Shown here: one piece after another, positions 1 to 64,000 of the stretch
Layout of the letters: the number at the start of each line of letters is the position of its first letter
Numbering within the stretch: position 1 is the stretch's first letter
Virus record (IMG/VR): IMGVR_UViG_3300045988_081377
Span: 403 to 64,402 of that record
Length of the DNA: 64,000 nt
Direction: 5' to 3' (one strand)
Source: a virus
Program-made: the position numbers and the translations under genes
The notes under the pieces: generated by a model
Databases searched by the model: none
What the model was told of the DNA's origin: nothing
What the model saw: only the letters and a program-made list of their open reading frames with translations

Positions 1-2
1 AA

Positions 3-2954
3 GGTACCTTCAAGAATATCATGACCAATCAGAGTGCAGGTGATGATAAGTATAACAAGATAGTTAATATCGGCGGTATCCAAGTAGAAGTCAGAGGTGA
101 AGATGAACAGCGTTCAGCTGAACTCCTTATCAAGGGAAACAATGCCATTGCCCCCGAAGACCCAAGAGTGGTACGGGCATGGCTTAGGCTTATGCACTTG
201 AGACAGGACGCTTATCAGGCGGAAATGGACAGAGAAAAAGAGAATACGGATACGATTAACTTTACCCATACAGGGTACATAGAAGCATCTATGCCTCATA
301 TCTTCGGTCATTACACCTTGACACGTTCGCAGTTTATCCCTACCGAAAAAGGACAGGACATAGCAGCATGGAAGAAAAAGAATAACTACGGTGATGAAGT
401 AGTGGATGATGTTGTCAACGGTGTACATGGTATTTGGGTAACATATGGTATTGGTTCGTTCAACAGTATGGCTGAACGTGACAGATACATAGCAGAACAC
501 CCGCTTGTTAATGCAAGACTGTACAGTAAGTTCCGCTCCTACAAAAAGGGAGACAGATGTTCCTTAACTGACGGTACTATCTGGCAGGCGGTGAAAGATA
601 CCAAGGGAACTGCACCTAATATGTCAGATGCATGGAAGAGGGACACTCTTGCGGAGACTACGAGACAGACACAGCACTATAACTTAGACGTACTGGATAC
701 CAATACGGCTATGACTTCTGATTACAACTTCTATGGTGTGGATAACAATGAGACCATTACCACAGAACAGGAGATAGAAGCTGCTAAGGCAGACCCGACG
801 TATAAAGCTGTGCAGAACCTTTCCGCTTTTATCAAAAATGCGTATGTACACCCTGATGATAAATCTAACTTAGTTGAGTATAGCCTCAAGAGAATTGTCA
901 ATCAGCTGGAGATGGCAGACAGGACACATCATATCATCACCAACGTGGATGGTACCGAACAGCCGTACATTGCTCCGCATCTTGGAAGAGAATATACGGC
1001 ACAGGAAATTCATTCAATGGCAGCGTTGGTCAGAAGATTGAGAGGCAAGAACATTCCTACCAATACCTACGCCGACCTTGCAAACCGCATAGACAAAGCA
1101 GGAGCGCAGATGATTGCTTCCCGATTTGCAAGACACAGAATGAGCAACAATCATACCAACATGCTTGATATGATTGACGCTATGGATGAATACCTTAACA
1201 GCATCTCTAACTACTGGGCATTAACTCCGGCAGTCAAGGCTATGTCTTCTGCACTGTTCAGAGTAACAGGAAGAGAGTATGACCAGAACGTAAGAGACAA
1301 GGGTACCACCGTGTACAACCTGATGTGTGATTACATTGATAACATCAAAGGGAGACCGAGAGCTATCGACGCTTTCACAAGAAAGTTATCCGCTATGATA
1401 GCAAGAGAGATGAGGAAGCTCCCCATCTTGAGTAACCTCTTTGGTGATTACTGGTTGCCGGAAGCTATCGAAGGTGCCGTACAGTTACAGGTACCGTTAA
1501 AGCTTGGTATGTATAGTGTAGCATCAGGACTGGCACAGGTGTCACAGCTATTCAACGTGGCTACAATTGCAGGTATGCCTAACTTTGTCAAAGCCCTTAA
1601 GGTGACTGACAGTATCTGGAAAGATATGTTGGTCAGCAAGAACGATAAAGGTAAGCTAACCTTTGCCGGCGGAGACTTCAAGATAGGTAAGTTTGACCCT
1701 ATCGTACAGGAAGTCATTAAGAATCTTGGATTAACCAACCAGTCTACATCAAGATTAAGAATGAACGCCGGAGATTTCAGCGCAAGGCATAACGTCTTAG
1801 ATGTACTCCCGCCGGTGCTTAAACACAACGTGGAGAAGTCAATGATATTCTTCCGTATGGGTGACGTCGGCTGTCGTGTGGTAGGTGCGCAGGCTGGGGT
1901 ATACAAGATGGAGCAGGATAAAGAGTTCCAGAATTTCTTGAAGACAATCAAGGATGAAGATGAGCGTAAACAGATGATGGTTGATTATGTAGAGGACTTT
2001 GTCAACATGACAAACTTCAACTTCAACCGTACCACAGACCCGCTCGCTTTGGCTAAGCTTGGTCGTATTGGACATGCTATCACACAGTTCAGTAAGTTTG
2101 GACTGGCAACGAAAGACTTCCTTGTCTACTCCTGCCAGAACCATAAACAAAGAGCTAAGCTCCTTGGATACATGGCACTCTTCTCCGGACTGACACAAGC
2201 TATCCCTGCGTTCTCTTTCTTCTCCGGTATGATGGCACTCTTTGGCGTGGGAGACCCAGAGGAATGGGTAAAGAAGAGATTGATGGAAGCAGCAGGCAGA
2301 GGCGAGATACCTAAGCAGGTGGCAGAAGCTGCCGGTTATGGCATACTGGCACCACTACTTGGTGTTGATATCAGTAAGAAGATTGGTTACGCTGATATGT
2401 TCCGTGACCCATCAGATAAGCACAGTATCTTTGGACCGGCGGTAGGTTCAGCTATTGACTTGGCTGCTGCCATGCAGGCTACAAAGGATTGGATAATGAC
2501 AGACCAGCTTACTTGGGATGAAGCTACATTCGCTTGGCTCAAGCAGGCTCCGCAGTGGGCTAACTGGTTCCAAGCAGCCATGGGTACACACTATCGGTAC
2601 AGTAAGTTCTCCAACAAGGATGAATACCAGAGTATGAGGGCGGATGAAAGATTTAAGAAGAGCATAGGGTTTGCCGACTTGAAGTACAGAGAAGAGTCTG
2701 ACGTAAGCCGTTACCTCTACTCCAACAATCAGGAGTTCAGTGATGCCGTTAAGAAAGCACAAGTGGCTTACATTAACAACCCATCACCTGAAAATCTTGC
2801 CGAGTTGCAGAGGGTAGGTAAAGACCCCAACAAGATTAAGACAGAAAGGTTTGACCTGAGTGAACAGGCGAAGAAAGTAACAAAGAGTAAGAGTGAAGCT
2901 GGAGCAAAGGTGAGAGAAAGTACAGAGAACCTGCTTAAGTTCGCCGGTTATTAA
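3..2954 (+). CDS. C-terminal ~980 aa of a very large virion-associated (ejection/polyvalent-type) protein; 5' end lies outside the window
   Basis: The frame is open from nt 3 (no stop before the first ATG at 21) to TAA at 2952-2954. It has hydrophobic/Gly-rich segments such as 'LLGYMALFSGLTQAIPAFSFFSGMMALFG'. It is the last gene of the + strand structural block and is followed by a strong terminator. No catalytic motif recognised. Confidence 0.6.
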   Translation, partial: GTFKNIMTNQSAGDDKYNKIVNIGGIQVEVRGEDEQRSAELLIKGNNAIAPEDPRVVRAWLRLMHLRQDAYQAEMDREKENTDTINFTHTGYIEASMPHIFGHYTLTRSQFIPTEKGQDIAAWKKKNNYGDEVVDDVVNGVHGIWVTYGIGSFNSMAERDRYIAEHPLVNARLYSKFRSYKKGDRCSLTDGTIWQAVKDTKGTAPNMSDAWKRDTLAETTRQTQHYNLDVLDTNTAMTSDYNFYGVDNNETITTEQEIEAAKADPTYKAVQNLSAFIKNAYVHPDDKSNLVEYSLKRIVNQLEMADRTHHIITNVDGTEQPYIAPHLGREYTAQEIHSMAALVRRLRGKNIPTNTYADLANRIDKAGAQMIASRFARHRMSNNHTNMLDMIDAMDEYLNSISNYWALTPAVKAMSSALFRVTGREYDQNVRDKGTTVYNLMCDYIDNIKGRPRAIDAFTRKLSAMIAREMRKLPILSNLFGDYWLPEAIEGAVQLQVPLKLGMYSVASGLAQVSQLFNVATIAGMPNFVKALKVTDSIWKDMLVSKNDKGKLTFAGGDFKIGKFDPIVQEVIKNLGLTNQSTSRLRMNAGDFSARHNVLDVLPPVLKHNVEKSMIFFRMGDVGCRVVGAQAGVYKMEQDKEFQNFLKTIKDEDERKQMMVDYVEDFVNMTNFNFNRTTDPLALAKLGRIGHAITQFSKFGLATKDFLVYSCQNHKQRAKLLGYMALFSGLTQAIPAFSFFSGMMALFGVGDPEEWVKKRLMEAAGRGEIPKQVAEAAGYGILAPLLGVDISKKIGYADMFRDPSDKHSIFGPAVGSAIDLAAAMQATKDWIMTDQLTWDEATFAWLKQAPQWANWFQAAMGTHYRYSKFSNKDEYQSMRADERFKKSIGFADLKYREESDVSRYLYSNNQEFSDAVKKAQVAYINNPSPENLAELQRVGKDPNKIKTERFDLSEQAKKVTKSKSEAGAKVRESTENLLKFAGY

Positions 2955-2986
2955 CTGTATTGTATCATACTTTTGTCCCATTGTCA

Positions 2987-3015
2987 AGAGGGTGTTAATT
3001 CACCCTCTTTTTTTA
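2987..3015 (+). terminator. Rho-independent terminator after the large ORF
   Basis: 8-bp stem 'agagggtg'/'caccctct' (2987-2994 / 3001-3008), loop 'ttaatt', then a T6 run. Confidence 0.8.
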
Positions 3016-3346
3016 TTTGGCTAATTTTGCGATTTAAGGGGGGTCAAATTGTCCGAAGGTAATCTTACCTTAGGGAAGAACGCGAGGCCCCTTCCTGACC
3101 AAAATAGACCCCTTTTTGACGATTTTAGAGTTAGTGGTTAGGTGCACTTTGCAGCTGGAAGAAAACCAAAGAGAGAAATCAGGGAAGAGAAGACACTCCT
3201 TACGCGCGTGAGAGAAAGCTGACGCAGCGCGCCCGCGCGTCTCTTAACATTACGCTTCTCCTGTGGGAGAAGCTATACCCCTTACGGGGATAAATAAAAA
3301 ACGTTTTTAAATCAGGGGGACAAAGTCCCCTAAAAACAAAACAAAA

Positions 3347-3638
3347 GAATACCGTTGTACTCAAACGGTATTCAATACTGAAAGTAGGGAGACAGTCCCG
3401 ATTAACTGTCTCCCGTACTTGTAGTTAATCACAAAGAATAAAGTAGGTAGACTGCCCCCTTTAGCAGTCTACCGTACTTCTGTTTAATCAGTAGAAAGAA
3501 CAGGAAGACATCCCATTAGATGTCTTCCCTGATTATTGTTTTTTGTGATTATTATATAAGCACTTACGGAAGACTACTATTTATGGTAGTCTTCCTAAGT
3601 GCTGTAATAAGGGACTTAGTCTGTGAAGACTAAGTCCC
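3347..3638 (+). repeat. Array of six consecutive stem-loops; four share a GGNAGAC...GTCTNCC stem
   Basis: Hairpins at 3347-3373, 3382-3420, 3441-3479, 3501-3531, 3560-3602 and 3611-3638, with 10-18 bp stems. The second and third share 'AAGTAGG..CCGTACTT' flanks and similar 'GTTAATCA..AAAGAA' spacers. Confidence 0.75.
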
Positions 3639-3649
3639 GTTACATACAG

Positions 3650-3797
3650 TTTCTTTTTCTTTGTTTTCTTTTGTTCTTTTTTCTCTCTCTTTATTTTTAT
3701 TTCTTTTCTTTCTTTTCTTTGCTTCTTTCTTTTCTTTCTTTTCTTTCTTTTTCTTTCTCTCTCTTTTTTCTTGTTTTCTTTGGTTTCTTTTTCTTTC
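3650..3797. repeat. ~148-nt polypyrimidine (T/C) tract, degenerate (TTTC)n; polypurine on the other strand
   Basis: Direct reading gives almost only T and C from 3650 to 3797, with a few G/A interruptions. It lies immediately upstream of the tandem promoters. Confidence 0.9.
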
Positions 3798-3809
3798 AAA
3801 ACTGAGGGC

Positions 3810-3838
3810 TTGACAAACCGATTTTGAAATGGTAGAAT
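3810..3838 (+). promoter_or_regulatory. sigma70/sigmaA-type promoter (TTGACA-17-TAGAAT, extended -10 TGg)
   Basis: TTGACA at 3810-3815, a 17-nt spacer, and 'tgGTAGAAT' with TAGAAT at 3833-3838. Confidence 0.65.
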
Positions 3839-3912
3839 TGAACCAGCCAAAAGGTCGGCGGTTGGATTTCAAAGGTCCTCAATTTCTAATCAAACTTTAA
3901 TGAAGAAAGGAC

Positions 3913-3941
3913 TTGACAAAGGAATTTGACTGTGGTAGAAT
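3913..3941 (+). promoter_or_regulatory. Second sigma70/sigmaA-type promoter (TTGACA-17-TAGAAT, extended -10)
   Basis: TTGACA at 3913-3918, a 17-nt spacer, TAGAAT at 3936-3941 preceded by TGg. It sits ~30 nt upstream of the first gene of the + block. Confidence 0.7.
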
Positions 3942-3971
3942 GGTTACAGTTGAAAGAAAGGTGGTGAAACC

Positions 3972-4424
3972 ATGCTTACAAACGATTTGTACAATATTGG
4001 CTTTAGCTGCTATATTAAGAAATCAGACGTACTGGGGATTTACAGTCCCGTAGGAACAATTAAGAAGCTCGCGAGTAAGACATATGCGCCTTCTCCTACC
4101 TACGTTGCGAATAATCTTAATGGCAGGAAATGCCAGTGCTACATTGAGACACCGTTCCACCTGTACCTTTGTGCATACCCTGTCGATATCATGAAAGAGG
4201 TCTTCGAGAAGGGGAACTTGAAAGGGTTTGAAGCAATCCGCCCTGAGATTGAGGGTGAAGAATTGCTTAAACAGTATCAAGAAGGCAGAAAGAACACGTG
4301 GCAAGGCATCTTGGCTAAGGAAAATAGGGAAGCTATTGAACGAGCTAAGAAAGCTTGGGCAGCTAAGATTGTCCAGAACACTAAGGCGTCTGCGATGGAA
4401 GCAGAGGAAAAGAAAGATAAGTAA
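3972..4424 (+). CDS. Hypothetical protein; N-terminal half resembles RemA/DUF370-type DNA-binding proteins
   Basis: An RBS 'AAAGGTGG' lies ~8 nt upstream. The N-terminus 'YNIGFSCYIKKSDVLGIYSPVGTIKKL..NGRKCQCYIETPFHLYLCAYPVD' parallels the RemA pattern 'INIGFGN.V....I.AIVSP.SAPIKR..GRRTRAVI.TDS.HV.LSA'. The C-terminal half is Lys/Glu-rich. Confidence 0.4.
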   Translation: MLTNDLYNIGFSCYIKKSDVLGIYSPVGTIKKLASKTYAPSPTYVANNLNGRKCQCYIETPFHLYLCAYPVDIMKEVFEKGNLKGFEAIRPEIEGEELLKQYQEGRKNTWQGILAKENREAIERAKKAWAAKIVQNTKASAMEAEEKKDK

Positions 4425-4446
4425 TTGTTTTTGTGATAGAAAGAGG

Positions 4447-4773
4447 ATGAGAATGATTAGGAAGATTATTGGTTTATTGGGCTTGACGTTTACGCTTGGT
4501 TATGGTACAATTAACGCGGAATGGTTAAGTGTTGAATGTTCTGCCTACACCCCTCACGAAAGCGATACTATTACCGCTACCGGTGAATACGTTCATGTTG
4601 GTGGTGTGGCATGTAACTTCTTGCCGTTCGGTACTGTTGTTCACATTGACGGATGTCGGTATGTAGTTAATGACCGCTGTGGTATTGATGACTGTATAGA
4701 CATCTTTATGAATGACCACAATCAGGCTATTGAATTTGGCAGACAGATTAAACATGTCTACATTGAAAGATGA
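4447..4773 (+). CDS. Secreted 3D-domain (RlpA/MltA-like double-psi beta-barrel) protein
   Basis: Signal-like 'MRMIRKIIGLLGLTFTLGYG', then 'ECSAYTPHESDTITATGEYVHVGGVACNFLPFGTVVHIDG..YVVNDRCG..DCIDIF' (3D-domain pattern 'CTAYT..TASG..VAVD...PFGT....G..Y.V.DTG..I.G..IDI'). The start is at 4447 or 4453. The upstream part of track ORF 4228.. overlaps the previous gene and is rejected. Confidence 0.6.
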   Translation: MRMIRKIIGLLGLTFTLGYGTINAEWLSVECSAYTPHESDTITATGEYVHVGGVACNFLPFGTVVHIDGCRYVVNDRCGIDDCIDIFMNDHNQAIEFGRQIKHVYIER

Positions 4774-4782
4774 GGTGACAAT

Positions 4783-5016
4783 ATGTTTACTTATGATTTA
4801 CCGCCATATGCACAGTATTTCAGTACAATTTTCTCGACACCCATTGAAGAAAGTGTTGCATTGATTAATCGTGAAAGATGGTCAGCGCTGCAAGAACCTA
4901 AGGTAGGGAAAAACAAATATGAGTACATTGCTAAGGCAATAGTGGACGCCTATCATGAGTCTGTTGTTTTAGACAGAGGCATCGAGGAAAGGGAAAATGA
5001 ACACCACGACAAGTAA
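4783..5016 (+). CDS. Hypothetical protein
   Basis: ORF with an upstream 'GAGGTGA' RBS, placed in the gene string with no antisense competitor. Confidence 0.5.
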   Translation: MFTYDLPPYAQYFSTIFSTPIEESVALINRERWSALQEPKVGKNKYEYIAKAIVDAYHESVVLDRGIEERENEHHDK

Positions 5017-5242
5017 AAGCAAGTACACTGTACAATGGGTAACGAGCGGCGAAGAAAAGACACATGGGACATTCGACACGTTTGAAGAAGCTATGCAGTC
5101 TATCTTTGATTGGTGGAAGAAACACGATTATAAACCGCCGTACATCAGACAGTGGAAAAGCATGCGTGATGACAAGGAGATAACTCACATCGACTATGGG
5201 TTACACTCGGCATTTTATCAGATAGTTAAGGAAAGGGATTAG
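4997..5242 (+). CDS. Hypothetical protein
   Basis: ORF overlapping the previous stop by 20 nt, with 'GGAAAGGGAAA' upstream. No recognised motif. Confidence 0.5.
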   Translation: MNTTTSKSKYTVQWVTSGEEKTHGTFDTFEEAMQSIFDWWKKHDYKPPYIRQWKSMRDDKEITHIDYGLHSAFYQIVKERD

Positions 5243-5246
5243 TACA

Positions 5247-8135
5247 ATGTTTACAAACCTGCATCAGCATAGTATGTACTCGGTTGGCGATGGTTACGCT
5301 ACCATAGATGAGCTTGTCAATACAGCTAAACAATTAAATTACAGAGCGGTAGCTTTAACTGACCATGGTACAACTACTGGATTATTCCCGATGTATGAGG
5401 TTTGTAAGCAGAATGGTATGAGACCAATCCTTGGCATGGAAGGATACTTCTGTGAAGAGCCAGATATAAAGGACGGCACTACGCAGCATATACTTCTGAT
5501 TGCTAAGAACTATGACGGATTGAAAAACCTGTACAGGCTTAGTACCTACGGTGCCCATCACTTCTACAAGAAACCACGAATTGGTCTTGAAGCTTTAAGG
5601 GAATACCGTGATGGGATAATAGTTACCACAGCTTGTATAGGCGGTGTGTTTAATCAGGAAGCGGGTGAGACGCTATGCCTATCTTTGCATGATATATTTC
5701 AACAAGATTTTTTTATGGAGATACAGCCACATGATTTTGACAGACAAAGAGACTACAACAGAAAAGTTATTTCGTTCGCTGATAAACATTCTATTCCTGT
5801 TATTGTTACCTGCGATAGTCACTACGCTATACCTGATGATATCAAATATCACAGGGCGTGGGTGAGTATCAGGGGAACAGAGGAAGCCTACGCAAGTAAC
5901 GACTTTTACATGATGGGTGAATTTGAGATAATACAGAGGTTGACAAAAGACGGTTTGAGTCCTGATAAAATACGGGAGTATGTGCAGAACACGAATAGTA
6001 TAGTTGACCGTTGTGATGTTGAAATCCCCATCGGTAAAGATAACTACCCAAAGTATGGAGCAGAAAATCCGGAAAGGTTAATTCGTGATTGGTGTAATGA
6101 GGGTTGGAAACAACATGGCTTATCTAAAGCTGCCAACCGTCGTACTTACATTGACCGTGTCAATCGTGAATTACCTATCCTGAAACAATGTGATTACCTG
6201 AATTACCTTTGTATTATCAAGGACATAATCACATACTGCAAAGAGAATGACATTCTCACAGGCTTGGGCAGAGGCAGTGTGGGCGGATGTCTTACTGCTT
6301 ACTTATCCGGTATTACCAGCGTTGACTCAATCAGATGGGGTACAATCTTTGAAAGGTTCTGTAACCCTGAACGTGTAACACCTTGTGATATAGACGTTGA
6401 CTTTGAGTCCGTCTATCGTGATGATGTTATCGAGTACATATCACAAATGTATGGCGAGGTGTATCACGTTAGAACAATGAACTTCATGCAGGAGAAAGCT
6501 GCAATCAAAAGGGCAGGGCAGGCACTTGGTATTCCGCCTGCTGCTGTCAACAAAATATCTACTAACTTTCACGACTGGGAAGGAGTTACAGATGAGGCTC
6601 TCAGAGATGTTGCTCGGCACTTCGTTGGACGTATTCAGTCTTATGGTTCTCATGCATCCGCCATCATGGTCTTTCCGAAAGAGGCTACTAACTGGTGTGC
6701 GGTAGAAAGACAGGGAGACATCTTTGTCTGTGCTACTGATTACCATGACCTTGAAAAGCAAGGCTGCTTAAAGCTCGACCTGCTTGGATTGACACAGTTA
6801 AGCATTGTACATTACATGGCTGATTTGATGGGGAAAGATGTTTCGGAGCTTTGGAATGATATCCCCTTGACAGATAAGCTGACTTGTGATATGCTTAATG
6901 CAGGTAAGACTGACGGCTGTTTCCAGATAGAGTCCGCCACTATGAAAGGGTTTACTAAATCAATACATGTGGCAAGTGCTGATGATATGAGTATCGTTGT
7001 AGCGCTGTGTCGCCCCGGACCTTTGGATAGTGGTATGGCGGCTGAATATCTGGAGAATAGAAAGTCAGGACACGTACCTAAAGTGTATGAGCCTATGGAC
7101 AAGGTACTCCATGAAACCAATGGCGTCATTCTTTATCAGGAACAAGTCATGCAGTTAGCCAGAGTGTTATGCGGATATACACTTGGTGAAGCAGACATCT
7201 TGAGAAAGATAATCGGCAGAAAGATTGTCGATGAAATGAAGCCGGCAATGGAAGCCTTTGTCAAACGTGGTATTGAATATGGTACGCCGAAAGAAATTAT
7301 AGAACCGTTAGCAGAAGCTATCAGTAAGTCGGCAAACTACCTATTTAATAAGTCGCACTCCGTTGCCTACGGGCTCACGGCTTGGAGAACAGCCTACCTC
7401 AAAGCGCACTACACACCGTACTACTTCGCTGCCCTACTCGCCTTTAACAAGTACGATAAGGCAAAGTTTAGTAAGTACATCTCTTGCGCACAGCAGATGG
7501 GTATTGAGGTAGTTGTTCCTAAACTGAATAAGTATACCAATATTAACATGATAGGTGACACTACTGTTGATAAGGGTACCATTATTCTGGGATTGGATAC
7601 ACTTAAAAATGTGGGCATCAGTGCGCATCTTCTCACACTTGGTCACGATGGTAAGCAATTTTTAGAGGATAACGCAAACGCGAATAAGCGTATACTTGAA
7701 AGTATTGTGAAAGCGGGAGCACTGTCCGGTAATAGGAATGAGTTGTTACAGTATGTTGCTTGGCTAAAAGACAAGCACGTACACAAGCCACCGTTTGAAT
7801 ACAACCCGATAAACGATATTGCGGTTAGCAAAATGGAATTAGATAGTATCGGAGTTACATTTAATAACGTGGCTGATGAGTACGACACATCTGTTTGTGA
7901 CGGCACCACAACCCTTCTTGTAACTGTAACAAAAAAGAAAGCTCATAAAACAAAGACCGGTAAACCTATGCACTTCGTCACAGGAGATATTAACGGAGTT
8001 GTAAAGGAGTTAGTTATCTTTGACAATAAAGGGACAGACCTGCAAACCAACGTGACCTATGTGATGAGGATTAGTGGTACTGTTATACAAGAGTTTATGG
8101 AAGCAAAGAGAAAGGAGAATAACCATGGGTTATAA
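5247..8135 (+). CDS. dnaE: DNA polymerase III alpha subunit (DnaE-type, N-terminal PHP domain)
   Basis: PHP motifs 'HQHSMYSVGDG' and 'LTDHGT'. Palm-region signature 'GLGRGSVGGCLTAYLSGIT...FERFCNPERVTPCDIDVDFE' (cf. 'GPGRGSAAGSLVAY.LGIT..FERFLNPER.SMPD.DIDF'). Confidence 0.9.
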   Translation: MFTNLHQHSMYSVGDGYATIDELVNTAKQLNYRAVALTDHGTTTGLFPMYEVCKQNGMRPILGMEGYFCEEPDIKDGTTQHILLIAKNYDGLKNLYRLSTYGAHHFYKKPRIGLEALREYRDGIIVTTACIGGVFNQEAGETLCLSLHDIFQQDFFMEIQPHDFDRQRDYNRKVISFADKHSIPVIVTCDSHYAIPDDIKYHRAWVSIRGTEEAYASNDFYMMGEFEIIQRLTKDGLSPDKIREYVQNTNSIVDRCDVEIPIGKDNYPKYGAENPERLIRDWCNEGWKQHGLSKAANRRTYIDRVNRELPILKQCDYLNYLCIIKDIITYCKENDILTGLGRGSVGGCLTAYLSGITSVDSIRWGTIFERFCNPERVTPCDIDVDFESVYRDDVIEYISQMYGEVYHVRTMNFMQEKAAIKRAGQALGIPPAAVNKISTNFHDWEGVTDEALRDVARHFVGRIQSYGSHASAIMVFPKEATNWCAVERQGDIFVCATDYHDLEKQGCLKLDLLGLTQLSIVHYMADLMGKDVSELWNDIPLTDKLTCDMLNAGKTDGCFQIESATMKGFTKSIHVASADDMSIVVALCRPGPLDSGMAAEYLENRKSGHVPKVYEPMDKVLHETNGVILYQEQVMQLARVLCGYTLGEADILRKIIGRKIVDEMKPAMEAFVKRGIEYGTPKEIIEPLAEAISKSANYLFNKSHSVAYGLTAWRTAYLKAHYTPYYFAALLAFNKYDKAKFSKYISCAQQMGIEVVVPKLNKYTNINMIGDTTVDKGTIILGLDTLKNVGISAHLLTLGHDGKQFLEDNANANKRILESIVKAGALSGNRNELLQYVAWLKDKHVHKPPFEYNPINDIAVSKMELDSIGVTFNNVADEYDTSVCDGTTTLLVTVTKKKAHKTKTGKPMHFVTGDINGVVKELVIFDNKGTDLQTNVTYVMRISGTVIQEFMEAKRKENNHGL

Positions 8136-8298
8136 AGAGCAAGCCATTTACGGGATAATGATATTTATAGTCGGGCTTATGATTAAGGTTCACGCATCCG
8201 ATGTATTTGGCTCAATGTTTGCAACGGTAGGGGCGTTCCTCGCTGGCTATGGCGCAGTTGGCGCAATCATGGAAATGTCTCAGAAATTCAAGAGGTGA
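8125..8298 (+). CDS. Small membrane protein
   Basis: ATG at 8125 after 'AAGGAGAA'. Two hydrophobic segments ('IYGIMIFIVGLMI', 'FATVGAFLAGYGAVGAI'). Confidence 0.5.
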   Translation: MGYKEQAIYGIMIFIVGLMIKVHASDVFGSMFATVGAFLAGYGAVGAIMEMSQKFKR

Positions 8299-8304
8299 TG
8301 ACAG

Positions 8305-8721
8305 ATGTTCTATGTCTTATCTGAAACCTATTACAGTGACATGTTCGACAGTAGTGTAAGTAGTGTTGTTATGATTAGTAAAGATTATGAACACGTACTT
8401 GCTGTCAAGGATGAACTGGAACAGGCTGAAAAAGAAAGGCACGCCGAGTATGTTAAGTTAATACACAAATGGGAAGATGTCTGTAACAAATGGGAAGACC
8501 ATCTGCGTAAGACAAAAGAAGACCCATGGGAATACGACGACAAAGAAGAGAAAGAGTTCTTTGAAAAGTTCGGGTTAGACTACATGGATAATCCAAATTA
8601 TCTCGATGTTGAGTTTACCTATGAGGTAGAAGTGTGTGACGATGGTACGTCCGATGGCGAATTTATTTCAAAAGAAGTGAGGAAAATTATCAATGAACGA
8701 CATGACAAAGCAGTTAAATGA
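8305..8721 (+). CDS. Hypothetical acidic protein
   Basis: 138-aa Glu/Asp-rich ORF in the operon. No motif recognised. Confidence 0.5.
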   Translation: MFYVLSETYYSDMFDSSVSSVVMISKDYEHVLAVKDELEQAEKERHAEYVKLIHKWEDVCNKWEDHLRKTKEDPWEYDDKEEKEFFEKFGLDYMDNPNYLDVEFTYEVEVCDDGTSDGEFISKEVRKIINERHDKAVK

Positions 8722-9466
8722 TATCTTAGCAGAACTTAAGAAACCTTTTGCGCCAGAGGATATTGAATGGCGTGTACAGAAACGGTCTAAGGATAAACAG
8801 AGAGGTTTGGCATTGGCATACGTAACAGCCCGTGCAGCACAGGAACGGCTGGACTCCCTTATTACAAAGGGTCTTATTATCAGTTGGAACGCTAATTATA
8901 AATCTGTTGACATGGGGACAACCCCACAGTATCGTAACGGAGCGGAAGTACAAATTCCGATTAAGGGGTTCTTATGTACGATTGCACTAACCATTAGTGA
9001 TACGTTGACAATTGCTCGTTCTGATGGAGCTAACTGTACAGACTTCGAGCCGTTTAAGGGTGGTGTTTCTGGTGCGTTTAAGCGTGCGGCATCAGCTTGG
9101 GGTATTGGCAGATACCTGTATAACCTTGATACGCCGTGGGTTCCTATTGACCAGTATGGTAACATTGTACGTAAACCTAATCTTCCGGTATGGGCGTTGC
9201 CAGAGGGATACGTAAGCAAGAACACCACGCAGGATGAATTGGTATCAGTGGCTGATGATATGGCTACTGTCGATGACACTCCGTTCACTCCGGAAGATGA
9301 CAGACCTGCTAACAATAACCGTTTGGTTATTCCCGTTGGTAAGTATAAGGGTAAGGACGTATCAGAGATTACCGATAAGGGCTGGATTGAATGGGCTATC
9401 GCTAACATGAAACGCCTGTCACCTGAATTAAGAGAGGCACTCACACAAAGACTTTCTGTTTTATAA
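8693..9466 (+). CDS. Rad52/Sak-like single-strand annealing protein (tentative)
   Basis: 'PFAPEDIEWRVQ', 'ALAYVTARAAQERLDSL' and 'KGGVSGAFKRAASAWGIGRYLY' match the Rad52-family pattern (Y..ar.v...Ln; K.A.tDA.KRa...fGig..LY). It sits in a recombination-gene context. Confidence 0.5.
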   Translation: MNDMTKQLNDILAELKKPFAPEDIEWRVQKRSKDKQRGLALAYVTARAAQERLDSLITKGLIISWNANYKSVDMGTTPQYRNGAEVQIPIKGFLCTIALTISDTLTIARSDGANCTDFEPFKGGVSGAFKRAASAWGIGRYLYNLDTPWVPIDQYGNIVRKPNLPVWALPEGYVSKNTTQDELVSVADDMATVDDTPFTPEDDRPANNNRLVIPVGKYKGKDVSEITDKGWIEWAIANMKRLSPELREALTQRLSVL

Positions 9467-9476
9467 GGAGTAACAC

Positions 9477-11462
9477 GTGAATAATCTTGAAAGTATTATC
9501 AAAGCAAAGATAAACCTTGCAGACTACATCAGCAGGGACACCCCCTTAAAGAGGTTGGGCGGTACTTTCAGGGGTGCTTGTCCTATTCACGGTGGTGGTA
9601 ACGACAGCTCATTAGCTGTCTTTCCTACCAACACCTACTACTGTTTCTCTTGTGGTACCGGCGGGAATGTAATCAACTACGTGGCTGACAAAAATCATAT
9701 CTCATATGAAGAGGCTACCGAAAGACTTGCCGAAGAGTTGAATATCGACTACACACGCAGTAAAGATTACATGGAGCAGAAAGATATTATCCTTAGTTAT
9801 CGTAAGAGTATTAAGCAGGCACATGCTTTGTTGTTTGAAAACGACAGTCTGTTGAAATACCTTAAGGAGACACGTAAGATAACTGATGATACGCTGGAGC
9901 TATTCTCTATTGGTGCAGACCAAAAGGATGGCGGGGCTTTAGTTATTCCTATCTACAATCACAACGACCAGCCTGTGGGAGTAGCAAGGAGATACTTTAA
10001 CGGTCCTGTTAAGTACCGTAACAGTAAGAACAATGCCGTGTATGACAAGAGTCAAATACTCTACGGGCTAAACGTTGCCAGACGTAACCTTAAGGATACA
10101 CTGTATCTTGCAGAGGGATACTTTGATGTGATGGCTGCTAATCAGTTAGGGCTGCCTACCGCAGGTTACTGCGGGGCAGAAGTTGGAAGAGAACAGATTG
10201 CAGCCTTATCCAAAGTATTGCCGCCACATATCCGTATCGTGATTATCCCCGACCAAGACGAGGCTGGGCTTAGACATCTCGATAGGGTAAGGGAACGGTT
10301 TCAATCCTTAACGAGGTTTGAGGTGAGGGTGTTACCCCTGCCTGAAAAGGACATGGGGGATATGCTTTCCAAAGGTGTTAAGCTCCCAACGGATACGGTA
10401 CACGTAGATAAGTTTGTTCTGCTGTATAAGCTTAACAAGTGCAAGACCAAAGAGGAAGAGTATGAAGTCGCTAACGAGTTTATGAATACCGTCAGAAACA
10501 AAATGCTCAAGGCTGATTTGATTGACACACTTGCTGAACGCTGGCATCAGGACAAGCAAGACCTTAGGGATAACTTCCGTGTATCGAATGAGTCGGCGGT
10601 AAGTCTGCTTGATAACGTCAGTACACTTTATGATTGCGTACCTGCCCTTGACGAGCAGTATGAGAGGGGTACATACCCATGCGGTATCCATGGTATAGAT
10701 GAATGTATCGGCGGAGTATCAAGAGGACAAGTGGTTGTGTTTGGTGCATACTCAAGTTCAGGTAAGACTTCTTTCGTGATTGATTACATCATTAGTACAA
10801 TCAGGAAGAATAACCTAAACGTTGTATTCTTCTCTCAAGAGATGACCAAAGGACAGGTGCTTGAGTGGATACTTGCCAAGATGATACCGTGCAGGTTCTA
10901 TGAAGTCAGACAATACCTGCATGACACTGAACGCATTAGAGAAATCCTTAGCCTTATCAGTGAACATCTGCTTATCATAGATAAGAACGGACTCACTATG
11001 GATGAGGTTGAGGATACTATCACCGCTATCAACAGTAAGGGTCTCTTTAAGAATGGTAAGGTTGACCTCGTTGCCGTTGACTATCTCCAGTACATGAAAG
11101 GTACGGAAGAGTATTCAGTAGTGGCGCAGTATTCTAAGTCCATGAAGCGTATCGCCAAAGAAAAGGGTGTTATCTTTGTGATGTTGTCGCAGCTGAACAG
11201 GCAGAGTAATCAGTATGAAGAGCCATCTATTAACCTGCTTAAAGGTAGTGGTGACATAGAGGCATCCGCTGATTATATTATTCTTTTCTGGAGACCGGCA
11301 CAGCGTCCCGGTATAAGCCTTGAGAATGAAACAAAGTGGTTCAATATCACAAGGTTTAACATAGCTAAGATACGTGGGTATCAGATGGGTAGTCCAAAGT
11401 TTATGATGAAGTTTAATTCAAACACTTCACAGCTTGAAGAGTGTAAAGAGATAGGAGAGTAA
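9477..11462 (+). CDS. Bifunctional DnaG-type primase / DnaB-type replicative helicase
   Basis: CHC2 zinc finger 'CPIHGGGNDSSLAVF..YYCFSCGTGGNVINYV'. Toprim motifs 'AEGYFDVMA' and 'IIPDQDEAG'. Helicase motifs 'GAYSSSGKTS' (Walker A), 'LVAVDYLQ' and 'LSQLNRQ'. GTG start. Confidence 0.9.
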   Translation: MNNLESIIKAKINLADYISRDTPLKRLGGTFRGACPIHGGGNDSSLAVFPTNTYYCFSCGTGGNVINYVADKNHISYEEATERLAEELNIDYTRSKDYMEQKDIILSYRKSIKQAHALLFENDSLLKYLKETRKITDDTLELFSIGADQKDGGALVIPIYNHNDQPVGVARRYFNGPVKYRNSKNNAVYDKSQILYGLNVARRNLKDTLYLAEGYFDVMAANQLGLPTAGYCGAEVGREQIAALSKVLPPHIRIVIIPDQDEAGLRHLDRVRERFQSLTRFEVRVLPLPEKDMGDMLSKGVKLPTDTVHVDKFVLLYKLNKCKTKEEEYEVANEFMNTVRNKMLKADLIDTLAERWHQDKQDLRDNFRVSNESAVSLLDNVSTLYDCVPALDEQYERGTYPCGIHGIDECIGGVSRGQVVVFGAYSSSGKTSFVIDYIISTIRKNNLNVVFFSQEMTKGQVLEWILAKMIPCRFYEVRQYLHDTERIREILSLISEHLLIIDKNGLTMDEVEDTITAINSKGLFKNGKVDLVAVDYLQYMKGTEEYSVVAQYSKSMKRIAKEKGVIFVMLSQLNRQSNQYEEPSINLLKGSGDIEASADYIILFWRPAQRPGISLENETKWFNITRFNIAKIRGYQMGSPKFMMKFNSNTSQLEECKEIGE

Positions 11463-11463
11463 A

Positions 11464-12378
11464 ATGCCATTAACACATTTTATATGTCCGGATGGTAATA
11501 AGTGCGCAGTAAAAGAGTGCTTGACAAAGTGTAGATTGTGTGGTATAATAAATCCAGAAACTGGAGAGCCATGGGTTCCCTGCGGAAGGTGTCTTAGCAG
11601 GCGGGCGTTGCTCGCAGTAGCAGCCGAAAGGAGATGGACAGGAAAACCAAGTACGACGCAATTATTAAATGGTACTCTTGAGGAATACCTTAAGATAACC
11701 AAGCCTTATGCAGTTAATCCTATGCAGTCTGTGTTTGCTATACACGGTACGAATGTGCATAACGGATTAGAAGAGAACACCAAAGGTGAAGCACTGACAG
11801 AAGAAAGGTTAGACGATGGAGTCTCCACAGGTGCGTTCGATTACTTCGATGAAGAAGCGGTGCCTGAGAAAGACCACGGGTACTTGTATGATGATAAGAC
11901 TTACGGTTCATACAAGGCTGCTAAGGTATTAGGTGTGGTCAAACACAAAAGAAAAGTAGGCACGTACAAGAATGGTAAGGATAAGTTTGCCACCACGTAT
12001 TCATACGATGGGGTAAAGAGTTCAGGAAGACTCGATTTAGCTATACAACTTAACGATTACAGAATAAAACTTAAGAAGTGTCTTAACAAAACAGCTGATA
12101 AGATGATATGTGAAATGCTTGTCCGTGATGGTAATACGTACATAGCGGAAAGCCGTGGGATATTTGAGCCGGCTTACCTTGTAGAGATAAACAAGATATC
12201 AGACCACTGGATAAGCAAGTACATGAAAGCGAAGGCGGATAATCTTATCAAGGCTATTGATACAGGACAGTTTCCTAAGCAGTGTAGTTATCGTGAGCGT
12301 TGGGGCGGTATGAAGTGTGAACGTTTTTGCAACGTCAAAGACCACTGCCCTTACTTTGAAAGGAGTACACATGAATAA
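11464..12378 (+). CDS. PD-(D/E)XK nuclease with Cys cluster (Cas4/RecB-like exonuclease, tentative)
   Basis: N-terminal Cys residues plus C-terminal 'CERFCNVKDHCPYF' (C-x3-C-x5-C). Central 'YDDKTYGSYK' is consistent with D...(D/E)xK. It lies next to the primase-helicase and annealase. Confidence 0.45.
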   Translation: MPLTHFICPDGNKCAVKECLTKCRLCGIINPETGEPWVPCGRCLSRRALLAVAAERRWTGKPSTTQLLNGTLEEYLKITKPYAVNPMQSVFAIHGTNVHNGLEENTKGEALTEERLDDGVSTGAFDYFDEEAVPEKDHGYLYDDKTYGSYKAAKVLGVVKHKRKVGTYKNGKDKFATTYSYDGVKSSGRLDLAIQLNDYRIKLKKCLNKTADKMICEMLVRDGNTYIAESRGIFEPAYLVEINKISDHWISKYMKAKADNLIKAIDTGQFPKQCSYRERWGGMKCERFCNVKDHCPYFERSTHE

Positions 12379-12619
12379 AGACAATCAAAAGTTTGACAGA
12401 GCGGTATTAATTACACAGGTAGACAATGATGACGGAATGGAAATCAGTGTAAGGTCTACGGCTGACAGTAGCGATATCCGACTTCTGTTAATACTTGCGT
12501 TAGCCCGTGCCTACAATGTTCCACAGGAACGTGTACTTGAGTTCATGGAAGAGATTATTAAAATTTCAGTTGAGTTTTTGATGAAAGGAATTTTAGATGA
12601 AACAGGAAAAGCAAATTAA
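12371..12619 (+). CDS. Hypothetical protein (weak paralog of the next ORF)
   Basis: ATG at 12371 after 'AAAGGAG'. The track ORF starts earlier, inside the previous gene. Confidence 0.5.
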   Translation: MNKDNQKFDRAVLITQVDNDDGMEISVRSTADSSDIRLLLILALARAYNVPQERVLEFMEEIIKISVEFLMKGILDETGKAN

Positions 12620-12803
12620 CGGAGAGATTAAATTCAACATCACTACTGATAACGATGGTATTCATGTTAAGTACGACTCCGAGATAGATGACAAAGATGC
12701 TGCTGTTATTCTTTTTATGTGGATGTGTGACGGGCTTGGTATTAGCGAAGATGCTATGATGGAAGCTTTCGAGATAGTGCGGAAGAAGCAGAAAGGGGAG
12801 TAA
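12597..12803 (+). CDS. Hypothetical protein
   Basis: 68-aa ORF that overlaps the previous stop. Similar length and acidic/hydrophobic pattern to 12371..12619. Confidence 0.45.
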   Translation: MKQEKQINGEIKFNITTDNDGIHVKYDSEIDDKDAAVILFMWMCDGLGISEDAMMEAFEIVRKKQKGE

Positions 12804-12806
12804 CAG

Positions 12807-13133
12807 ATGGAACCGATAGTTAGCCCGTGGTTAGTTTATATTGTAGACAAAGCTGATGTCTTATACTCTATCTTTGCATTGCTTGCCGTCTTCTCAATTT
12901 GTGGTTTTATATTTGCTCTGATACCAATTGTCACAGAAGACTACATAGATGACGCAACAGAACGTACGCTTAAGAAAATAAAACGTATATCTATCGTGGT
13001 GTTTATTGTATCAATACTTGCTCTTGTGTTTGTTCCAAACAGCTACACGGCATACAAAATGTTAGGAGCATCTTACCTGACACCGGACAATGTCAATCAG
13101 GTAGTTGACACCATAAAAGGGTACGGCAAATGA
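12807..13133 (+). CDS. Membrane protein (2 TM segments)
   Basis: 'LYSIFALLAVFSICGFIFALIPIV' and 'ISIVVFIVSILALVFV'. Confidence 0.55.
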   Translation: MEPIVSPWLVYIVDKADVLYSIFALLAVFSICGFIFALIPIVTEDYIDDATERTLKKIKRISIVVFIVSILALVFVPNSYTAYKMLGASYLTPDNVNQVVDTIKGYGK

Positions 13134-13354
13134 TATTTAAGGTACAGTCGATGATGTTAGATGTAAAGCTAAATACTCGTTACGCTGTATCTAAACGGAA
13201 TGATAATAGGAGAAGGAATAAGATGGACGCCAAAGATAAAAAAATAAAAGAATTGGAAAAGGAATGTGAAGAACTGAACGCATGGATTGAGATACTGCAA
13301 GACACGATAGATGACCTGCACGATTATATTGACACTATTGACAATGATGATTAA
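13130..13354 (+). CDS. Small coiled-coil protein; start uncertain (13130 ATGA overlap, or 13223 after 'AGGAGAAGG')
   Basis: 'DKKIKELEKECEELNAWIEILQDTIDDLHDYIDTI'. Confidence 0.4.
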   Translation: MIFKVQSMMLDVKLNTRYAVSKRNDNRRRNKMDAKDKKIKELEKECEELNAWIEILQDTIDDLHDYIDTIDNDD

Positions 13355-13371
13355 AGAAAGGAAAATAACAA

Positions 13372-13758
13372 ATGTGTGAATGGCTTAAGAGTAGAGAGTA
13401 TGATTACGATGACACCGATGGTCTGTACAAACCAATGTGTATGGAGAAAGACACGGATGATTTCATCAGGTTTTCAAAACAGATAATGAAAGGCGTGTTC
13501 AAGAAGTTCAAGAAGAAGAATAAACAGTATGCCAGCAACAGAGTGCTGGATAACGTTAAGGAACAGACCCAACGCCGTGTGGGAGAAGAATACTCCGTTG
13601 ATGACGTATTCCATACCATCTTCATGCTTAAGGATAAGCACGAGATGACACTATTAAGAAAGGGGTTAGATGCCGGAGATGTAGAGGACAGAATAACAGA
13701 CTGTATTGTCTACGACTTGATGGCATTGTATCTGCTGCATGAGTTCTACGAGGCATGA
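13372..13758 (+). CDS. Hypothetical helical protein; possible DUF1599 / MazG-like nucleotide-associated domain
   Basis: 'KKKNKQYASN....DDVFHTIFMLKDKHEMTLLRKG....EDRITDCIVYDLMALYLL' resembles, from memory, the DUF1599 layout (K..DYG...i..Kl.Ri..l....e...D...Di.nYa.ia.l). Not verified. Confidence 0.3.
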   Translation: MCEWLKSREYDYDDTDGLYKPMCMEKDTDDFIRFSKQIMKGVFKKFKKKNKQYASNRVLDNVKEQTQRRVGEEYSVDDVFHTIFMLKDKHEMTLLRKGLDAGDVEDRITDCIVYDLMALYLLHEFYEA

Positions 13759-14299
13759 TAAAATCAAGAGCAAGCGGAAGAAAGACCCAGCACGCATAGC
13801 ATTAGGTAAGAAGAACAGGAGAAGCGGCAGGAACTTTGAACGCACTGTATATGCAAGGCTATCTGCGTTCGGATTGCCAGTGTATAAGACACCATTAAGC
13901 GGCGGGCTTAAGTCAACTGGCATCCTGCCTTTCCTGCACGACCATCTTGCTGGAGATTTGCAGATGGATATCAAAGAAGAGAAGTTCATCATAGAGTGTA
14001 AGCATACATCAACACACGATAAAATGTTCAGAGATATTGACAAGTATAAGTGTATACACTATCAAGGTTTCTGCCACGTCATGGACGATGATACGTTCCA
14101 AGACTTATTGTTCGGGCATGATGTATTAGGACTTGTCAAGGAAGATAAGACTAATAAGTGGCTGCACGACTTCTTCGAGCAGGACAAATGTCATATCGTT
14201 GTGATTGGTAAGAACTATATGGGCAACCTGTATTGCGTCCGTGATGATGTGATGGATAAGATTAAGGGCAGTTCTCAGTATAAGTACAAGAAAATTTAA
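13739..14299 (+). CDS. PD-(D/E)XK nuclease, Hjc/RecB-like Holliday-junction resolvase candidate
   Basis: 'GRNFERTVYARLSAFGLPVYKTPLSGG' followed by 'GDLQMD...KFIIECKHT' (G..FE ... D ... ExK). Confidence 0.5.
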   Translation: MSSTRHDKIKSKRKKDPARIALGKKNRRSGRNFERTVYARLSAFGLPVYKTPLSGGLKSTGILPFLHDHLAGDLQMDIKEEKFIIECKHTSTHDKMFRDIDKYKCIHYQGFCHVMDDDTFQDLLFGHDVLGLVKEDKTNKWLHDFFEQDKCHIVVIGKNYMGNLYCVRDDVMDKIKGSSQYKYKKI

Positions 14300-14310
14300 A
14301 GGAGACTATT

Positions 14311-14541
14311 ATGATTATTATTTCTGACAAAAAAAATAAAGTGATGGATGTTGTAGACGTTTACATTAAACCGCGCAAGGTATCCGGTGATGCCAACACA
14401 GAAGCTACCAAAGACTTCATGTTGATGGGGGTACCATACGGGATGAAAGACGGTCATATCCTTGGCGTGTATGAAACGTATGAAGAAGCACACCAGAAGC
14501 TTATGACAATTGCTAAGGAGTTTAATGCTTATGCCGTCTGA
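14311..14541 (+). CDS. Hypothetical protein
   Basis: 76-aa ORF with 'AAAGGAGA' upstream. Confidence 0.5.
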   Translation: MIIISDKKNKVMDVVDVYIKPRKVSGDANTEATKDFMLMGVPYGMKDGHILGVYETYEEAHQKLMTIAKEFNAYAV

Positions 14542-14860
14542 TTTACCAGAGGATATGCAAGCCACCTTATCTTCGGAAGAGGGTAGGGTGGCAGAACTCT
14601 TCCTTAATTCTCTTAAAGAGTTCGGTGAAGTGTACACTAACTATATTCATACACAGCTTATTGCTTGCCCTATTGAAAAGGTGGAGAACTACCGTGCTAT
14701 GTATCAAGTGCACGAAGCCCTCGTACAGTACCTACAAAGCAAGATACAAGATGGCAGAGATGCTAACATGATGCTCCGTCCTATGACAGAAGAGGAGCTT
14801 GGACATCTGGCTAACGATAGGGATTTCTACTCAAGGTTAGGAGATACTGATGATGGATAA
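14510..14860 (+). CDS. Hypothetical protein
   Basis: 116-aa ORF in the operon. Start uncertain. Confidence 0.45.
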   Translation: MLRSLMLMPSDLPEDMQATLSSEEGRVAELFLNSLKEFGEVYTNYIHTQLIACPIEKVENYRAMYQVHEALVQYLQSKIQDGRDANMMLRPMTEEELGHLANDRDFYSRLGDTDDG

Positions 14861-15323
14861 CGATATCTTTGTGCAGTTCAACAGGATTAAAGATGATTAT
14901 AAAATCCTGCAAGACACCGACATGAAAAGTGCTTACGATATTATGAAGCGTTCTTCTATTCTGTTGTACACTATTGAGGCAGAGGTAGCCAATTTATACA
15001 AGGAATTGCACGAGCAGGAACAGATAGCACAGGCTACTAAGGCACATGTGTCCAGCCTGCACTCTACCAAAGTTACGGTTGGAGATAGGTACGCTGATGC
15101 AGAAGAGTCTGTAATGGCAGAAGTAACTAAGGTGGGAAAGATAAAGGAAGCTATCCGTCTCACCGAAGCAGCTATGAAGTTCTTACAGCGTACATACTTT
15201 GATACAAAGAACATTGCAAGTACCAGCCGCAAAGAGTTTAAGTACGATGCAGAAGATATTCAGGGATACAATCAAAACAGAAAAGACTGGAAGAGTTCTC
15301 GTGATAATTTAATGGTGAGGTGA
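14850..15323 (+). CDS. Hypothetical helical protein
   Basis: 157-aa ORF, predicted helical/coiled. No motif recognised. Confidence 0.5.
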   Translation: MMDNDIFVQFNRIKDDYKILQDTDMKSAYDIMKRSSILLYTIEAEVANLYKELHEQEQIAQATKAHVSSLHSTKVTVGDRYADAEESVMAEVTKVGKIKEAIRLTEAAMKFLQRTYFDTKNIASTSRKEFKYDAEDIQGYNQNRKDWKSSRDNLMVR

Positions 15324-15325
15324 TT

Positions 15326-15499
15326 ATGAGTAAGGTTATAGGTGTAGTTTTAAATGTACTCGCTTGTATTATTGGGTTTTTATTGGGTGCGGTCTGTACC
15401 ATAGCGTTGGCTACATTGCGTGTTGTTCAAATATGTATCGCACTTATCTTAACGCCGATAGTATATCTGATTAGACAGATGAAATGGATAGCCAGGTAA
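15326..15499 (+). CDS. Small membrane protein (57 aa, below the ORF-track cutoff)
   Basis: ATG at 15326 after 'GGTGAGGTGA'. 'VIGVVLNVLACIIGFLLGAVCTIALATL..'. TAA at 15497-15499. Confidence 0.45.
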   Translation: MSKVIGVVLNVLACIIGFLLGAVCTIALATLRVVQICIALILTPIVYLIRQMKWIAR

Positions 15500-15501
15500 T
15501 C

Positions 15502-15645
15502 ATGAAAGAAACATTATTGATGATAGTAGCGGGCGGAGTATTTGCCTCGTTGATGACGGTGGTTATACTTTGTTTTGCACTATGTACGTTTGTTAATTTG
15601 AAAAGGAAGAGAGACAATGCCAACAGCAAAAAAGACAACGAGTAG
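15502..15645 (+). CDS. Small membrane protein (47 aa, below the ORF-track cutoff)
   Basis: ATG at 15502. 'LLMIVAGGVFASLMTVVILCFALCTFV' followed by a basic tail. Confidence 0.4.
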   Translation: MKETLLMIVAGGVFASLMTVVILCFALCTFVNLKRKRDNANSKKDNE

Positions 15646-15934
15646 AAAGACAGCACCGAGGAAAACACCGGTAAAGTGTGAGCCTGAAAGTGAAGTAGTA
15701 CACAATAATGAGGTAGAGGAACAGGCAGAAGAACGTGTAAACCCCATCTTACATGGGTACATTGTAGTTATCTTTGACCGCAATGGTAGCCCCCGTGGTG
15801 CAGGGTATAGCCCAACACATGACGGCGCTGTCGACATAATCAATAAAAGCATCCAACCCACAGACAGCAGGGCGCACATCTATCCGCTGCCTCATACACA
15901 GGATAACATTTACGTTTATAAGTACAAGGGGTGA
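15617..15934 (+). CDS. Hypothetical protein with basic N-terminus
   Basis: 105-aa ORF with 'AAAAGGAAGAGAG' upstream. Confidence 0.5.
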   Translation: MPTAKKTTSRKTAPRKTPVKCEPESEVVHNNEVEEQAEERVNPILHGYIVVIFDRNGSPRGAGYSPTHDGAVDIINKSIQPTDSRAHIYPLPHTQDNIYVYKYKG

Positions 15935-15937
15935 GAT

Positions 15938-18562
15938 ATGAAAGTAGCTTGGGAAAATGACGAAGTATCAATGGGTATCTTTAACGCTAAGTATTCTAAA
16001 GATAACGAAACACCGGAGCAGTTTTGTAAACGTGTCGCATCCATAGTACCCGCGGAAATTCGTTCTTCCGTTGAGAGTATGCTTGCTGACGGTACTTTTA
16101 TGTTTGGCGGACGAACGCTATACATCGCCGGACGAGACGATGGACATAGGGCGTCGTCCTCTAACTGCTATGTACTTCCGTCACCGGAAGATAACCTTGA
16201 GAGTATTTATGATATCAACAAGAAGATGGCAAGGGTATTCTCTATGGGTGGCGGTGTTGGTATTACTATTGATAAACTTAGACCAAAGGGAGCTAAGGTA
16301 CACAACGGTGCCCATACGTCCACAGGCGCCGTATCATTCTTGAATGTATTCAATACCACTGGAGAAGTGGTAGGAGCTAACGGTAGACGTGCTGCTATTA
16401 TGGTTGCCCTTGATTGTAACCATCCTGATATTGAAGAGTTCCTGCACATCAAGGAAGAAAACAATAAGCTGTCCGCTATGAATATCAGTATCAAGTTCAC
16501 GAGAAACTTCATGGAAGCGGTACAGAACAATGAAGATGTTACACTGTACTTTCTTGCTAAGGATACCGGTGAGGTTAGTACCAAAGTTATTAACGCAAAG
16601 AAATTCTGGGATGATTTCTGTAAGGTAAACTGGGACTATGGAGACCCCGGTTGTATCTTTATTGATAGGGTGCGTGACTGGAATATGCTTTCCGGTTATG
16701 ACAACTATCTAATAAACGTATCAAACCCGTGTCTTCGTGGTGATACTGAAATTCTAACCGACAAAGGCTATTACCCAATAAAGAAGTTGGCAGGTAGTAC
16801 TGTTAAGGTATGGAATGGTATGGCGTGGAGCGAGGTGACTCCGAAAGTTACAGGGGTAAACCAGCAGATGATGAGAGTAGAGTTCTCCAACGGTTCTGTC
16901 GTTGAGTGTACACCTTACCACAAATGGAAACTGGATGATGGAACGGAAGAGGGTACATTTATTCAAACGGCATTTCTAAACGTTGGTGATACCTTATATA
17001 AGTTTAAGCTACCAACAATAGTTCCGCCCAGCTTAACAAACCCCAATAACGACCCTATTACAGTAACAAGTATATCCAGCACCTCACGTGCAGACGTTGT
17101 ATATTGTCTCAACGAACCGATGTTACACACGTTTATTGCCAATGGTGTACTAACTGGGAACTGCTCGGAATTTTTTGGTAATGACTACTCTGCCTGCAAC
17201 TTGGGCAGCCTGAACCTTTATCACTTTGTAGACAATCCATTCACACCGGAAGCTACCTTTAACTTTAACAAGTTTAAGACGGCAGTTAAGGTGGCAATCA
17301 ATGCACTAAACGCCGTGCTTGATTATGGATATAACAGACAGCCCTTTGATGAGAATAGAAAATGTATTACAGACTGGAGACAGGTAGGCTTAGGCGTGTT
17401 TGGTTATGCTGATATGTTGGTAGCCATGTGTCAAAGGTACGGAAGCCGTGATGCTATTCGTTTAACTGCCGACGTGTTTAGTACCATGCAAGAAATGGCT
17501 ATTCACGAGAGTGCTATATTAGCCGCAAAAGACGGACCATTCAAACAGTACGACTATAATAAAACGGCGGCAAGTGCTATGTTCCGTTCACTTCCTGATG
17601 ACCTGCAATACGCAGTGAAACGTATGGGGTTAAGAAACGGTGCCTTGCTATCTATTGCTCCATCGGGTAGTATCTCACTCTTAGCCGGCAGGTATTCAGG
17701 CGGGTGTGAACCGTTGTATAAACTCTATTATGAACGCACATCACATAAAATGGAAGACAGCGGTAAGTCGTTTAAGATTTACTCTAAGTCCATTGAAGAC
17801 CTGCTTAAGTTTAATAACCTGCCACTTGACTTAACGACAGAAGAAATAGAAGAGAAGTTTCCGTGGGTAATTGAAAGCCAGCAGATACCGATTGCAGATA
17901 GAGTATCTACGCAGTCAGTTATGCAGATGTTTATTGACAACGCTATTAGTTCCACCGTTAATTTGCCGGAAGACGCAACACCGGAAGATATCAGTAACGT
18001 GTACATGTCAGCATATCTTAATGGTTGTAAAGGTATCACAGTGTTCAGGGACAATTGTAAGCGTGGTAATATACTCGGAGTAAAGCACGACGAACCAGCC
18101 CCTGTTATCTTGCATGACAGTATTAAACCAGAACACAGAAGCAATATAGGAGTTCTCACAGGTAAGACGTTCACCGTTAAATCAGGAGATGGTACTAACC
18201 TATACGTAACAATCAACTGGAAAGATGGAAAGATGTTTGAAGTCTTTGTGTCTACGGAACGTCACGCCCACGAGGTAGCTGGTATTACCCGCATGGTATC
18301 TCTTGCTATGAGATGCGGAGTATCTATCCAGTCTATCATTGAACAACTATTCAAACTGTCCGCAGACTCTATCGGCTTTGCCATCGGCACAGCACTCAAC
18401 GATGCCTATGCTTTTGAAGATACCGAACAACTTGTTCAGGAAGTTGAGGTTACTAAACACAAGGATGGATTTGTCTGTCCGGAATGTGGCGGTAAAGATG
18501 TCAAGCTTGTAGGTCACTGCTGGGAGTGTGCTGTATGTGGGGCAGGTGGGTGTTCCGTCTGA
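15938..18562 (+). CDS. nrdJ: Ribonucleotide reductase, class II (NrdJ)-like, interrupted by a mini-intein
   Basis: 'GGGVGITIDKLRPKGA', 'STGAVSFLNVFN', and a split active-site loop 'SNP|C...N|CSEF'. C-terminal Cys-rich tail 'CPECGGKDVKLVGHCWECAVCG' (CxxC..CxxC), as in many class II RNRs. No beta-subunit gene is present in the window. Confidence 0.75.
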   Translation: MKVAWENDEVSMGIFNAKYSKDNETPEQFCKRVASIVPAEIRSSVESMLADGTFMFGGRTLYIAGRDDGHRASSSNCYVLPSPEDNLESIYDINKKMARVFSMGGGVGITIDKLRPKGAKVHNGAHTSTGAVSFLNVFNTTGEVVGANGRRAAIMVALDCNHPDIEEFLHIKEENNKLSAMNISIKFTRNFMEAVQNNEDVTLYFLAKDTGEVSTKVINAKKFWDDFCKVNWDYGDPGCIFIDRVRDWNMLSGYDNYLINVSNPCLRGDTEILTDKGYYPIKKLAGSTVKVWNGMAWSEVTPKVTGVNQQMMRVEFSNGSVVECTPYHKWKLDDGTEEGTFIQTAFLNVGDTLYKFKLPTIVPPSLTNPNNDPITVTSISSTSRADVVYCLNEPMLHTFIANGVLTGNCSEFFGNDYSACNLGSLNLYHFVDNPFTPEATFNFNKFKTAVKVAINALNAVLDYGYNRQPFDENRKCITDWRQVGLGVFGYADMLVAMCQRYGSRDAIRLTADVFSTMQEMAIHESAILAAKDGPFKQYDYNKTAASAMFRSLPDDLQYAVKRMGLRNGALLSIAPSGSISLLAGRYSGGCEPLYKLYYERTSHKMEDSGKSFKIYSKSIEDLLKFNNLPLDLTTEEIEEKFPWVIESQQIPIADRVSTQSVMQMFIDNAISSTVNLPEDATPEDISNVYMSAYLNGCKGITVFRDNCKRGNILGVKHDEPAPVILHDSIKPEHRSNIGVLTGKTFTVKSGDGTNLYVTINWKDGKMFEVFVSTERHAHEVAGITRMVSLAMRCGVSIQSIIEQLFKLSADSIGFAIGTALNDAYAFEDTEQLVQEVEVTKHKDGFVCPECGGKDVKLVGHCWECAVCGAGGCSV
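16730..17161 (+). mobile_element. Mini-intein (144 aa, no homing-endonuclease domain) in the RNR catalytic loop
   Basis: It begins 'CLRGDTEILT' (aa 265) and ends 'FIANGVLTGN' (aa 408), followed by +1 Cys ('CSEFFG'). Removal restores 'SNPCSEF'. Confidence 0.75.
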
Positions 18563-18569
18563 GGTTGCT

Positions 18570-18950
18570 ATGCCTAACACAGTAAAATTTATGGACAAGA
18601 TGATTGCTGAATACAAAAAAGGCATACGCTCCGACAAGAACGTATGCCAAAGTATTCGCAATGTGACAAGGGTAAATGAAAGGCAATGGTCATATGATTA
18701 CCAGCGGGTAGCAGAGAAGATGGCTGCGTACAGCACTAAGCAGACAGAAGAAAGCTGTGAAGATAAAACAATACAGCAGGAAGAAACCAACATGAAACAG
18801 CGTGTGCTTGATACCCTTAAGGATTTATACGGAGAAAGAGAATATAAAAGGATGCTCAAGGAACCCGGTAAGTATGCTTCACGTATTAGGGAAGATATAG
18901 CACAAGGCAGATTAGGTAAAGAGTTACAGGAATATTTCAGAGGTGAATGA
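18570..18950 (+). CDS. Hypothetical protein
   Basis: ATG at 18570, just after the RNR stop. The track ORF starts earlier, inside the RNR gene. Confidence 0.45.
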   Translation: MPNTVKFMDKMIAEYKKGIRSDKNVCQSIRNVTRVNERQWSYDYQRVAEKMAAYSTKQTEESCEDKTIQQEETNMKQRVLDTLKDLYGEREYKRMLKEPGKYASRIREDIAQGRLGKELQEYFRGE

Positions 18951-19754
18951 ATGATAAAACAAGAACGACTTATATCAGAAACTTTTAAACAACACGTGAT
19001 GAAGACGAGGGTGGAAGGTAATTACGGGTACCTTGCCGTACTGTCTGATATTCACATAGGACTTAATAGTAGAGAATATTTGCAACAGGAATTGAAGTTC
19101 CTTAACTCATTGCCTGATAATGTTAAGGTTGTTATTGGTGGGGATGCAACCAATACCACCACTAAGAACAGCAAAGGCAGCATACGAGAAGAAACATTAG
19201 TAGGTGACGAACAAGTTTACGCACTGTATGAAGACCTCAAGCCATTGTATAACAGCGGTAAACTATTAGGGATTACATCAGGTAATCATCCTAATAGGGT
19301 ATACAATGAGACGTACATATCTATTGAGGGGTTTGTAGCTACTCTCTTAGGTGATAAGTCACTATTCAAAGGCAGCCAAGGTGTAGTATACTTCAACGTT
19401 AATAAGAATTGTTACGTTCATTACATCATACACAAGCATACACAGCGTAAAGATGCCTACGATTATTTCAATGCTGATGCTACGTGGAAAGAACACCTGC
19501 ACCGCCCTGAGGTTACGCCAAAGATAGCTGTATCACATAACCTATTTGCTAAGACGCCGGTGGCAAGAGTGTGCTATGAAATCAAACAGCCAGCGTTTCA
19601 AGTGTATCCTGATTACGTACAGAAAAGTGGTGGGCGTCCTTTACCGTTAGGGTATTACATCTGTCAGATGTCTGGTGACATACATGACAGACGGCTCACA
19701 CCTATATGGAATGAGGACTTTAAGCGGCTGCTTGATTGTGGTATGAAACTATAA
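18951..19754 (+). CDS. Calcineurin-like metallophosphoesterase
   Basis: 'LAVLSDIHIG', 'GGDATN' and 'SGNHPN' (the D-x-H / GD / GNH motif series). Confidence 0.7.
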   Translation: MIKQERLISETFKQHVMKTRVEGNYGYLAVLSDIHIGLNSREYLQQELKFLNSLPDNVKVVIGGDATNTTTKNSKGSIREETLVGDEQVYALYEDLKPLYNSGKLLGITSGNHPNRVYNETYISIEGFVATLLGDKSLFKGSQGVVYFNVNKNCYVHYIIHKHTQRKDAYDYFNADATWKEHLHRPEVTPKIAVSHNLFAKTPVARVCYEIKQPAFQVYPDYVQKSGGRPLPLGYYICQMSGDIHDRRLTPIWNEDFKRLLDCGMKL

Positions 19755-19766
19755 GGTGGTGATACA

Positions 19767-20282
19767 ATGGAAAATGACTCACCATATAAACGGTACGCCA
19801 ACAAAAACTTTAACAGTTTAAAAGGCAAGCAAGTTAAAAAAGGGTACGCTTATAAGAGACCGATATCAGAAAAGGATATACAGATTGCCACAATGGTATC
19901 ACAAGGTACGCCAATAACTCAAGCCAAAGCAGCGGTAGGGTTAAAAGGAAGTGCCTTAAGTAGGAACGTCAAGGACTTAGTCAAGTTTAAACAGGAACAA
20001 ATGAGGGAAAAGTTTCTTGAGGATAGTGTAGAGATATACGAAAACCTAAAAGGCTTAGCACTCAATGCCCGTTCTGAAATGGTACGCTTTCAAGCAAGTA
20101 AAGATATCCTTGATAGGGCTGGGCTTGCACCTATCGATAAGAAAGAAATCAACGAACAGAAGTTTATTTCCACAGATAGCAAGATAACGTATGACCTGCT
20201 TAACAGGTTTAAAGCATTAGAGCTTGAAGGGGATAAGGTTAATCCTGACATCACAACGATAGATGCAGATAATGACAACTAA
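19767..20282 (+). CDS. HTH-type DNA-binding protein with terminase small-subunit-like features (tentative)
   Basis: 'QIATMVSQGTPITQAKAAVGLKGSALSRN' (HTH-like) and 'ARSEMVRFQASKDILDRAGL', reminiscent of small terminases. It is not adjacent to TerL. Confidence 0.3.
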   Translation: MENDSPYKRYANKNFNSLKGKQVKKGYAYKRPISEKDIQIATMVSQGTPITQAKAAVGLKGSALSRNVKDLVKFKQEQMREKFLEDSVEIYENLKGLALNARSEMVRFQASKDILDRAGLAPIDKKEINEQKFISTDSKITYDLLNRFKALELEGDKVNPDITTIDADNDN

Positions 20283-20310
20283 AAAAGGGACGCTTTAGGC
20301 GTCCCTTTTA
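20281..20310. terminator. Bidirectional terminator at the convergence of the + and - blocks
   Basis: 9-bp stem 'aagggacgc'/'gcgtccctt' flanked by an A-run upstream and T-run downstream. It lies between stops at 20282 (+) and 20319 (-). Confidence 0.75.
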
Positions 20311-20318
20311 AAGTGTCG

Positions 20319-21644
20319 TTATAACAATTCTGTATTAAGTTGTGTGAGGATACTGTTTAACGACTGTGTGTCTTTGGTGTGTATATAGTCATGCAGTCTA
20401 CTTATGTTATTCATAACATCTGTATCCTGCTCTCGTATTCCTGTGTCTATTATGTTGTCGGCTATCACCGCCTTTATGTCCTGTTGTTCTAATCTATACT
20501 CGTCAAAACTATTCTTTACAATCAAGAAGTAAACATCGACAAACCTATCCTGTCCTTGTCTTGCACATCTTGCTATTGCCTGCGCTAATATGCCTTTGTT
20601 CCATGGGTATTCTAAGAACACCACATCACATGAGTTAGTGAAGTTATGTCCTACACTGGCACAGTTAATGCTGCATAGTATGCCAAGTGTTATCCCTGAT
20701 TTAAATAACTGTATCTGTCTTGCTTTCTCTTTGGCTGATAAATCACCATGAACCACAGACAGGACGGGTAAAGCTTTAGCAATCGCCTCTATCAACGCCT
20801 TGTGATGGGCAAAGATAACCAACGATATACCTTGCTTAAGTCTTTCCTTTATCCAGTTAATACAGCGTTGCTGTTTAAACTGTACTATCTTCTTCTCTGT
20901 GTGTTCAATGTTACAAATATCTCTGGACACTAACGGCTGTCCCGCATATGTTCCTATGTACTCTTGATGTATAGAGTACGGATAGGCTGGCAGCCCTAAG
21001 CTGTTCCATGTTCTGCGCACAATATATTTGTTTATCCTGCGCTGTAACTCTTCCGTTCTGCTAACACTATCTAAGTACACGACACTATCTTTTGACAGTT
21101 CTCTCATGTACCTGTACTTGAAAGCTTCTTCCCCATGGAAGTCTTGCAGCTTCTTACCCACGTATAACAAACCAATTAAATCGTCCGGTCTATTAAGTAT
21201 GGGCGTACCGGTTAGCATCATAGGATTGCCTACTAAGTCTACCAGTCTGCGTGCCTCTTGTGTTCTTGCCGCGTGTATGTTCTTTAAGTTATGTGCTTCA
21301 TCAAATACTACCCCCTTATACCGTGTAACTGTTTCACCTAAATCGTCAATGAGTTTTCCAATCCTTTCATAATTTGTAATGATAACATCTTGTCCGTAAC
21401 AATCAGTCTCTATTAACTTGTGTGTCCATATTTGTAATTCGTTCTGCCAGTTATACTTAAGTGAGGCAGGACAGATAACAATGTACTTACCAGCTGTCTT
21501 CTCCATGTATTCAATAGCTTGTGCAGTCTTGCCCATGCCCATTACATCGGCTTGTATAAACACATTGTCATCCATCATACGACTTACGCCCTGTATTTGA
21601 TACCACTTAAGCCGAGACATTACAGGACTCGATAAACAATTCAT
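20319..21644 (-). CDS. SNF2-family ATPase/helicase
   Basis: 'DVMGMGKTAQAI' (motif I), 'DEAHNLKN' (II), 'LTGTPILNR' (III), 'QAIARCARQGQ' (VI). Its start overlaps the upstream gene by 38 nt. Confidence 0.85.
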   Translation of the reverse strand: MNCLSSPVMSRLKWYQIQGVSRMMDDNVFIQADVMGMGKTAQAIEYMEKTAGKYIVICPASLKYNWQNELQIWTHKLIETDCYGQDVIITNYERIGKLIDDLGETVTRYKGVVFDEAHNLKNIHAARTQEARRLVDLVGNPMMLTGTPILNRPDDLIGLLYVGKKLQDFHGEEAFKYRYMRELSKDSVVYLDSVSRTEELQRRINKYIVRRTWNSLGLPAYPYSIHQEYIGTYAGQPLVSRDICNIEHTEKKIVQFKQQRCINWIKERLKQGISLVIFAHHKALIEAIAKALPVLSVVHGDLSAKEKARQIQLFKSGITLGILCSINCASVGHNFTNSCDVVFLEYPWNKGILAQAIARCARQGQDRFVDVYFLIVKNSFDEYRLEQQDIKAVIADNIIDTGIREQDTDVMNNISRLHDYIHTKDTQSLNSILTQLNTELL

Positions 21645-23988
21645 CTGATAACAGATGTGTATATCTCTTTTCTATTGCAATGTCTTTTATCTTTTCCCAA
21701 CTCATCTCCTTGCGCGGTAACAGTGACATATCTGATAGGCAGTCCACAAATTCTACAATTGATTTAACTCTGTCGGCGTTTGTTGTGCTGGCAAAGAACC
21801 TAAACTCTACGGTGTTCCGTGGTTTTATATTAATGCCACGTGTATGGTTTCTGCGCTGTTCATATTCGTACATTAATTCTTCGTTGGATTTATCCATACG
21901 TTGACGAGTATTTTCTATATTGAAATACATCGCCGCCCACTCGTTAAACTTACCCTCTGTACGTCCTGAAAAACAAAAGATATTCTGTCTATACAAATCA
22001 GCAAACATAATTAGGTCTGCTATCTTATTTTTATCTTTCCAGAAATCCCTGCTCACATGCACGTGTATACCACTGCCGCTGGCGTCTTCGTACCCTAAGC
22101 GCTTAGCTCTATCTACCACCGTTTCCCAACCGAAATCTTTAATATGATATCCCACCGAACACGGCTCAGTTACCAATTCAAGACCACGAGTTAGTGAGCC
22201 ATCTCTCTTTGCATACAGTTCATTAAACCCATTACAGATTTTCTCTGCGTTCTCATCGGTTGTTCCGCCGTACATTAACTCCAGCTCTACACCCATGTAC
22301 TTGTGGTTATCAGTCTTACCAAAGAACGTTGGTGTCGGTTTATATCCATACTGATGTACGTGTGTACACTTTAAACTAATAACATCGTTGTACTCCGGTC
22401 TGTATCTTCCCAACTCTGCCGGTATCTTTCCTCTATGTACAAGTGATGGTTTGAAATAAATGTCTTCGCCCTCTCTGCTCTTAACTAAGATACGGTTTCT
22501 CTCGTTGTTCACAGTAAATGTTTTCATACCACAGTTATGTTTCTGTGCGTACTCTTGCGTTACTCTAACCATAGTAAACCCTTTGTCTGTATTGAGTTTA
22601 CCTTTGTGTAAACTTTTGTGTTCTATACAGCACGAACGAATGTGTGTGCTATGTGTACGACCATCCTCATCAACGTACAAGAGTGGAATATCGCGTTTGG
22701 TTTTTGGTGGAATTAGGCTGCCGCAAATAGGACAACGAACACCATCCCAAAGGTAATAGTACGCTGGGATGTTGTGTTCTCCCATGTACTTTATCACAGC
22801 GCCGCTGGTTGATGTCTTAATAATGTCACTTGCCTTTATCATTGCCAATGTTTTTTTGTCTGGTACCCAAATATTATTTTCATCGTCATGAACATGCACG
22901 TGGTACATTTCAGCAATAGTGTTTAGTGGATTTTTGTACGCCAATTCCGGTGAGTACATGGTTTTAGTTTTATTTAACCTAACAACATGTGCGCGTGGTA
23001 TATACCATCCATCACCGCCTTTCATAAAATATTTCCGTATCGTTGCTGGAGTAGTTCTTATGTACCTATACTTCTTATGGTCTTTCACCTTATAAAGTTT
23101 CAGTATACCCGGCGACATAACGCAACCGTTTACCGAGTCGTAACATTGAGCGGCAATTTTTACGAACGGATTACCGGTACAATTCATATAACGGATAAAA
23201 CTATCAACGCCAGTATCTATACTGTGCCTACCGTTCATGGTTGGAGCGTTGTTTTCCCTTCTGAATTTTGGATAATAAGAACTACCAATTCTACACCTAC
23301 CGTCGAACGACTCTCTTATGTACCATTGTAATAACGGTCTATTACTGGCGTGAGTTGAACGTACTACACCAGTAGGCAATCCTAAGTTGCCAATAAATAA
23401 AGTGTTGACGTCTGGTAATTCTCTTAACAACTTAACGTCAGGACGTACCACAACATAATGTAACTTATCAACTCCATACCAAAAACAATCTCCCAATGGT
23501 TGTCTTCTTGCCGTGGTCTGTCTTGAGTATAAACACGGAGTATCCTCAGGGACTTCCGCAGCGGGCGACTTAACAAGGCGGCAGTTACGTACCGTGTATA
23601 TGTTGTTGTTATACTTAAGTACATATCTCATGTCCGGAAGTATAGCCACCTGACTATCATGAACATCTTTCCACGTACCAATCTTAAACATGTAATCTTG
23701 GTTCATCCATCTTTTTATTTCAAGTGTACGTGATAACAGTTCCATCCTCTGATGTGGGTCATCAGGCAGCACTATACCAAAGCTACTACCTTTATCGTAA
23801 CCGGCATACATATAGTATAACCTAAGCTCCATATTACTTATGTTTCTCGATACGTATATTATAAAACCACTGTCACTCGACTGTAATCTTTTAATCGTTG
23901 GAGTAAAACTTAATTCAAATTTTCCTACAACCGCACCACTTAACTGTTGTATGTATTCCTGTTCTGTTGCTGGTGTTATCTCACTCAT
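21607..23988 (-). CDS. Large protein: unknown ~545-aa N-terminal region (Zn-ribbon) + C-terminal amidoligase (GS/GCS2-like, Pfam Amidoligase_2-type) domain, paralog B
   Basis: C-terminus has 'YMGVELELMYGG', 'DGSLTRGLELVTEPCS', 'SGIHVHVS' and 'TVEFRFFASTT'. 'CPICG....CCIEH' lies near aa 419-457. Homologous along its whole length to 23985..26267. Confidence 0.6.
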   Translation of the reverse strand: MSEITPATEQEYIQQLSGAVVGKFELSFTPTIKRLQSSDSGFIIYVSRNISNMELRLYYMYAGYDKGSSFGIVLPDDPHQRMELLSRTLEIKRWMNQDYMFKIGTWKDVHDSQVAILPDMRYVLKYNNNIYTVRNCRLVKSPAAEVPEDTPCLYSRQTTARRQPLGDCFWYGVDKLHYVVVRPDVKLLRELPDVNTLFIGNLGLPTGVVRSTHASNRPLLQWYIRESFDGRCRIGSSYYPKFRRENNAPTMNGRHSIDTGVDSFIRYMNCTGNPFVKIAAQCYDSVNGCVMSPGILKLYKVKDHKKYRYIRTTPATIRKYFMKGGDGWYIPRAHVVRLNKTKTMYSPELAYKNPLNTIAEMYHVHVHDDENNIWVPDKKTLAMIKASDIIKTSTSGAVIKYMGEHNIPAYYYLWDGVRCPICGSLIPPKTKRDIPLLYVDEDGRTHSTHIRSCCIEHKSLHKGKLNTDKGFTMVRVTQEYAQKHNCGMKTFTVNNERNRILVKSREGEDIYFKPSLVHRGKIPAELGRYRPEYNDVISLKCTHVHQYGYKPTPTFFGKTDNHKYMGVELELMYGGTTDENAEKICNGFNELYAKRDGSLTRGLELVTEPCSVGYHIKDFGWETVVDRAKRLGYEDASGSGIHVHVSRDFWKDKNKIADLIMFADLYRQNIFCFSGRTEGKFNEWAAMYFNIENTRQRMDKSNEELMYEYEQRRNHTRGINIKPRNTVEFRFFASTTNADRVKSIVEFVDCLSDMSLLPRKEMSWEKIKDIAIEKRYTHLLSDELFIESCNVSA

Positions 23989-26267
23989 AACTGTGTCTCC
24001 TCTCTTGTAAATGTAGTGTCATCAAGTAATTCCGTGTAGCCCTTTCGTTCCGCAATATCAAACAACTTATTCCAGTAAATATCCTTAGGCGGTAGTAACG
24101 ATAGGTCCGTTAAGCAATCGGTAAACTGCAAGATGGAATGTAGCCGCTTAATATCTAACGTGCTGGCAAACAATCTAATCTCTACTGTGTCAGCCGGCTT
24201 GAGATTTACAGCGTAATGATGCTGGCTGCTGTTGTTGTACTTATTGTACATTGACTTGTAATTACTTACACAATCGCTAAGCGGTACTATAAATCCATAT
24301 GGTTTCGCCCACCTATTAAACTCATCTTTACCTCTGCGAGCATAAATTCTTAACCTCTCTCTGTACCTATCGGTAAACCAGCACAGCTTTACTATCCCTG
24401 ATGTTATGTACTTACCCCAAAACTTCTTGCTTACGTGTACGTGGATACCACTGCCTTGTCTTGCCGTGTACCCCAATGCATTAGCGGTGTTCAAAACATA
24501 TTCCCACTTGAGGTTAGACAGGTGGTAGTCTAACGAGCATGGCTCTGTAATTAACTCAAAACCCTCGTCAAGTGACGAGTCTGTCTTGCAATACATTTCA
24601 GGAACCAGCTTACAGATTTTAGTTGCGCTACTATTGCTAACGCCACCATCCATAAGCTCAAGCTCAACGCCCATAAACTTATGGTTAGATGTCTGACCAA
24701 AGAACATTGGACGTGGCTTAAACCAATAGTTTTGAATAGATGTACACAACTTGTACGCCGTACCATCAGACTGGAAGTATATATCTGCACGAGGGGTACC
24801 ATCTACACCACATAAACTTTGTTTCAGCACACGTCGTATGACGTCGTTTCTCTCATGCACTATTGTTATGTTATCGGACGGAGTAAGGACTGTATCAGGT
24901 AAACGAAAGTGGTCTTTGAAATAATCAGCAACAACATCTACCGCACGTAACTCGATTGTAAGATATGTTTTATCATCAAGTTCAAGGATGGGCATGTTGT
25001 GCAGGCACTCTTTACATACCTTGTATATCTTAATTGTATGCTCCCATGGAACAACGATTGTTTGATACCCCACCGAAACTTGTATCTGCCCACAGTTATC
25101 ACAAGGGTTTGAGTTCCACAAAGGTGAGAAGTACACCCCGTCTGGTTTCATTGGTACAGTATCAGGCAACCATGTGAGAGTTTCCTTGTCACGATAATAC
25201 CCTGAGGTTTCTGTGATAGGCGTATCATTATTTATAATGAAGTCCCACCTCTCGGCTAAGTCCTCATTGTATTCGAACGTTGACGGACCGGTTCGTACAA
25301 CAAACAGACGCGGATAATATTTATCACCAATCTTGATAAAATGTTTGTTAAAGTTTTCCTCTGTTGTGTGTATAACCCTCTGGTCATAAGGCTGTACGTC
25401 TACTCTATGCATACTTAACGTACACTCTGTCGGTACGTTATCTACGATATCGTAATTACATAAGTGAGTACCCCTTACATACTGTTTAGTGTCGTTACCC
25501 AATAAAGTATTGGACAAAGCATTTCTGCGCCTATAATCCGACCCCTCGATAGGATAATATTCATACTCACCATCGGTAGACAATATGCTATCCCTATTGA
25601 TTACCTGTATCATTGACTGATAACCGTCATCAATCACATCCTGCACGTACATTATGTCGTTGTCTGTACCCTCTCTTTGTGGTATAAACATGACACCCAA
25701 CTGTACATATGTGTTCCACAAAAACAGTTTGTTTACTTTACCTAACGCACGGAATAGTTCCTGGTCGGATGGTACTAATGTTTGATGTCCATTAAATATA
25801 CCGCCGTAATATATACCGCTGTTTAATTCGACGGAATTTCTTTCTGTGTTACATGCCCGTGTCCACACCACCTTGTCATAAGGCTTTGGTTCATACACAC
25901 GCAGGTACTGCGAACTCTCAATGTAATAAGCCATGCCATTGTACTTCAAACAGTATTCAAACTTACCGTTAAAGAATATAGAGTTATTCTCCACATCCTT
26001 AAACTCACTAATCATCCAGTGGTGTATGTCACCTAACCATGCGTCCTTATGTAACCTATGTTTCAAAAACAACTCCATAAAATCAAGTGAGTTAATGTTA
26101 CATTCAAACCATGACGTAATGTCGTGGTGAAAGTAATGGTTGATGTTCCTTATTGGTTTGTGTACCATCAACATCTTACCATCACATATACGGAAAGCAA
26201 CGTAATTACTATCGCCTAAGTGTTCACGCTTTAACCTTTCCACCTCACACAGTTCCATATTTCTCAC
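23985..26267 (-). CDS. Large protein: unknown ~520-aa N-terminal region (Zn-ribbon) + C-terminal amidoligase domain, paralog A
   Basis: C-terminus has 'FMGVELELMDGG', 'DSSLDEGFELITEPCS', 'SGIHVHVS' and 'TVEIRLFASTL'. 'CDNCG...CKECLH' is at aa 389-423 (nt ~25005-25103). It makes 4-nt overlaps with both neighbours. Confidence 0.6.
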   Translation of the reverse strand: MRNMELCEVERLKREHLGDSNYVAFRICDGKMLMVHKPIRNINHYFHHDITSWFECNINSLDFMELFLKHRLHKDAWLGDIHHWMISEFKDVENNSIFFNGKFEYCLKYNGMAYYIESSQYLRVYEPKPYDKVVWTRACNTERNSVELNSGIYYGGIFNGHQTLVPSDQELFRALGKVNKLFLWNTYVQLGVMFIPQREGTDNDIMYVQDVIDDGYQSMIQVINRDSILSTDGEYEYYPIEGSDYRRRNALSNTLLGNDTKQYVRGTHLCNYDIVDNVPTECTLSMHRVDVQPYDQRVIHTTEENFNKHFIKIGDKYYPRLFVVRTGPSTFEYNEDLAERWDFIINNDTPITETSGYYRDKETLTWLPDTVPMKPDGVYFSPLWNSNPCDNCGQIQVSVGYQTIVVPWEHTIKIYKVCKECLHNMPILELDDKTYLTIELRAVDVVADYFKDHFRLPDTVLTPSDNITIVHERNDVIRRVLKQSLCGVDGTPRADIYFQSDGTAYKLCTSIQNYWFKPRPMFFGQTSNHKFMGVELELMDGGVSNSSATKICKLVPEMYCKTDSSLDEGFELITEPCSLDYHLSNLKWEYVLNTANALGYTARQGSGIHVHVSKKFWGKYITSGIVKLCWFTDRYRERLRIYARRGKDEFNRWAKPYGFIVPLSDCVSNYKSMYNKYNNSSQHHYAVNLKPADTVEIRLFASTLDIKRLHSILQFTDCLTDLSLLPPKDIYWNKLFDIAERKGYTELLDDTTFTREETQL

Positions 26268-27337
26268 CTCACCTTCGGCAATACTTTAATCTTAGGTTTC
26301 TTAGCTGCGCCCTGTTTAATTACTTTAATCTTACCAGTTAATTTTCTCTGCGCATACGTATCATAGAAATCATATTCCGATGCCTTGTCAAAGTGATACA
26401 TCTTAAACAAATCCTCATCTATCTCTGCACGTACAAGGAAAATTATTTTATCGTACACACGGATGGACGACACAGTCATGTCGTAATCATTAAGCATGCC
26501 CTCAAGCAATACCTTAATGTCATCCTTATCATATGTCTGCACATCCTCTTTTAGTACGAATTTAATCTCAAGCCTTACCGGTAATAGCGGAGACTTTACG
26601 TTACTTACACTTGCCTGAGTTAAAGCTGGAGTTGTTTTGCTCGCAACTGGCTGTGTAGTAGACATACAGGTGGCACCACATGTATCACCGTACTGACTGC
26701 TGTACCCATAGTAACCATAGCTGCCATAATTATACCCACCGTATCTGCTGTACTGTTGTTTCTTGTACGATGAATTGCTGTACGTTGCCTTGCTTGTCAG
26801 GCTCTGTTCAAAGTTACCTATCGTACTCACGTTATCCTTGTTCATCACTGCAAGTTTAGAGTAACCAATGTGTGAGCTTAACAGTTCCTCAATGAGCGAG
26901 TCGTGCAAGTCAAGTCCACGTACTAACAACTCATTTAACATCCGCTTACCAAACGCCATACTGTCTGAATAGTTAGCAGTCAATCCACCTTGTGGGTTAT
27001 AACTATGCAGTACACCATTATGAGCGAACGCCCACGTTGCAGTGGTGTCAAGTAATCTCATCTCCTCGTACTTAGGCGACACGGGAAATGGATGGCAACA
27101 TTCAGGTGAAACCTTACCGGCTGTAGCAATGCGACAATGGATAACCCTGTCACAATCTACAGGTAATGTTTTCAAAAACTCAACAAACTTTTCTTTCTCC
27201 ATGAAACCTTTGCGGACATGTACCGTGTGTCCATCATTCCACATAACACCGGCGCCATCTTTATTCCGCGTAAAACAATTGTCCATCTCGTCATAGTTAA
27301 ACGGGATGTTCTTTCTATACACACCAATCACACACAT
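26264..27337 (-). CDS. Class-II (Ntn) glutamine amidotransferase-like / YafJ-type thiol enzyme with Tyr/Gly/Ser linker and unknown C-terminal domain
   Basis: It starts 'MCVIG' (Cys2 nucleophile position). 'HCRIATAG', 'CHPF' and 'WAFAHNGVL' parallel YafJ/GAT-II motifs. aa ~186-217 read 'SSYKKQQYSRYGGYNYGSYGYYGYSSQYG'. Confidence 0.6.
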   Translation of the reverse strand: MCVIGVYRKNIPFNYDEMDNCFTRNKDGAGVMWNDGHTVHVRKGFMEKEKFVEFLKTLPVDCDRVIHCRIATAGKVSPECCHPFPVSPKYEEMRLLDTTATWAFAHNGVLHSYNPQGGLTANYSDSMAFGKRMLNELLVRGLDLHDSLIEELLSSHIGYSKLAVMNKDNVSTIGNFEQSLTSKATYSNSSYKKQQYSRYGGYNYGSYGYYGYSSQYGDTCGATCMSTTQPVASKTTPALTQASVSNVKSPLLPVRLEIKFVLKEDVQTYDKDDIKVLLEGMLNDYDMTVSSIRVYDKIIFLVRAEIDEDLFKMYHFDKASEYDFYDTYAQRKLTGKIKVIKQGAAKKPKIKVLPKVR

Positions 27338-27340
27338 AAA

Positions 27341-27796
27341 TTATTCCTCACTTTCTTGAATACTTTTTATTGAATTAAACTTCTGAATGATTTTACCCAT
27401 GTTATTCTCTGCCTGCTCTCGTGTAGCAAAACAGTTTCCAATAAGTTTATTGGCAGCACATATAGTATTTCTCCAGTAATAACTCCCGCTTACTACGTTT
27501 CCATACGGCGTAACGAAATAGTATATCTGCATTTCTTTAGGGTTAAACTCATGAACTATAAATGTATAATCATCCATGTGTTGTACATAATTCATCAGGT
27601 CATATGACTTATCCCATTTACCATCTCGCCTTTCCTGCAATTCGCCATCAACAAACTTGTACCTACGCTTTGTCCTTATAGTCTGCCACGGCATAAGACA
27701 TTTACGTTCCGCGTCAAACTCTACCCCCTCTCCTGCTCCAATCTCAGCCATAAACACCTTGGTTATCTTGCGTATAAAATCATTCATTCGTGTCAC
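27341..27796 (-). CDS. Hypothetical protein (operon member)
   Basis: 151-aa ORF abutting its neighbours. No motif recognised. Confidence 0.5.
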   Translation of the reverse strand: MTRMNDFIRKITKVFMAEIGAGEGVEFDAERKCLMPWQTIRTKRRYKFVDGELQERRDGKWDKSYDLMNYVQHMDDYTFIVHEFNPKEMQIYYFVTPYGNVVSGSYYWRNTICAANKLIGNCFATREQAENNMGKIIQKFNSIKSIQESEE

Positions 27797-28255
27797 CTAC
27801 TCTCTCGCAAACCTACAATTAACAAGAGTAATTTCACCGTTAATCGTAACGTTTGAGTCGTAGACGGTCACATTAATAAGGCGCAATCCTTTGCCCTCTA
27901 CGTTAGCATAAGTAAGTTCTGAGTTGCCCCCTATATAAGTGCCGCTTACGTGTACCTCGTCGAGGTTACTCTTATCGCATATACATGAGTTACCCTCAAC
28001 AAAAGAATATGACAATAACGCATCATCTTTTACGGTAGAACCAACCATCACATGTGAATATTTGTCCACCCAACACCTACCGTCTTGAGATAGGCAGCTT
28101 TCATCTTGGATAAATCCACCTAATGTACCGGCTTTTATTGTCTCTCCCTCAATCGTCTTGAATGTTTTAACTGCTTTGACCTGATGGTATACGTTACCAT
28201 TATATACTTCTTCTTGTTCCATTAAAACATATTTCTTTTCGCTCACTCGTATCAT
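27797..28255 (-). CDS. Beta-helix-repeat protein (paralog of 28395..29024)
   Basis: 'YHQVKAVKTFKTIEGETIKAGTLGGFIQDESCLSQDGRCWVDKYSHV' followed by short repeats (V.G....G.S). This is the common phage 'Y.I.A...F..V..G.LGG.I..E.NLS..G..WV' family pattern. Confidence 0.5.
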   Translation of the reverse strand: MIRVSEKKYVLMEQEEVYNGNVYHQVKAVKTFKTIEGETIKAGTLGGFIQDESCLSQDGRCWVDKYSHVMVGSTVKDDALLSYSFVEGNSCICDKSNLDEVHVSGTYIGGNSELTYANVEGKGLRLINVTVYDSNVTINGEITLVNCRFARE

Positions 28256-28380
28256 CCTTTCACTATACGTACAACAAAATCAAACACAACCTGAACAATA
28301 GCGAACAACACAGCTACCGCAAGGATAGCCATAGGTGCAAGGACAATACCAGCACCAATGAAACTCATAACATTATCCAT
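28252..28380 (-). CDS. Tiny single-TM protein (42 aa, below the track cutoff)
   Basis: The reverse strand reads 'GGTGGTGAGGAT ATG' and then MDNVMSFIGAGIVLAPMAILAVAVLFAIVQVVFDFVVRIVKG. Its TGA overlaps the ATG of the next gene (ATGA). Confidence 0.45.
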   Translation of the reverse strand: MDNVMSFIGAGIVLAPMAILAVAVLFAIVQVVFDFVVRIVKG

Positions 28381-28394
28381 ATCCTCACCACCTT

Positions 28395-29024
28395 TCACGC
28401 ATCAAACTTTTCTTTTGTAAACTCTCGTGATAAAGCAACAACACTATCCCAAAGTTTTTCGGGAATAATCTTGTTTTCTCGAACTCTCTTATCTACTTCC
28501 TCAAACGGTACCACGTCACTACGTACACCATACGCCGCATAACACGCCAACAATTCACCCTCAATAGATGGATAAATAGCCACGTCAAGCATTAACCAAT
28601 GTCCAAGTGTGACAAAGAAAAACTGTGAGGCATCGGTAATTTTTGCCTTATTAAATTCGCACGATAAGAGTAGGTGAAATCTACCCCGTACGTCTATAAT
28701 AGAGTCAACAATATTACCTTGACCATAGAAGTGTACACCACGCACACGAGAATTTCCTTTAACGTGGTATCCCTCAATGTGGGCATGAATAAGTGCCGAC
28801 GAGTCGCAAACAGAACCATCAGCGTTGCCGCCCACCCATGACTTATCGTATTGACTAAGTATCTCTGGGTCACTCACAAAACCGCCCATTTGACCATACA
28901 ACACGGTATTACCGTCAATCGTGTAAAACTGTTTAAGAGACTGTATCCGATAAACAGTAGCCCCGTTAATGGTTTTAGTGTGGTCTGTGAGCTTGAATTT
29001 TGCACATTCAGGCACATTAAACAC
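28395..29024 (-). CDS. Beta-helix-repeat protein (paralog of 27797..28255)
   Basis: 'YRIQSLKQFYTIDGNTVLYGQMGGFVSDPEILSQYDKSWVGGNA'. GTG start at 29024, or more likely 29015 given the 'AAAGGGG' spacing. Confidence 0.5.
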   Translation of the reverse strand: MFNVPECAKFKLTDHTKTINGATVYRIQSLKQFYTIDGNTVLYGQMGGFVSDPEILSQYDKSWVGGNADGSVCDSSALIHAHIEGYHVKGNSRVRGVHFYGQGNIVDSIIDVRGRFHLLLSCEFNKAKITDASQFFFVTLGHWLMLDVAIYPSIEGELLACYAAYGVRSDVVPFEEVDKRVRENKIIPEKLWDSVVALSREFTKEKFDA

Positions 29025-29129
29025 CCCTTTCTATTAAATTATATCACGTGAATTACGTGTGGTAAAGGACTGTTAAGGTACAGTCCTTATGAAACCTGAT
29101 GAGTGATGTTGGATATGTCCCTACGGCTG

Positions 29130-29576
29130 TTATACGCCGAGGATAGCCTTGACGAGTTCGTTCTTAGCTGCACGCAAGGTGTCCATGTCATCCTCAACGT
29201 GTGCTTTCTTAAAGCCGGCTAAGAGCTTTTCGCCAATGTCCAAAATCTGTTTACGTTCCTGTGCTTCCTGTACATCAGAACGTTTCAGAATGGGATGGAA
29301 CGGATAATTCCGTTTGTCGTGCATGAAAGTTACGGACAGTGACGGGATAAGTGCATCAGCACCCTCAACTTCCACGTCTTTGAGCTTCATTTCCATGGCG
29401 TAAGGTTTCCCTACCACACCATTAAAACGGTTCTTTTCCGTGTCAGAATACATCACGTCCTTGAACCCTTCCTCTTCACCCACGGGTCCTACCGCGAGTA
29501 CTGCGTAACGCCCATCGCCCAATGCGACGGCTTTAACGCCATTTTCCAAATCTTTTGCAAATTCCTTGAGTGTCAT
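29130..29576 (-). CDS. Early-type hypothetical protein (family with 30894..31400)
   Basis: Strong RBS 'AAAAGGAGAG'. Its own AT-rich upstream region. The C-terminus 'LRAAKNELVKAILG' matches 'IRAATKELMKKAIG' of the paralog. Confidence 0.6.
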   Translation of the reverse strand: MTLKEFAKDLENGVKAVALGDGRYAVLAVGPVGEEEGFKDVMYSDTEKNRFNGVVGKPYAMEMKLKDVEVEGADALIPSLSVTFMHDKRNYPFHPILKRSDVQEAQERKQILDIGEKLLAGFKKAHVEDDMDTLRAAKNELVKAILGV

Positions 29577-29832
29577 GTTAGTCTCTCCTTTTCTGTAAAA
29601 TACATGTACACATACTCTACACGCATATGATTATACACGTGTGTTATATAGATATCTCTTTCGTAATTAACACGCGCGTTAATTAATTAAATTAATCAGA
29701 AAGAGAAAATCTACAATCTGGACTTTTGTTAGCTGTTTAGCTTGTTTACAGCTTTTCGAAGCCAGTTACCAATAGGTATAGCAAGTTAGTTACCAGCCCC
29801 AATTTTTCCACTTTTCTAATCTTTCTCTCATC

Positions 29833-29880
29833 AAAGGAACGAAATAAATCCGTTCCAATGTGACAATTTATATCGTCACT
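29833..29880. repeat. Copy 1 of a ~48-bp direct repeat
   Basis: 'aaaggaacgaaataaatccgttccaatgtgacaatttatatcgtcac' compared with copy 2 at 30814-30861 (one indel and about three mismatches). Confidence 0.85.
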
Positions 29881-30716
29881 TGGCTATTAAACATCTCGAT
29901 AACGATATTGAATATTTCAATAGCGAAATGCTGTTTCGCACTTTTGACGTAAACGTGTTTTTGCGAAATAACATAAAACACACACGTAAAACGGCGGGGA
30001 TAGTCCTTTGTGATTAATTTTCGCCAGAAAATAAAAAAACTTTTATTAGCCCTTCCCTTTATATTATATATATACAATAACAACACTAACACCAATAACA
30101 TATACCATACACGATAACACACGCGTATAGTGAATTTTCGATTTTCACCAAAAACACGCAAAACACGCATAAAACCTAACAATTTCAACTCCGAAGACTA
30201 AGGAGAAAAAATAGAAGACAGAAGCCGAGCACAGTAAAAAAATATAAAAAAGTATTTCCCCGTATTTTCCCGCACTTAATGAACATAATGTTCGGTATCT
30301 TTAGTAAGCCTAAAAAGCACGATAAATACTGAAAAGTTAAAAAGGGGTAAAAGGATGGTTGACAATAAGAGCCTAAATATCTAAGACTTTAGCAAAGTAA
30401 AGGATACAGGTATAATGGGGGTTGTAAGATTTGGTGGTGTCAAAAATCACGGGGTTATATAAAAAAGGGAAAAAGGACGTAAAAGAGAGTAAAAAGAGTA
30501 CAAGTTGACAATAGAATAGATGAAGGATGTAAAAAGCACTGTTCTATTTTGGGCTATAAGGCGTCTCCAACATGTCTCATATACATTTATATCAAAAAGG
30601 TAGTACCCCCCTCTTAAAACGCAAAATAGAGTGGTTTTTGACGATGCTACCAATTATATTGGTGGCACTGAACAATTTATAATTGTTCTCTTCTAAGATT
30701 AGGCACGCTGCACGCC

Positions 30717-30796
30717 TATATATAATGGTAATGCCAAAAGGCATTAGGATTATATACACTGGGGGATTTTTAATCCCTCTCTATATATAATAGAAG
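30717..30796 (+). promoter_or_regulatory. Twin-TATATAAT element Y (box - hairpin - GATTATA..CACT core - hairpin - box)
   Basis: Box 30717-30726. Hairpin 'taatgcc aaaa ggcatta' at 30729-30746. Core 30747-30760. Hairpin 'gggggatt ttt aatccctc' at 30761-30779. Box 'tatatataatagaag' at 30782-30796. Same architecture as 34235-34309. Confidence 0.5.
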
Positions 30797-30808
30797 TGTA
30801 ATCAGGCA

Positions 30809-30837
30809 ATAAAAAAGGAACGGAATAAATCCGTTCC
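30809..30837 (-). terminator. Rho-independent terminator (- strand) after gene 30894..31400; lies inside direct-repeat copy 2
   Basis: The - strand reads 'ggaacgg atttatt ccgttcc tttttt'. Confidence 0.7.
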
Positions 30838-30861
30838 AATGTGACAATTTATATTATCACA
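30814..30861. repeat. Copy 2 of the ~48-bp direct repeat
   Basis: 'aaaggaacggaataaatccgttccaatgtgacaatttatattatcac'. Confidence 0.85.
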
Positions 30862-30893
30862 AGGACTGGAATAACCAGTCCTCATGGGGGATT

Positions 30894-31400
30894 TTACTCG
30901 CCGATAGCTTTTTTCATAAGCTCTTTGGTTGCGGCTCTTATCTCGTCCGCCGTCATATCCTTGTAGTTAGGATATTCCCTTGCAATTGACGGATTCCCGC
31001 CATTGCCGTCGAACATAAACGCAGCCGCATTAATCAGGCGTTTACGCTCTTTCTCCTCTGCTGATTCCTCGAGGTTTAACTTTGTGTTATGGTCCTTGAG
31101 GGAAACCGACAACATTATTCCCTTTTCAATATTCAAGGCTTTCATACCGCCTTGATAGGGGACTTTTATTAAATTCCCCTTAATATTGGGGAATGTGAGG
31201 CGGACGTAATGTGTCTCGCCATCTTTTACGTGAGCCTCTGCTTTGCTGTTTTCGGCGTAAGGGACGAGTTCCAGTATCCCCACGGCGTCCAGTTTAACGC
31301 CGTTTCCATAGGGGGAAACCGTTCCCCCCACATCCTCTTTATTGATTTTCGGTAAGTTCAGGCTTTGCAAGAACCTACCTACTACTGAGGAGATTTTCAT
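30894..31400 (-). CDS. Early-type hypothetical protein (family with 29130..29576)
   Basis: ATG at 31400 (M12 of the track ORF), 1 nt after the stop of the upstream gene. The C-terminal helix is shared with 29130..29576. Confidence 0.55.
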   Translation of the reverse strand: MKISSVVGRFLQSLNLPKINKEDVGGTVSPYGNGVKLDAVGILELVPYAENSKAEAHVKDGETHYVRLTFPNIKGNLIKVPYQGGMKALNIEKGIMLSVSLKDHNTKLNLEESAEEKERKRLINAAAFMFDGNGGNPSIAREYPNYKDMTADEIRAATKELMKKAIGE

Positions 31401-31401
31401 A

Positions 31402-31650
31402 TTAATCCGCCTCTCTTTCCAGCTTAATTTCACCGCCGTTTATAACGGCAACGGCTTTAATGAGATAAGTCAGGATTTCCCCTAACTCGTCACGGCTGCC
31501 ATCTGTCAAGATTTCAGCAGAGAAATCCTCTTTGCTGATGCTAATCTTGTACCGTTTACTGTCAAACGGTACTACACAACAATGACCATCCTCGCTGGTC
31601 ACTGTAAAATGATTGACAGCGGAAACGTCCAGTTTGAATTTCGGCAACAT
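31402..31650 (-). CDS. Hypothetical early protein
   Basis: 82-aa ORF with RBS 'AAAGGTGG'. Confidence 0.5.
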   Translation of the reverse strand: MLPKFKLDVSAVNHFTVTSEDGHCCVVPFDSKRYKISISKEDFSAEILTDGSRDELGEILTYLIKAVAVINGGEIKLEREAD

Positions 31651-31776
31651 AAAATTACCACCTTTCTGTCCTATTCAGGACAATAACTGTTTTTTTTTAT
31701 TCAGTTTTCAAAGAACACCAGCAGTTTTACTGCTGTTACTTATAAGTATGCGTAGTTAGTTATTATATAATGTAAA

Positions 31777-31801
31777 TAAAAAAAGCACCTGTTAAGGTGC
31801 T
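31777..31801 (-). terminator. Rho-independent terminator (- strand) after gene 31810..32232
   Basis: The - strand reads 'agcacct taac aggtgct ttttttt'. Confidence 0.75.
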
Positions 31802-31809
31802 GGTGGCGG

Positions 31810-32232
31810 TTAGCTCCAATACGTACCTACCTGTTCCTCAAACCAGTGTTTACCGTGTCCCCAAAACTCAATGTCTTTCATAAGAAATTCATCAGGAATA
31901 CCGTATCCTAACAGATACGCATTTTCTCTGCTGTACCACGGTGTGGCATATTCTTTTATCTCCACAATGGCGCTCCAATCGTCGGTAGTGAAGTCAGGGT
32001 AATACCCGCTATTAACTTCCAGATAACGAGACGGGATAAAAAACTTACAGATATAATGTTTCCCCGTCCCCGCTCCCCAATGCGCGCAATTATTCGCATT
32101 GGTGAAAAAGCAAACTGCTTTTTCCAGTTTGCTGCTGTTATTATACAGGCGCATATCACAGCGCCCATATATTCTTAAACCAGCGGAATAATCCGCCAGT
32201 TCTTTCTCTGACATTTTACGATACACTATCAT
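31810..32232 (-). CDS. Hypothetical early protein (first gene of the - block)
   Basis: 140-aa ORF with RBS 'AAAGGGGG'. Trp/Tyr-rich. No secure motif. Confidence 0.55.
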   Translation of the reverse strand: MIVYRKMSEKELADYSAGLRIYGRCDMRLYNNSSKLEKAVCFFTNANNCAHWGAGTGKHYICKFFIPSRYLEVNSGYYPDFTTDDWSAIVEIKEYATPWYSRENAYLLGYGIPDEFLMKDIEFWGHGKHWFEEQVGTYWS

Positions 32233-32951
32233 TGTGTACCCCCTTTCTGCCTGATTACAGGCAATACAAATACTTCTAATTTTACCGCAAGGTATCTGTA
32301 CTTAGTTATTTTTTTATTCTTTTCCCTCTACTATCTATATACAAACATCTGTTCTACCAAACATACGTACGGGTGGGGCTTGGCTAATGGGTATGGTGTA
32401 TCTCAAAAGGGGGTACGAGGGTATCTGTTATTAAAAATATATAATGTTCCTGTATATGAATTAAATGTTTGTTTAATAGAGATTGTCAACCTTATAAATC
32501 AGAAAGTATTCAATACGTAAAAGCATACACACTAATCATAAAAGGATATACTCTTACATTGGTAATGGTAGTATTGGTATTAATGGTATAGGATAAGTTG
32601 AATATTAAGGGTAGGGCTAATAATTTTCTTTTTCCGCCGCGAAGGATGCTTTACCCACCCCGTATTTAATAATATTTTAATACTTTTATAGGAGTTGATT
32701 TAAGGGCTTTGAAGAAGGTCAAAGGTCTTCTGGTATTCAGAAGTTGCTGGACCCCTCTTAAAAACGATTTTAGACCACTTCTTGACGATTTTAAGAGAAG
32801 GGATTGAATGGGGTGGGGCTTGTTTTAGTGGTAGTGGCAACAAATATAATTTGTTGTCCTCAATAAGATGCTTTTAGCATCTTATAGTGGTTGTTATAGA
32901 TAGTATTTTATCTTGGTTATAGAAAAGTTCTATTACAAAATGGGGGTGGTT

Positions 32952-32983
32952 TTCAGTATATTATAGAGGGGTATTAAAATCCT
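32952..32983 (+). promoter_or_regulatory. Copy 1 of the conserved 'TTCAGTATA(T/A)TATAGAGGGGTATTAAAATCCT' box
   Basis: 32 nt, differing at one position from copy 2 at 33084-33115. Confidence 0.6.
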
Positions 32984-32996
32984 TCTGATTATACAC

Positions 32997-33025
32997 TTGA
33001 CATTTTATTATCTTTGGTGTATAAT
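32997..33025 (+). promoter_or_regulatory. Consensus sigma70-type promoter (TTGACA-17-TATAAT) firing into ORF-free sequence
   Basis: TTGACA at 32997-33002, a 17-nt spacer, TATAAT at 33020-33025. Confidence 0.65.
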
Positions 33026-33083
33026 AGTGACAGCTATGAAAAAGTAGCTTCAATACTATGTTTTTGAGAGGTTCTTAACCCTT

Positions 33084-33115
33084 TTCAGTATATAATAGAG
33101 GGGTATTAAAATCCT
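33084..33115 (+). promoter_or_regulatory. Copy 2 of the conserved box
   Basis: 'ttcagtatataatagaggggtattaaaatcct'. Confidence 0.6.
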
Positions 33116-33779
33116 CACCGGTGTTTTCCTTAGTTAGACCGGTCTATCAACTCAAACATAAACGGCGTTATAGAGAGTTGCGTTTATTCTCTATGATGAC
33201 TTCGGAGTTTTACAAGTTGTTCAAGTTCACTTAGTTGTAGGTGGCTCAGTCGTTAAACATCAATAAGCACCTGTCCAACAAAAAGACTGTTCGTTTTCTT
33301 TGTTTCTATTAACAATATATTCCCAGAGATGGGGCGGTCCCTGCTGTAAAGGCGCGCAGGACAGGGCAACCGGTAATTATGACAGTCGTACCCTTGAGAT
33401 ACTAAACGTACTCTTGGCTATACCTTGAAGGTAATTCTACCTTTCTTGAAAAACCAGTGTTTGTGCCGGAAGGGCTGGGTTTAAAAGAAAGTGGAAGCTG
33501 GGTGGAGTGTTTTGGGGGGTTTGGGGGGTCTATTCTTTCCGACCGGCACTTGGAACTGAATACTCTTTATCTCTTTTAGTTACTTAACTGTTTAAAGAAC
33601 ACTTAGTAGTACTCTTTAAATACAGTTGTTGTTAATAGAAAGAATAGAGAGAAAGAAAAGCCATGCAGAATAACCACGGTTATCTACCCTCTTTTCTTTA
33701 AGCTTACACCCTTAACAGTATATTTATCTTTAACTTTATCTTTTTAGAGACAGTTTATTAATACTTTATAGTTATTTAC

Positions 33780-33808
33780 TTGACAGAACATTTTTTATGT
33801 GATATAAT
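33780..33808 (+). promoter_or_regulatory. Perfect-consensus sigma70-type promoter with extended -10 (TTGACA-17-TGaTATAAT)
   Basis: TTGACA at 33780-33785 and TATAAT at 33803-33808, preceded by 'TGa'. AT-rich UP-like sequence lies upstream. Confidence 0.75.
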
Positions 33809-33836
33809 ACAGTCAAGACAGAAAGGAGTGTATATC

Positions 33837-34001
33837 TTGGATATTTATGTACCCGGATTTAATCCCGAAGTAGAAAAAGAAGCTGTTGAAGCTATGACCC
33901 CGTTATTTGCAGAGGCAGATAAGGAAGAAGTTACAGAAGAATTAGAAGAGAATGTGGAAGTAGAAAGCAAACCTAAACGTAAAACAAAGACAAAAGAATA
34001 A
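33837..34001 (+). CDS. Small, very acidic protein with a basic C-terminal tail (54 aa, TTG start)
   Basis: RBS 'AAAGGAG' lies 8 nt before TTG at 33837. Sequence: 'LDIYVPGFNPEVEKEAVEAMTPLFAEADKEEVTEELEENVEVESKPKRKTKTKE'. The 5' part of track ORF 33780.. is the promoter itself. Confidence 0.5.
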   Translation: MDIYVPGFNPEVEKEAVEAMTPLFAEADKEEVTEELEENVEVESKPKRKTKTKE

Positions 34002-34109
34002 TCTTTCCTGATTAATCATACAATAAGCACAGTATAGCTGGGCATCTGCTGTGTTACCCGTCTCGAACCTGCAACAGAGACACCGCCCACCATGGGCTGT
34101 AAGCCTAAA

Positions 34110-34199
34110 GAAAAGCCATGTCCATAGCCATGCGGATACACCCGCGTTCCTGTGATGCTTGCATCAGTTGTTGGGAACAGGTTTCCTGCATGGCTTTTC
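34110..34199 (+). terminator. Large structured element / candidate terminator-attenuator
   Basis: 11-bp closing stem 'gaaaagccatg' (34110-34120) / 'catggcttttc' (34189-34199). Inner hairpin 'tgatgc..gcatca' at 34153-34166. A duplicated 'gccatg' offers alternative pairing. T-rich sequence follows the stem. Confidence 0.35.
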
Positions 34200-34229
34200 T
34201 ATTGCTTATTTTACGTGTTTTAAGGTATG

Positions 34230-34314
34230 TTCAGTATATAATAATAACGTCAAGGACGTTAAGATTATACACTTCAAGAGATTTTCAATCTCTTTCAGTA
34301 TATAATAGGAGAAG
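34230..34314 (+). promoter_or_regulatory. Twin-TATATAAT element X immediately upstream of the late (grx-terL) operon; contains box copies 3 and 4
   Basis: Box 34235-34242. Hairpin 'taacgtc aag gacgtta' at 34245-34261. Core 'agattatacact' at 34262-34273. Hairpin 'aagagatt ttc aatctctt' at 34276-34294. Box 'ttcagtatataataggagaag' at 34294-34314. Confidence 0.55.
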
Positions 34315-34353
34315 TTTTATTCTGATTTGTTGTCTTTATAAAGGGGTGGGGTA

Positions 34354-34581
34354 ATGGCTCTTATGATTTCAGGTCCTGTATGCGGGTATTGCCGCCGTAT
34401 AAGACCTTTATATGATAAGGTTTGTGCTGATTTGGGTATAGAACCTCGTCATATTATGTATTCTGATTATGATGGTGAGGTGGAAAGTGTCCCTTGCCTG
34501 ATTAATAAAGAAGGAAAGAAGATGTACGGGGGTAATCATAACTACGATGAGCTTAAACAGTTCTTTATCGGAGATAAATAA
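34354..34581 (+). CDS. Glutaredoxin/NrdH-like small redox protein
   Basis: 75 aa with 'CGYC' (CxxC) near the N-terminus, plus 'VPCL' and 'GG..' in thioredoxin-fold order. RBS 'AAAGGGGTGGGG'. Confidence 0.55.
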   Translation: MALMISGPVCGYCRRIRPLYDKVCADLGIEPRHIMYSDYDGEVESVPCLINKEGKKMYGGNHNYDELKQFFIGDK

Positions 34582-36010
34582 GGCTTACGGGGCGGCTAAA
34601 AGCAACCTTGTGAACTTTAGAAGGCTGTTTCTTCCCCTTGATGGTGATGTAAAGTCCCCTTGGTACCACTATGAGTGGTCTGATATACTGCTTAATGGTA
34701 CTACTAACTATGCCGTAGAGGGTTTTAGACAGTCGGCTAAGTCTTCTATCGTCCTTCGTGCCTTTCCTTTGTACTGTTTGACCTTTCCGGAGAGGAAAAG
34801 ACAGTATATTGTGTTCATTATGTCCAACCAGACCCGTGCTTCTGCCCGTTTAAAGGAGATTGCCGACGAATATATCACCAATCCCCTGCTTAATCTTAAC
34901 TTAAAACAGGTAAAAGAGCAGTCACAGAAGGCTTTTGAGGTTGATTTGTACACCGGCGTCACCAATGAGGACGGTGAACGTGAATATATCACCGTAAGAA
35001 TGGAAGCTTATGGTAAAGGAAGTGCTGTCCGTGGTCTTAACTGGCATGATTTGCGCCCCTCTATCGTTCTGATTGACGACCCACAGGACTTGGAAGACTC
35101 TTTGTCTGATACTATACAGTCTAAAGACTGGGATTGGTTCTTGTCTGATGTGTATAACTTAGGTAAAGACTCCCGTATCTTTATGATTGGGAATAACTTG
35201 GGTGCTAAATGTATCATAGAACAGGTGGCATCACAGCCTGAAAGCCTTAACTTTACGTTTATGCGTATACCTATCCTGAATGATGAGGGAGAAAGTAACT
35301 GGGCAGAGGCTTTCCCCGTGGAAGATATCCACGCGGAGCGTGATAAGTTCTCTGCCTTGGGTAAGCTTGACATATGGGAAAGAGAAAAGATGTGCATAGC
35401 TATCTCCCCTGAACTTGCTATATTTAAGAAAAGGTATTTCCGTTATTTTGATTTATCTAAATTCAATAGGGAAGACTGCACTGTCTTCATTACGATGGAC
35501 TTGGCGGTATCACAAAGGGAAAGTGCTGATGATACTGTGGTACTTGTCAATGCAGTAAACCCGCAGAACCAGTGGTTTATTATTGATTGTGTTGCTGAAC
35601 GTATGGACCCGTCAGCAGCTATTGATATCCTGTTTGATTTTGTAAGTAAATACCACCCTGTCAAGGTGGGTATAGAAAAAGTAGCCTTTCAGGCGGCTAT
35701 GCGTCACTTCGTGGAAAAAGAAATGCCCAACAGAAAGATTTACTTTGTGATTGAAGACCTGCTCGCTAAAGAAAAGAAGGAGCTTAGAATACAGACAGCA
35801 TTGCAGCCAAGGTTCGCACAGGGTACTATATGGCTTCCCGTGGGAGCTAAGTGGGTTAATAAGCTTGAGGAGCAGCTGCTTACGTTCCCGAAAGGTAAGC
35901 ATGATGATATGATAGACGCACTGGCTTATCAAGACCAGATAGCAGTAGCCCCTGTATCTTCTTGGGATGATGTAGCTGACGATGACATAGGGCTTGCGGG
36001 CGGGTTATAA
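34547..36010 (+). CDS. terL: Terminase large subunit
   Basis: 'VLIDDPQD' (Walker B-like). Nuclease-domain motifs 'FITMDLAVS..DDTVV' and 'KGKHDDMIDALAYQ'. The portal gene follows directly. Confidence 0.8.
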   Translation: MSLNSSLSEINKAYGAAKSNLVNFRRLFLPLDGDVKSPWYHYEWSDILLNGTTNYAVEGFRQSAKSSIVLRAFPLYCLTFPERKRQYIVFIMSNQTRASARLKEIADEYITNPLLNLNLKQVKEQSQKAFEVDLYTGVTNEDGEREYITVRMEAYGKGSAVRGLNWHDLRPSIVLIDDPQDLEDSLSDTIQSKDWDWFLSDVYNLGKDSRIFMIGNNLGAKCIIEQVASQPESLNFTFMRIPILNDEGESNWAEAFPVEDIHAERDKFSALGKLDIWEREKMCIAISPELAIFKKRYFRYFDLSKFNREDCTVFITMDLAVSQRESADDTVVLVNAVNPQNQWFIIDCVAERMDPSAAIDILFDFVSKYHPVKVGIEKVAFQAAMRHFVEKEMPNRKIYFVIEDLLAKEKKELRIQTALQPRFAQGTIWLPVGAKWVNKLEEQLLTFPKGKHDDMIDALAYQDQIAVAPVSSWDDVADDDIGLAGGL

Positions 36011-36023
36011 TAAAGGAGTATTA

Positions 36024-38183
36024 ATGGAAACTAAGGATACAATGGACTTAGACACTCTTAATAGAAGTATCTTAGGGACAATATCAGCTGATATTAAAGA
36101 GTGTGAAGACTATCAAAGGGCGGTAATACTCCCTACGATGAAAGAAAGGTATCAGATATACTACGCTGATAAAGAGTATTATAAGGCTATGTTTCCTAAG
36201 CTTAGCCGGACATCTTCCGTAGTGTCTACTGACGTAACTGATACGATAGAATGGGCACTGCCGTCACTGATGAAAGTGTTTACTTCCGGTGATGATGTTG
36301 TGTCCATTACAGGGCATGATGCGTTGGACTCTCATAAGGCTGATGCCATGCAGGACCTGATTAACTTCCAGTTGCAGAGAGAAAACCATTTCTTCCCTAT
36401 CCTATATAACTGGATGAAGGATGCCTTAATCACAGGTATTGGGCTTACTAAATGCTACTGGGATAGAAAAGAAGCGGTAAAACCTGTAACGTGTGTACTT
36501 AACTGGACGTCATTACAGGAACTTAGGAAGACGGGGGTGGAGATAACAAACATCTCACAGCCTGACCAGTTCGGAGATTATACGGTAACGTATAACTCTA
36601 CCTATTATTTAAAGAACGCGCCTAAGATAGAGAACATTCTTTGTACTGATGTGCTTTATTCTCCTGATGCTAAGTCATTGGACGACGCAAACTTTGTAGC
36701 GCATAAGAAACTTGTTACCTTGTCCTACCTAAGGGAGATGGAACAACAAGGTATCTACGCTAACGTAGACCAGATTAAGGGAGACCACGTACACGGTAAG
36801 TATGGTAAAGATGACATAGACACGGAAATGGATAGTGTTATTGGTGATAAGTATTATAACTTCCCTTCGTTCTCTCCTGATGAGGCACGAGACGAGGTTA
36901 CTATCTACGAGTGCTATGTCAAGATAGACATTAACGGTGACGGTATTCTTGAGGATATGATTATCACCGTATGTCAAGATACTATCCTTAGGTGTGAACC
37001 TAACTATATGGGAAGGCATCCGTTCTTTGCTATCGCCCCCACACAGGACCCTCACCGTATCTGGTCTAAGCGTTCCTATGCTGAACTGATTGGCGAGATA
37101 CAGCATCTTAAGGTAGCATTGACGAGGCAAATTATTCATAATCTTGCCCTCTCTAACGACCCTAAGGTTATCATGTCACCGGAAGCTATCAATATCGAGG
37201 ACTTCAACAAGGGACGTTCTGTGATTAGGAAGAAACCCGGATACACTATGAGTGACGCCGTGCTCCCTATGCCTGTTACGCAGATAGCTCCGTATACATT
37301 TAACTTCCTTGAATACCTCGAAGGACAAAAGGAACAGAGGACCGGTATTACCCGATACAATCAGGGTCTTGACGCTTCCAGCTTGAACCGCACGGCTACT
37401 GGTATTAGTGCTATCTTGAACCAGAGTAACCAGAGGCTTGAGCTTATTGCTCGCATGTTTGCAGAGACCGGTATATATGAACTATATCGCTTCCTGATTT
37501 CTCTTAATCAGAAGTTTATCGACCAGACTACGGTTGTCCGCCTGTCGGGCGAACCTCTTGAGATTAATCCGGAAGACCTTGATGGTAAGTTTGACTTGGT
37601 TGTTAATTCTGGCTTGTCTATCCAGTCTAAGGCGGCGGTTGGTACGCAGTTGCAGTCTCTACTTACTGCTATTATGCAGACTAATTCTGCCGGCGTTCAG
37701 GTGGCTACACCGCATAATATATACAATATATTTAAGAAGTGGCTTGAGACGCAGGGGATTAAGAATGTTGGTGATTACATCTCTGACCCTGTGATTGCAC
37801 AGCAGCGGACGATGCTTGAAATGCAGGTCATTCAGACTACGCTCCAGACGTTACCGCCTGACGTGGTACAGTATTACTTCACGTATGGGTCACTTCCGAT
37901 ACAGGTACTGTATAGCTTGCCGCCTTATGTGCAGGTAGTGTTCCTTGGACACCAGCTTCCACAGAGCGGACAGGCTCCGCAGGAACCTATGGGAGCTATG
38001 CCGCAGGCAGAGTCTCCGCAGTTCAGCGGTACGGGTGGTGCTGTGACGGGAGTAGTTAGACCGATAGTCAAACAAGGTAGTGACGTTTTGTCACCAACTA
38101 ATCAAATAGGACAACAGGCGCCTGATAACAGGCTGCCGGCAGGGATGCCTACTGAACCTCAGCAGGGTATTGGTGGATTTTAA
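36024..38183 (+). CDS. Portal protein
   Basis: ~720 aa, immediately after TerL. ATG at 36024 after 'AAAGGAG'. Gln/Pro-rich C-terminal tail. Confidence 0.7.
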   Translation: METKDTMDLDTLNRSILGTISADIKECEDYQRAVILPTMKERYQIYYADKEYYKAMFPKLSRTSSVVSTDVTDTIEWALPSLMKVFTSGDDVVSITGHDALDSHKADAMQDLINFQLQRENHFFPILYNWMKDALITGIGLTKCYWDRKEAVKPVTCVLNWTSLQELRKTGVEITNISQPDQFGDYTVTYNSTYYLKNAPKIENILCTDVLYSPDAKSLDDANFVAHKKLVTLSYLREMEQQGIYANVDQIKGDHVHGKYGKDDIDTEMDSVIGDKYYNFPSFSPDEARDEVTIYECYVKIDINGDGILEDMIITVCQDTILRCEPNYMGRHPFFAIAPTQDPHRIWSKRSYAELIGEIQHLKVALTRQIIHNLALSNDPKVIMSPEAINIEDFNKGRSVIRKKPGYTMSDAVLPMPVTQIAPYTFNFLEYLEGQKEQRTGITRYNQGLDASSLNRTATGISAILNQSNQRLELIARMFAETGIYELYRFLISLNQKFIDQTTVVRLSGEPLEINPEDLDGKFDLVVNSGLSIQSKAAVGTQLQSLLTAIMQTNSAGVQVATPHNIYNIFKKWLETQGIKNVGDYISDPVIAQQRTMLEMQVIQTTLQTLPPDVVQYYFTYGSLPIQVLYSLPPYVQVVFLGHQLPQSGQAPQEPMGAMPQAESPQFSGTGGAVTGVVRPIVKQGSDVLSPTNQIGQQAPDNRLPAGMPTEPQQGIGGF

Positions 38184-38194
38184 AAGGAGAGGTT

Positions 38195-38971
38195 ATGCCA
38201 AATATACGTTTTGTAAATAGGATATCAGATGCTGATGTGAACCCAAGAGACGTAGAGGACACTATCACGCCGCACTTTACTCAGCTAAAGGATAGTGAAG
38301 AGTGGAAGAATTACCACCCTGATTTATATGGTCCGCTTAGGTGGGTTGACAGGGGTAATCCTGTTGAGGTACATCCGGAAGTATTGCCATCTAATGTGGG
38401 CGGGGATGTGATGATTAATAGTCCCTATGGTCAGGCTATGGCTGATGGAGCAACCATAAATGATATCAGGGACATTGATAGAGCTATGGATAAAGCTTAT
38501 CCTGCTGAAAATCCTAAAGAGCTTTCTCTTAAGGATAGGATTAAAGCAATCCTTAGCGACCCTAATAATAAGTTTATTCAGTCAGCTAATAGGGGTGATG
38601 AGCTTAATAAGTCTACGGAGATTAAAGCTAACTCAATTAATCCGGAAGTGGTAAAAAGATATCTCGCCTCTAAACAGCGGGATAATGACATCAAGGCTTA
38701 TAATGAATGGGCTGCAAGCCAGCAACCATCGGCTTCGGCGGACGTTACGTACACTCCGTCAGTATATAATAGAGAGGATTATTCCCCGTATATTGAAGCA
38801 CCTGCTTATGAACAGCAGCCAATTAACTTGCCGGAATATGTAAATAGTGAACAGCCGCAGCAGGCAGCGGAAGCGCCTGACCTTGGTTATTCACTGCCGG
38901 ACTATGGTAACTCTAACCCATTATCTGTGTCTGATATCTTACATTACGCAAGGGCTATGAACAGAGGCTGA
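38195..38971 (+). CDS. Hypothetical head-module protein
   Basis: 258-aa ORF between portal and scaffold. No protease motif recognised. Confidence 0.5.
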   Translation: MPNIRFVNRISDADVNPRDVEDTITPHFTQLKDSEEWKNYHPDLYGPLRWVDRGNPVEVHPEVLPSNVGGDVMINSPYGQAMADGATINDIRDIDRAMDKAYPAENPKELSLKDRIKAILSDPNNKFIQSANRGDELNKSTEIKANSINPEVVKRYLASKQRDNDIKAYNEWAASQQPSASADVTYTPSVYNREDYSPYIEAPAYEQQPINLPEYVNSEQPQQAAEAPDLGYSLPDYGNSNPLSVSDILHYARAMNRG

Positions 38972-38976
38972 TGCTT

Positions 38977-38996
38977 TTCAGTATATATATAGAGGG
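38977..38996 (+). promoter_or_regulatory. Copy 5 of the 'TTCAGTATATA(T)ATAGAGGG' box, upstream of scaffold + major capsid genes
   Basis: 'ttcagtatatatatagaggg' starts 6 nt after the preceding stop and lies ~50 nt before ATG 39046. Confidence 0.55.
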
Positions 38997-39045
38997 ACCT
39001 ATTTTATTGCAACAACCCGCAAGGGATTGCGAAAGGAGATAACAC

Positions 39046-40131
39046 ATGGAAGATATTGTACAGGGCAACGACCCACAGGTAGCACAGGAACCGCAGGTAC
39101 AGGAACCGGCACAACCCGCAGTGGATGCTGGTGGGGACCAGACGGCTAACCAAGACGGTAATCTTTGGGACTTTGCTTTAGACGCCGACGGTAATCCCGT
39201 CTTTTCCGAAAGTTTCTTATCGGATAGTGACGACGGAGCGCAGTCGGAGCCTACGCCAGAAGGTGACGAGTCACCTAAAGAAGGGGAAGACCCTAAAGAC
39301 CAGCAGACTGAACCTGAACCCCTTGACATGAACCGTATGGTGACGGTCAAGGTTGATGGACAGGATGTACAGGTCCCACTGCAAGAAGCTCTTAACGGTT
39401 ACATGAGGCAGGCAGCATTTACCAAAAAGACACAGGAACTCGCACAGCAGCGCCAGCAGTTACAGGCGATGCAGGTGAATACTCCACAGCCGCAGGTACA
39501 GCAGCCTATCCAGCCGAAACCGGAAGACGTTGCAGCACAGCAGAAGCGGTACATCGAACAGATGGACGCCTATGCTAAGGAGCGTGTTAAAGCGCTCTAC
39601 GGAGCTGACTTTGACGAGTACAACCCACAGCATATGGCAGCATATGTAAATGAAGTTGGCAATGTTAAGGCAGCTATGATACAGAGGGTGAATGAAGAAA
39701 GGGCTGCACAGGAAGCGGAAAACGCTCGGCAGCAGCGCATGAGCGCATTGACAGCCAAGTATCAGCAGGACCCGAATTTTGATGCCATTAATTCTCTCGC
39801 ACAGAAAAACCTTGAGAACCTGCCATACAAAATGTATAAGCAGGTTACTGACGCTATGACAACTGGCAACGTAGAAGTGATTGATAATTACATGAGCGCA
39901 GTGCGCGATATGTTCTACGGCAACACTCCCAAACCGACTGTGACACAGCCGCAGTCAGCCCCACAGCAGGCAGCCGCACAGCAGTCTGTACAGCCACCGT
40001 TTGTTGAACAGACAAACAATAGGGCACAACAGCCTGTGGTGCAGACACCTGATTGGTCTAAGCTTGGGAGAATGACCAATGACCAGCAGGCGGCAATGAT
40101 TTCTAAATATGCGAAAGACTTTGGCGTGTAA
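39046..40131 (+). CDS. Scaffolding protein (Gln-rich, coiled-coil)
   Basis: Position between portal and MCP. Acidic N-terminus and long Q/A-rich helical regions. Confidence 0.6.
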   Translation: MEDIVQGNDPQVAQEPQVQEPAQPAVDAGGDQTANQDGNLWDFALDADGNPVFSESFLSDSDDGAQSEPTPEGDESPKEGEDPKDQQTEPEPLDMNRMVTVKVDGQDVQVPLQEALNGYMRQAAFTKKTQELAQQRQQLQAMQVNTPQPQVQQPIQPKPEDVAAQQKRYIEQMDAYAKERVKALYGADFDEYNPQHMAAYVNEVGNVKAAMIQRVNEERAAQEAENARQQRMSALTAKYQQDPNFDAINSLAQKNLENLPYKMYKQVTDAMTTGNVEVIDNYMSAVRDMFYGNTPKPTVTQPQSAPQQAAAQQSVQPPFVEQTNNRAQQPVVQTPDWSKLGRMTNDQQAAMISKYAKDFGV

Positions 40132-40158
40132 TTTATACCAATTGAAAGGAAGAATTAA

Positions 40159-41382
40159 ATGCCAGCACCGCATAATAGTGCAACAGCTACTCGTTCTTAT
40201 AACGTAGTAGGCACCATAAAAGATGTATCGGACTTTATCACGAACCTTGACCCCGATAAAACTAAACTTACCAGCATGTTTGGTAAGACCACAATCACGG
40301 GAACCAAACACGAATGGCTCTCCGACTCCCAGCGTCCGGCAATGGATAACGCACAGGAAGAAGTTTTTGAATTTGATACGATGAAAGCCGCTCCGCGTAG
40401 ATGGCTCTACAACTACGTACAGCAGTTCGTAACTGGTTACAACGTATCTGATATCACGCAGGCTATTAAGAAATACGGCGTACGTGATGAGAAGGCTTAC
40501 CAGTTCCTGAAAGCCGGTAAGGAAATTGCTTCCGACCTTGAACTTGCTATCATCAAAAACAAAGTGGCTACGCCGCTTGCAGAAGGTGTCAAAGGTAAGT
40601 TCGGCGGTATTCCGTATTTCCTTGACGCTGACATTGCAGTATCCGCTATTGCGGCTAATGCTTTAACAATTGCTAACCATGGCTTTGTTACCGGTGATGC
40701 AGTGCTTGTACGTGGTGGCACAGGTACAGAGGAAAACAAACAGTATTTCGTAGCTGTTAAAGATGCGAATACTTTCTTCCTCTATGAAACGCCTGAGGCT
40801 GCCATGAACTCCATGGATGACCTGAACACCAATGCTCCGAAGTCCACCGGCACAGGGGCGGTAGTAGTATCTGGTACAGGTGTAAAGGTTTCTTTCCAGA
40901 ACTGTATTGATGCAGCTAAACTGAAAAAGGGTGCCGGAGTTCTGACGTTCGACCTTCTGAACGACGCACTCCAGATGGCGTGGACTCGCGGTGGCAATCC
41001 CGGTGTCGCTATCATGTCCGCTAAAAACAAACGTGGTTGCGCAGGATTTACTCAGGGTGCCGTTCGTACAATGGCTTCTTCTGAACATAGCGTATCTGAT
41101 TATCTGGACGTTATTGAAACCGACTTCGGTTCTCTCCGTCTGGAAGCTCATCGTATGTACTCCGATGATGTCATTGATATTCTTGAACTCCAGTATTGGA
41201 AACTGGGATATCTCATTCCGTTCCACACCGAAAACCCGCCGAGAACGGGTACTTATGAACAGCGAGTTATTACCGGCGTAGCTTCTCTTGAATGTACAGC
41301 TCCGTCTGCCAATGCTCGCATTAAGGGATTGAACGGTAAGGTAGCACCGAAACCGGTAGTTATAGAACAGGTAACTCCGTAA
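40159..41382 (+). CDS. Major capsid protein (HK97-fold, SU10/DUF5309-like)
   Basis: N-terminus 'VGTIKDVSDFITNLDPDKTKLTSMFGKTTITGTKHEWLSDSQRP' matches the family pattern '..D.I.n..P..TP..s..gk.....t.heW..D.L'. A strong terminator follows. Confidence 0.75.
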   Translation: MPAPHNSATATRSYNVVGTIKDVSDFITNLDPDKTKLTSMFGKTTITGTKHEWLSDSQRPAMDNAQEEVFEFDTMKAAPRRWLYNYVQQFVTGYNVSDITQAIKKYGVRDEKAYQFLKAGKEIASDLELAIIKNKVATPLAEGVKGKFGGIPYFLDADIAVSAIAANALTIANHGFVTGDAVLVRGGTGTEENKQYFVAVKDANTFFLYETPEAAMNSMDDLNTNAPKSTGTGAVVVSGTGVKVSFQNCIDAAKLKKGAGVLTFDLLNDALQMAWTRGGNPGVAIMSAKNKRGCAGFTQGAVRTMASSEHSVSDYLDVIETDFGSLRLEAHRMYSDDVIDILELQYWKLGYLIPFHTENPPRTGTYEQRVITGVASLECTAPSANARIKGLNGKVAPKPVVIEQVTP

Positions 41383-41437
41383 GGTCTGTATCCACAGATG
41401 AGAGTGCCGTTATCTCTACGGGGACCGGTACGCAAGA

Positions 41438-41470
41438 GGGACAGCCTACGGGCTGTCCTTTTTGTTTTTA
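41438..41470 (+). terminator. Rho-independent terminator after the major capsid gene
   Basis: 'ggacagcc tacg ggctgtcc' followed by 'tttttgttttt'. Confidence 0.8.
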
Positions 41471-41482
41471 TTAAGGAGAATT

Positions 41483-41791
41483 ATGTCTAACATTATTAAG
41501 CAAGACGTTCAAATAGATAATAAAGGAAACTGGCTCTTACATAACGTATGGAACGCCGGACCTCTTATGGAACACGCTAAAGCTATGCGAGAGCTTGACC
41601 CCTACATCGGTAAGCATAAGGGTGGGCGTAGGCTTGGATGTATCCCTATGGAATGTTGGAATGACCCTACGCAGATTAAACTTCGCTTAGCCAAAGAGGC
41701 GGAAGAGAATGGGGATAGGCAGAGTGCGATGAAGTATATGAAGGATTGGCTTAGGGATAATCCGGAGTATATGTATGTTGATGTACTATAA
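41483..41791 (+). CDS. Hypothetical head/neck protein
   Basis: ATG at 41483 after 'TAAGGAGAA'. 102 aa. Confidence 0.5.
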   Translation: MSNIIKQDVQIDNKGNWLLHNVWNAGPLMEHAKAMRELDPYIGKHKGGRRLGCIPMECWNDPTQIKLRLAKEAEENGDRQSAMKYMKDWLRDNPEYMYVDVL

Positions 41792-41803
41792 GGTGGTGAA
41801 GAT

Positions 41804-42358
41804 GTGAGATATATCAGAGTAAGGATGCTCGCCAATGATATCTTGATGTCACTTGGGGAGACTTATGCCAGAGTACATTCCGATGAGGAACTTGTACGTG
41901 CTATCAATCATGTAGCCTCTTACGTTAATCTGACTCTGGTAAGAATGGAAAGCCCTTATGTACAGAAAGAAATTAAAGTACCGGCTAAGAAGCGAGGTGT
42001 AGAACTGCCTGATGACTTCTTACAGGTATCACACTTCGGCTCGGATGAGGACAGAGACTTGACGGATGGGCGTGATATGGACGAGTCTCGCCACAATAGG
42101 TATCGCCTTAGGGGAGATAAAGTGTATACATCTCACGATGATATCATGGTATATTACTATCATGTACGTCCTATTATGACCCTTAACGATATTCTCGAAC
42201 TGCCGTATTTCTTTTACCTAATGTTGGTTAGACTTGTTGTTGGTTACATTAATGGGACGATTACTGACGATGGTATTGCATCTACGGTGGCTAAAGAGAT
42301 AGAAGGGCTCATGGCTGACACGGTTGTTATTGATAGGGATTTGCCCTTTTATGTATAA
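41804..42358 (+). CDS. Head-tail adaptor-like protein, paralog 1 of 3
   Basis: GTG start after 'AAGGTGGTG'. Shares 'DEELVRAINHVASYVNLTLV' with the next two ORFs ('DDELIYSLNNAIDSLSMQLT', 'DEEMVAYINDGMNMLWQVLI'). Confidence 0.45.
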   Translation: MRYIRVRMLANDILMSLGETYARVHSDEELVRAINHVASYVNLTLVRMESPYVQKEIKVPAKKRGVELPDDFLQVSHFGSDEDRDLTDGRDMDESRHNRYRLRGDKVYTSHDDIMVYYYHVRPIMTLNDILELPYFFYLMLVRLVVGYINGTITDDGIASTVAKEIEGLMADTVVIDRDLPFYV

Positions 42359-42367
42359 GGAGATAAC

Positions 42368-42814
42368 ATGACAGTAAAACAAATTCTTGTACGAATAAGG
42401 CAGAAGCTCAATGACGTGAGTAAGATTACCTACTCTGACGATGAGCTTATCTACTCCCTTAATAACGCCATTGACTCATTGTCTATGCAGCTTACTGGGG
42501 ATAATGACCCTCGCTACGTTAGGAGTCTTAAAGTGTCTCCTGATAAACCTATAACGAAGCCGGATGACTTTATAGCTTTTGTAGGGCAGTATCCTATCGA
42601 GCTAACAGAGTACGAAGGAAATAAGGTACAGATAAAACTAATGGATGAATATTATCCTGCGGGGTATATGGAACTTAAGTATCATTCCCTTAGACCACAC
42701 GTACATAAGCTGGATGATGTAGTTCCGTTTGAGTCTCCGTTGGATTTAACTACTCTGATTAATTCAGCGGTAGATGAGGTTAAGCCGCCGGAAGCGCAGG
42801 TGACTAACGCATGA
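42368..42814 (+). CDS. Head-tail adaptor-like protein, paralog 2 of 3
   Basis: See 41804..42358. Confidence 0.45.
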   Translation: MTVKQILVRIRQKLNDVSKITYSDDELIYSLNNAIDSLSMQLTGDNDPRYVRSLKVSPDKPITKPDDFIAFVGQYPIELTEYEGNKVQIKLMDEYYPAGYMELKYHSLRPHVHKLDDVVPFESPLDLTTLINSAVDEVKPPEAQVTNA

Positions 42815-43284
42815 CAGGTGATGATTTAATAGAACAGTACGCCATCAAAGAACGTATGTCTGATGCTATCGAGACGGGCTATACGGACGAAGAGATGGTA
42901 GCCTACATTAATGACGGAATGAATATGTTGTGGCAGGTGCTTATTCAGAGGGGGTACCCTGAAACAATCGGTGACTTGACTATCGAAAATGAAGTCACAG
43001 AAATGCCGGAGAGGTTCTGGAAAGTAACGAGTAAGGCACCCGTGTATATCAGGAGAAACAAACTCATATGTGATGGAGACTTGCCGCAGAATATCAGTTA
43101 CTACAAGAAGATGAAAGCTTTACAATATCTATCTGATGATATTGACTTTGGAGATAGTCCGGATACGGACACTCTGTATGATATATTGGCGCAGATTGTT
43201 ATATCGTTAGCTATGATTAATCACGGGTTTAGTATGGAAACAGAAAAGGATTTAGTAGCAGCTGTAATCAAGATGCTGCCGTAA
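42811..43284 (+). CDS. Head-tail adaptor-like protein, paralog 3 of 3
   Basis: ATGA overlap with the previous gene. Shared N-terminal motif. Confidence 0.45.
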   Translation: MTGDDLIEQYAIKERMSDAIETGYTDEEMVAYINDGMNMLWQVLIQRGYPETIGDLTIENEVTEMPERFWKVTSKAPVYIRRNKLICDGDLPQNISYYKKMKALQYLSDDIDFGDSPDTDTLYDILAQIVISLAMINHGFSMETEKDLVAAVIKMLP

Positions 43285-43292
43285 GGTGTTCT

Positions 43293-43442
43293 ATGGAAAA
43301 GATAACCGATAAAAAATTCTTAGACCAACTAAAGAATATACCGCCGTATGTGGACGGTGATGGTTCTGCTTTTGCAAATGCTGTTAAGTATATCTTGCAG
43401 TATATGCAGGCGGAAATTGAAAAGAAAAAAGATAAGGGATGA
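43293..43442 (+). CDS. Small hypothetical protein (49 aa, below the track cutoff)
   Basis: ATG at 43293. MEKITDKKFLDQLKNIPPYVDGDGSAFANAVKYILQYMQAEIEKKKDKG. Confidence 0.35.
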   Translation: MEKITDKKFLDQLKNIPPYVDGDGSAFANAVKYILQYMQAEIEKKKDKG

Positions 43443-43448
43443 TATAGT

Positions 43449-43832
43449 ATGCATGAATTTGATGTACCCGTGTATGATATTGTTATCAATAAAGGGGCTG
43501 ACTTCGTCCTTGACATAGAGCTCGACGACGATAATAACAGCGCTACCCCGTTTGATATGAGCCAGTATAACTTTGCCGCCTGTGTTAAGACCTCTGCAAA
43601 CGAAGATACTCCTATCGTTAGTTTTACCTTTGATAAGAGTAAACTTAACGCTGGGATAATCACAATTAAACTACCGGCGTCTGAAACAAAGAAGCTGCTG
43701 ACTGATGGGGACTACTGGAAAGAGACAACCCAGTATTATTGGGACTTGCTGATGGTGGACGGCAGTAAGAAAGTGACACGTGTATGCCAAGGTACGGTAC
43801 ACGTAAGCCCCGGAATATCTGACATATCATGA
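43449..43832 (+). CDS. Small beta-rich tail-associated protein (paralog of 47026..47364; BppU-N/Ig-like pattern)
   Basis: 'IVINKGADFVLDIELDDDNNSATPFDMSQYNF...IKLPASETKKL...YYWDL' compared with 'IIINQGDDFSMYVTVTDSKNNPVDMTGKEF...CTIPYTETGKL...IYYDI'. Confidence 0.45.
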   Translation: MHEFDVPVYDIVINKGADFVLDIELDDDNNSATPFDMSQYNFAACVKTSANEDTPIVSFTFDKSKLNAGIITIKLPASETKKLLTDGDYWKETTQYYWDLLMVDGSKKVTRVCQGTVHVSPGISDIS

Positions 43833-45604
43833 CAAAGGTAAAATTTAAGAACGGCAACCAGTTTAATACCACTGTCAAGCAGGATAAGCTGTCTGCCGAA
43901 TATCCAAAACAACCTAAGCTAAACATTCCATCAGTTAATAAAAACCCAAAGGTCACTGTCCATAACGCAGGAGAAATTACAGGGCATGTTTCTGTCTCAG
44001 AGATTGAGCAGAAGAAACTCGAAAAGGTTTCTCTTACCAAAGATGGTAGACTGGTGTTTAAGTACGGATGTAATGGCGGTGCAGGTAAGCTAAGCGAAGA
44101 AGATTGGAATAAGCTTGTTGCCGATATAGAAAAGATGATAAAAGAAAACCAGTTAAGCGCAGCAACAAAAGAATACGTAGATAAAAAAATACAGGAAATT
44201 ATAACCGCCGGAGATACCGTACCTGATTATATCAAAAATCAATTACGGCAACTTGGTTTCTTAACATCCGAACTCCAATCAGATTTAGGGAACCTGACAA
44301 ACTCAACCAATGACGCCATACGTGGTTTGCAGAACAAAGATAAAGAAATAGAAGAGAAACAAAAACAAATAAAAGATGAACAGTCAATAACAAACTCCAC
44401 GTTTCATACGCAGATAGAGCAAAACAGCAGGAGTATTACCCAACAGGCTGGATATATTACAGATAACTCTCAGGAGATTACTACGCTCAAACAGACGGCG
44501 GCGGGAATTACTTCGACCGTAAAGGCTAACAAGACATATCAAGATGGTGTTAATAAGGATGTAAACACGGCGGTTAAGAATGTAAGAGATAGGGTTACTA
44601 TTACAGAAGAGGATATCAATGTAATACAGCAGAACGCTAAAGGATTAACTTCCACTGTCGGAAGCAACAAGAGAATACAAGATAAAGTAAACTCTGACCA
44701 AGCGGCTATCAACACCACCGTAAGAAGTGACATTAGCCAAATTAAACAGACGGCTTCTGAAATTAGTACGACCGTTAGAAACAACATAACGGTTACTAAT
44801 TCTAAATTCCAGCAGATGTCTGACCAGATTAGTTTTATGGTAGATAAACGTGGCGTTATTGCTTCTATCAACCTGTCTCCGGAAGGTGTTAAGATAGCGG
44901 GAAAGAGACTGCAAATAGATGGTGACGTTATTATCAGGGCAGAGAACTTAGCCAATAACTCCGTTACTTCTACTAAGATAGTTGGCGGAGCAATTACTAC
45001 CGACAAGATAGCAACCAACGCAGTTACCGCTGACCACATAACAGCTGCCGCTGTTACTGCTAACAAGATAGCGGCGAAAGCTATTACAGCTGATAAGTTA
45101 AATGTTGACAAACTAAGCGCTATTGCATCTGACATTGGCACACTTAATGGCGGAACGATTACAGGAACTAAAATAATTGGCACAAACTTTAAGAACACCA
45201 GTGGCAGTTTTACGGTAGATAACAATGGCGTTATAAAGGGCGCACATATTGTGAGCGGAAGTATTGATGCCGATATCATTAGACGTGCTGGATTTGGTGT
45301 TAGTGCCTCATCCATACGTATTGGAGAAATAAGTATGGTTGCGGACGGTAGACAAGAATATTGGTTTACTATACCGTGTCCTGATGGTTATGTTGTGCGT
45401 CAGTGTTTACCTTTTGTCAGTAACAATTACGGTGGAATAGTCAGCGGAGTATCCTTTAGTGAAAGGGACGAGTGGTCATTTAATGTGATTGTTCGTGATG
45501 GTGGTTACACCTACCATAGCGAATGTACTGGCGCACATTTTGTACCAGCCTTAGAAAAGAACGTAAGGTATGTTTTTAATTATAGGGTGTTGGGTGTAAA
45601 ATAA
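43829..45604 (+). CDS. Tail fibre / needle protein with coiled-coil and 'ITADKI'-type repeats
   Basis: Long heptad-like region, then 'VTSTKIVGGAITTDKIATNAVTADHITAAAVTANKIAAKAITADKLNVDKL', which is typical of phage fibre shafts. Confidence 0.65.
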   Translation: MTKVKFKNGNQFNTTVKQDKLSAEYPKQPKLNIPSVNKNPKVTVHNAGEITGHVSVSEIEQKKLEKVSLTKDGRLVFKYGCNGGAGKLSEEDWNKLVADIEKMIKENQLSAATKEYVDKKIQEIITAGDTVPDYIKNQLRQLGFLTSELQSDLGNLTNSTNDAIRGLQNKDKEIEEKQKQIKDEQSITNSTFHTQIEQNSRSITQQAGYITDNSQEITTLKQTAAGITSTVKANKTYQDGVNKDVNTAVKNVRDRVTITEEDINVIQQNAKGLTSTVGSNKRIQDKVNSDQAAINTTVRSDISQIKQTASEISTTVRNNITVTNSKFQQMSDQISFMVDKRGVIASINLSPEGVKIAGKRLQIDGDVIIRAENLANNSVTSTKIVGGAITTDKIATNAVTADHITAAAVTANKIAAKAITADKLNVDKLSAIASDIGTLNGGTITGTKIIGTNFKNTSGSFTVDNNGVIKGAHIVSGSIDADIIRRAGFGVSASSIRIGEISMVADGRQEYWFTIPCPDGYVVRQCLPFVSNNYGGIVSGVSFSERDEWSFNVIVRDGGYTYHSECTGAHFVPALEKNVRYVFNYRVLGVK

Positions 45605-46543
45605 TTGTTTCAAAATAATATATCAAGAGCACGCAATTACATATCTCCAAATACACTATGTGACGTTTCGTGCGTGTCTCCATGGCTACCTGCGGGATGG
45701 AGTGTGCTTTTAACCAATAGTGGTATGCAAGCTATTTCGTTTCTTATGATGTATTACATGCATCAAGGTTACACTCCCTATTGCCACAATACGGCGTTTA
45801 TAGAAACGAGGCATTTATGCAATGATACTCATGTTATAGATATAATAAGCGACAGTATCCCAGATAAAAGTATTGTGTTTATAGATAATCCTGATTATCT
45901 TGGGTGTTATTTTGACTTAAGTAAATTGTCCATTAAAGTGCATGATGCTAAGTCTATTCTGGTTGTTGATAATACTCGCGTGTCTATATACGGAGATACT
46001 TCATTCAATTATGGCGTTGATTACGTAGTGGAAAGTTATTCTAAGTATGGGGTCGGCAATGGACAAACTCCACTTGGCGGGATATATTTTCGTGCCAATT
46101 CTGTTGAAGAACATCAAAGAATAATTTTATTCGCGGCGGCGTTTGGCGTCTCTGTTATGGAGTCGCAGTGTAAAATTTTATCAGCTGGACTATCCTCGCT
46201 TCGGGCAAGGATGGAGCGGGTAATATGGACGTCGAAACAATTAGACGCAGCTTTGCATGATGCTAATATCCCACATATGTACATCTACGGTTCTGGTATT
46301 TTTAATTTACCATATGATTACCTATATACCATACAAAACGGTAAATACTGGGAAGAGATGAGTGCCTATGGATTTCCTGTATCTACGTATTGTACATGCA
46401 CAGACCACATTCATTTTAACAACCAACATAATGATAGATATTTGAGATTATCGGTTGGGTTAGAAGATACAGACAATTTAGTTGCGGATACTATTGCCGC
46501 ATTAACTAATAAAATTAATTCGCAAAGGTACGACATTAAATGA
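45605..46543 (+). CDS. Cys/Met-metabolism PLP-dependent enzyme homolog (CGS/CBL/MGL family), N-terminally short
   Basis: 'NSGMQAIS', 'LVVDNT', 'GVDYVVESYSKYGVGNGQTPLGG' (Lys in the Schiff-base position), 'LSSLRARMER', 'YLRLSVGLEDTDNLVADTIAAL'. TTG start; the first in-frame ATG is already inside the domain. Confidence 0.65.
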   Translation: MFQNNISRARNYISPNTLCDVSCVSPWLPAGWSVLLTNSGMQAISFLMMYYMHQGYTPYCHNTAFIETRHLCNDTHVIDIISDSIPDKSIVFIDNPDYLGCYFDLSKLSIKVHDAKSILVVDNTRVSIYGDTSFNYGVDYVVESYSKYGVGNGQTPLGGIYFRANSVEEHQRIILFAAAFGVSVMESQCKILSAGLSSLRARMERVIWTSKQLDAALHDANIPHMYIYGSGIFNLPYDYLYTIQNGKYWEEMSAYGFPVSTYCTCTDHIHFNNQHNDRYLRLSVGLEDTDNLVADTIAALTNKINSQRYDIK

Positions 46544-47022
46544 TTAATCAACTTGTTATTAACGAGGACATTATAAATGTAATATTCTTTACTTCTATCT
46601 TGCTAATTGTAGATATAGTCTTGAAGATTACAATAGAAACGGTAGCCTATTTAAGAACCGTAGGCAAGCGTATCACGGTGTGGAACTGTATCACAACGTT
46701 TTGTTGGTACGGTTGGCAGTATGTACCGATAGGTAATGGAAGATACCATCGCTTCCTTATCAGCAAACACTTCCGCTGGGGATTATTCTCTAAGGTGATA
46801 CTCCAATACCCTTTAATATTTTTTATCGGGTATTGTTGTTTCCTACTTCCTAATATCAAGGTAATGGGGTTTGAGTTCGACAACTTCATGGGTTTCTTAT
46901 TTACCTTAATCCCGCCGATATGTGAACTGACTTCTATCATAGAAAAGTTGAACGAGCTCAATGCGGATGTGGTAAGAAAAGGAGAGGATATTATTAGTTT
47001 CATTAGAAGAATGGGGGGGTGA
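46540..47022 (+). CDS. Multi-TM membrane protein, holin-like (phage_holin_4-type C-terminus)
   Basis: 3-4 hydrophobic segments. 'ICELTSIIEKLNELNADV' resembles the 'E..SI.EN....G' motif of that holin family. Confidence 0.4.
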   Translation: MINQLVINEDIINVIFFTSILLIVDIVLKITIETVAYLRTVGKRITVWNCITTFCWYGWQYVPIGNGRYHRFLISKHFRWGLFSKVILQYPLIFFIGYCCFLLPNIKVMGFEFDNFMGFLFTLIPPICELTSIIEKLNELNADVVRKGEDIISFIRRMGG

Positions 47023-47025
47023 TGT

Positions 47026-47364
47026 ATGCAGATTATTATTAATCAGGGCGATGACTTTAGTATGTACGTTACCGTAACTGACTCTAAGAATAATCCTGTT
47101 GATATGACAGGTAAGGAGTTTATATTCTATGGTAAGTACGAACCGATGCAAGGTAAAGATATCGCTTTTACCGGTAAGGTCGTGGTAAGTGGTAATGAAC
47201 TTCATTGTACCATCCCCTACACGGAAACAGGAAAACTTGAGAACCCTGATAAGTGGGCTAAGCGTGGTAAGATATACTACGATATATATTGCAAGACAAC
47301 CCACCAAAGATTACTTTCAGGACCAGCTTTAATTTCCACTGGCATTTCTTATAGGAGACTTTAA
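47026..47364 (+). CDS. Small beta-rich tail-associated protein (paralog of 43449..43832)
   Basis: See 43449..43832. Like its paralog, it directly precedes a fibre gene. Confidence 0.45.
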   Translation: MQIIINQGDDFSMYVTVTDSKNNPVDMTGKEFIFYGKYEPMQGKDIAFTGKVVVSGNELHCTIPYTETGKLENPDKWAKRGKIYYDIYCKTTHQRLLSGPALISTGISYRRL

Positions 47365-47367
47365 TCA

Positions 47368-48825
47368 ATGGATAGAATACCGGATACAATTAATGTTAAT
47401 GTACGTTTTGATGGAGAGGTAGAACACAAAGTAAACGCTGTTATTAACCGAGATGGTAAGGATGGTGTTGATGGGAAAGACGGAGTTACTCCGCAGCTTT
47501 CTATCGGCACAGTTACTACAATGCCAACGGGAGTACAGGCAACAGCTACCATCACTGGCAGTAAAGAACAGCCTATTTTAAACCTTGGACTTCCGAGGGG
47601 GGAAAAGGGCGAGCAGGGTATTCAAGGTCCTAAAGGGATTAAGGGTGACGCTGGAGCTATTGGACCTCAGGGTGTCAAGGGTGATAAGGGAGATAAACCG
47701 CAGGTATCTTTTGCTCTTGATGCTACCGGTAACTTATCTTCTATCGTAGATGGCATGTCGGCAAGTTTAGGGAACGTTAAAGGACCCAAAGGAGATACTG
47801 GTCCGAAAGGTGCAACGGGAGATAAAGGACCCGTGGGACCACAGGGTGTTCAGGGTAAACAAGGCAACACAGGACCTCAAGGACCACAGGGAGCCGCAGG
47901 GGTCAATGGAATAGACGGTAAAGACGGGCAGGCTGCCACCATCATGGTAGGTACTGTTACCACAGTGGAACCTGACCAGATGGCTACGGTGGCTAACGTT
48001 GGAACATCCAACGCCGCTATTCTTAACTTTACAATTCCTAAAGGTATCAAGGGAGATAAAGGGGAAACAGGTCCTCAGGGTGTACAGGGACTAACTGGAC
48101 CTGTTGGACCTAAGGGGGCTACTGGTGACAAGGGTAACACCGGCGAGAAAGGTGATACTGGACCGCAGGGGGTTATGGGACCTAAAGGTGAAGCAGCTAC
48201 TGTTTCTATCGGCTCAGTAGTTACAGGAGAATATGCTACACAGGCATCGGTAACTAATAGTGGTACAGCCAATGCGGCAGTACTAAATTTTGTTATCCCC
48301 AAAGGTAAGGATGGTATCTTAAAGTTTCAAGACTTGACAGAGGCAGAGAAGGCAACACTTAAAGGTGATAAGGGTGACACCGGTCCTAAAGGAGACAAAG
48401 GCGACCCGTTTAAATACACTGACTTTACGCCGGCACAACTCGCAGGACTTAAAGGACCCAAAGGTGACAGGGGCGAGAAAGGACCTAAAGGTGACGTTGG
48501 TCCGAAAGGCGCTGATGGTGCTAAAGGTGAGCAGGGTAATGTTGGACCTATGGGTCCTCAGGGCGCTACCGGTCCCCAAGGACCGATAGGACCTAAGGGT
48601 GCCACGGGAGAAAAGGGTGTAAAAGGTGACACTGGACCTCAAGGTCCTAAAGGAGCTACCGGAGAGAGAGGACCCCAAGGACCGATAGGACCTAAGGGTG
48701 ATGCCGGTACTACCTCGTGGAATGGCATCACTGACAAGCCCGAACTCTTAACTAAAGCTCAAACAATAGCAAAAATTCAGGAAGCGTTTAACGCTCTTGT
48801 TAATGGTAACGAGGTGGCATGGTAA
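47368..48825 (+). CDS. Collagen-like (Gly-X-Y) tail fibre with three interspersed beta modules
   Basis: Long G-X-Y runs ('[40 protein letters not shown]'). Three copies of '..(I/V)G(T/S)V(T/V)T....A.V.N.GT.NAA.LNF.IPKG'. Confidence 0.8.
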
Positions 48826-49958
48826 TGGAAAACGTTTTAATTGATAGGTATGCTATGCAGGATATTGGTAATGCCATCCGCACAAAAAAACAGAACACCA
48901 CTAAGTTAAAGCCGGCGGAAATGGCTCCCGCTATATTGTCCATTAGTGGAGAAAAATCCTCTAAAGTAACGGTCAATAAAGCTGACCACATTAACACACA
49001 GATAAATGTCTATTGGGGGCAGGAAAGTTTAGTGGCAAATTCAGGGCAGTCCTTTGAGCAGGTTATTAAACCGAATAACATAGACGTGCAGGTATTACTG
49101 AAACCGGATAAAGGGTGGAAAGCTAACGGGTACACTTTATCTAAACCATCTTATGTTTTAGGTGATGATATTGTGGTTACAGTCAGTCAGGCGTTAAAAC
49201 TTGAGGACAAGAAAATTCGATTTGATGTACATAAAGCATCTCGTATTAGCGGTGGTTATGCAATGACACCAAATAACAACTTACCAGAATATACCTACAT
49301 ACCAGAATTAAATGGTAATGGTAATATTATAAAAGCCATGCGAAACCTATCATCTAAGTATGCGGTAGTTATACAAAACACACTTGTTATGTTTATAGCC
49401 CTATTCAATGATGAAGAGTATAGAGGTATTGACATGAGCAAACCGTTGAAAGAATTTAGTTTACTTAGCGTAGACATAGATAACACCGGTCAGGTTATAA
49501 ACGTCGGAAATGTATTAATTGACATTGGAGAAGGGGAGAACCGATACCATTGTCTGGCGTGGCAAAAAGTAGTGTCAAGTGCGACGTTGGATACTTTGTT
49601 TATTGCGATAAGTAACTTTACGGGGTATGTAACACTGACGTCTAACACAAAAAAAATTAATGAATATTTCCCGTTCTTTAAGCTTTATCTGGAGAATGTA
49701 CTTGAACTTTATAACTCCAACGTCCCATGGGAAGAAATCAGAACACTTGGAGAAACCATCGGAGATTTTACGGTACAGACAGATGAGATATACAATTACG
49801 TAATGATACTCAGTGATGGTAGTAAAACGGTACAAGAAAGAGCAAATGCTTTTTATTGTGTGTGTTATCACTATAACCATATAGGCTATCTTGAAATACC
49901 CAATAAACCTATGGATGATATTGACGATAATGTCAGGGTTACTGTGGAACCACAATAA
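48819..49958 (+). CDS. Hypothetical tail/receptor-binding protein
   Basis: 379-aa ORF overlapping the fibre stop (ATG at 48819 or 48825). No motif recognised. Confidence 0.5.
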
Positions 49959-50347
49959 TGAAAGACATTATTAAACGTTGCTCTCGTTATTTAAATATAG
50001 GGTATTCTGTCAAAGGGTACAAGTGGGTAAATACTCTCATGTGGGCGTACATGATTGTATGGTTGTTCTACATGTGTGGTTGGTGTTTTAACTTTTACGT
50101 TAGGGGGATGGCAGATTTGCCGGCTCTTATATCGCTTGGTAGTTTAATGGTATCCCCCGCAGCTATTGCTGCGTTAGTCACTTTTGTTAAGGTTAAGTCA
50201 GATGCTAATAATAATGGCATACCTGATTTATTAGAGGAGAAAAATGCGACAAATATTAGACGTGAGCGGATGGAATACTCCGCCGGACCTATCAATGAAC
50301 GGAGAGATTACGGGAATGATAATCAAAGCGGGAGAGGGGTACCATAA
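49958..50347 (+). CDS. Holin candidate (2 TM) directly upstream of the endolysin
   Basis: 'TLMWAYMIVWLFYMCGWCFNFYV' and 'LPALISLGSLMVSPAAIAALVTFV'. The charged C-terminus overlaps the endolysin start by ~100 nt. Confidence 0.5.
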   Translation: MKDIIKRCSRYLNIGYSVKGYKWVNTLMWAYMIVWLFYMCGWCFNFYVRGMADLPALISLGSLMVSPAAIAALVTFVKVKSDANNNGIPDLLEEKNATNIRRERMEYSAGPINERRDYGNDNQSGRGVP

Positions 50348-50837
50348 CGACGGTGATTTCCTTGACCACTACGGTAACGCAATTGACCAAGGGTTAGACG
50401 TTGGCGTGTATTGGTTTACCCGTGCTACCACTCCAGAGGAAGCTGCTAACGAAGCAAACATATTGGTTGACAGGTTATCTGACATAGACGACATCCAGCT
50501 TAGTTTGGGGATTTGGTTTGATATGGAAGATATGAACATGCCCGATTGTACTCCGTTTGAAAGAAGTAAAATCATCATGGCGTTCATTAATGTTATCACG
50601 GAGTGGAACCATGATGTAATGGTTGGGGTGTATTCCGGTTACTACTGTCTTCGTGATAGTATAGACATGTCAGCTATCCCTGCTTATGTTAAGTATTGGA
50701 TGGCGTATTATGACGATGTACTTCCTGATATAAGCTTTTTCCCCACAGGTAGGATACTTTACGCTTGGCAGTTTACTGATGGGTATTTAATTAACGGTGA
50801 GGAATATGACTCAAGTTATGTATACGAGGGTGATTAA
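50244..50837 (+). CDS. GH25-family muramidase (endolysin)
   Basis: 'ILDVSGWN' (the D-x-S-x-W motif), 'MIIKAGEG', 'GVYWFTRA', 'GIWFDMED'. RBS 'GAGGAG'. Confidence 0.75.
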   Translation: MRQILDVSGWNTPPDLSMNGEITGMIIKAGEGYHNDGDFLDHYGNAIDQGLDVGVYWFTRATTPEEAANEANILVDRLSDIDDIQLSLGIWFDMEDMNMPDCTPFERSKIIMAFINVITEWNHDVMVGVYSGYYCLRDSIDMSAIPAYVKYWMAYYDDVLPDISFFPTGRILYAWQFTDGYLINGEEYDSSYVYEGD

Positions 50838-50839
50838 AA

Positions 50840-51301
50840 ATGTTTCTTCGTTTATTCACAAGTATCCTGTTGCTTCTTGGTGCGGTCTTTTTCTCTCCCT
50901 CGTACTCCTTTGCTTATGCACCTACTCTTGTTGTACAGACATCGGACTACATGAAGATAAAAGAGAACTTCAATCAATTGAAACAAAACAACGAGAGGTT
51001 GGAAAAGATATCGACAGAGCAAGAGAAGCAACTGAAAGAAGCGAGGATGCAATTAGAAAAAGCGATGAAAGAATTAGAGACGTCCAAAGAGGAGTTGATG
51101 AAAGCAAAGACATCCAACGAGATAGCAGAAGAGTCATTGAAGAGACTGAAAGCATCTTTGAAAAAATCGAGAGGGAGAATGGTTGGAGTAGGGGCGGCTA
51201 ACTATAAAGGAAAAGTTATTCCGGTTGGTTCCCTGCGTTATCATAATGTAGAGGTAATAGCCGGTGATGGCATTATCATAGGATTGTATCACATTGTGTG
51301 A
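50840..51301 (+). CDS. Secreted coiled-coil protein following the endolysin (spanin-like position); overlapped by alternative ORF 50797/50806..51201
   Basis: Signal-like 'MFLRLFTSILLLLGAVFFSPSYSFAYA', then 'LKQNNERLEKISTEQEKQLKEARMQLEKAMKELETSKEELMKAK'. Confidence 0.45.
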   Translation: MFLRLFTSILLLLGAVFFSPSYSFAYAPTLVVQTSDYMKIKENFNQLKQNNERLEKISTEQEKQLKEARMQLEKAMKELETSKEELMKAKTSNEIAEESLKRLKASLKKSRGRMVGVGAANYKGKVIPVGSLRYHNVEVIAGDGIIIGLYHIV

Positions 51302-51309
51302 GGTGAAGC

Positions 51310-52884
51310 ATGGCATATCAAATAGCTAAACATGAGGCTCAATCAGTCGTTGACATGAGCAATAATACCGGCGGTATTAACTTAGCTATGCGTCCTGACG
51401 CGCTCGAAGCTAATCAGTGTGCCGATGCTGTTAATTTTGAGATAAGCTTTTATGGAAGTAAATTTAAAACCAGACCTGCTATCTCCGCATCCTTACATAA
51501 TACGGACTTCCCCATCACTTCGTTCTGGTGGGATGAGATAACAAAATCTTTATACTTCTTCGTGGGAGAACATAATAAGCCCAAGAAGATGTACTACTTC
51601 GACACAAAGAATAACCATGTGAATTTTGTTGGAGACTTGACGGGTAGAGCAGATAGACCGTCCTGTGTTTATTTTCACGGTAATCTGTTTGTTGCCAGTG
51701 GTGATAAGCTTCAAGTGTTGTTGTTGTATGAACCTGAATGGTTAAAACCACAGCACTTGAAACTATTAACCCTCGATGGTAAATATACAAACGCTGGTAA
51801 GACATCTCTTAACTCTCCGTTAGTTACCACACTTGCAGTTAAGGATAGTAGGTTAGTAGCCACTGCCGCCAGAACAGATACTATCTACTTCTCTTCTATT
51901 AACGACTGCTTATCGGCTAAAACTTTGGGGCTCGTGGACGACTCTGATGACAGGTCGGCTGCTAAGTACATAGAGGGTATAGGTGAGAGTGATAATTCAG
52001 CTATCATAGGAATGGTTGTTAATGTGTCTGATATCATTGTCTTTAAGTATTCCGGCAGCTGTTACTCTATATCTGGTAACGCTCCTGACTGGTATGTAAC
52101 TAAGGTGGCAGACAACTCTGACGCCATTAAACAAAGCGCTATTGTTAGTCACGCCAATACTCTTATCTTTATGTCAACATCAGGGTTTAAGGAATTAAAG
52201 ACTAAAGCTTCGCATGGTAACTATTCCTTAGAAGAGTTTGGTATGCAGGTCAACCCAGCAATAGCTGAACATCACAGTGACCCGTGGGGAAGGATGCTCG
52301 ACGATAGGCACCAGCTTATCTTTTCTTCTGATAGGGATAAGATGCTTTGGGTGCACAGTACATCTACCGGCGGGTTTACCAAGTGGGTGGTACCTGATGG
52401 GTTTGTGGTAAACGATATGATAGAAACGCCTGACGGTGTGTATGTCGCCTTGGAGACGGTAAAGAATAAATACGGGCAACTATGTAAACTTGATGACACT
52501 AAGTCCCTTGACTTTGGCACGACGCCAATTCATCAGTTGTATAAATCAAAGCAGTTGTCTTATTATGATTTACTTACATCTCACATCCAAAATATTAGAG
52601 TCAAACCTTTAGACGAAGAGACTGGGGCTATTGATATATATGTGAAAACGGGAACGCAAATAGCATTGGGCAGTAAACCCTATCACTTGATTAGGTGGAA
52701 GTATTCCTATAAAAATCCAATTAAACACGTGCGTTCACAGATACGTGACGAGTCTCTCCAGTATATAATAGAGACAGATTCTCCATTTATATTGGAACAT
52801 TTTTCAGAAAGTGTGATACAAAATGCAAACGGAAAAGGAAATCCATCAGGCGGTCAATGGTCTGATATCGCTAACAGCATTTGA
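51310..52884 (+). CDS. Hypothetical large tail/nozzle protein
   Basis: 524-aa beta-rich ORF in the tail module. Confidence 0.5.
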   Translation: MAYQIAKHEAQSVVDMSNNTGGINLAMRPDALEANQCADAVNFEISFYGSKFKTRPAISASLHNTDFPITSFWWDEITKSLYFFVGEHNKPKKMYYFDTKNNHVNFVGDLTGRADRPSCVYFHGNLFVASGDKLQVLLLYEPEWLKPQHLKLLTLDGKYTNAGKTSLNSPLVTTLAVKDSRLVATAARTDTIYFSSINDCLSAKTLGLVDDSDDRSAAKYIEGIGESDNSAIIGMVVNVSDIIVFKYSGSCYSISGNAPDWYVTKVADNSDAIKQSAIVSHANTLIFMSTSGFKELKTKASHGNYSLEEFGMQVNPAIAEHHSDPWGRMLDDRHQLIFSSDRDKMLWVHSTSTGGFTKWVVPDGFVVNDMIETPDGVYVALETVKNKYGQLCKLDDTKSLDFGTTPIHQLYKSKQLSYYDLLTSHIQNIRVKPLDEETGAIDIYVKTGTQIALGSKPYHLIRWKYSYKNPIKHVRSQIRDESLQYIIETDSPFILEHFSESVIQNANGKGNPSGGQWSDIANSI

Positions 52885-53242
52885 TGATACAATATACGAC
52901 TACACCGGACTCGTTGAGCACGTGAAGACATACATCAAAAAGACTAAATCCGACTTGCTTGAAGACCTAAAAGACTTTGAGTATAGATGTATTTGTTATG
53001 ACGGTAGATTTATTACGTTCAATGTATATAAAGACTATATTGAGATAGGTCCCAGCTGCTGTGACTGGCGGACTGGTGACTGTTTGTTCTGGCACATAGG
53101 GGCTGTGCTTAAAATAAATAAACTTAGAACGAGGACGGAACGTAACCCGATGGCATATGCCAGATTAACCCACTCCAAACTGATAGAAGTTTTGGAAGAT
53201 GGTAGTGGTATTCTTGAAAAGGAGTTGCCGAATGGGCGGTAA
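52823..53242 (+). CDS. Hypothetical protein
   Basis: 139-aa ORF overlapping its neighbours. Confidence 0.45.
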   Translation: MQTEKEIHQAVNGLISLTAFDDTIYDYTGLVEHVKTYIKKTKSDLLEDLKDFEYRCICYDGRFITFNVYKDYIEIGPSCCDWRTGDCLFWHIGAVLKINKLRTRTERNPMAYARLTHSKLIEVLEDGSGILEKELPNGR

Positions 53243-54029
53243 ATCAAAAACGAGAAGCGAACAGCACGTAGAAAGCCGCCAGCTTTCTCCGGAAGAAAAG
53301 CAGCTTATAGCTGCTCAAGTTCGCTATATGGATAAGATACAGCCGGCAGTAAACGCCCTAATAGACAAGGGTACGTCAGCATTAGGTAGTGTGTATACAC
53401 CTAACTGGCAGGAAGAAAATCAAAGGATGCAGGGTGCCCTTGATGAAGCTAACGCCGGTATAAAAGGATTAAATACATACACCAATCAGATGGATGCGCT
53501 TAGTCAGAAGTACGCTCCGCAGCTTGACAGTATTGCCCGTGGTGAATTACCGCAGCAGTATCTGAATAACATGCAGACTACGTATCAGAACCTGTATAAA
53601 CAGACAATGGGTAATTCGTTAGCTGACTTAGCTTCAAGGGGTGTTATCGGTGGCTCTGCATTGAATAACGCAACGAATAATATCCAGAAGAATTTAACCA
53701 ATCAGATGGCACAGGATTATAGCAGGAACTTGCAGACGGCAGCAGGGCTTGCACAGGGTTCTCTCACTACACAGCAGTCTGCGTTGGGTAATACTATGCA
53801 GGCTAAGCAAGGGCTTATTAATGCGCAGGTTGGTAATGCCAATGATAGATATAACCTTGCTTCTACTACGCAGCAGAACAGTTGGTATGCACCTAATCAG
53901 GCTATTGGTTTGGCTACTTCGCAGAATACAGCGGGTAACAATACACTTAATTCTGTTGGCAACGTACATAATAATGCAAGCTTTATTAAGACGACAACCA
54001 ACTCTACAACTAAGCGTGGGCTTTTGTGA
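53232..54029 (+). CDS. Gln/Asn-rich internal virion protein candidate
   Basis: ATG at 53232 after 'AAGGAG'. Q/N-rich helical sequence. Confidence 0.5.
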   Translation: MGGKSKTRSEQHVESRQLSPEEKQLIAAQVRYMDKIQPAVNALIDKGTSALGSVYTPNWQEENQRMQGALDEANAGIKGLNTYTNQMDALSQKYAPQLDSIARGELPQQYLNNMQTTYQNLYKQTMGNSLADLASRGVIGGSALNNATNNIQKNLTNQMAQDYSRNLQTAAGLAQGSLTTQQSALGNTMQAKQGLINAQVGNANDRYNLASTTQQNSWYAPNQAIGLATSQNTAGNNTLNSVGNVHNNASFIKTTTNSTTKRGLL

Positions 54030-54038
54030 GGTGATTGA

Positions 54039-54971
54039 ATGATAACAGCACCAATTGTATACAACAGTGATGTAGAAACTACGGGCGGTCTTCCGGGCTT
54101 GCTCGGTGGTTTACTATTCGGCGGCTTAGGCAGAGGTGGTTCCGGTGGCGGTCTATTGGGTATGTTCCTTGATAGAGCAATGGCTAATAGGGATATGCGG
54201 GGAGCTGCTAAACTTCAAGATGTCGCCAACAAGAACGCCTACGTAAATGATATAGACGATAAGCTTAGGCTCCTTAGGGAGTATGGTCAAACCCCGGAAG
54301 ATAGTCGTACTAATTTAGAAGCACAGCTTAAAGCTAAAGGATTCTTACCTTCTGAGTACAATACACCGGAAGGATTGGCAGAAACTCAAGGACTGCTTCA
54401 AGGACGTGCAGATAAGTGGCGTGGGCAGGCTAATAACGATTATATTAACTCTCACACCATCAACGGACAGGGAGACAGGAAGTATGAGTTTCTTGACACC
54501 AACTGGAAACCGTTTCAGGGTAAGGTAGCAGAGGTTGACAGTAACGCCAATCAGGCGGCATCAGCTGTTAACCCCATAGAAACCGACAGCCACTTAGGAG
54601 ACCAAGCTGCACAGGGGGCAGCAGCAGGACAACAGCAGGCACAGCAGGCAGCTAAATCAATACAGGGACCCGGACTACTTGGTACGGTAGCCAAGGTAGG
54701 GGCAACGTTTGCCACTGGCGGAGCGGCTCCATTCTGGCAGGGTTTAGCTAAAGGTACAACTATGGCTGGTAATTTGTTTAACGGTGGCGGTGGTAGTGCT
54801 AACACAGCATCCGCAGCTTCTATGAATAAGAACGGTAGCGGAGTACCTGCTGACCCAATGGTACGGCAGGATGTTCTGAATGGGAATAACATTCCTAAAC
54901 CGGCTATGCTGACTACAACCGCATACGGGAACTATGGCGGTAATCTTTGGAATAGATACGCATTAAGATAA
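54039..54971 (+). CDS. Gly-rich internal virion / membrane-active protein candidate
   Basis: 'GGLPGLLGGLLFGGLGRGGSGGGLLGMFL' glycine-zipper-like N-terminus, and further G/A/Q-rich tracts. Confidence 0.5.
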   Translation: MITAPIVYNSDVETTGGLPGLLGGLLFGGLGRGGSGGGLLGMFLDRAMANRDMRGAAKLQDVANKNAYVNDIDDKLRLLREYGQTPEDSRTNLEAQLKAKGFLPSEYNTPEGLAETQGLLQGRADKWRGQANNDYINSHTINGQGDRKYEFLDTNWKPFQGKVAEVDSNANQAASAVNPIETDSHLGDQAAQGAAAGQQQAQQAAKSIQGPGLLGTVAKVGATFATGGAAPFWQGLAKGTTMAGNLFNGGGGSANTASAASMNKNGSGVPADPMVRQDVLNGNNIPKPAMLTTTAYGNYGGNLWNRYALR

Positions 54972-54982
54972 AGGGGGAAGGA

Positions 54983-56425
54983 ATGGATTTACGAGACCCG
55001 AACTTTCTTGCCCTTGTTGATAGTATAAAATCACAGGAGTCAGGCGGAGCTTATGATGCTCACAATGATACGTCAGGTGCGCATGGAGCTTATCAGATTA
55101 TCCCTGAGTCATGGAATGAGTGGGCACCCCAGTATGGGGTAGACCCTTCTGACCATTCTCCGCAGGCACAGGACACGGTAGCTTTAAATAAGTTGTGGGA
55201 ATACTACAACAACTACGGTCCTCGTGGTGCAGCGCAGGCATGGTACGGTGGAGAAGGCAGTGTAGGGAAAGACCATTACACAGGTGGTGATGGATACCCT
55301 ACTGTAGGCGAATATGCTGACCAAGTTATTGCCCGTATGGGTGGCAGCCAGCCGTCAATGAAGTATAATATCAGCAGACCAACTGATGCAAGACAGGTAA
55401 TGGCTAATTCAGGCATGGCGTTTGAAGACCCTAATGAGCCATTAAATCAGGATATCATAAACAAGCTGACATCTCCTGCGTACATGAACACAGCACAGGC
55501 TGCACTTGACGCTCATATCAAAGCAGCTCCATCAAGGACTACGGCTATGCTTGCAGGTGCTGCACAGTATAAGATAGCTAAAGACTACATTGATAACATT
55601 GATAAGATGCAGCAAAATGCAGCGGTAGAAAAAGCGCAGATGTTTAACAAGGCTGTTAATTGGGATAAGGCGTCTGACCTTGCTAATGGTATAGCAGCTT
55701 CTTCAAACAGCAGCAACAGGGCAATGTATGCTGCGTTAGGTTCCGCTGTAACAGGTGTTAAGTTTGACCCACGTGACCCTAACCTTGCTTCCGCCGGAGC
55801 AGTAGCACAGGCTAACCTTAGTCGTGACAACGCTTATTGGCAGGCAAGAAACAATCAGGTAATGTCCCTGATGAATAGAGACCTTGCTAATCAAGAAAGG
55901 CAGAGGCAGGAAGCACGACAGATGGAACTTCTGAAACAAGGGTACGGAGTAAGAGGGATAACAACTGGCAGGAATAACGGCAGACAATCAATGGGAGATA
56001 AGATGCAGTATTATGAAATCCCGCCGGAAGAAGTAGAAAAGCTGGTGGATAAGTTTAACTCAATCCATAAACAAGATTGGGAGAATATATACGGCGGAGA
56101 CAAAGAAGCTTCACAAGAGTCCGCTATGAGATTGCGTAAGGATATTATCGAACAGGCTCAACTGTATGCTGATGCTGGTAACATTAGTACCGCTGAATAT
56201 TTCATACAGAACGTATTGCCAACGCTATATCACCATGCGCAGGATTATAATGAAGTAGGTACAGACCCTACTGATATTGCCAACAGAGAACAGCAGGCAG
56301 CAGAAGCCTACTACAATGACGAGAATGGTATCAGGTTCTGGACGGACCCGAATGGTACCGTGTATAGTCCATCTGACTACTTCACTCACTTGAGGCAGAA
56401 TGGTACTAAAGTTTTGAAAAAATAA
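54983..56425 (+). CDS. Virion-associated lytic transglycosylase (SLT domain) protein
   Basis: 'IKSQESGGAYDAHNDTSGAHGAYQIIPESW' (catalytic Glu in 'ES', and 'GA.G.YQI'). Confidence 0.7.
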   Translation: MDLRDPNFLALVDSIKSQESGGAYDAHNDTSGAHGAYQIIPESWNEWAPQYGVDPSDHSPQAQDTVALNKLWEYYNNYGPRGAAQAWYGGEGSVGKDHYTGGDGYPTVGEYADQVIARMGGSQPSMKYNISRPTDARQVMANSGMAFEDPNEPLNQDIINKLTSPAYMNTAQAALDAHIKAAPSRTTAMLAGAAQYKIAKDYIDNIDKMQQNAAVEKAQMFNKAVNWDKASDLANGIAASSNSSNRAMYAALGSAVTGVKFDPRDPNLASAGAVAQANLSRDNAYWQARNNQVMSLMNRDLANQERQRQEARQMELLKQGYGVRGITTGRNNGRQSMGDKMQYYEIPPEEVEKLVDKFNSIHKQDWENIYGGDKEASQESAMRLRKDIIEQAQLYADAGNISTAEYFIQNVLPTLYHHAQDYNEVGTDPTDIANREQQAAEAYYNDENGIRFWTDPNGTVYSPSDYFTHLRQNGTKVLKK

Positions 56426-56434
56426 GGGGGTTCT

Positions 56435-59400
56435 ATGGGTTTCTTAAAGCCGGACAATGGTGCACAATTCGCAGCCTTTTTGAATGGTGCTGACAATTCT
56501 TATAATGAAGCACTTAGGCAGGGATGGGTACCGTCTAAGAGAGACCCCAATCAAGGATACTTAGGTAATGCTTGGGATAGCTTTACCAGTGGGGCAGAGT
56601 CCATGGCTGGGTCTGCCCTTTCTTCTATTGGGGCTATGACAGGCAGCGGATTGCTGTCAACAGGTGGTGCCTACTTACAGCAAAGAGGGGCAGAGTATGC
56701 TGATAGACAGGCTATCCCAGCAGGACTTGATATAGATTATTTCACCAACCCTCACGGTTTGGCAAGTGGTATCGGACAGCTTGCAGGTTCTTCTTCTACT
56801 ACGCTTGTTGGTTTAGGAGCAGGTGCAGTAGCAGGAGCAATGGGAGCGGCACCAGCTGCATTAACGGGTATTGCTATCGGTAGTACCGCACTTGCAGGTG
56901 GTACAGAGTTCCTTTCTAACCTTGGTGAGGTTTATACTAATAAAAAGAGAGACAATGGCGGAGCGGTATATGACGGAAACATAGACGCTAACGCATGGGA
57001 CTCTACTGTCAGTGACCCTGCGAAAGTAGGAGAACTTGCTTTGACGTCAGCAGCTGACGCTGTTGTTGATAGGTTCATGTATAAAGGCGGTTCTGCACTT
57101 AGAGGGTTAATCTCCGGCGGTAAGCAGCTTGCAGGTGCCGTAGCTGTCGATGGCGGCAAGGTTGCTACTGATATTGCCGCCACATCTTACAAAGGACTTA
57201 TAGGGAAGAAACTTCTTGACCGTGGTGTCAATGCTCTTGAAGAAGGTGTTCAGGAAGCTTGGCAGCAGAACATTCAGAATAACATTCAAGATAACAAAGG
57301 ACAGGCGTTCGACTTCTTCGGCAAAGCTATGTCAGGTACTCTTGGTGATGATGAGAAGCAGGCGTTTAATGAAGCAGCTATCCCGTCATTCTTTATGGGT
57401 GTTCCTGCTGGTGCTTATGAAGTTTATACACAGCACGCTTCTCCTTATACGCAGAGCGACATTGTCGCTGGCGCTCAGCCAACTCAAGACGCTCAACCTC
57501 TAAACGTTATTGCTCCTGAACCTGTCGATACACAGATGTTATCTGACAACATGGCAAACATTCCTACTGTGAATGAAGACGTGTATCAGGCTAATCCATA
57601 CGTGGGACTTCCGCAGGTGGATAACACGACAGCTGATATCAACCAGATGCCTGTTACCAGTGAAGAGAACGTTGGTGAATATGTACCGCAGGATACAAGA
57701 GCGTCCGTGGCAGAAGAAGCTCCTGTAACAATACCTATGCAAGAGATAGCTCCGCAGGTTGAACAGACTGTCGAGCAGGCTCCGGAAGTTAATATAGAAC
57801 AGAAAACCAGAAAAGCCCACATGGCAATCAGGGAACTTAACAAAGCTCTTATTGAACTGCAAGGACAGACGGACGATACATCTAACTCCATGAGGGAACA
57901 GATACTTAGTACCGTTGCTGCTCTTGGTGATAAATACCATGTGGATGTTACTCCAATTATAGAAAGGGCTACTTTAAATGTCGGCACTCAAAACAATCAA
58001 ATCGAACGTAACACCCGCCCCGCAGAAGAGAGGAATGAAACAGGGCGGACAGAAAGTAGGGATGAAGGTACAACCAGTACAAGTCCCGAAAGCCAGAATG
58101 TCAACACTCAAAACGAAGAGGTAAAATTACAGAAAAGGCAGGCGGTATTAAATGAATTTAATTCAGTTGTATCTCCTCCTGAAAAAACTGTTAATGAAAT
58201 TGCGCCTCAAAAAATTAATGAAGGACTCCCGTCCGAACGTGCAGTCAAACAGAACGAGGCTAAGCTTTTAGATGAAGGTGTCGCAGGACAGGTAAAAGAG
58301 AACGCTCCTTCCGTAGATAGCGCTACGGTTGCTGATGTTGCTAATGATGATGTGGGATACCACTATGCTAACCGTTACGGTACGGCAAACATCATGACAA
58401 GAGCGGAGACCAACAGGCTCCTTAAGGAAGCAAGAAGCACGGACAGCAAAGTGGCAGACGATGCCATGAACCGTCTGGTTATCAGCATGCTTCGTCCTTC
58501 GTTTAGTTCTGCATTTAAGAACCTTAATGAAAACACATCTATCAAAGATGTTGCTCCTTATGTATATCATGCAGTACGTGCCGGTATACGTAGGTATAAT
58601 CCTGCTTACACTGTAAAGGTTGGCGGTAAGGAGTACAGCGTATCGCTCGACTCTTTAGTGGGGGCTTTTGTCCGTCACGCTCGCCATAGGGTTGAGAACG
58701 ATAGACAGAACACTATCATTAATGAAAAGGGTAAGGTAGAAGAACGGGCACCGTATAAGACTGGTGAAGTATCCGCCAAGGATATCATCAAAGAGAAACA
58801 GAAATACATTAAAGACAATCAGGAAAGTATCAACAGTAACGATGGTATTCCTGATGCTACCAAGAACGCATTGAAGGCTATCTTAGCCGTGGACCCTGAT
58901 GCACTGCCTGACGAACAGCTGGCAAAGATTGTAGCAGCTATTGATGGGCTTGCCGCCTCTTCCGGCATTAAGGAGCTTAGCAGCGACTACGTTAAACAGG
59001 GCGAAGTAAAAGCTGCAAAACCCACAGGTACTGCTGTTCCTAATACCTTGGTTGACGGTGTGTTCAATACAGAGGTTACTCCAAAGTATTTATCTGATGC
59101 CGTCAAGTTGCCGGAAAAAGAACTGGTAGATACCCTCATGACACTTGATAACATGGCGGAAGTATTGCCCGTGTTCGAGTCGCACTATGGTCATATCATT
59201 TCCAAGATGAAACGTATCATGGGACAGGTTTCCCCTAACGTTTCAAAGGAAGTAAACGAAAGATACGCGGCGCAGTTTAAAGAATTGTGGGACTCTCCTA
59301 TCGCAGGTGGAGAAGCGTTCGGCGTGGCAATGAAGAAAGCTGCTAAAGAGTTTAATGACAGTATTAAATCTGTACAAGCAGAGGTTAATAAGGCTAAGAG

Positions 59401-62400
59401 CCACGGTATACTGGGTGCTATTGTAAAGACAGTCGACAACAATATGGTGTCCGGTGTTGCTTCTACTAAAGATTTCATTAAAGAAATTGACAGCAAGTAC
59501 GACCTTAGTACCCTTGATAAGTCTACTGTACGTGTTATCAGCAGGCTCCTGATGGCAAGACAGAGGAATATGTTTAAGGCTAATGCCGACTATTCCAAGA
59601 GAGGGTATAAAGTAAGCAGCCTTGACCAAGTAAGAGAAACTGAACGTGGTACAATGTCAGGAGAACAGCAGGCGGTAAACGTTGTTGGTGATGAGACCAA
59701 GAAGGGTGTTGCCTCACGTGGACGTGCCGCTTTCTATGATGAAGAAAACGCACAGGACTTCCAGTCCTTACGTAACTTAATGAACGTACTCTCTATCGAC
59801 AATAACATTAAGACTATTCTTGATACCCACAAAGAAGCGTTAAGTGGACAGCCCGTAGAAACTTCTCCTATCACTAAGGGGTTGTTCATCCTTGATAGTC
59901 TCCAGCAGATGCGTGAGGCTATGAAGTACGCCAAACAGGATACAGAATTGATTGATGACATTGTCAGAGAAGTGGCTGCGTTCCAGCAGACAAGAGGGTT
60001 TGACCCGTTTGAGGAACGTAAGGAATACGATAGTAAACTTGCATCAGCTGAAACTCGTATACTCAAAAGTCTTAGCGGTAACACCAATCTATTCAGAGGA
60101 GTGAATGACAACGAGCGTTGGCTTTGGGATTCTACCACTAAACCTACACTTTTCAATGAAGTTACGGACGCGGAAAAGAAAGCGTTAGAAAACTTTATCA
60201 CCTCTGATGAACTGTCAAACGACCCTTATTCCAATAGAAAAGGACAGGGGTATAACGTACACACGATAGATAAGACTAACCTGCGTTTGAAAGAACTTGG
60301 GTTTGATAAGGAAGTTGGTTTACTTTCTGATAAACTTTCGTTAGCTTATGATGCCCGTGAAAGTATTCCCGAAAAGGATAAGCTGTGGGGGTACGATGAA
60401 AAAGGACAGCCACGTAGGTTGATGAATAAATATCTGCGTATGGTGAACGCTGCTCTTGATTTGTGCACCGGTCACATTGACCTTGAGAACGATTACTTTG
60501 GTGTACAGAAAGCTAAGTTTAGTAACAGTCATCAGCTTTGCAGGCAGGACTTCATTAACTTTATGGCTGGCTTTAATCGTGAAGTATTGGATATCTTTGC
60601 CGAAGATAAAGCACAGGTAGCGTCCATCGTCCAGCACTATGGTGCGGGACATCCGTCTGTTACCGCCAATGGTAAGCGTGGTCAGAAGAACAAGTCTAAT
60701 GAGATGTTACCTGCTTATAAGGTAACTCCTGTAACAAGCGGTGCACCGTCAGCATTGGATATGCACTTCCAGAACTTCTTCAATAATGCGGAGAAAATCA
60801 GATTAGCTATGGCACTTGTTAAGGGTGACGCAATGCGTGAAGCTATTGTAACACACCCTGAAAGTGTGGTGGATAATATTGTCACCGCACACAAGAACGC
60901 CACTGTTTACATAGGCAACCAGCGTATGGACAGCATGTATGACATCATGGCTTTCCTGAATACCAGACGTCAGATGCCGATGCATATTCAAGTCAGTGGT
61001 GATAACATTACCATAACCGCCGGCAGAAATAAAGAAGAAGCTGCCAAGTACATTGGGAATATTATGCGTATGAGACAGGAAGCTCTAATGCCTCATAGAG
61101 TTTCCAGCAGACTCAACAGCGAAGCTGTACGCAACACCAATAATCACATTAAAGAACTATCAGAGAAATGTGACGAACTTGCCGTTGACAAAACCTTTAA
61201 GAATTATTTGAAGAACAATGGTATGGGATACAGAGCTAATGACAGTGACACTTTAAAGGCGGTTAAGTATAAGGCTTATAGGATAGGTCTTATCATGGAC
61301 AACAAAAAGAACAACAACGCCAGCGACATATACAATTCGTTCACGCATGATGTTCTTGATTGGTTTAATGAAAGGTTTATGGGCAACAATGAGCAATATA
61401 ACTTCACGATGGAACAAGTACGTCCAGCAGCAGATAGCGCAGGACGGGGACATGATGAGCGGAAGATTAAAGTCGAAGCTCCAAGCGGTAACTCCGTATC
61501 TGGACAGAAGTCCGAACAGAACAGGCGTCCCACCGCAGCTAACAGACGAAGGATTAAAGAAGATGTTCAGGGTCTGCTATCGCTTCAAGAGTCCAAGAGA
61601 CGGGCAGGAGTATCAGGAAATGGCGGACAGTATGCTGATGGCAGCGAAAACAACTTCCCCTACGCAGGACTATCCTCACTATTAAACGATACTGATTTCG
61701 TAGTACCTAAAGGTACGGAGCCTGTATCTTATGTATCTGATGTATTGTCTGATGTAGCTATTACGAAGAATGGTGCAGCAACACTTCCGTTCGGAATAGA
61801 AAATGCACTGGCTAAAATTGTACCCTCTAACCTTGAACCCAACATGGGGCAGAGGAAATTCGACACTGCATTAGTGTACACTCGTGCATTGCTTGATGGT
61901 ATGGTTGACAAAGGTGTTGTCGATAAAAAGGGTATGCTTGAACTGCATAAGTGTCTTGATACCCTGATTGATAATGCACCTGCTCATAGTTCTTTTGTTA
62001 AGAACCTGATGGGGCAGATTGTCAACATGAGTTCTGCAATGACAGAAGTAGAAGCTCCTGCTCCTGTGGCAGAAGCTGCCCCTGATGTAACTACACTGCC
62101 GAAAGAAAAGAAACAGGAAGCGGTATTGTTTAACATTGACAATAAGACGCACACATTAGATGAAGCTATGACGGAAGTACAGAACGCCGTTAAGCAGAAT
62201 AAGCTTAATGACTCTGGTATGTCTGATATTATCAAGCGGGCGGAGAAAGACTTCGGTGGTAAACAATGGGTGTTTGGTGTACAGCAGGCTAAGCAGGTTA
62301 GAGATAAACTTTCTAAGCTGATTAAACTTGAGTATACACTTAATCCCACTTCAAGTATACCATTAAAGAATTTCAAAGCGTTGCAGCATATTATAAAAGA

Positions 62401-64000
62401 CCCTCTCCTTAAAGCAGAGTCGGCAAAGGAACAGCAGAGGTTTAAAGATAACTTTAAGAAGCTGGGCAGTTTCATTAAGGCTAATGGGTTTAATATTGTC
62501 TCCCGTAAGATGGGGCAGTATGTCAGCGGACAGACGCATACTCATAAGAGGTCTATTGTTCTTAATACACAGAATAAAGAAATCAGAAAAGATAACGGTA
62601 TGTATGTGGGCATATCCGCCAACGAAAGTGTTACCACTAACGTTCATGAAATGCTGCATGCTGCTATGAGTCTGATAACTATTCCTGAACGTATTCTTCA
62701 CTTTGACAGCAACTTCAATGTGGTGAACAGTGACACGCTGACAGACTCCGTTGAAAGGGCTAACCCAAGAGTAAGGGTGAATTCCAACAAAGCAACACTC
62801 AATCGAGATGATATCATCGACTTTGCTAATGATTGCTTTGCCTCTCCTCTTAACCTCGACCCGATGAGTGCGTTAGGTAAGATAACCTCATGGACTATGA
62901 GTAATCCGCCTAACACTACGGCTATGTCAGCAGCGTTACAGGTGCTGGATAAGATGGGAATGGTTGGGCAGCATGATGATACTTTGTGTTTAGACTTGTC
63001 TCCTCATAAAGTATTGGCAGTGTTTAATAGCCTGATGGGTAACTCCGCCCCTATTGAAGGGACGACTACCACATCTGCTGACGTTAAGTCTGCTATTGGG
63101 TACCTGTACGTATCACAGTATGTAAACTTTACTGATGGACACCTTTCTCCGGTAGCGTCGTATGCTTTTGAAGAAGCTATGAACTATCAGCTGGAGCCGG
63201 GGAACCTTGATACACTCGGACATCTTGCTAAGCTTAGTGACCTGATGGAAGCATTAAGTCCTAACATGGAACGCCAGATGAAGAGCGGTATTGGTCTTGC
63301 ATCTGTGTATGTATCCGACAGCAACAACACTCCTGATATCGTTCAGGAACGTGGGGCTATGAAAGTGGAAGCGTCACCGGCAAGGTCCCCAAGAATGTTT
63401 GGCGATAATAAAGAAACAAAACGCAATCACTTTGTACCGTACACAGGCTGGAAAGAAAAGCCCGGACTTAATCACGATACAGAGGCGGCTAAGAAGTTTA
63501 ACAAGATTGTTAAGATGATGGAAGAGAACTCCAAGACACCAGCAGGAAGAGTTATCAACAACCTTAACGTACTTGCCTACAAGCTTAGAACAAGTGGAAG
63601 CCTGCATTATAACCCTAACCAGCTTGAGTCGGTTGACAGAACCCCATCACTGGCTGATTGGATACATCAGGGAACACAGCAGGCAAGCGTACTTCTTCAT
63701 AATAAACTGAAAGAGGTATTACCGCAGGCAGAGCTGCGCTCCCTTGAAGTTGGAATACAGCGTGCAATGGTAATCCAGCAGCAGGGTACAGAGAAGATGG
63801 CACAGCTAATCAAAGACATTAAGGATGAACTCACTGTCAGAAAGAAAAGTAAATTCTGGGGAGACACCGTAGATAAGAAAGCCACAAGACAGTTAAGAGA
63901 AAGGTTGAACAGACTTGCCGCATTGGGTGATGAGAAGAGACGGTTTGCTTCTACGCACATGTTACTTCCTACGGAATATGCAGCTGCTTCCTATTGTCAG
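56435..64000 (+). CDS. Giant virion protein (>2522 aa, 3' end outside the window) with an HExxH zincin-like motif
   Basis: ATG at 56435 after 'AAGGGGG'. I read this frame codon by codon to nt 64000 without finding a stop. It is absent from the ORF track, presumably because no stop lies in the window. The other + ORFs here are in a different frame and all - ORFs are short. Gly/Ala-rich hydrophobic N-terminus. 'HEMLH' at 62645-62659. Confidence 0.8.
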   Translation, partial: MGFLKPDNGAQFAAFLNGADNSYNEALRQGWVPSKRDPNQGYLGNAWDSFTSGAESMAGSALSSIGAMTGSGLLSTGGAYLQQRGAEYADRQAIPAGLDIDYFTNPHGLASGIGQLAGSSSTTLVGLGAGAVAGAMGAAPAALTGIAIGSTALAGGTEFLSNLGEVYTNKKRDNGGAVYDGNIDANAWDSTVSDPAKVGELALTSAADAVVDRFMYKGGSALRGLISGGKQLAGAVAVDGGKVATDIAATSYKGLIGKKLLDRGVNALEEGVQEAWQQNIQNNIQDNKGQAFDFFGKAMSGTLGDDEKQAFNEAAIPSFFMGVPAGAYEVYTQHASPYTQSDIVAGAQPTQDAQPLNVIAPEPVDTQMLSDNMANIPTVNEDVYQANPYVGLPQVDNTTADINQMPVTSEENVGEYVPQDTRASVAEEAPVTIPMQEIAPQVEQTVEQAPEVNIEQKTRKAHMAIRELNKALIELQGQTDDTSNSMREQILSTVAALGDKYHVDVTPIIERATLNVGTQNNQIERNTRPAEERNETGRTESRDEGTTSTSPESQNVNTQNEEVKLQKRQAVLNEFNSVVSPPEKTVNEIAPQKINEGLPSERAVKQNEAKLLDEGVAGQVKENAPSVDSATVADVANDDVGYHYANRYGTANIMTRAETNRLLKEARSTDSKVADDAMNRLVISMLRPSFSSAFKNLNENTSIKDVAPYVYHAVRAGIRRYNPAYTVKVGGKEYSVSLDSLVGAFVRHARHRVENDRQNTIINEKGKVEERAPYKTGEVSAKDIIKEKQKYIKDNQESINSNDGIPDATKNALKAILAVDPDALPDEQLAKIVAAIDGLAASSGIKELSSDYVKQGEVKAAKPTGTAVPNTLVDGVFNTEVTPKYLSDAVKLPEKELVDTLMTLDNMAEVLPVFESHYGHIISKMKRIMGQVSPNVSKEVNERYAAQFKELWDSPIAGGEAFGVAMKKAAKEFNDSIKSVQAEVNKAKSHGILGAIVKTVDNNMVSGVASTKDFIKEIDSKYDLSTLDKSTVRVISRLLMARQRNMFKANADYSKRGYKVSSLDQVRETERGTMSGEQQAVNVVGDETKKGVASRGRAAFYDEENAQDFQSLRNLMNVLSIDNNIKTILDTHKEALSGQPVETSPITKGLFILDSLQQMREAMKYAKQDTELIDDIVREVAAFQQTRGFDPFEERKEYDSKLASAETRILKSLSGNTNLFRGVNDNERWLWDSTTKPTLFNEVTDAEKKALENFITSDELSNDPYSNRKGQGYNVHTIDKTNLRLKELGFDKEVGLLSDKLSLAYDARESIPEKDKLWGYDEKGQPRRLMNKYLRMVNAALDLCTGHIDLENDYFGVQKAKFSNSHQLCRQDFINFMAGFNREVLDIFAEDKAQVASIVQHYGAGHPSVTANGKRGQKNKSNEMLPAYKVTPVTSGAPSALDMHFQNFFNNAEKIRLAMALVKGDAMREAIVTHPESVVDNIVTAHKNATVYIGNQRMDSMYDIMAFLNTRRQMPMHIQVSGDNITITAGRNKEEAAKYIGNIMRMRQEALMPHRVSSRLNSEAVRNTNNHIKELSEKCDELAVDKTFKNYLKNNGMGYRANDSDTLKAVKYKAYRIGLIMDNKKNNNASDIYNSFTHDVLDWFNERFMGNNEQYNFTMEQVRPAADSAGRGHDERKIKVEAPSGNSVSGQKSEQNRRPTAANRRRIKEDVQGLLSLQESKRRAGVSGNGGQYADGSENNFPYAGLSSLLNDTDFVVPKGTEPVSYVSDVLSDVAITKNGAATLPFGIENALAKIVPSNLEPNMGQRKFDTALVYTRALLDGMVDKGVVDKKGMLELHKCLDTLIDNAPAHSSFVKNLMGQIVNMSSAMTEVEAPAPVAEAAPDVTTLPKEKKQEAVLFNIDNKTHTLDEAMTEVQNAVKQNKLNDSGMSDIIKRAEKDFGGKQWVFGVQQAKQVRDKLSKLIKLEYTLNPTSSIPLKNFKALQHIIKDPLLKAESAKEQQRFKDNFKKLGSFIKANGFNIVSRKMGQYVSGQTHTHKRSIVLNTQNKEIRKDNGMYVGISANESVTTNVHEMLHAAMSLITIPERILHFDSNFNVVNSDTLTDSVERANPRVRVNSNKATLNRDDIIDFANDCFASPLNLDPMSALGKITSWTMSNPPNTTAMSAALQVLDKMGMVGQHDDTLCLDLSPHKVLAVFNSLMGNSAPIEGTTTTSADVKSAIGYLYVSQYVNFTDGHLSPVASYAFEEAMNYQLEPGNLDTLGHLAKLSDLMEALSPNMERQMKSGIGLASVYVSDSNNTPDIVQERGAMKVEASPARSPRMFGDNKETKRNHFVPYTGWKEKPGLNHDTEAAKKFNKIVKMMEENSKTPAGRVINNLNVLAYKLRTSGSLHYNPNQLESVDRTPSLADWIHQGTQQASVLLHNKLKEVLPQAELRSLEVGIQRAMVIQQQGTEKMAQLIKDIKDELTVRKKSKFWGDTVDKKATRQLRERLNRLAALGDEKRRFASTHMLLPTEYAAASYCQ

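Follow-up and report, generated by a model that had tools for sequence, protein, structure and literature searches.

A duplicated giant amidoligase and an amidotransferase-like partner in a tightly packed phage operon

We identified a phage operon whose core is an enlarged, duplicated module of 2 giant amidoligases and a class-II glutamine-amidotransferase-like (GAT) protein, and we interpret it, with moderate confidence, as an early, host-directed accessory operon for amide ligation. The window, the whole stretch of 64,000 nucleotides that was analyzed, comes from an uncultured, gut-type phage of ~64 kb. Eight close-packed ORFs on the minus strand span positions 20319-29024, with the coordinates given in an earlier note on this DNA, and the operon runs from a promoter-like site (29066-29038, minus strand) to a strong terminator (20309-20283). 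The promoter-like site, directly upstream of the first ORF, consists of TTTACC, a 17-nt spacer, and TG-TATAAT, and its 10 of 12 matches to the sigma-70 consensus, with an extended -10 TG, are a consensus match only. The predicted bidirectional intrinsic terminator at 20283-20309, placed at 20281-20310 by the earlier note, forms an 11-bp stem, including 6 GC pairs, and a 5-nt loop, is bordered by a T-run on one side and an A-run on the other, and separates the convergent operon from the replication module. The block of minus-strand genes that includes the operon carries sigma-70-like promoters and is flanked by the replication and structural modules; the operon is presumably transcribed early.

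The ORFs are real genes and not chance reading frames, since orthologs with 84-98% identity were found in several contigs of ~59-66 kb. Packing is tight, with remaining gaps of 0-14 nt instead of the 0-4 nt claimed before. Stop and start codons overlap as ATGA at 28252-28255 and 23985-23988, as previously described, whereas the junction at 26264-26267, also claimed as ATGA, reads GTGA. The 760-aa gene starting there has an alternative start, ATG at 26258, giving 757 aa; this is more likely the true start, judging from the GGTGAGG Shine-Dalgarno sequence in front of it and from the L001 ortholog, called as 757 aa from a Met that matches this ATG in the alignment. A 38-nt overlap at 21607-21644 exists as noted earlier and shrinks to 14 nt if the last gene starts at ATG 21620 (433 aa), which may be the case because orthologs of the L004 group align only from about residue 10-12 of the 441-aa protein.

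Two genes encode the giant ligases, paralog A (23985-26267, minus strand; 760 aa, or 757 aa from ATG 26258) and paralog B (21607-23988, minus strand; 793 aa), which are paralogous over nearly their entire length (BLASTP 1e-78, 30% identity). Both had been assigned to Amidoligase_2 from motifs, and the profile searches agree, with 32.2 and 25.4 bits against a Pfam cut-off of 22 (1.3e-7 for B and 1.6e-5 for A; phrog_16683, 3.1e-29 and 1.3e-33, respectively). The domain covers residues ~508-760 of A (nt 23988-24746) and 541-793 of B (nt 21610-22368), and GVELELM, D(G/S)SL, EPCS, SGIHVHVS, and TVE(F/I)R(F/L)FAST all occur in both proteins in the order reported. Both paralogs and 29 diverse family members share E568, E570, D596, S598, H642, H644, R676, E728, and R730 without exception; E604 is present in both paralogs and in at least 90% of the 29. 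Foldseek neighbors of the ligase domain of paralog B were YbdK (prob 1.00), Dop, PafA, and GmaS. The giant proteins are thus predicted ATP-dependent carboxylate-amine ligases of the GS/GCS2/PafA fold.

The N-terminal region of these ligases, singled out previously as new, is indeed so, at a size of ~400 aa and not ~520 aa: we found no homolog outside its own phage group and ~830-aa relatives, and no fold match, although the AlphaFold model of the region is poor, so that an established DNA- or RNA-binding fold could have been overlooked. Conservation of the region among orthologs is 88-94%, equal to that of the ligase domain, which argues that it is functional. The N-terminal half of paralog B is basic (pI 9.4, net +17), which is compatible with nucleic-acid binding and weighs against the reading we favor. 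Zn-ribbons were located in both A (CDNC 389-392 and CKEC 418-421; nt 25005-25103, minus strand) and B (CPIC 419-422 and CCIEH 453-457; nt 22618-22734, minus strand). Their novelty had been overstated, as had that of the duplication: CxxC...CxxC ahead of the ligase domain is a family-wide trait, at least 2 ligases per system also occur in L035, L039, and L080/81, and the L004 group carries a small-plus-giant ligase pair. N-terminal modules differ across the ligase superfamily, with recurrent Zn-ribbons, a pattern that fits adaptor or targeting domains.

The class-II (Cys-Ntn) GAT-like protein (26264-27337, minus strand; 357 aa) comprises a catalytic core (residues 1-195, nt 26753-27337), a Tyr/Gly/Ser-rich linker, and a variable C-terminal domain. 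Its earlier classification as class-II GAT/YafJ-like is supported by GATase_4 (2.6e-7; 30.3 bits against a cut-off of 23), and among PDB sequences the YafJ-like 1te5 comes closest (E=0.021). The N-terminal MC and the HCRIATAG, CHPF, and FAHNG motifs are all present, and C2, N25, G28, G30, H67, R69, H82, P83, N107, G108, and D125 are invariant in 15 GAT homologs from many backbones. On about 15 unrelated phage backbones an amidoligase gene lies next to a GAT gene, and the stop codon of one often overlaps the start codon of the other; for this reason we treat the two as a unit. Such a neighborhood of Amidoligase_2 (PF12224) and a class-II GAT-like gene in phages was reportedly described by Iyer et al. 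2009. The pair itself is already known computationally and is not new, and the literature agrees with the earlier statement that it is predicted without a defined product (PMC10580990, PMC3890496, PMC8989533). Published pairs include those of LUZ24-like phages, in the early region (PMC3890496), and of the OM43 phages MEP401/402 (PMC10580990); we also found adjacent pairs in mycobacteriophage Marvin (gp105/gp106) and in the early region of L019. In a Pseudomonas phage under directed evolution, both genes acquired parallel missense mutations (PMC11450229), which we count as evidence of selection on the pair.

The present module resembles those of LUZ24/PaP3/tf/UFV-P2, phiEco32, Marvin, and the OM43 phages in its adjacent, often translationally coupled Amidoligase_2 and GAT genes, its early or non-structural location, and its intact catalytic residues (PMC3890496; PMC10580990). 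It differs from them in the size of the ligases (760-793 aa, with the ~400-aa N-terminal region), in the tandem duplication of the giant ligase, in lacking an ATP-grasp or COOH-NH2_lig partner, and in belonging, next to SNF2, to the core gene set of an entire phage family.

The remaining upstream genes are variable passengers. They encode a 209-aa YdcK-like protein (28395-29024, minus strand; phrog_5070, 5.6e-14; YdcK_fam, 0.024), a 42-aa hydrophobic ORF with a single transmembrane segment whose stop overlaps the next start as ATGA (28252-28380, minus strand), a 152-aa YdcK-like protein (27797-28255, minus strand; phrog_5070, 1.2e-18; NCBIfam YdcK_fam, 1.9e-13, far under the 350-bit cut-off), and a 151-aa protein (27341-27796, minus strand; phrog_35336, 4.5e-5). 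The two YdcK-like proteins are paralogous, as proposed earlier (BLASTP 3e-17), with the 209-aa one being a recombinant of two ~300-aa paralogs found in close relatives (N-terminus 65% identical to the 300-aa gene of L001, C-terminus 91% to its 301-aa gene). The YdcK-like genes had been counted as part of the system, but L003 has none and copy number varies, with extra copies in L001 and L002, and on gene content they are dispensable accessories outside the conserved core. The 42-aa ORF has a 93% identical ortholog in L001 and was found in L002 and L003 too. The 151-aa gene has a 94% identical ortholog in L001 and extra paralogs in L001 and L002, and it was not found in L004-type or more distant relatives.

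In the reading we favor, the ligases would activate a carboxylate as an acyl-phosphate and then join an amine, and the co-translated Cys-Ntn enzyme, possibly in complex with them, would hydrolyze a gamma-glutamyl amide. It might hydrolyze glutamine to supply the ligases with ammonia, by the logic of MurT/GatD or asparagine synthetase, or trim a ligase-made gamma-glutamyl adduct, by that of EgtA/EgtC, PuuA/PuuD, or PafA/Dop. The best structural neighbors of the ligase domain, PafA/Dop and YbdK/GCS2, share with it the ATP-dependent acyl-phosphate activation of a glutamate-type carboxylate (predicted here) and, for PafA/Dop, a ligase-plus-amidase logic. However, sequence similarity to them is undetectable, a Pup-like tag gene was not found here, and the partner amidase has a Cys-Ntn GAT-II fold instead of being a Dop paralog. 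Asparagine synthetase B (AsnB) has a class-II Ntn GAT domain. MurT/GatD (PMC3267633) and AsnB likewise couple an ATP-dependent ligase to an ammonia-supplying glutaminase, with ammonia transfer being putative in our system, but their ligase folds are those of Mur ligases and AMP-forming PP-loop enzymes, and GatD is a class-I GAT.

The best-surviving alternative, which we regard as possible but doubtful, is that the ligases and GAT make or destroy a low-molecular-weight amide, such as a gamma-glutamyl-polyamine, a short non-ribosomal peptide, or an amidated peptidoglycan precursor, altering host metabolism or the envelope, e.g., through the superinfection exclusion once proposed for phiEco32. 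All characterized fold relatives take glutamate-type carboxylates, mostly of small molecules (YbdK/GCS2 and GmaS in Foldseek), and GS is a further fold relative acting on such a carboxylate. PuuA/PuuD (polyamine) and EgtA/EgtC (ergothioneine), pairs of a GS-like ligase and an amidohydrolase, also count for this alternative. Further, lipid II is amidated by MurT/GatD (PMC3267633), a cell-wall role has been raised in the literature (PMC10580990), and the Amidoligase_2, COOH-NH2_lig, ATP-grasp, and GAT sets of LUZ24-like phages recall the assembly of a peptide in steps (PMC3890496). On the other hand, large, conserved, and highly variable Zn-ribbon N-terminal modules are unexpected for enzymes of free metabolites, and the pair is not accompanied by a transporter or other biosynthetic genes.

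The last gene (20319-21644, minus strand; 441 aa, or 433 aa from ATG 21620), overlapping the end of the preceding amidoligase gene, encodes a minimal SNF2-family ATPase, as the earlier note had it (SNF2-rel_dom, 4.8e-22; Helicase_C, 1.7e-12; phrog_62, 1.8e-66), with the core motifs GMGKT36, DEAH115, TGTP145, and QAIARCARQGQ355 all present. All 33 loci of the phage family keep amidoligase, GAT, and SNF2 genes contiguous, in 5 gene arrangements; in 3 of these, the gene before SNF2 overlaps its start or ends no more than about 4 nt away. The proposed co-occurrence thus holds within the family and disappears outside it: about 15 amidoligase-GAT loci on other backbones all lack a neighboring SNF2 gene on the same strand, and in 46 more distant SNF2 loci no amidoligase or GAT lies within 9 kb. 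Minimal SNF2 "DNA helicases" of phrog_62 (about 390-540 aa, with all ATPase motifs but no domain beyond the SNF2 N-lobe and Helicase_C) are frequent in unrelated phages, in replication or early regions; unlike these, the present family's SNF2 always lies directly downstream of the amidoligase-GAT module. In 2 sub-lineages, GAT and SNF2 are set apart by about 100 nt to 2 kb. SNF2, at the end of the same transcript, is a core gene of the phage family and probably a replication/recombination-type helicase, not an obligate ligase partner.

A translocase delivering or remodeling DNA-bound targets, so that host nucleoid proteins, RNA polymerase, or defense proteins are tagged or amidated, is an improbable alternative. 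The 33/33 contiguity with its tight junctions, the related PafA/Dop fold, and the Zn-ribbon adaptor modules speak for it, but the linkage is limited to 1 phage backbone, where conserved synteny suffices, the gapped sub-lineages loosen it, SNF2 is far more conserved than the ligases (1e-120 vs 1e-60), as for an independent core gene, and no small tag protein ending in a conserved Glu or Gln was found beside the systems. Nevertheless, contiguity across 5 arrangements could reflect a real functional link that our reading underrates.

Equally improbable is DNA base hypermodification, in which amides would be formed on a carboxyl-bearing base from glutamine-derived ammonia or an amino acid, with SNF2 providing DNA tracking or access, as CmoY acts on 5-carboxymethylcytosine. 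ATP-dependent base amide ligation is experimentally established in the CmoA/CmoX/CmoY system of Synechococcus phage S-B43, with some CmoY homologs fused to a glutamine-hydrolyzing domain (PMC12783734), and genes for thymidine hypermodification share viral contigs with amidoligase and glutaminotransferase genes (PMC8989533). The family-wide SNF2 synteny, the basic N-terminus of paralog B, and a PLP-dependent enzyme encoded elsewhere in the phage genome point the same way. However, CmoY is an AsnB homolog from another, AMP-forming ligase superfamily and not a GS-like amidoligase, and the S-B43 system requires CmoA and CmoX, which are both absent here. Pfam or PHROG scans of every ORF of at least 250 aa identified no handle-installing enzyme, whether dUMP/dCMP hydroxymethylase, C5-methyltransferase/CmoX, CmoA, TET/JBP, 5-HMUDK, or aGPT-Pplase. 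The present genome shows extreme restriction-site avoidance, with 0 GATC, 0 CTAG, 1 GGCC, and 0 CTGCAG against rough expectations per strand of 212, 117, 122, and 20, which indicates DNA exposed to restriction enzymes. Given the missing enzymes and the site avoidance, phage DNA is unlikely to be the substrate of the operon. The nucleic-acid-directed activity suggested earlier loses further ground because the N-termini are not consistently basic, being acidic in paralog A and in relatives, and because amidoligase-GAT pairs on other backbones lack SNF2.

What is new here is the ~400-aa N-terminal region, the tandem-duplicated giant ligase, and the family-wide SNF2 synteny. If the N-terminal region and Zn-ribbon serve as targeting modules, as our preferred reading of an amide-ligation operon proposes, the likeliest substrate would be a macromolecule of host or phage (protein or envelope precursor) whose modification early in infection would aid takeover or counter-defense.

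Eight minus-strand ORFs make up the operon at 20319-29024 (-), and their coordinates agree with those given in the earlier note, with a 42-aa hydrophobic ORF at 28252-28380 completing the set. Of the ATGA junctions reported there, those at 28252-28255 and 23985-23988 were found, and the one at 26264-26267 proved to be GTGA instead; the 760-aa gene (23985-26267) more likely starts at the ATG at 26258, 3' of a GGTGAGG ribosome-binding site, and its ortholog in L001, a locus of a close relative, is called as a 757-aa protein beginning at the corresponding Met. The 38-nt overlap of the SNF2 ORF (20319-21644) with the preceding gene is present, and ortholog alignment suggests that SNF2 starts at the ATG at 21620, which would shorten the overlap to 14 nt. 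The 5' boundary of the operon is marked by a promoter-like site with an extended -10 (29066-29038, -), and the terminator said to close the block was found at 20283-20309, where it is strong and bidirectional. Orthologs with 84-98% identity were identified in several 59-66-kb contigs, showing that the operon ORFs are real genes. Every sequence motif that had been quoted for the encoded proteins was present. The 2 large proteins (793 aa, 21607-23988, and 760 aa) are paralogs over nearly their full length (1e-78), and the 152-aa (27797-28255) and 209-aa (28395-29024) proteins are also paralogs (3e-17), as proposed.

The Amidoligase_2 (PF12224) assignment held for both large proteins: the Pfam cut-off is 22 bits, and the 793-aa and 760-aa proteins scored 32.2 and 25.4 bits, with the match spanning profile positions 67-242 of 245 only. 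PHROGs agreed with the Pfam family calls, including a match to phrog_2443, "amidoligase" (1.2e-7). Residues E568, E570, D596, S598, H642, H644, R676, E728, and R730 were invariant in the paralogs, in their ~830-aa relatives, and in 29 diverse family members; the mid-domain E604 was likewise invariant in the paralogs and the ~830-aa relatives and nearly invariant (at least 90%) among the 29. The GxExE, DxS, E, HxH, R, and ExR residues are expected to form the ATP/metal site, and because they are kept in both copies and across the family, both ligases look catalytically competent. The ligase domain is predicted to adopt a glutamine-synthetase-like (GS/GCS2-type) carboxylate-amine ligase fold: the best Foldseek matches were YbdK (1r8g, E 2e-3, prob 1.00) and 1tt4, followed by Dop, PafA, and GmaS, with weak E-values and a domain model of moderate confidence (pLDDT 60-94). 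The AlphaFold2 model of the full 793-aa protein had a mean pLDDT of 46.9, with residues 203-567 below 50 and the ligase domain moderate to good. Homolog searches with the 793-aa protein, with alignment A2, and with P0010 (one of the ~800-840-aa relatives) returned near-identical sequences only, so that the alignment behind the structure prediction was shallow. The full-length ligase family had no matches in the PDB, by sequence or by profile. The sole matches of a domain-family profile were C2H2/LIM zinc fingers, picked up by way of the repeated CxxC, and we rejected this similarity as compositional rather than homologous.

The protein beginning MC (26264-27337) was assigned, in agreement with the earlier reading, to the class-II (Ntn) amidotransferases (hereafter GAT), with a Pfam GATase_4 score of 30.3 bits (cut-off 23) that covers residues 23-116 only, a match to purF TIGR01134 (1.3e-3, residues 3-112), and a PDB match to 1te5 (E=0.021). 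The C2 after the initiator Met, R69 (HxRxAT), N107-G108 (HNG), D125 (SDT/SDS), and the HPF motif were invariant in 15/15 homologs from many phage backbones. The conserved core comprises ~195 aa, and the Tyr/Gly/Ser-rich linker and C-terminal domain are variable. The SNF2 ATPase call also held (PF00176, 4.8e-22; PF00271, Helicase_C, 1.7e-12), with complete motifs (GMGKT36, DEAH115, TGTP145, and QAIARCARQGQ355). PADLOC defence models had no match in either the ligases or the GAT, and gave only generic SNF2-core matches (DpdE, ZorD, and DrmD), all far short of full length.

We scanned viral and metagenome contigs around amidoligase anchors with a pipeline of our own, built on ORF calling and HMMs. 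On ~15 backbones unrelated to the window phage, a GAT-like gene lay next to an amidoligase, in many cases with the stop codon of one overlapping the start codon of the other, and the same pattern was identified in GenBank in Marvin (gp105/gp106), a Manatee Spring podovirus, and OM43 phages; Marvin gp105 and gp106 are an adjacent pair, which rules out gp105 as a GAT-amidoligase fusion. None of these ~15 other-backbone loci had an adjacent same-strand SNF2 gene, and only L017 had an SNF2-like gene, 2.4 kb off and on the opposite strand. Conversely, anchoring the scan on SNF2 identified 33 loci whose SNF2 was at least 30% identical to that of the window, all from the window phage's backbone family, and in 33/33 the amidoligase and GAT lay immediately upstream of SNF2 in 5 arrangements: GAT-AL-AL-SNF2 (AL, amidoligase), small AL-GAT-giant AL-SNF2, AL-GAT-SNF2 with the GAT stop overlapping or at most 4 nt from the SNF2 start, AL-GAT-gap-SNF2, and AL-AL-GAT-2 kb-SNF2. 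At 46 more distant SNF2 loci, neither amidoligase nor GAT was present within 9 kb. The scans thus identify the amidoligase-GAT pair as a universal functional core and the SNF2 association as a fixed trait of 1 phage family. Ligase duplication and SNF2 linkage had both been listed as novelties; 2 ligases also occur at some other-backbone loci (L035 and L039), so that having 2 ligases is not in itself new, and the SNF2 linkage was upheld as family-wide synteny.

Each ligase had further been described as newly fused to a large region with a Zn-ribbon. An exhaustive HMMER search gave 6,644 cluster representatives at E <= 1e-3; among the best 150 of the 6,644, leaving aside the window's 2 paralogs, only the C-terminal ligase domain was matched, with few matches reaching the Zn-ribbon or linker. 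Beyond the paralogs, a few ~800-840-aa relatives (P0007-P0012) have a like architecture, and their N-terminal regions align weakly. One or several CxxC...CxxC units precede the ligase domain in many family members, so the Zn-ribbon is a family trait and not a novelty, and it is the ~400 preceding residues that are lineage-specific. This N-terminal part is 88-94% conserved among orthologs, level with the ligase domain, which argues that it is functional. When residues 70-215 were modelled separately, 1 of 5 models reached a pLDDT of 65, and a Foldseek search with that region returned nothing better than E=0.18 (prob 0.23). The N-terminal half is basic in the 793-aa protein (pI 9.4, net +17) and acidic in the 760-aa protein (pI 5.4, net -15), the latter and relatives having a pI of 5.0-5.8, so a general nucleic-acid-binding signature is absent. 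Such oppositely charged N-termini would fit a heteromer of the 2 paralogs.

In the sister lineage (the L004 group), a canonical Amidoligase_2 protein of small size (~300-340 aa), with a strongly acidic tail (...DDDDYDDDRDEDW), serves as the second ligase and is encoded at L004 6140-7138, L010 5596-6564, and L033 2175-3200. Two ligases per system are therefore kept by non-orthologous means.

In all characterised enzymes of the ligase fold that we know of (GS, GCS2, GmaS, and PafA), ATP activates a glutamate-type carboxylate to which an amine is joined, and class-II Ntn amidotransferases hydrolyse a gamma-amide, whether in glutamine or in a gamma-glutamyl compound. The constant pairing and translational coupling of amidoligase and GAT argue for a stoichiometric two-enzyme unit. 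The GAT could supply ammonia to the ligase for a net carboxylate amidation, as modelled on MurT/GatD and asparagine synthetase, or it could trim a gamma-glutamyl adduct produced by the ligase, as modelled on EgtA/EgtC, PuuA/PuuD, and PafA/Dop, and the sequence is compatible with either scheme. The large, conserved, and lineage-variable N-terminal modules lead us to consider a macromolecule a likelier target than a free metabolite. A host-interaction role is supported by the early or non-structural location of the pair, which lies in the early regions of LUZ24-like phages (PMC3890496), and by a Pseudomonas phage in which both genes acquired mutations in parallel when it was adapted to hosts experimentally (PMC11450229).

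The nucleic-acid-directed activity put forward in the earlier note, with no handle enzyme, strong restriction-site loss, and no generally basic N-terminus, was unsupported, and we regard it as improbable in total. One such reading, in which the pair would be recruited with the SNF2 translocase onto chromatin-like substrates, the basic 793-aa and acidic 760-aa proteins would form a heteromeric, Zn-ribbon-targeted ligase that amidates or gamma-glutamylates DNA-bound host proteins or a DNA/RNA base, and SNF2 would give access, is a long shot; if true, it would represent a new class of nucleic-acid-directed amide-ligation system.

That the ligases modify the phage DNA itself is also unlikely. There is precedent in some viral contigs that carry thymidine-hypermodification genes together with genes for an amidoligase and a glutaminotransferase (PMC8989533), and in a demonstrated ATP-dependent amide ligase acting on 5-carboxymethylcytosine (PMC12783734), but both published systems require a handle-installing enzyme, and none was detectable in the window. 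Pfam and PHROG searches of all window ORFs of at least 250 aa and many smaller ones identified no dU/dC hydroxymethylase, TET/JBP, C5-methyltransferase/CmoX, CmoA, 5-HMUDK, or aGPT-Pplase. The thymidine hypermodification cluster combines a dUMP hydroxymethylase or TET/JBP with the 5-HMUDK kinase and aGPT-Pplase (PMC8989533), whereas none of them was found in the window; the CmoA/CmoX/CmoY system comprises the Cx-SAM synthase CmoA, the C5-methyltransferase-like CmoX, and an AsnB-like ligase (PMC12783734), whereas the scanned ORFs gave no methyltransferase or AsnB-type match and the window ligase is of a different superfamily. Six ORFs (977, 524, 379, 310, 276, and 258 aa) had no matches whatever and may leave room for a very divergent handle enzyme; for the 977-aa ORF, which opens the replication module (21-2954, +), this covers Pfam, PHROGs, PADLOC, and PDB sequences. 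Further, the 64-kb window contains 0 GATC, 0 CTAG, 1 GGCC, and 0 CTGCAG sites, with ~212, 117, 122, and 20 expected per strand, GATC (z=-26) and CTGCAG being the most under-represented 4-mer and 6-mer, and GTTAAC and GAATTC occur once each across 1-64000. Site loss of this kind is the signature of DNA that is visible to restriction enzymes. Avoidance of short palindromes on so extreme a scale implies that the host's type II restriction systems have exerted strong selection.

A Pup-like or RimK-like tag was rejected. In PafA/Dop/Pup, the ligase is encoded alongside a small tag protein whose C-terminal Gln or Glu is conserved; the 151-aa neighbour (27341-27796) ends in QESEE, but no conserved small ORF with an acidic C-terminus was identified beside the amidoligase-GAT pair in other lineages.

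The passenger genes are the YdcK-like ones (152 and 209 aa), the 151-aa gene, and the 42-aa membrane ORF. L003, another close-relative locus, has lost all YdcK-like genes, whose paralogs are present in additional copies in L001 and L002. Recombination has shaped the 209-aa gene, its N-terminus resembling one 300-aa paralog and its C-terminus another, both present in L001 and L002. The YdcK-like genes (window 28395-29024 (-); L001 3276-5095; L003) form a rapidly changing paralog array. The 152-aa and 209-aa proteins scored 50 and 13.5 bits against NF040481 (YdcK, a family of left-handed beta-helix proteins), whose equivalog cut-off is 350, and are not equivalogs, the resemblance being confined to their N-terminal ~120 residues and to the N-terminal part of YdcK.

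The window is essentially a whole ~64-kb phage genome. It encodes a plus-strand replication module (PolA, Erf, primase-helicase, exonucleases, RusA, and an intein-containing RNR), the minus-strand block holding the operon (20.3-32.2 kb), and a plus-strand structural module (TerL, portal, scaffold, major capsid protein, and tail fibres). A 2.3-kb stretch at 32233-34546 has no ORF of at least 90 aa, a GC of 0.36, several hairpins, and perfect sigma-70 consensus promoters at 32997-33025 (+) and 33780-33808 (+), and is probably an early control region or origin between divergent blocks. The RNR (15938-18562, +) is 874 aa long and its orthologs are 733 aa (insert-free) or 1044-1053 aa (Intein_splicing and a LAGLIDADG homing endonuclease), so it appears to contain a mini-intein at roughly residues 275-415 (CLRGDTEIL...VLTGN/C). 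In the tail module, a 312-aa PLP-dependent protein (45605-46543, +; Cys_Met_Meta_PP, E=1.2e-18, profile 69-259 of 381) is flanked by a 591-aa tail protein and small ORFs, an unusual setting for a metabolic enzyme, and a 485-aa collagen-like repeat tail-fibre protein (47368-48825, +) matches dozens of PHROG tail-fibre families. No close GenBank phage was identified at the DNA level. A contig scan for hosts gave 1 match, a 70-kb phage-like relative binned with a Lachnospiraceae MAG, which is a weak clue to the host; other relatives came from human-gut-type assemblies.

The operon therefore belongs to the already known Amidoligase_2 and GAT-II phage module, a pair reportedly predicted in a 2009 study, and what is new are the giant N-terminal regions, the tandem duplication, and the SNF2 synteny fixed across a phage family. 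As a whole, the family calls and description in the earlier note stood, its list of novelties did so in part, and its nucleic-acid inference was unsupported. The pair is a long-standing known unknown of therapeutic Pseudomonas phages, mycobacteriophages, and marine and gut phages, and our analysis sharpens that question rather than in itself revealing a new mechanism. The 2 genes form an invariant core over many backbones, and in 1 widespread family of ~60-72-kb phages, found in human-gut-type metagenomes, every member has the pair as a core feature, invariably beside SNF2, rather than as a sporadic accessory. The ligases of this family have large, conserved, lineage-specific, putative targeting regions. 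Combined, these findings narrow the hypotheses towards a macromolecular, non-DNA target, and LUZ24-like phages and Marvin, which carry the same core, are tractable models.

Follow-up and report, generated by a model that had tools for sequence, protein, structure and literature searches.

Three elements of this phage genome, X (34232-34310), Y (30715-30796) and the expanded copy Z (32954-33100), are interpreted, with somewhat better than even confidence, as promoter/stem-loop cassettes like the PeSLs of T4-like phages, which would spread by recombination from one promoter-like box to another and whose hairpins would probably attenuate read-through RNA. The window, i.e., the whole stretch of 64,000 nt that was analyzed, corresponds to a nearly complete genome of ~64 kb from an uncultivated human-gut podovirus, which combines an SU10-type portal and capsid, an N4-like terminase and a DnaE polymerase, and which also encodes a Rad52-type annealing protein and exonucleases. 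The close-relative comparison covered 11 near-identical genomes (~95-99% identity; L001, L059, L061-L065, L067 and L068 are among the relatives named).

No word is more over-represented in the genome than the box CAGTATATAATAGAG, whose nine copies are all on the + strand, and the 12-mer CAGTATATAATA (five copies) is the top repeated non-simple word of the window. With at most one mismatch, GTATATAATAG gave 10 hits against 2.3 expected, a number reached by none of 100 shuffles, and the 15-mer box with up to two mismatches was found exclusively on the + strand. Late ORFs contain two of the boxes, others are located at Y, in the Z region and at X, and all are co-directional with the late genes, with boxes 44 nt upstream of the late operon (X), ahead of the scaffold/capsid genes and ahead of gene 52823. 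Box I1 (38760-38774, + strand, exact consensus) lies within ORF 38195-38971 and is invariant among the 11 genomes, with 0 of its 15 sites variable versus 88 of 308 flanking sites (29%). Box I2 (CAGTATATATATAGAG, 38979-38994, + strand) is intergenic, preceding gene 39046-40131 and the SU10-type capsid gene, and this site bears a 64-65-nt cassette in L061, L062, L065 and L067. Box I3 (52759-52773, + strand, exact consensus) is within ORF 51310-52884, 64 nt 5' of gene 52823-53242. The copies at 38760, 38979 and 52759 had not been mentioned in the first-pass annotation. Distant relatives carry two to three tandem lineage-specific boxes at the same place, and the copy number differs between close relatives.

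Inspection of the sequence showed that the twin 'TATATAAT' elements described in the first-pass annotation are real and that X and Y have exactly the layout reported there, i.e., a box, hairpin 1, a core of the form GATTATA(TA)CACT, hairpin 2 and a second box; the claim that all copies are on the + strand was likewise borne out. In element X, where the box starts are 64 nt apart, box 1 (CAGTATATAATAATA, 34232-34246), recognized by the box search and the comparison of relatives, is followed by hairpin 1 (TAACGTC-aag-GACGTTA, 34245-34261), the inverted box-like core GATTATACACT (34263-34273) with the degenerate -35 sequence TTCAAG behind it, hairpin 2 (AAGAGATT-ttc-AATCTCTT, 34276-34294) and box 2 (CAGTATATAATAGGA, 34296-34310), all on the + strand. 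Box 2 is kept in 11 of 11 genomes, and X does stand, as had been stated, directly in front of the late operon, which is 22 kb long and includes a thioredoxin-like gene (34354), TerL (34547) and the portal gene (35994).

In element Y the box starts are 66 nt apart, and its components, again on the + strand, are box 1 (CCTATATATAATGGT, 30715-30729), a variant of the promoter-like box at whose position L001 has a single degenerate box, hairpin 1 (TAATGCC-aaaa-GGCATTA, 30729-30746), which recurs at site I2 of L065, the core GGATTATATACACT (30747-30760), hairpin 2 (GGGGGATT-ttt-AATCCCTC, 30761-30779), which includes a single + strand G.T pair, and box 2 (CTATATATAATAGAAG, 30781-30796), where L059 has a single box. 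As previously described, Y is inside a minus-strand gene block, and it adjoins a minus-strand terminator. Within the Y core, ATTATATAC is the box 9-mer GTATATAAT in reverse complement, and the core pairs with box 1 in the minimum-energy fold. That the core repeats the box in inverted orientation had been overlooked in the earlier description.

The hairpins of both elements were identified from sequence, covariation and fold. Structure-preserving hairpins with compensatory changes had been proposed from two copies, and the proposal now extends to nine distinct cassettes from the 11 genomes: all 134 of 134 stem cells pair, whereas only 34-49% of cells pair in slid controls, and nine of the 15 pairs display a compensatory change. 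The covariation score was 0.557 versus 0.251 in shuffles, none of 500 of which reached 0.557. Furthermore, the inter-box segments fold more stably than shuffled sequences both as RNA (z of -2.9 to -5.6) and as DNA (z of -5.4 to -6.4). These analyses indicate that the hairpin structure is under selection. Of the four wobble pairs, each reads G.T rather than A.C on the + strand, and this favors + strand RNA as the folded molecule. A proper U-tract is absent at the hairpins, and the terminator scan flagged X hairpin 1 only, on the minus strand.

Element Z contains both boxes, the core and a promoter that matches the sigma70/sigmaA consensus TTGACA-N17-TATAAT at 12 of 12 positions. On the + strand, box 1 (CAGTATATTATAGAG, 32954-32968; box search and relatives) is followed by the core GATTATACACT (32987-32997) immediately 5' of the -35 hexamer, the promoter found by the promoter scan (32997-33025), whose -10 region GTGTATAATAG differs from the box by one mismatch, an imperfect hairpin noted by sequence reading (GAGAGGTT-ctt-AACCCTTT, 33066-33083), which is kept in relatives having the long Z form, and, just 3' of this hairpin, box 2 (CAGTATATAATAGAG, exact consensus, 33086-33100), which points into the ultra-conserved non-coding stretch 33101-33600. 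While the boxes, the core and the consensus promoter reported earlier for Z were all present, the notion that the promoter had been inserted after the core did not hold, as relatives show the core simply 5' of the -35 element and the box as the -10.

In L059, L063, L064 and L068, the TATAAT of the box is located exactly 17 nt 3' of a TTGACA that is preceded by the core, which suggests that the box is a -10 promoter element. Other consensus sigma70 promoters found in the window scan (3810, 3913, 11521 and 33780 on the + strand, 2987 and 32489 on the minus strand) are without the box, suggesting that promoters with the box form a class of their own, restricted to the late side. No usable -35 element is present in X and Y, where TTCAAG sits 22 nt from TATAAT. 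X and Y resemble promoter modules with a hairpin in place of the spacer, because their core is, in relatives, the sequence 5' of a -35 element whose -10 is the box. Y is a candidate source of antisense transcription.

The search of relatives for further copies and covariation, which had been suggested earlier, found both. Among the 11 genomes, the 64-65-nt unit of box, hairpin, core, hairpin and box is present or absent at five box or box-like sites, an indel polymorphism that had escaped the first-pass annotation, and the twin state was observed at X in 5/11, at I2 in 4/11, and at Y and W in 1/11 genomes each. L001 has single boxes at both X and Y; the cassette is missing before the late operon in L001, L059, L061 and L064, and L001, L059 and L064 also lack it at I2. 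The insertion at W, found in L061 only, is at a degenerate pseudo-box. Identical positions are filled by different hairpin sequences across genomes, and hairpin modules are shared by differing sites in differing genomes. In all cases the cassette junctions lie within the box, and the duplicated target, 9-14 nt and variable in length, always coincides with box homology. In the deletion derivatives L059 and L067, the breakpoints are within hairpin 2. Comparison of the genomes shows that cassettes are gained and lost and so are no permanent functional component of the genome; since they are dispensable, any function must be modulatory.

According to the favored reading, a cassette would be a tandem promoter with stem-loops just 3' of one -10 and just 5' of the next, its core being an inverted box that is found elsewhere in front of a -35 TTGACA. 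The boxes would serve as promoters of late rightward genes read by host RNA polymerase, probably aided by a putative phage factor, because most boxes are without a -35 element. Profile and homologue searches of the ORFs revealed neither a sigma factor nor an RNA polymerase or activator of phage origin. The hairpins may act on + strand RNA arriving from upstream, as attenuators or insulators like those proposed for T4-type PeSLs. We infer these promoter and attenuator activities from sequence. Spread and loss may result when one 12-14-nt box recombines with another or when copying switches template between them, and such exchange would allow a cassette to land at any box and leave that box duplicated; the encoded Rad52-type annealing protein and exonucleases fit with this mobility. 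Several points run counter to the favored reading: the hairpins lack a proper U-tract, X and Y lack a usable -35 element, the searches for a phage transcription factor were negative, the cassettes differ from PeSLs in the respects given below, Y points against the local genes, and the hairpins might be conserved because they help the cassette itself to spread.

The first-pass annotation knew of no described element with such a layout, but an analogue exists. PeSLs consist of sigma70-like promoters and stem-loops located between -35 and -10, overlapping them, or after the -10, and they function as terminators and bring about indels (PMC2839356); attenuation of upstream transcription by their stem-loops has been proposed and was shown in one case (Arbiol et al. 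2010, PMC2839356; Comeau et al. 2014, PMC4122927). By analogy, the cassettes most resemble these mobile elements of T4-like phages, as both are short composites of a sigma70-type promoter element and a stable stem-loop in the same range of positions, are repeated within a genome, mark indel boundaries between close phages and presumably spread modules when their copies recombine. In contrast to PeSLs, which belong to T4-like myoviruses, comprise early promoters and usually bracket ORFs, the cassettes occur in an SU10/N4-like podovirus with late rightward boxes mostly without -35, and the mobile unit is only 64 nt, contains no ORF and has two hairpins and an inverted box copy. The hairpins also covary across copies here, and promoter and terminator activity of the cassette are predictions.

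The phiEco32/SU10-type phages have a related structural module (Pfam SU10_portal and SU10_MCP), and gp36, a sigma factor that they encode, reads their middle and late promoters (PMC12276001). A single conserved element near -10, AATGTA centered at -11.5 in phiEco32 (PMC12276001) and AGTATATAAT here, marks non-early genes in both, with early genes on consensus sigma70 promoters. However, neither a gp36 homologue nor a Pfam sigma domain was detected among the ORFs of this phage, its box holds a perfect host-type TATAAT, and hairpin-bearing twin-box cassettes are not known from the phiEco32 account in PMC12276001. Some likeness to the hairpin promoters of the N4 virion RNA polymerase was also noted, as the terminase has distant relatives in N4-like phages and short hairpins (5-8-bp stem, 3-4-nt loop) lie beside transcription signals. 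Unlike in N4, the hairpins are ~20-40 nt upstream or just downstream of a classical -10 and are not the promoter itself, and the genome does not code for a giant virion RNA polymerase; its largest ORF (977 aa) was unmatched in PHROGs, Pfam and the PDB sequence set.

Alternatively, the cassette might be a selfish 64-nt non-autonomous mobile unit that targets the promoter box, its folded single-stranded DNA being a substrate for copying (by a nuclease, a recombinase or fold-back priming) and not for regulation. Sites recognized by structure, such as integron attC, conserve structure over sequence, and the cassettes do the same; they are also small, non-coding, hairpin-forming, dispensable and polymorphic in presence, like MITEs, REP/BIME and attC, duplicate their target at the five sites, and have entered the pseudo-box W once. 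This alternative is nonetheless considered unlikely, because the cassette has no terminal inverted repeats, the scanned ORFs yielded no cognate transposase, RAYT or integrase, and the flanking repeat is a promoter box whose 9-14-nt duplication tracks box homology, as expected from homologous exchange and not from a fixed staggered cut; the breakpoints inside hairpin 2 of L059 and L067 also resemble ordinary recombination. A structural switch, in which the core pairs with the upstream or downstream box as cruciform or RNA, hiding one -10 or forming alternative long hairpins and thereby setting late-gene transcription, appears quite improbable. The core is the box 9-mer in reverse complement, minimum-energy folds do pair it with box 1 (Y, I2 and W) or box 2 (X forms), and in Z-alt the box carries the variant GTATATTAT and the core the fitting variant ATAATATAC, a compensatory pair, but the latter is a single evolutionary event, the core variants ATCATATAC and ATGATATAC bring uncompensated mismatches, part of the pairing comes free from the self-complementary TATATA box centre, and AT-rich stems of 8-9 bp are weak.

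It is very unlikely that the two stem-loops form a cis-acting antiterminator RNA that makes RNA polymerase terminator-resistant over the late operon. They do follow a promoter-like box before a long operon, and the copies differ by compensatory changes, as do putL and putR of HK022, whose put RNAs likewise have two promoter-proximal stem-loops; yet four genomes lack the cassette before the late operon and three of these also at I2, so that it is not required there, its position varies, normal -10-to-start spacing would place the start of the box 1 transcript within hairpin 1, no long operon lies in the direction that Y faces, and neither sequence similarity to put nor any Rfam match was found for the cassettes. 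A small RNA gene, in which box 1 drives a ~55-nt RNA ending at hairpin 2, would account for the order of a promoter-like box, two stable hairpins and, behind hairpin 2, a U/A-rich stretch, but is highly improbable given that a real U-tract is absent, that freely swapped hairpin sequences leave no conserved seed or target-pairing region except the core, and that the cassettes are dispensable and variable in copy number. Although the box is AT-rich and partly self-complementary, a chance repeat or an assembly artefact is effectively refuted: the shuffle statistics contradict chance, the same cassettes recur in independently sampled and independently assembled data (ENA megahit and SPAdes contigs, Logan assemblies), repeats of 12-14 nt are far below the assembly k-mer length, and the hairpins covary.

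The twin-box elements reported by the first-pass annotation are real, and the case for them is stronger than was first reported. Elements X (34232-34310) and Y (30715-30796), both on the + strand, have the layout that had been described, in which two copies of a conserved promoter-like repeat (the box) enclose hairpin 1, a core (GATTATA(TA)CACT) and hairpin 2; hairpin 1 immediately follows the first box, and hairpin 2 immediately precedes the second. The box, which had been recognized as a repeat, is longer than had been given and has the consensus CAGTATATAATAGAG. A spacing of 64-65 nt had been claimed for both elements; the box starts are 64 nt apart in X, as claimed, but 66 nt apart in Y. 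In the expanded + strand copy Z (32954-33100), the boxes, the core and a consensus promoter (12/12 positions) are present; in relatives the core corresponds to the DNA just upstream of a -35 element.

Exact copies of the box consensus are located at 33086, 38760 (site I1) and 52759 (site I3), and near-consensus copies at 32954, 34232, 34296, 30781, 30715 and 38979 (site I2), all on the + strand. The box 12-mer is the most repeated complex word of the genome, and shuffle controls excluded a chance origin of the repeats. Box 2 of X lies 44 nt upstream of the late operon, the I2 box lies in the gap upstream of the gene preceding the capsid gene, the I1 and I3 boxes lie within two late ORFs close to their 3' ends, and the two boxes of Z are directed into a non-coding region. 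The I1 box, in ORF 38195-38971, is invariant across 11 genomes whereas 29% of the positions in its flanks are variable, indicating selection on the box beyond coding.

Every box contains a perfect -10 TATAAT. In four near-identical relatives (L059, L063, L064 and L068), TTGACA is located exactly 17 nt upstream of the TATAAT of the box, and gattat(a/g)(c/t)ac, which is the core of the first-pass annotation, is found directly 5' of TTGACA. This arrangement identifies the box as a predicted -10 element and the core as the DNA just upstream of a -35 element. A consensus -35 element at 17 nt is present in Z and at box copies of these four relatives and, by reading of the sequence, is absent from X, Y, I1, I2 and I3. 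The genome's other consensus sigma70 promoters, which are of the early type, lack the box, which is thus predicted to mark a promoter class of its own, used on the late side. Site-specific nick or pac sites were considered and rejected, as promoters better explain both the TTGACA-N17 spacing and the location of boxes ahead of operons. Also rejected was a palindrome of the protelomerase type, as the resemblance is limited to TATA-richness and agrees neither with a lytic podovirus layout nor with any protein match. A search of IMG/VR with a gapped core-to-box pattern returned only six chance matches. A box-like sequence, ACGTCTATAATAGAG, at 28690-28704 (+) within the - strand ORF 28395-29024, is kept in relatives having that gene and could be an additional antisense box.

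The structural inference of the first-pass annotation, that the stems pair and covary, was upheld in an alignment of nine distinct 64-65-nt cassettes. Standard pairing was found in all 134 of 134 stem cells, with compensatory changes in nine of the 15 stem pairs and a covariation score of 0.557, compared with 0.251 in shuffles (0/500 reached 0.557); when partners were slid as a control, stem pairing fell to 34-49%. The hairpins fold with z-scores of -2.9 to -6.4, and the true leader of the late operon has no structure (z +0.16). The stems, like the box, are under selection. The four wobble pairs seen in the stems are each G.T when read on the + strand, a slight indication of + strand RNA. None of the + strand cassette hairpins passed a scan for intrinsic terminators (G+C-rich stem, then a U-tract), which flagged only hairpin 1 of X, on the - strand and with a weak T/A tail. 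A lack of further copies or of covariation in relatives had been named as an outcome that would refute the element; both were found. When 60 sources were scanned with a covariance model derived from this alignment, copies were confined to the lineage of the window, with none in L002-L050.

Ten near-identical genomes were retrieved through an exact match to the thioredoxin-like protein (10 places read of 154 collection blocks) and L001 was added from IMG/VR, giving 11 distinct genomes; a metagenome scan with the same protein yielded only two irrelevant loci. Among these genomes the cassette is an indel. In L001, with flanks about 98-100% identical, X is a single box and Y a single degenerate box. 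The twin-box state was found at X in five of the 11 genomes, at I2 in four of 11, and at Y in the window only. L061 alone has a cassette at the pseudo-box site W (~32680 in the window). Z contains one to four boxes and several cassette types across genomes, including 33-34-nt box-hairpin-box units and a 52-nt form. The indel junctions at X, Y, I2 and W and within Z are invariably inside the box. This polymorphism is not an artefact, as it recurs in contigs of separate samples built by different assemblers, and assembly k-mers are far longer than the repeats.

Identical hairpin modules occur at different sites, namely TAATGCC (Y in the window, I2 in L065), GGAACAAC (I2 in three genomes, Z in L068) and GGAAGAC (X in three genomes, Z in L068), indicating that cassettes move between boxes and recombine within the core. 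Deletions also occur, since the "empty" X alleles of L059 and L067 retain half of hairpin 2. Y is oriented against the local genes and adjoins a - strand terminator (30817-30837). The possibility that Y is a - strand element was rejected, because its + orientation is closer to the canonical box and its hairpin module is in the + orientation at I2 of L065. The orientation of Y could reflect either an accidental insertion at a site resembling the box or antisense transcription at the late stage.

The first-pass annotation knew of no described element with such a layout; however, the promoter-early stem-loop cassettes (PeSLs) of T4-like phages are comparable. PeSLs combine sigma70-like promoters with stem-loops located between -35 and -10, overlapping them or after -10; their stem-loops are proposed to attenuate upstream transcription, as one of them was shown to do, and indels arise by recombination between PeSL copies (PMC2839356, PMC4122927). 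As in PeSLs, a stable stem-loop is adjacent to a predicted promoter element here, and the copies mark indel boundaries between closely related genomes. PeSL-type promoter/stem-loop regulatory cassettes are therefore proposed as the best fit to the sequence, with the present elements a variant of PeSLs rather than a member, because PeSLs are early promoters of T4-like myoviruses concentrated in hyperplastic regions, whereas here the portal and capsid are SU10-type and the terminase N4-like, the boxes are on the late side and mostly without a -35 element, the unit is 64 nt long and ORF-free, and two hairpins and an inverted box are present. The boxes would fire late, and the hairpins would attenuate or insulate + strand read-through. 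Because transcripts from box 1 would start inside hairpin 1, presuming normal spacing, the hairpins are likelier to act on RNA from upstream than as 5' stabilisers. Transfer may proceed through box-primed recombination or template switching that uses the phage's Rad52-like protein and exonucleases.

Alternatively, the structure might serve the cassette's own spread, as a selfish mini-element homing to boxes, which we consider unlikely. An origin from a MITE or an insertion sequence is disfavoured, as the cassette ends (ATAACGTC... and ...CTCTTTC) are not terminal inverted repeats, and the flanking repeats, of 9-14 nt rather than of the fixed length of a target-site duplication, are the box itself. 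An antiterminator RNA like put of HK022 is highly improbable, since four genomes (L001, L059, L061 and L064) have no cassette upstream of the late operon. A small RNA gene is less probable still. Rfam 15 covariance models gave no match at the gathering score in the whole window and none at E<=1 in 29500-34400.

Overlooked in the first-pass annotation was an inverted box within the core, where ATTATATAC is the reverse complement of GTATATAAT. In the minimum-energy folds of Y, I2 and W the core pairs with box 1, so that hairpin 1 is enclosed; in the X forms it pairs with box 2 and encloses hairpin 2. The 52-nt Z cassette, in which a change in the box has its complement in the core, speaks for a structural switch, in which the core pairs with either flanking box, but other core variants are uncompensated and the TATATA centre is self-complementary anyway, so that we regard the switch as doubtful at best. 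A bolder reading joins box-primed template switching to an inverted-box switch that tunes late transcription, making the 64-nt unit a self-propagating, non-coding "promoter-homing" cassette that could enter any late promoter box of the phage, its inverted box pairing with either -10 at its sides; to this we give little credence, but if true, it would be a new class of gut-phage regulatory mobile element, distinct from PeSLs, MITEs and attC cassettes.

Because most boxes lack a -35 element, a phage factor probably reads them. Pfam and PHROGs searches of about 50 window ORFs detected no sigma factor, RNA polymerase or activator, nor did a PDB sequence search with the 977-aa, 179-aa and 148-aa proteins. 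The hairpin promoters of N4-type phages differ in that no gene for a virion RNA polymerase was found here, and searches of PHROGs, Pfam and the PDB sequence set left the largest ORF (977 aa) unmatched. Promoters of the phiEco32 gp36 type likewise differ, as no gp36-like sigma factor was found: in a phmmer search of all 439 window ORFs with phiEco32 gp36 the best E-value was 0.22, although a very divergent sigma factor could escape such a search. Immediately 5' of the late operon, behind a perfect extended -10 consensus promoter (33780-33808), lies a gene (33837-34001) for a very acidic 54-aa protein, which all relatives share and which matches no family. Speculatively, this protein is a candidate for modifying the host's RNA polymerase.

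The window's box is missing from relatives at 75-77% TerL identity, which have, in the same place, one to three copies of another box (TCTCAAGAAAAATATAAGTCC) followed by a hairpin. At 55-60% identity, relatives carry still other boxes, in two or three tandem copies spaced 30-73 nt apart. The whole group is therefore characterized by tandem, lineage-specific boxes of variable copy number ahead of the late operon. To our knowledge, mobile regulatory cassettes have so far been described only for early promoters of T4-like myoviruses. The present cassettes, to judge their function from sequence, would extend them to an unrelated and abundant group of uncultivated human-gut podoviruses, in a minimal, ORF-free form with covarying hairpins, and exemplify how regulatory regions can be remodelled by recombination at short promoter boxes. 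The box is also a candidate late-promoter consensus for a phage group without a cultured member. The presence/absence alleles in otherwise near-identical genomes are a natural set for measuring the effect of a cassette, which makes its function directly testable.

Other motifs were noted in this family. GGGTGGGGCTT(C/G), found at 32374, 32811 and 34343 in the window and upstream of the late operon in L002-L041, recurs near the late-operon start throughout the phage group and flanks the tandem boxes in distant relatives. The motif AAACGGCG...N...TTATTAGCCC...TTAA/TATAT, at 29990-30070 (+) and 32600-32650 (-), forms an inverted pair bracketing variable - strand genes and is kept in 75% TerL relatives (L002, L006, L007, L045 and L049), ~1.5-2.4 kb upstream of TerL. 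Homology of the non-coding 32240-34350 with distant relatives had been suspected by eye, but BLAST found nothing.

The window is nearly an entire phage genome and, over 20,228 nt, is identical to L060, a contig of 64,205 nt from a human-gut metagenome. At the DNA level, no cultured phage was matched when 30000-35000 was compared with INPHARED by megablast. Genes for a DnaE-type polymerase, primase-helicase and ribonucleotide reductase (1-20 kb, +) are followed by a block on the - strand (20.3-32.2 kb) that encodes a helicase, a glutamine amidotransferase and two amidoligase-like proteins. A gap of 1.5 kb without coding sequence (32.2-33.8 kb) separates this block from the + strand late block, whose first genes encode a thioredoxin-like protein (34354), TerL (34547) and the portal (35994). 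The SU10-type assignment of the portal and capsid came from precomputed Pfam matches, and the closest cultured counterparts of the terminase are N4-like (~26% identity). A tRNA scan found nothing. The two large amidoligase-domain proteins and the class-II glutamine amidotransferase adjoin the helicase at 21607-27337 (-), a cluster that suggests a DNA base hypermodification pathway. A 171-aa protein (19767-20282, +) at the end of the replication block, 14 kb from TerL, matches small terminase subunit families (phrog_2538, E=8e-14). In 56000-64000, GC and AT skew remain positive, as in + strand coding regions, despite which the longest listed ORFs are on the - strand; no ORF listed there matched PHROGs, and the true genes may be short + strand early genes. 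GC skew was dropped as an origin marker, as it merely tracks gene orientation.

Downstream of box 2 of Z and of the consensus promoter of Z at 32997, a 500-nt non-coding segment (33101-33600, +) is 97-100% identical in 10 of 10 close relatives, compared with 90-97% for TerL/portal coding DNA, although nowhere in the region is rearrangement greater than in the sequences on either side of it. The segment contains no ORF >42 aa and no Rfam match; global RNA structure of 33097-33640 was rejected, with z just -1.6 (+) and -2.2 (-). Its role may be that of a DNA element acting in cis, such as a packaging site, genome end or origin, or it may specify a non-coding RNA. A conserved structured segment (34010-34205) follows the small ORF and has a long-range stem (GAAAAGCCATG...CATGGCTTTTC) followed by a T-run; it looks like a terminator between the early unit of the 33780 promoter and the late operon, and a similar GAAAAGCCATGC is also located at 33658. 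A direct repeat of ~46 nt (29835-29880 and 30813-30860), which includes a - strand terminator (GGAACGnAATAAATCCGTTCC) and AATGTGACAATTTATAT, flanks a 1-kb, largely non-coding stretch adjoining Y. The - strand genes of 30700-32300 are replaced or absent in most close relatives (31810-32232, for example, is in L061 only), and this hyperplastic segment extends between site Y and the non-coding region of W and Z. Some relatives carry insertions of LAGLIDADG-type homing endonuclease sequences, as a separate gene upstream of the capsid gene in L065 (16031-16735) and inside an enlarged 1060-aa portal gene in L066 (11671-14853), where the insertion may be an intein or intron.

Follow-up and report, generated by a model that had tools for sequence, protein, structure and literature searches.

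A short Cys/Met-family PLP enzyme homologue in the tail-fibre module of a phage genome, with relatives on mobile elements

The late operon of the gut phage genome analysed here raises the question of why a gene resembling enzymes of cysteine and methionine metabolism should stand directly behind a tail-fibre gene, and whether it encodes a working enzyme, an extension of the fibre or an inert domain. The stretch of DNA that was analysed (the window; 64,000 nucleotides, positions 403 to 64,402 of IMG/VR record IMGVR_UViG_3300045988_081377) represents nearly the whole of a genome of ~65 kb, the capsid protein of which is <38% identical to that of any isolate. Contigs of the window phage recur as free elements of 64–67 kb, no integrase was found among the window ORFs scanned, and the phage looks lytic by its sequence. 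An earlier note on this DNA had placed the gene in a tail-fibre/lysis module, apart from the metabolic genes, and the neighbours assigned through PHROG and Pfam agree with that placement:

43449–43832, + strand: LtfC-like beta-sandwich adaptor of 127 aa, ahead of fibre 1 (phrog_1084, E = 4.5e-22; PF23926 LtfC, 2.1e-5)
43829–45604, + strand: tail-fibre gene of 591 aa, in the same frame as the PLP gene (PHROG tail/tail-fibre; Pfam Gp58-like, weak)
45592–45607, + strand: translation initiation region, with SD-like GGGTG, an 8-nt spacer holding the fibre stop, then TTG
45605–46543, + strand: short Cys/Met-family (gamma-family, fold-type I) PLP-dependent enzyme homologue of 312 aa, TTG start, TGA stop
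46540–47022, + strand: membrane protein of 160 aa with ~3 hydrophobic segments (phrog_23091, E = 1.1e-32, function unknown)
47026–48825, + strand: second fibre unit, comprising an LtfC-like adaptor (47026–47364; phrog_1084) and a collagen-like fibre (47368–48825; collagen-like tail-fibre PHROGs)
49958–51301, + strand: lysis genes, comprising a small membrane protein (49958–50347), a GH25 endolysin (50244–50837; PF01183, E = 6.3e-16, and endolysin PHROGs) and a coiled-coil spanin-like protein (50840–51301; phrog_739 Rz-like, weak)

The encoded protein and its translation start

The translation contains NSGMQAIS, LVVDNT, GVDYVVESYSKYGVGNGQTPLGG, LSSLRARMER and YLRLSVGLEDTDNLVADTIAAL, so that every motif from which the earlier note had recognised the Cys/Met PLP family, including that of the PLP lysine, was found in the ORF. 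The protein matches Pfam PF01053 (Cys_Met_Meta_PP) with E = 1.2e-18 and 67.3 bits against a cut-off of 27, this being its sole family match, and its sequence matches in the PDB are cystathionine gamma-lyase (CGL), methionine gamma-lyase (MGL) and cystathionine beta-lyase (CBL), the best with E = 2.9e-8. An AF2 model (pLDDT 85.8, pTM 0.85) retrieved MGL, CGL and CBL as top Foldseek matches (entries 1GC0, 7NL1, 1CL1 and 5EIG), with E ~1e-17, TMq of 0.72–0.80 (TM ~0.76) and structural alignments to canonical gamma-family enzymes at 18–21% identity. The structure prediction and profile search that had been suggested as a check both returned a significant fold-type I Cys/Met match.

Compared with canonical enzymes, the N-terminal ~47 residues are missing, and the alignment pairs MGL Tyr59 with Tyr12; the total shortfall is ~85 residues, the remainder consisting of internal deletions, chiefly in the C-terminal domain. 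A truncation of 80–100 residues at the N-terminus had been claimed earlier, and its existence is upheld while its size is not. The protein begins 11 residues ahead of the Tyr59 equivalent, as do its homologues at the same place, and the canonical N-terminal arm (~45–60 residues), which contributes to tetramer assembly, is not present. The 312-aa protein is made up of the PLP fold alone, with neither a signal peptide nor any further domain, be it an anchor, one for attachment to the virion or one resembling a fibre.

Assignment to a known enzyme was not obtained. The best NCBIfam equivalog, PRK07582 cystathionine gamma-lyase, reached 54.5 bits against a cut-off of 440, and the remaining equivalogs, of the class of cystathionine gamma-synthase (CGS, MetB), CBL (MetC), CGL, MGL and the OAH/OSH sulfhydrylases, reached ≤45 bits against cut-offs of 477–730; by these profile scores, the protein is the orthologue of no characterised enzyme. 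A known anti-phage defence system was also rejected, as the PADLOC-DB 2.0 models gave no match for the window protein, nor for proteins P0006 and P0082.

The earlier description of a TTG start directly after the fibre stop is borne out: the fibre TAA lies at 45602–45604 and is abutted in the same frame by the TTG at 45605–45607, preceded by the SD-like GGGTG at 45592–45596, for which relatives have AGGTG. A stretch of 71 nt around this start (45593–45663) is identical in three related loci (L001, L003 and L007) despite a whole-gene dS of 0.49, and in a fourth (L002) the identity covers 67 nt (45597–45663). No RNA structure was detected at the two hyper-conserved gene junctions (z = 0.29 for the PLP initiation region, z = 0.12 for the other), and no promoter or terminator of the gene's own, such as would mark a 'moron', rose above shuffled background near it. 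Gene finders report the same 312-aa product from several assemblies. The alternative GTG start at codon 24, as called in P0002, is less likely, since it has no SD, the changes 5' of it, at codons 20 and 22, are synonymous only, and the N-termini of the homologues P0125, P0126 and P0127 align with window residues 7–8.

The shared frame, with TAA alone between the two ORFs, and the weakness of TTG as a start codon would suit a fibre extended by stop-codon readthrough, or an untranslated remnant, rather than an independent gene. Against this, the SD-like sequence is correctly spaced, the gene evolves under purifying selection, the 312-aa form is the one called in several assemblies, and relatives have an ATG of their own, either in a different frame with an ATGA overlap with the fibre gene (L018) or after a 21-nt spacer carrying GGAGGTG (L019). 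Because of these two relatives, the PLP gene is not to be taken as an extension of the fibre; a readthrough fusion was rejected, and the absence of an independent gene is considered very improbable.

Active site and phylogenetic position

The residues expected to hold the cofactor and the substrate, and those in which the protein departs from canonical enzymes, are encoded as follows:

45638–45646, + strand: codons of Tyr12-Ile-Ser14, counterpart of the trans-subunit Y-x-R (MGL Tyr59/Arg61 of the neighbouring subunit) in the alignment of canonical and short-family proteins
45797–45811, + strand: codons of Phe65-Ile-Glu67-Thr-Arg69, the clade motif (Y/F)-x-E-T-R in place of canonical Y-G-(G/C)-T (residue table)
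45968–45970, + strand: GAT codon of Asp122 in the motif VVDNT (MGL Asp186), predicted to pair with the PLP pyridine nitrogen
46043–46045, + strand: AAG codon of Lys147, predicted Schiff-base (internal aldimine) lysine, motif E-S-Y-S-K-Y (MGL Lys211)
46445–46447, + strand: AGA codon of Arg281 in the motif RLSVGLED (MGL Arg375), predicted to bind the alpha-carboxylate of the substrate

The columns of Lys147, Ser144, Ser146, Asp122 and Arg281 do not vary across 116 sequences, short and canonical, and the phosphate loop is retained (Ser39-Gly40-Met41, Ser144, Ser146). The window protein thus has in common with canonical PF01053 enzymes (MGL of P. putida, 1GC0; CGL, 1N8P and 2NMP; CBL, 1CL1; CGS, 1CS1) both the fold and the PLP constellation of SGM loop, VVDNT Asp, S-x-S/T-K lysine, RLSVGLE Arg and trans-subunit Tyr, whereas it differs from them in being shortened, in scoring at about an eighth of the cut-off for any NCBIfam equivalog and in its remodelled active site. 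Part of this remodelling is common to the clade, namely the replacement of MGL Cys116 by Glu67, Phe118 by Arg69 and His207 by Glu143, at positions occupied by Gly/Cys, Phe and His in canonical enzymes; the Glu67 and Arg69 positions are invariant or nearly so in the short family. Two further changes concern the window lineage: the PLP-stacking, acid-base Tyr114 of MGL is Phe65, though Tyr in P0125, P0126 and P0127, and MGL Arg61 is Ser14, though Arg in P0126 and P0127 and Ala in P0125, the Tyr59 equivalent (Tyr12) being retained. Close relatives P0126 and P0127 therefore keep both the Tyr114 and the Tyr59/Arg61 equivalents. As both substitutions in the window lineage are catalytically relevant, the enzyme could be weak or specialised.

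These two substitutions, the loss of the N-terminal arm and a position where fibre chaperone genes stand would all be compatible with a catalytically dead PLP fold exapted as a chaperone or scaffold, a possibility raised in the earlier note. Such a domain is nevertheless disfavoured by the conservation of the Schiff-base Lys147, Asp122, both phosphate serines (Ser144 and Ser146), the SGM loop and the carboxylate Arg281 across the solitary members of the clade at 30–42% identity, and by a dN/dS of 0.12 at a dS of 0.49 against orthologues, which indicates purifying selection. Pseudoenzymes usually lose the Schiff-base lysine, and we regard a dead domain as highly improbable.

The protein belongs to a short form of the family, defined here by a start ~10–15 residues before Y-x-R, the motifs (Y/F)-x-E-T-R and E-S-x-(S/T)-K, and monophyly: it carries Glu67, Arg69 and Glu143 and falls within the short clade with a bootstrap of 100/100. 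About 105 clusters score ≥187 bits with the short-family profile, after which the values fall to ≤137 bits for canonical enzymes; where the window orthologue L030 was scored, it reached 247 bits, compared with 105–142 bits for canonical enzymes. In neighbour-joining trees, bootstrap values of 100/100 were obtained for each of three groups, i.e. the short family, the QueC-linked clade within it, and the group of the window protein with P0125 and P0126. The clade is monophyletic and set apart from cellular enzymes with the same value, and its genes are located solely on mobile elements, comprising phages, prophages and conjugative elements, of which two that have no fibres (L008 and L009) also carry members. 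The more than 100 protein clusters concerned derive mostly from human gut metagenomes, with named hosts including Veillonellaceae and Lachnospiraceae; no sequenced relative of the PLP gene or of the 12-kb region was found among isolate phages. Judged from these sequences, the short PLP clade is previously undescribed and confined to mobile elements.

Neighbouring genes in the window and partner genes in relatives

In the window, the start of the gene for the 160-aa membrane protein overlaps the PLP stop (ATGA, 46540), and this gene, with dN = 0 and dS of 0.37–0.55, is followed at a distance of 3.2 kb by the GH25 endolysin gene. Its product gave no match in Pfam, Phage_holin_4_1 included, a homology search returned the protein itself alone, and tblastn against isolate phages returned nothing. 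A weak co-linear match (E = 0.046, 26–27% identity) links it to the PF05105-type holins of a Dialister/Allisonella prophage (L020, L021), and it is possibly a holin of the Phage_holin_4_1 type on this sequence likeness; a decayed SDF transporter was rejected (SDF profile, -1.3 bits). Of the two flanks given to the PLP gene by the earlier note, the fibre stands, while the holin-like gene has that match and no Pfam assignment behind it.

In nearly all other clade members, the PLP gene lies in an operon with a QueC-like PP-loop ATPase. At ~50 loci it adjoins this gene, usually together with an SDF-family transporter and a radical-SAM/SPASM (rSAM) enzyme, the transporter being an addition of the phage operons and the rSAM enzyme often accompanying it. 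The QueC-like partner, likewise encoded on mobile elements, carries SGGxDS and a C-x8-C-x2-C-x2-C zinc motif, and its QueC matches in PADLOC were weak. The cassette was found in gut phages and prophages (Megasphaera, Lachnospiraceae, SU10-like podophages); in phages it lies between tail-fibre and lysis genes, within the fibre module or at its end (sister podophages, myophages and siphophages). Lysis-gene homologues follow it in L004, L006, L020 and L022. In sister phages of the window phage (major capsid protein 65%, scaffold 53% and four head–tail genes 44–57% identical), a four-gene cassette fills the same slot, directly upstream of an LtfC-like adaptor and fibre, just as the pair of PLP and membrane-protein genes stands immediately 5' of the second fibre unit in the window; in an SU10-like podophage (L024), the rSAM gene is followed by an LtfC-like gene and then by a fibre of 1245 aa.

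No QueC-like, SDF or rSAM gene was found in the window by tblastn, profile search or a six-frame scan for the SGGxDS motif, so that the window phage has the PLP gene and the small membrane protein, and none of the cassette partners. Since no partner gene occurs in a near-complete genome, the window copy is a basal, solitary form; its protein is 24–28% identical to the cassette PLPs, and because it branches outside the QueC-linked clade, the lineage may never have had a partner. The other solitary members, identified in a comparison of gene contexts that leaves out P0128 and P0129 (short contigs), are L018, with its ATGA overlap, L019, and the Dialister/Allisonella prophage (L020/L021), in which the gene sits between GpJ-side proteins and Gp10_C fibres. 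In L018 and L019, the gene upstream of the PLP gene encodes a homologous fibre. The earlier note had also imagined a PLP enzyme in a modification pathway tied to an amidoligase operon. The pathway finds indirect support in the relatives, nearly all of which are paired with a QueC-like ligase and often with rSAM/SPASM, whereas for the operon no link was found: the amidoligase/GATase operon of the window (21607–27337, minus strand) lies 20 kb from the PLP gene and co-occurs with it in the same genome, all close relatives being nearly the same phage.

Among the closest known systems is the QueC-like/PLP/SDF/rSAM cassette of gut phages and prophages itself, the PLP proteins of which share the derived signature and the truncation with the window protein; it differs in that the window has the 160-aa membrane protein behind the PLP gene instead of these partners. 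QueC-family proteins have been repurposed for conjugation and defence, as in Cap9 of type IV CBASS and in QatC, and the survey describing them contains no PLP-linked QueC cluster (PMC13329287; bioRxiv 10.1101/2025.04.06.647259). The usual partner of the clade is likewise a QueC-like PP-loop protein on mobile elements, but this partner is absent from the window. In the literature searched, Cys/Met PLP enzymes were linked neither to a QueC-like protein nor to a tail-fibre module, and no function was found described for the PLP/QueC-like gene set. Tfa/gp38-type fibre assembly genes resemble the window gene in position only, right after the fibre gene and translationally coupled to it, with no relation in sequence or fold, since in the window protein the PLP-enzyme fold is complete and the cofactor residues are intact.

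Competing explanations and biological meaning

Viral metB, metC, megL and metY genes have been catalogued as organosulfur auxiliary metabolic genes (AMGs) (Kieft et al., bioRxiv 10.1101/2021.01.05.425418), belonging to the same Pfam family and being phage-encoded, and databases label the window gene in this way: public pipelines name its orthologues 'cystathionine gamma-synthase' (DAX18464.1) or 'cystathionine beta-lyase/gamma-synthase'. Such a phage copy of CGS, a beta-lyase, a gamma-lyase or methionine gamma-lyase would redirect host Cys/Met metabolism for phage production, for example with release of H2S, methanethiol, NH3 and keto-acids, and the sole PF01053 match and the retained core PLP residues would suit it. 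The catalogued AMGs, however, are near-full-length and interpreted as trans-sulfuration or desulfhydrase genes, whereas the short clade has no N-terminal arm and carries C116→E, F118→R and H207→E, to which the window lineage adds Y114→F and R61→S, and every NCBIfam equivalog stays at 54 bits or below with cut-offs of 440–730. The clade is also limited to mobile elements and separated from cellular enzymes with 100/100 bootstrap, the gene occupies a fibre slot of the late operon away from nucleotide and metabolic genes, and the coupling of its relatives to a QueC-like ligase, transporter and rSAM resembles a modification or biosynthesis pathway rather than catabolism. We therefore think an ordinary AMG unlikely; like the dead structural domain and the fibre readthrough product, an ordinary trans-sulfuration gene is disfavoured.

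In a further rival, the role would be directed at the fibre or the virion: the enzyme or its product would covalently modify or mature the adjacent receptor-binding proteins, or the enzyme would be borne on the virion and cleave a host-envelope component of amino-acid type. In each of the four solitary members for which the context could be used, the gene directly follows one of fibre or receptor-binding type, the full cassette too lies within or at the end of fibre modules, the slot downstream of the fibre is classically that of fibre assembly or accessory proteins, and a 'moron' for lysogen fitness makes less sense in a phage that looks lytic. The elimination reactions of the gamma-family need no co-substrate, so that an extracellular PLP lyase is chemically feasible. 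Conversely, the absence of a signal peptide and of any domain beyond the PLP fold, whether for virion anchoring or fibre-like, speaks against such a role, and the cassette transporter argues for a cytoplasmic pathway. The virion- or lysis-associated C-S lyase of the envelope that the earlier note had proposed likewise found nothing in its favour in the protein, which has neither anchor nor signal peptide. Fibre modules are also recombination hot spots that accumulate cargo, and the synteny of L018 and L019 may partly reflect shared ancestry, their fibres being homologous. As to distribution and synteny with fibre genes, which the earlier note had suggested examining, the solitary contexts are all fibre-adjacent, and the clade also occurs in the fibreless conjugative elements. 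A dedicated fibre or virion role is held to be rather unlikely as well.

The reading that we favour, with confidence a little above even, is that of a real, separately translated late gene, the product of which is a soluble PLP-dependent enzyme of an undescribed short gamma-family clade confined to mobile elements. From the retained residues we infer that the 312-aa protein binds PLP and is active, and its enzymatic function is inferred in the same way. It would form the usual active dimer, Tyr12 of the neighbouring subunit completing the PLP site, and would bind a free amino acid as an external aldimine for chemistry at the alpha-, beta- or gamma-carbon of a substrate other than the classical trans-sulfuration intermediates, the two extra acidic residues and the Arg suggesting that this substrate is charged or differs in its side chain. 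Because of Tyr114→Phe and Arg61→Ser, gamma-elimination is probably impaired in the window lineage, in which beta-elimination, beta-replacement, racemisation or a transamination-type reaction would be likelier. The enzyme would act in the cytoplasm late in infection, as a stand-alone, basal version of an accessory pathway of the fibre slot, the product of which would, in relatives, be handed to the ATP-dependent QueC-like ligase. This pathway logic is taken from the relatives and need not apply to a gene with no QueC-like partner; lying outside the QueC-linked clade, the window lineage could serve another purpose connected with the fibre gene that always precedes it, and a function directed at virion or fibre would likewise be consistent with a gene transcribed late together with structural genes and closely coupled to that fibre gene.

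A bolder proposal, offered as speculation with a low chance of being correct, is that the short PLP clade, alone or with the QueC-like ligase, SDF and rSAM/SPASM, would constitute a new phage and mobile-element pathway in functional connection with receptor-binding proteins, either making an amino-acid-derived group and linking it covalently to fibres or adhesins or remodelling the cognate receptor or the envelope of the infected cell, with the window gene as its minimal, fibre-dedicated form. A variant that may still be entertained, by analogy with the Gat domain of Gat-QueC fusions, makes the PLP lyase the ammonia- or nucleophile-generating subunit of a QueC-like amidoligase.

For the study of gut viruses, counting the window gene under its automatic trans-sulfuration AMG label makes viral sulfur metabolism look more extensive than it is. 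With one enzyme and zero partners, the window phage is the simplest case for testing, and genetic access is provided by cultivable Megasphaera and by the Dialister/Allisonella prophages. If a small molecule is made, the clade would represent a new phage-borne biosynthetic pathway; if receptor-binding proteins or the host surface are modified, it would represent a new layer of phage host-range or exclusion biology.

The short PLP enzyme and its active site

The ORF at 45605-46543 (+) encodes a product of 312 aa, and all the motifs from which an earlier note had recognised a Cys/Met-family PLP enzyme homologue are present in its translation. That description was largely right and the finding is real, since four kinds of evidence agree: the match to PF01053 (Cys_Met_Meta_PP; E = 1.2e-18, with 67.3 bits where the gathering score is 27), sequence matches to solved cystathionine gamma-lyase (CGL), methionine gamma-lyase (MGL) and beta-lyases (best 1N8P, 2.9e-8), a confident AlphaFold2 model, and the structural matches of that model. 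The model, built from a 116-sequence alignment, reached a mean pLDDT of 85.8 and a pTM of 0.85, with pLDDT below 50 at residues 1-12 only, and superposed best on MGL 1GC0, Toxoplasma gondii and human CGL, and Escherichia coli cystathionine beta-lyase (CBL) (E ~1e-17, TMq 0.72-0.80). The protein is indeed shortened, but not by the 80-100 N-terminal residues previously supposed: as MGL Tyr59 aligns with Tyr12, ~47 N-terminal residues are absent, the remainder of the ~85-residue shortfall being due to internal deletions that fall chiefly within the C-terminal domain.

Residues of the window protein mapped to Pseudomonas putida MGL numbering (asterisk, trans-subunit residue)
MGL Lys211: Lys147, kept
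MGL Asp186: Asp122, kept
MGL Ser208: Ser144, kept
MGL Thr210: Ser146, kept, with Ser for Thr
MGL Arg375: Arg281, kept
MGL Ser88-Gly89-Met90: Ser39-Gly40-Met41, kept
MGL Tyr59*: Tyr12, kept
MGL Cys116: Glu67, clade-specific replacement
MGL Phe118: Arg69, clade-specific replacement
MGL His207: Glu143, clade-specific replacement
MGL Tyr114: Phe65, specific to the window lineage
MGL Arg61*: Ser14, changed; Ala in the homologue P0125

The first five residues listed do not vary across the 116 aligned sequences, and both Tyr114 and Arg61 are retained in the homologues P0126 and P0127. Mutagenesis of MGL has identified Tyr114 and Arg61 as the residues most important for gamma-elimination; their replacement therefore suggests, at the level of sequence, an altered reaction specificity and not a loss of cofactor binding.

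A profile search against 5.8 billion proteins recovered ~105 clusters of short proteins (313-372 aa) scoring at least 187 bits, below which scores drop abruptly, canonical enzymes of ~400 aa reaching no more than 137 bits. In alignment, the short proteins lack the N-terminal arm, have a shortened C-terminal domain, and carry Y-x-E-T-R in place of the canonical Y-G-(G/C)-T and E-S-x-(S/T)-K in place of H-S-x-T-K; by neighbour joining they are monophyletic with respect to canonical enzymes (bootstrap 100/100). No NCBIfam equivalog model came near its cut-off on the window protein (54 bits versus 440), and the public labels of its orthologues, 'cystathionine gamma-synthase' or 'beta-lyase/gamma-synthase', are a family-level transfer, not an orthology call.

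Start site, selection and the fibre module

43829-45604 (+): fibre ORF, with TAA at 45602-45604 and TTG directly after, in frame with the PLP ORF
45605-46543 (+): PLP gene, with a Shine-Dalgarno-like (SD-like) GGGTG 8 nt 5' of the TTG (AGGTG in relatives)
46540-47022 (+): membrane protein of 160 aa with three segments, phrog_23091

Five lines of evidence argue for the TTG, which the earlier note had placed right after the fibre stop, as the probable independent start of the PLP gene. Besides the SD-like site, GTG24, the one other possible start, lacks an SD, and the two substitutions 5' of it, in codons 20 and 22, are both third-position synonymous. The closest homologues, P0125 (42% identity), P0126 (36%) and P0127 (30%), begin at the same alignment position. 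Positions 45593-45663 are identical in three of four related genomes, and 45597-45663 in the fourth, at a whole-gene dS of 0.49, and no RNA structure was found there (unstructured, z = 0.29), which fits an initiation region. Readthrough of the fibre stop codon was rejected because it is not conserved among relatives: the PLP gene of locus L018 has its own ATG, which lies in another frame and overlaps the fibre stop (ATGA), and that of L019 has its own ATG after a 21-nt spacer with GGAGGTG.

Against orthologues in the related contigs L001-L003 and L007, dN/dS was 0.12 for the PLP gene and 0.035 for the fibre. Because no promoter or terminator sets it apart, the gene belongs to the late structural operon. 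Its noted position in the fibre module is borne out: it follows fibre 1, and the second adaptor and fibre unit comes after it and the membrane gene. Judged from sequence comparison, this late-operon gene is translated on its own and is under selection, and it specifies a PLP-fold protein whose predicted cofactor site is intact.

The longest perfectly conserved stretches of the fibre-PLP-membrane region are the two junctions flanking the PLP gene (45593-45663 and 46531-46604; 71 and 74 nt in most comparisons); divergence is highest within the gene itself (12.9% mismatches versus 9% in the fibre and 6% in the membrane gene). These junctions may serve to couple translation, or else as recombination linkers around a module that can be swapped. 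The 160-aa membrane protein shows dN = 0 at a dS of 0.37-0.55 among relatives, weakly resembles Phage_holin_4_1 holins and lies 3.2 kb from the endolysin.

The phage genome

3-2954 (+): frame open from the window's first bases, adding ~980 codons to the giant ORF
5247-8135 (+): replicative polymerase of bacterial Pol III alpha type (PHP, NTPase and finger domains)
15938-18562 (+): RNR large subunit, 874 aa, with a C-terminal TSCPD domain and a weak Intein_splicing match at residues 307-406
20319-21644: SNF2-type helicase flanking the amidoligase operon
21607-27337 (-): amidoligase operon, 793- and 760-aa proteins with C-terminal Amidoligase_2 domains, then GATase_4, a class-II glutamine amidotransferase
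32232-34547: ~2.3 kb without an ORF of at least 100 aa
47368-48825 (+): collagen-like (Gly-X-Y) fibre, 485 aa
49958-50347: second small membrane protein, directly 5' of the endolysin
56435 to window end (+): giant ORF of at least 2522 codons, running off the end

The window also encodes a terminase, an SU10-type portal and capsid, a scaffold, two units of LtfC-like adaptor plus fibre (the second fibre being the collagen-like one), a GH25 endolysin, a spanin-like gene, a primase-helicase and Rad52. Since orthologous contigs recur at 64-67 kb, little of the genome can lie outside the window, which seems to represent an almost complete, circularly permuted molecule of ~65 kb with one giant protein across its ends. 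The giant product, called at 3503-3598 aa in relatives, is similar in size to the N4 virion RNA polymerase, and no domain was identified in it. No close relative of the phage was found among isolate phages.

The polymerase belongs to neither phage family A nor B, which is unusual for a podophage of such size, and the RNR large subunit possibly holds a mini-intein or its remnant. The ORF-poor region, which has the window's lowest G+C (0.36), separates leftward early/middle genes from the rightward terminase gene, the GC skew changing sign nearby, and may be an origin or regulatory region. The collagen-like fibre differs in length among near-identical phages (458 aa at L001:11695-13071, 313 aa at L002:11695-12636, 291 aa at L003:11695-12570), suggesting that the repeats of this receptor-binding fibre expand and contract. 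An extra 234-aa ORF between scaffold and capsid gene (L001:3809-4513), absent from the window, L002 and L003, has a faint LAGLIDADG_3 match and is a probable homing endonuclease; the capsid gene of L001 is called short, at 384 aa.

A recurrent cassette and the role of the PLP enzyme

About 60 loci of the short clade were examined for genomic context. Type A (~45 loci) comprises overlapping genes in the order [rSAM/SPASM], QueC-like PP-loop ATPase, PLP enzyme, SDF transporter, [rSAM/SPASM], with tail/fibre genes on one side and holin/endolysin genes on the other, in siphophages, myophages and podophages. Human gut metagenomes supplied many of these loci; where a host is named it is Megasphaera elsdenii, M. 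massiliensis or a member of the Lachnospiraceae, and prophages of Megasphaera and Lachnospiraceae carry the cassette as well. Type B has the PLP and QueC-like genes only and was seen in L008, a conjugative element with a T4SS, in L009, likewise conjugative, and in two further mobile elements, L062 and L065; type C has a solitary PLP gene (the window lineage with L018 and L019, and a Dialister/Allisonella histaminiformans prophage, L020/L021). The clade is remodelled, occurs on mobile elements only and, as a rule, shares an operon with a QueC-like ligase gene.

Loci with the four-gene cassette
Sister phages of the window phage: L024 (4024-14269), L025-L028, L033, L034, L041, L042, L056, L061, L015
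Further loci: L004, L005, L006, L010, L012-L017, L022, L023, L029

The QueC-like partner has an SGGxDS PP-loop and the QueC zinc motif C-x8-C-x2-C-x2-C, five of six examples matching PF06508; the rSAM enzyme is closest to PapB-type ranthipeptide, QhpD-type and anaerobic sulfatase-type maturases, and the transporter to DctA, GltP and SstT. Beyond weak QueC matches, PADLOC gave no defence-system match for the cassette proteins. Taken together, its importer, PLP enzyme, ATP-dependent carboxylate-activating ligase and protein/peptide-type rSAM maturase give the cassette the look of a biosynthetic or covalent-modification pathway and not of a catabolic one.

The sister phages share 60-70% capsid and ~50-56% scaffold identity with the window, and the four following head-tail genes are 44-57% identical, all of these genes being syntenic. 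Their full type A cassette lies immediately upstream of an LtfC-like adaptor and long fibre; the corresponding window slot, between fibre 1 and the second adaptor with its collagen-like fibre, is occupied by the PLP gene and the gene for the 160-aa membrane protein alone, and that protein is unrelated to SDF. No QueC-like, SDF or rSAM gene was found within the window by tblastn, profile search or motif scan. The window protein is 24-28% identical to cassette PLP enzymes, and in the neighbour-joining tree it groups with P0125 and P0126 (100/100) outside the QueC-linked clade (100/100); for these reasons it is placed, on tree and identity, as a basal solitary lineage in a hot spot common to the sisters' cassette, and not as a recent remnant of it.

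We consider it somewhat probable that the protein is a stand-alone, late cytoplasmic enzyme of a fibre-slot accessory pathway with a non-classical amino-acid substrate. It would form a catalytic dimer, make the internal aldimine at Lys147 and act in the cytoplasm late in infection on a free amino acid other than a classical trans-sulfuration intermediate, as the stand-alone form of that pathway. An ordinary organosulfur auxiliary metabolic gene would agree with the database label and is of a catalogued kind, but is unlikely given that the active site is remodelled, every equivalog model fails, the clade is confined to mobile elements and the gene has a fibre-slot position. That same position lends some weight to a fibre-directed or virion-borne factor, as all four solitary members with usable context follow a fibre or receptor-binding protein gene, the cassette sits in the fibre module across three tail morphotypes and the window phage is apparently lytic; this, too, we doubt, and no less strongly, since the protein lacks an anchoring domain, members of the clade are found on conjugative elements as well, the cassette includes a transporter, and the L018 and L019 fibres are homologous, so that the synteny may be partly inherited.

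The dead, exapted structural domain once proposed is very improbable, the whole cofactor constellation being retained at 30-42% overall identity under a dN/dS of 0.12, and a readthrough product of the fibre or an untranslated remnant is scarcely credible against the five lines of evidence for an independent TTG start. The suggested modification pathway gains indirect support from the relatives' gene partners, but not through the amidoligase operon, which may be a peptide-tagging or base-modification system and has no demonstrable link to the PLP gene.

No description of the QueC-like/PLP/SDF/rSAM gene set was found in PADLOC or in the literature searched, including a 2026 survey of the QueC family. 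The window gene is of interest mainly because it exposes this recurrent, so far uncharacterised set in the tail-fibre slot of gut phages.
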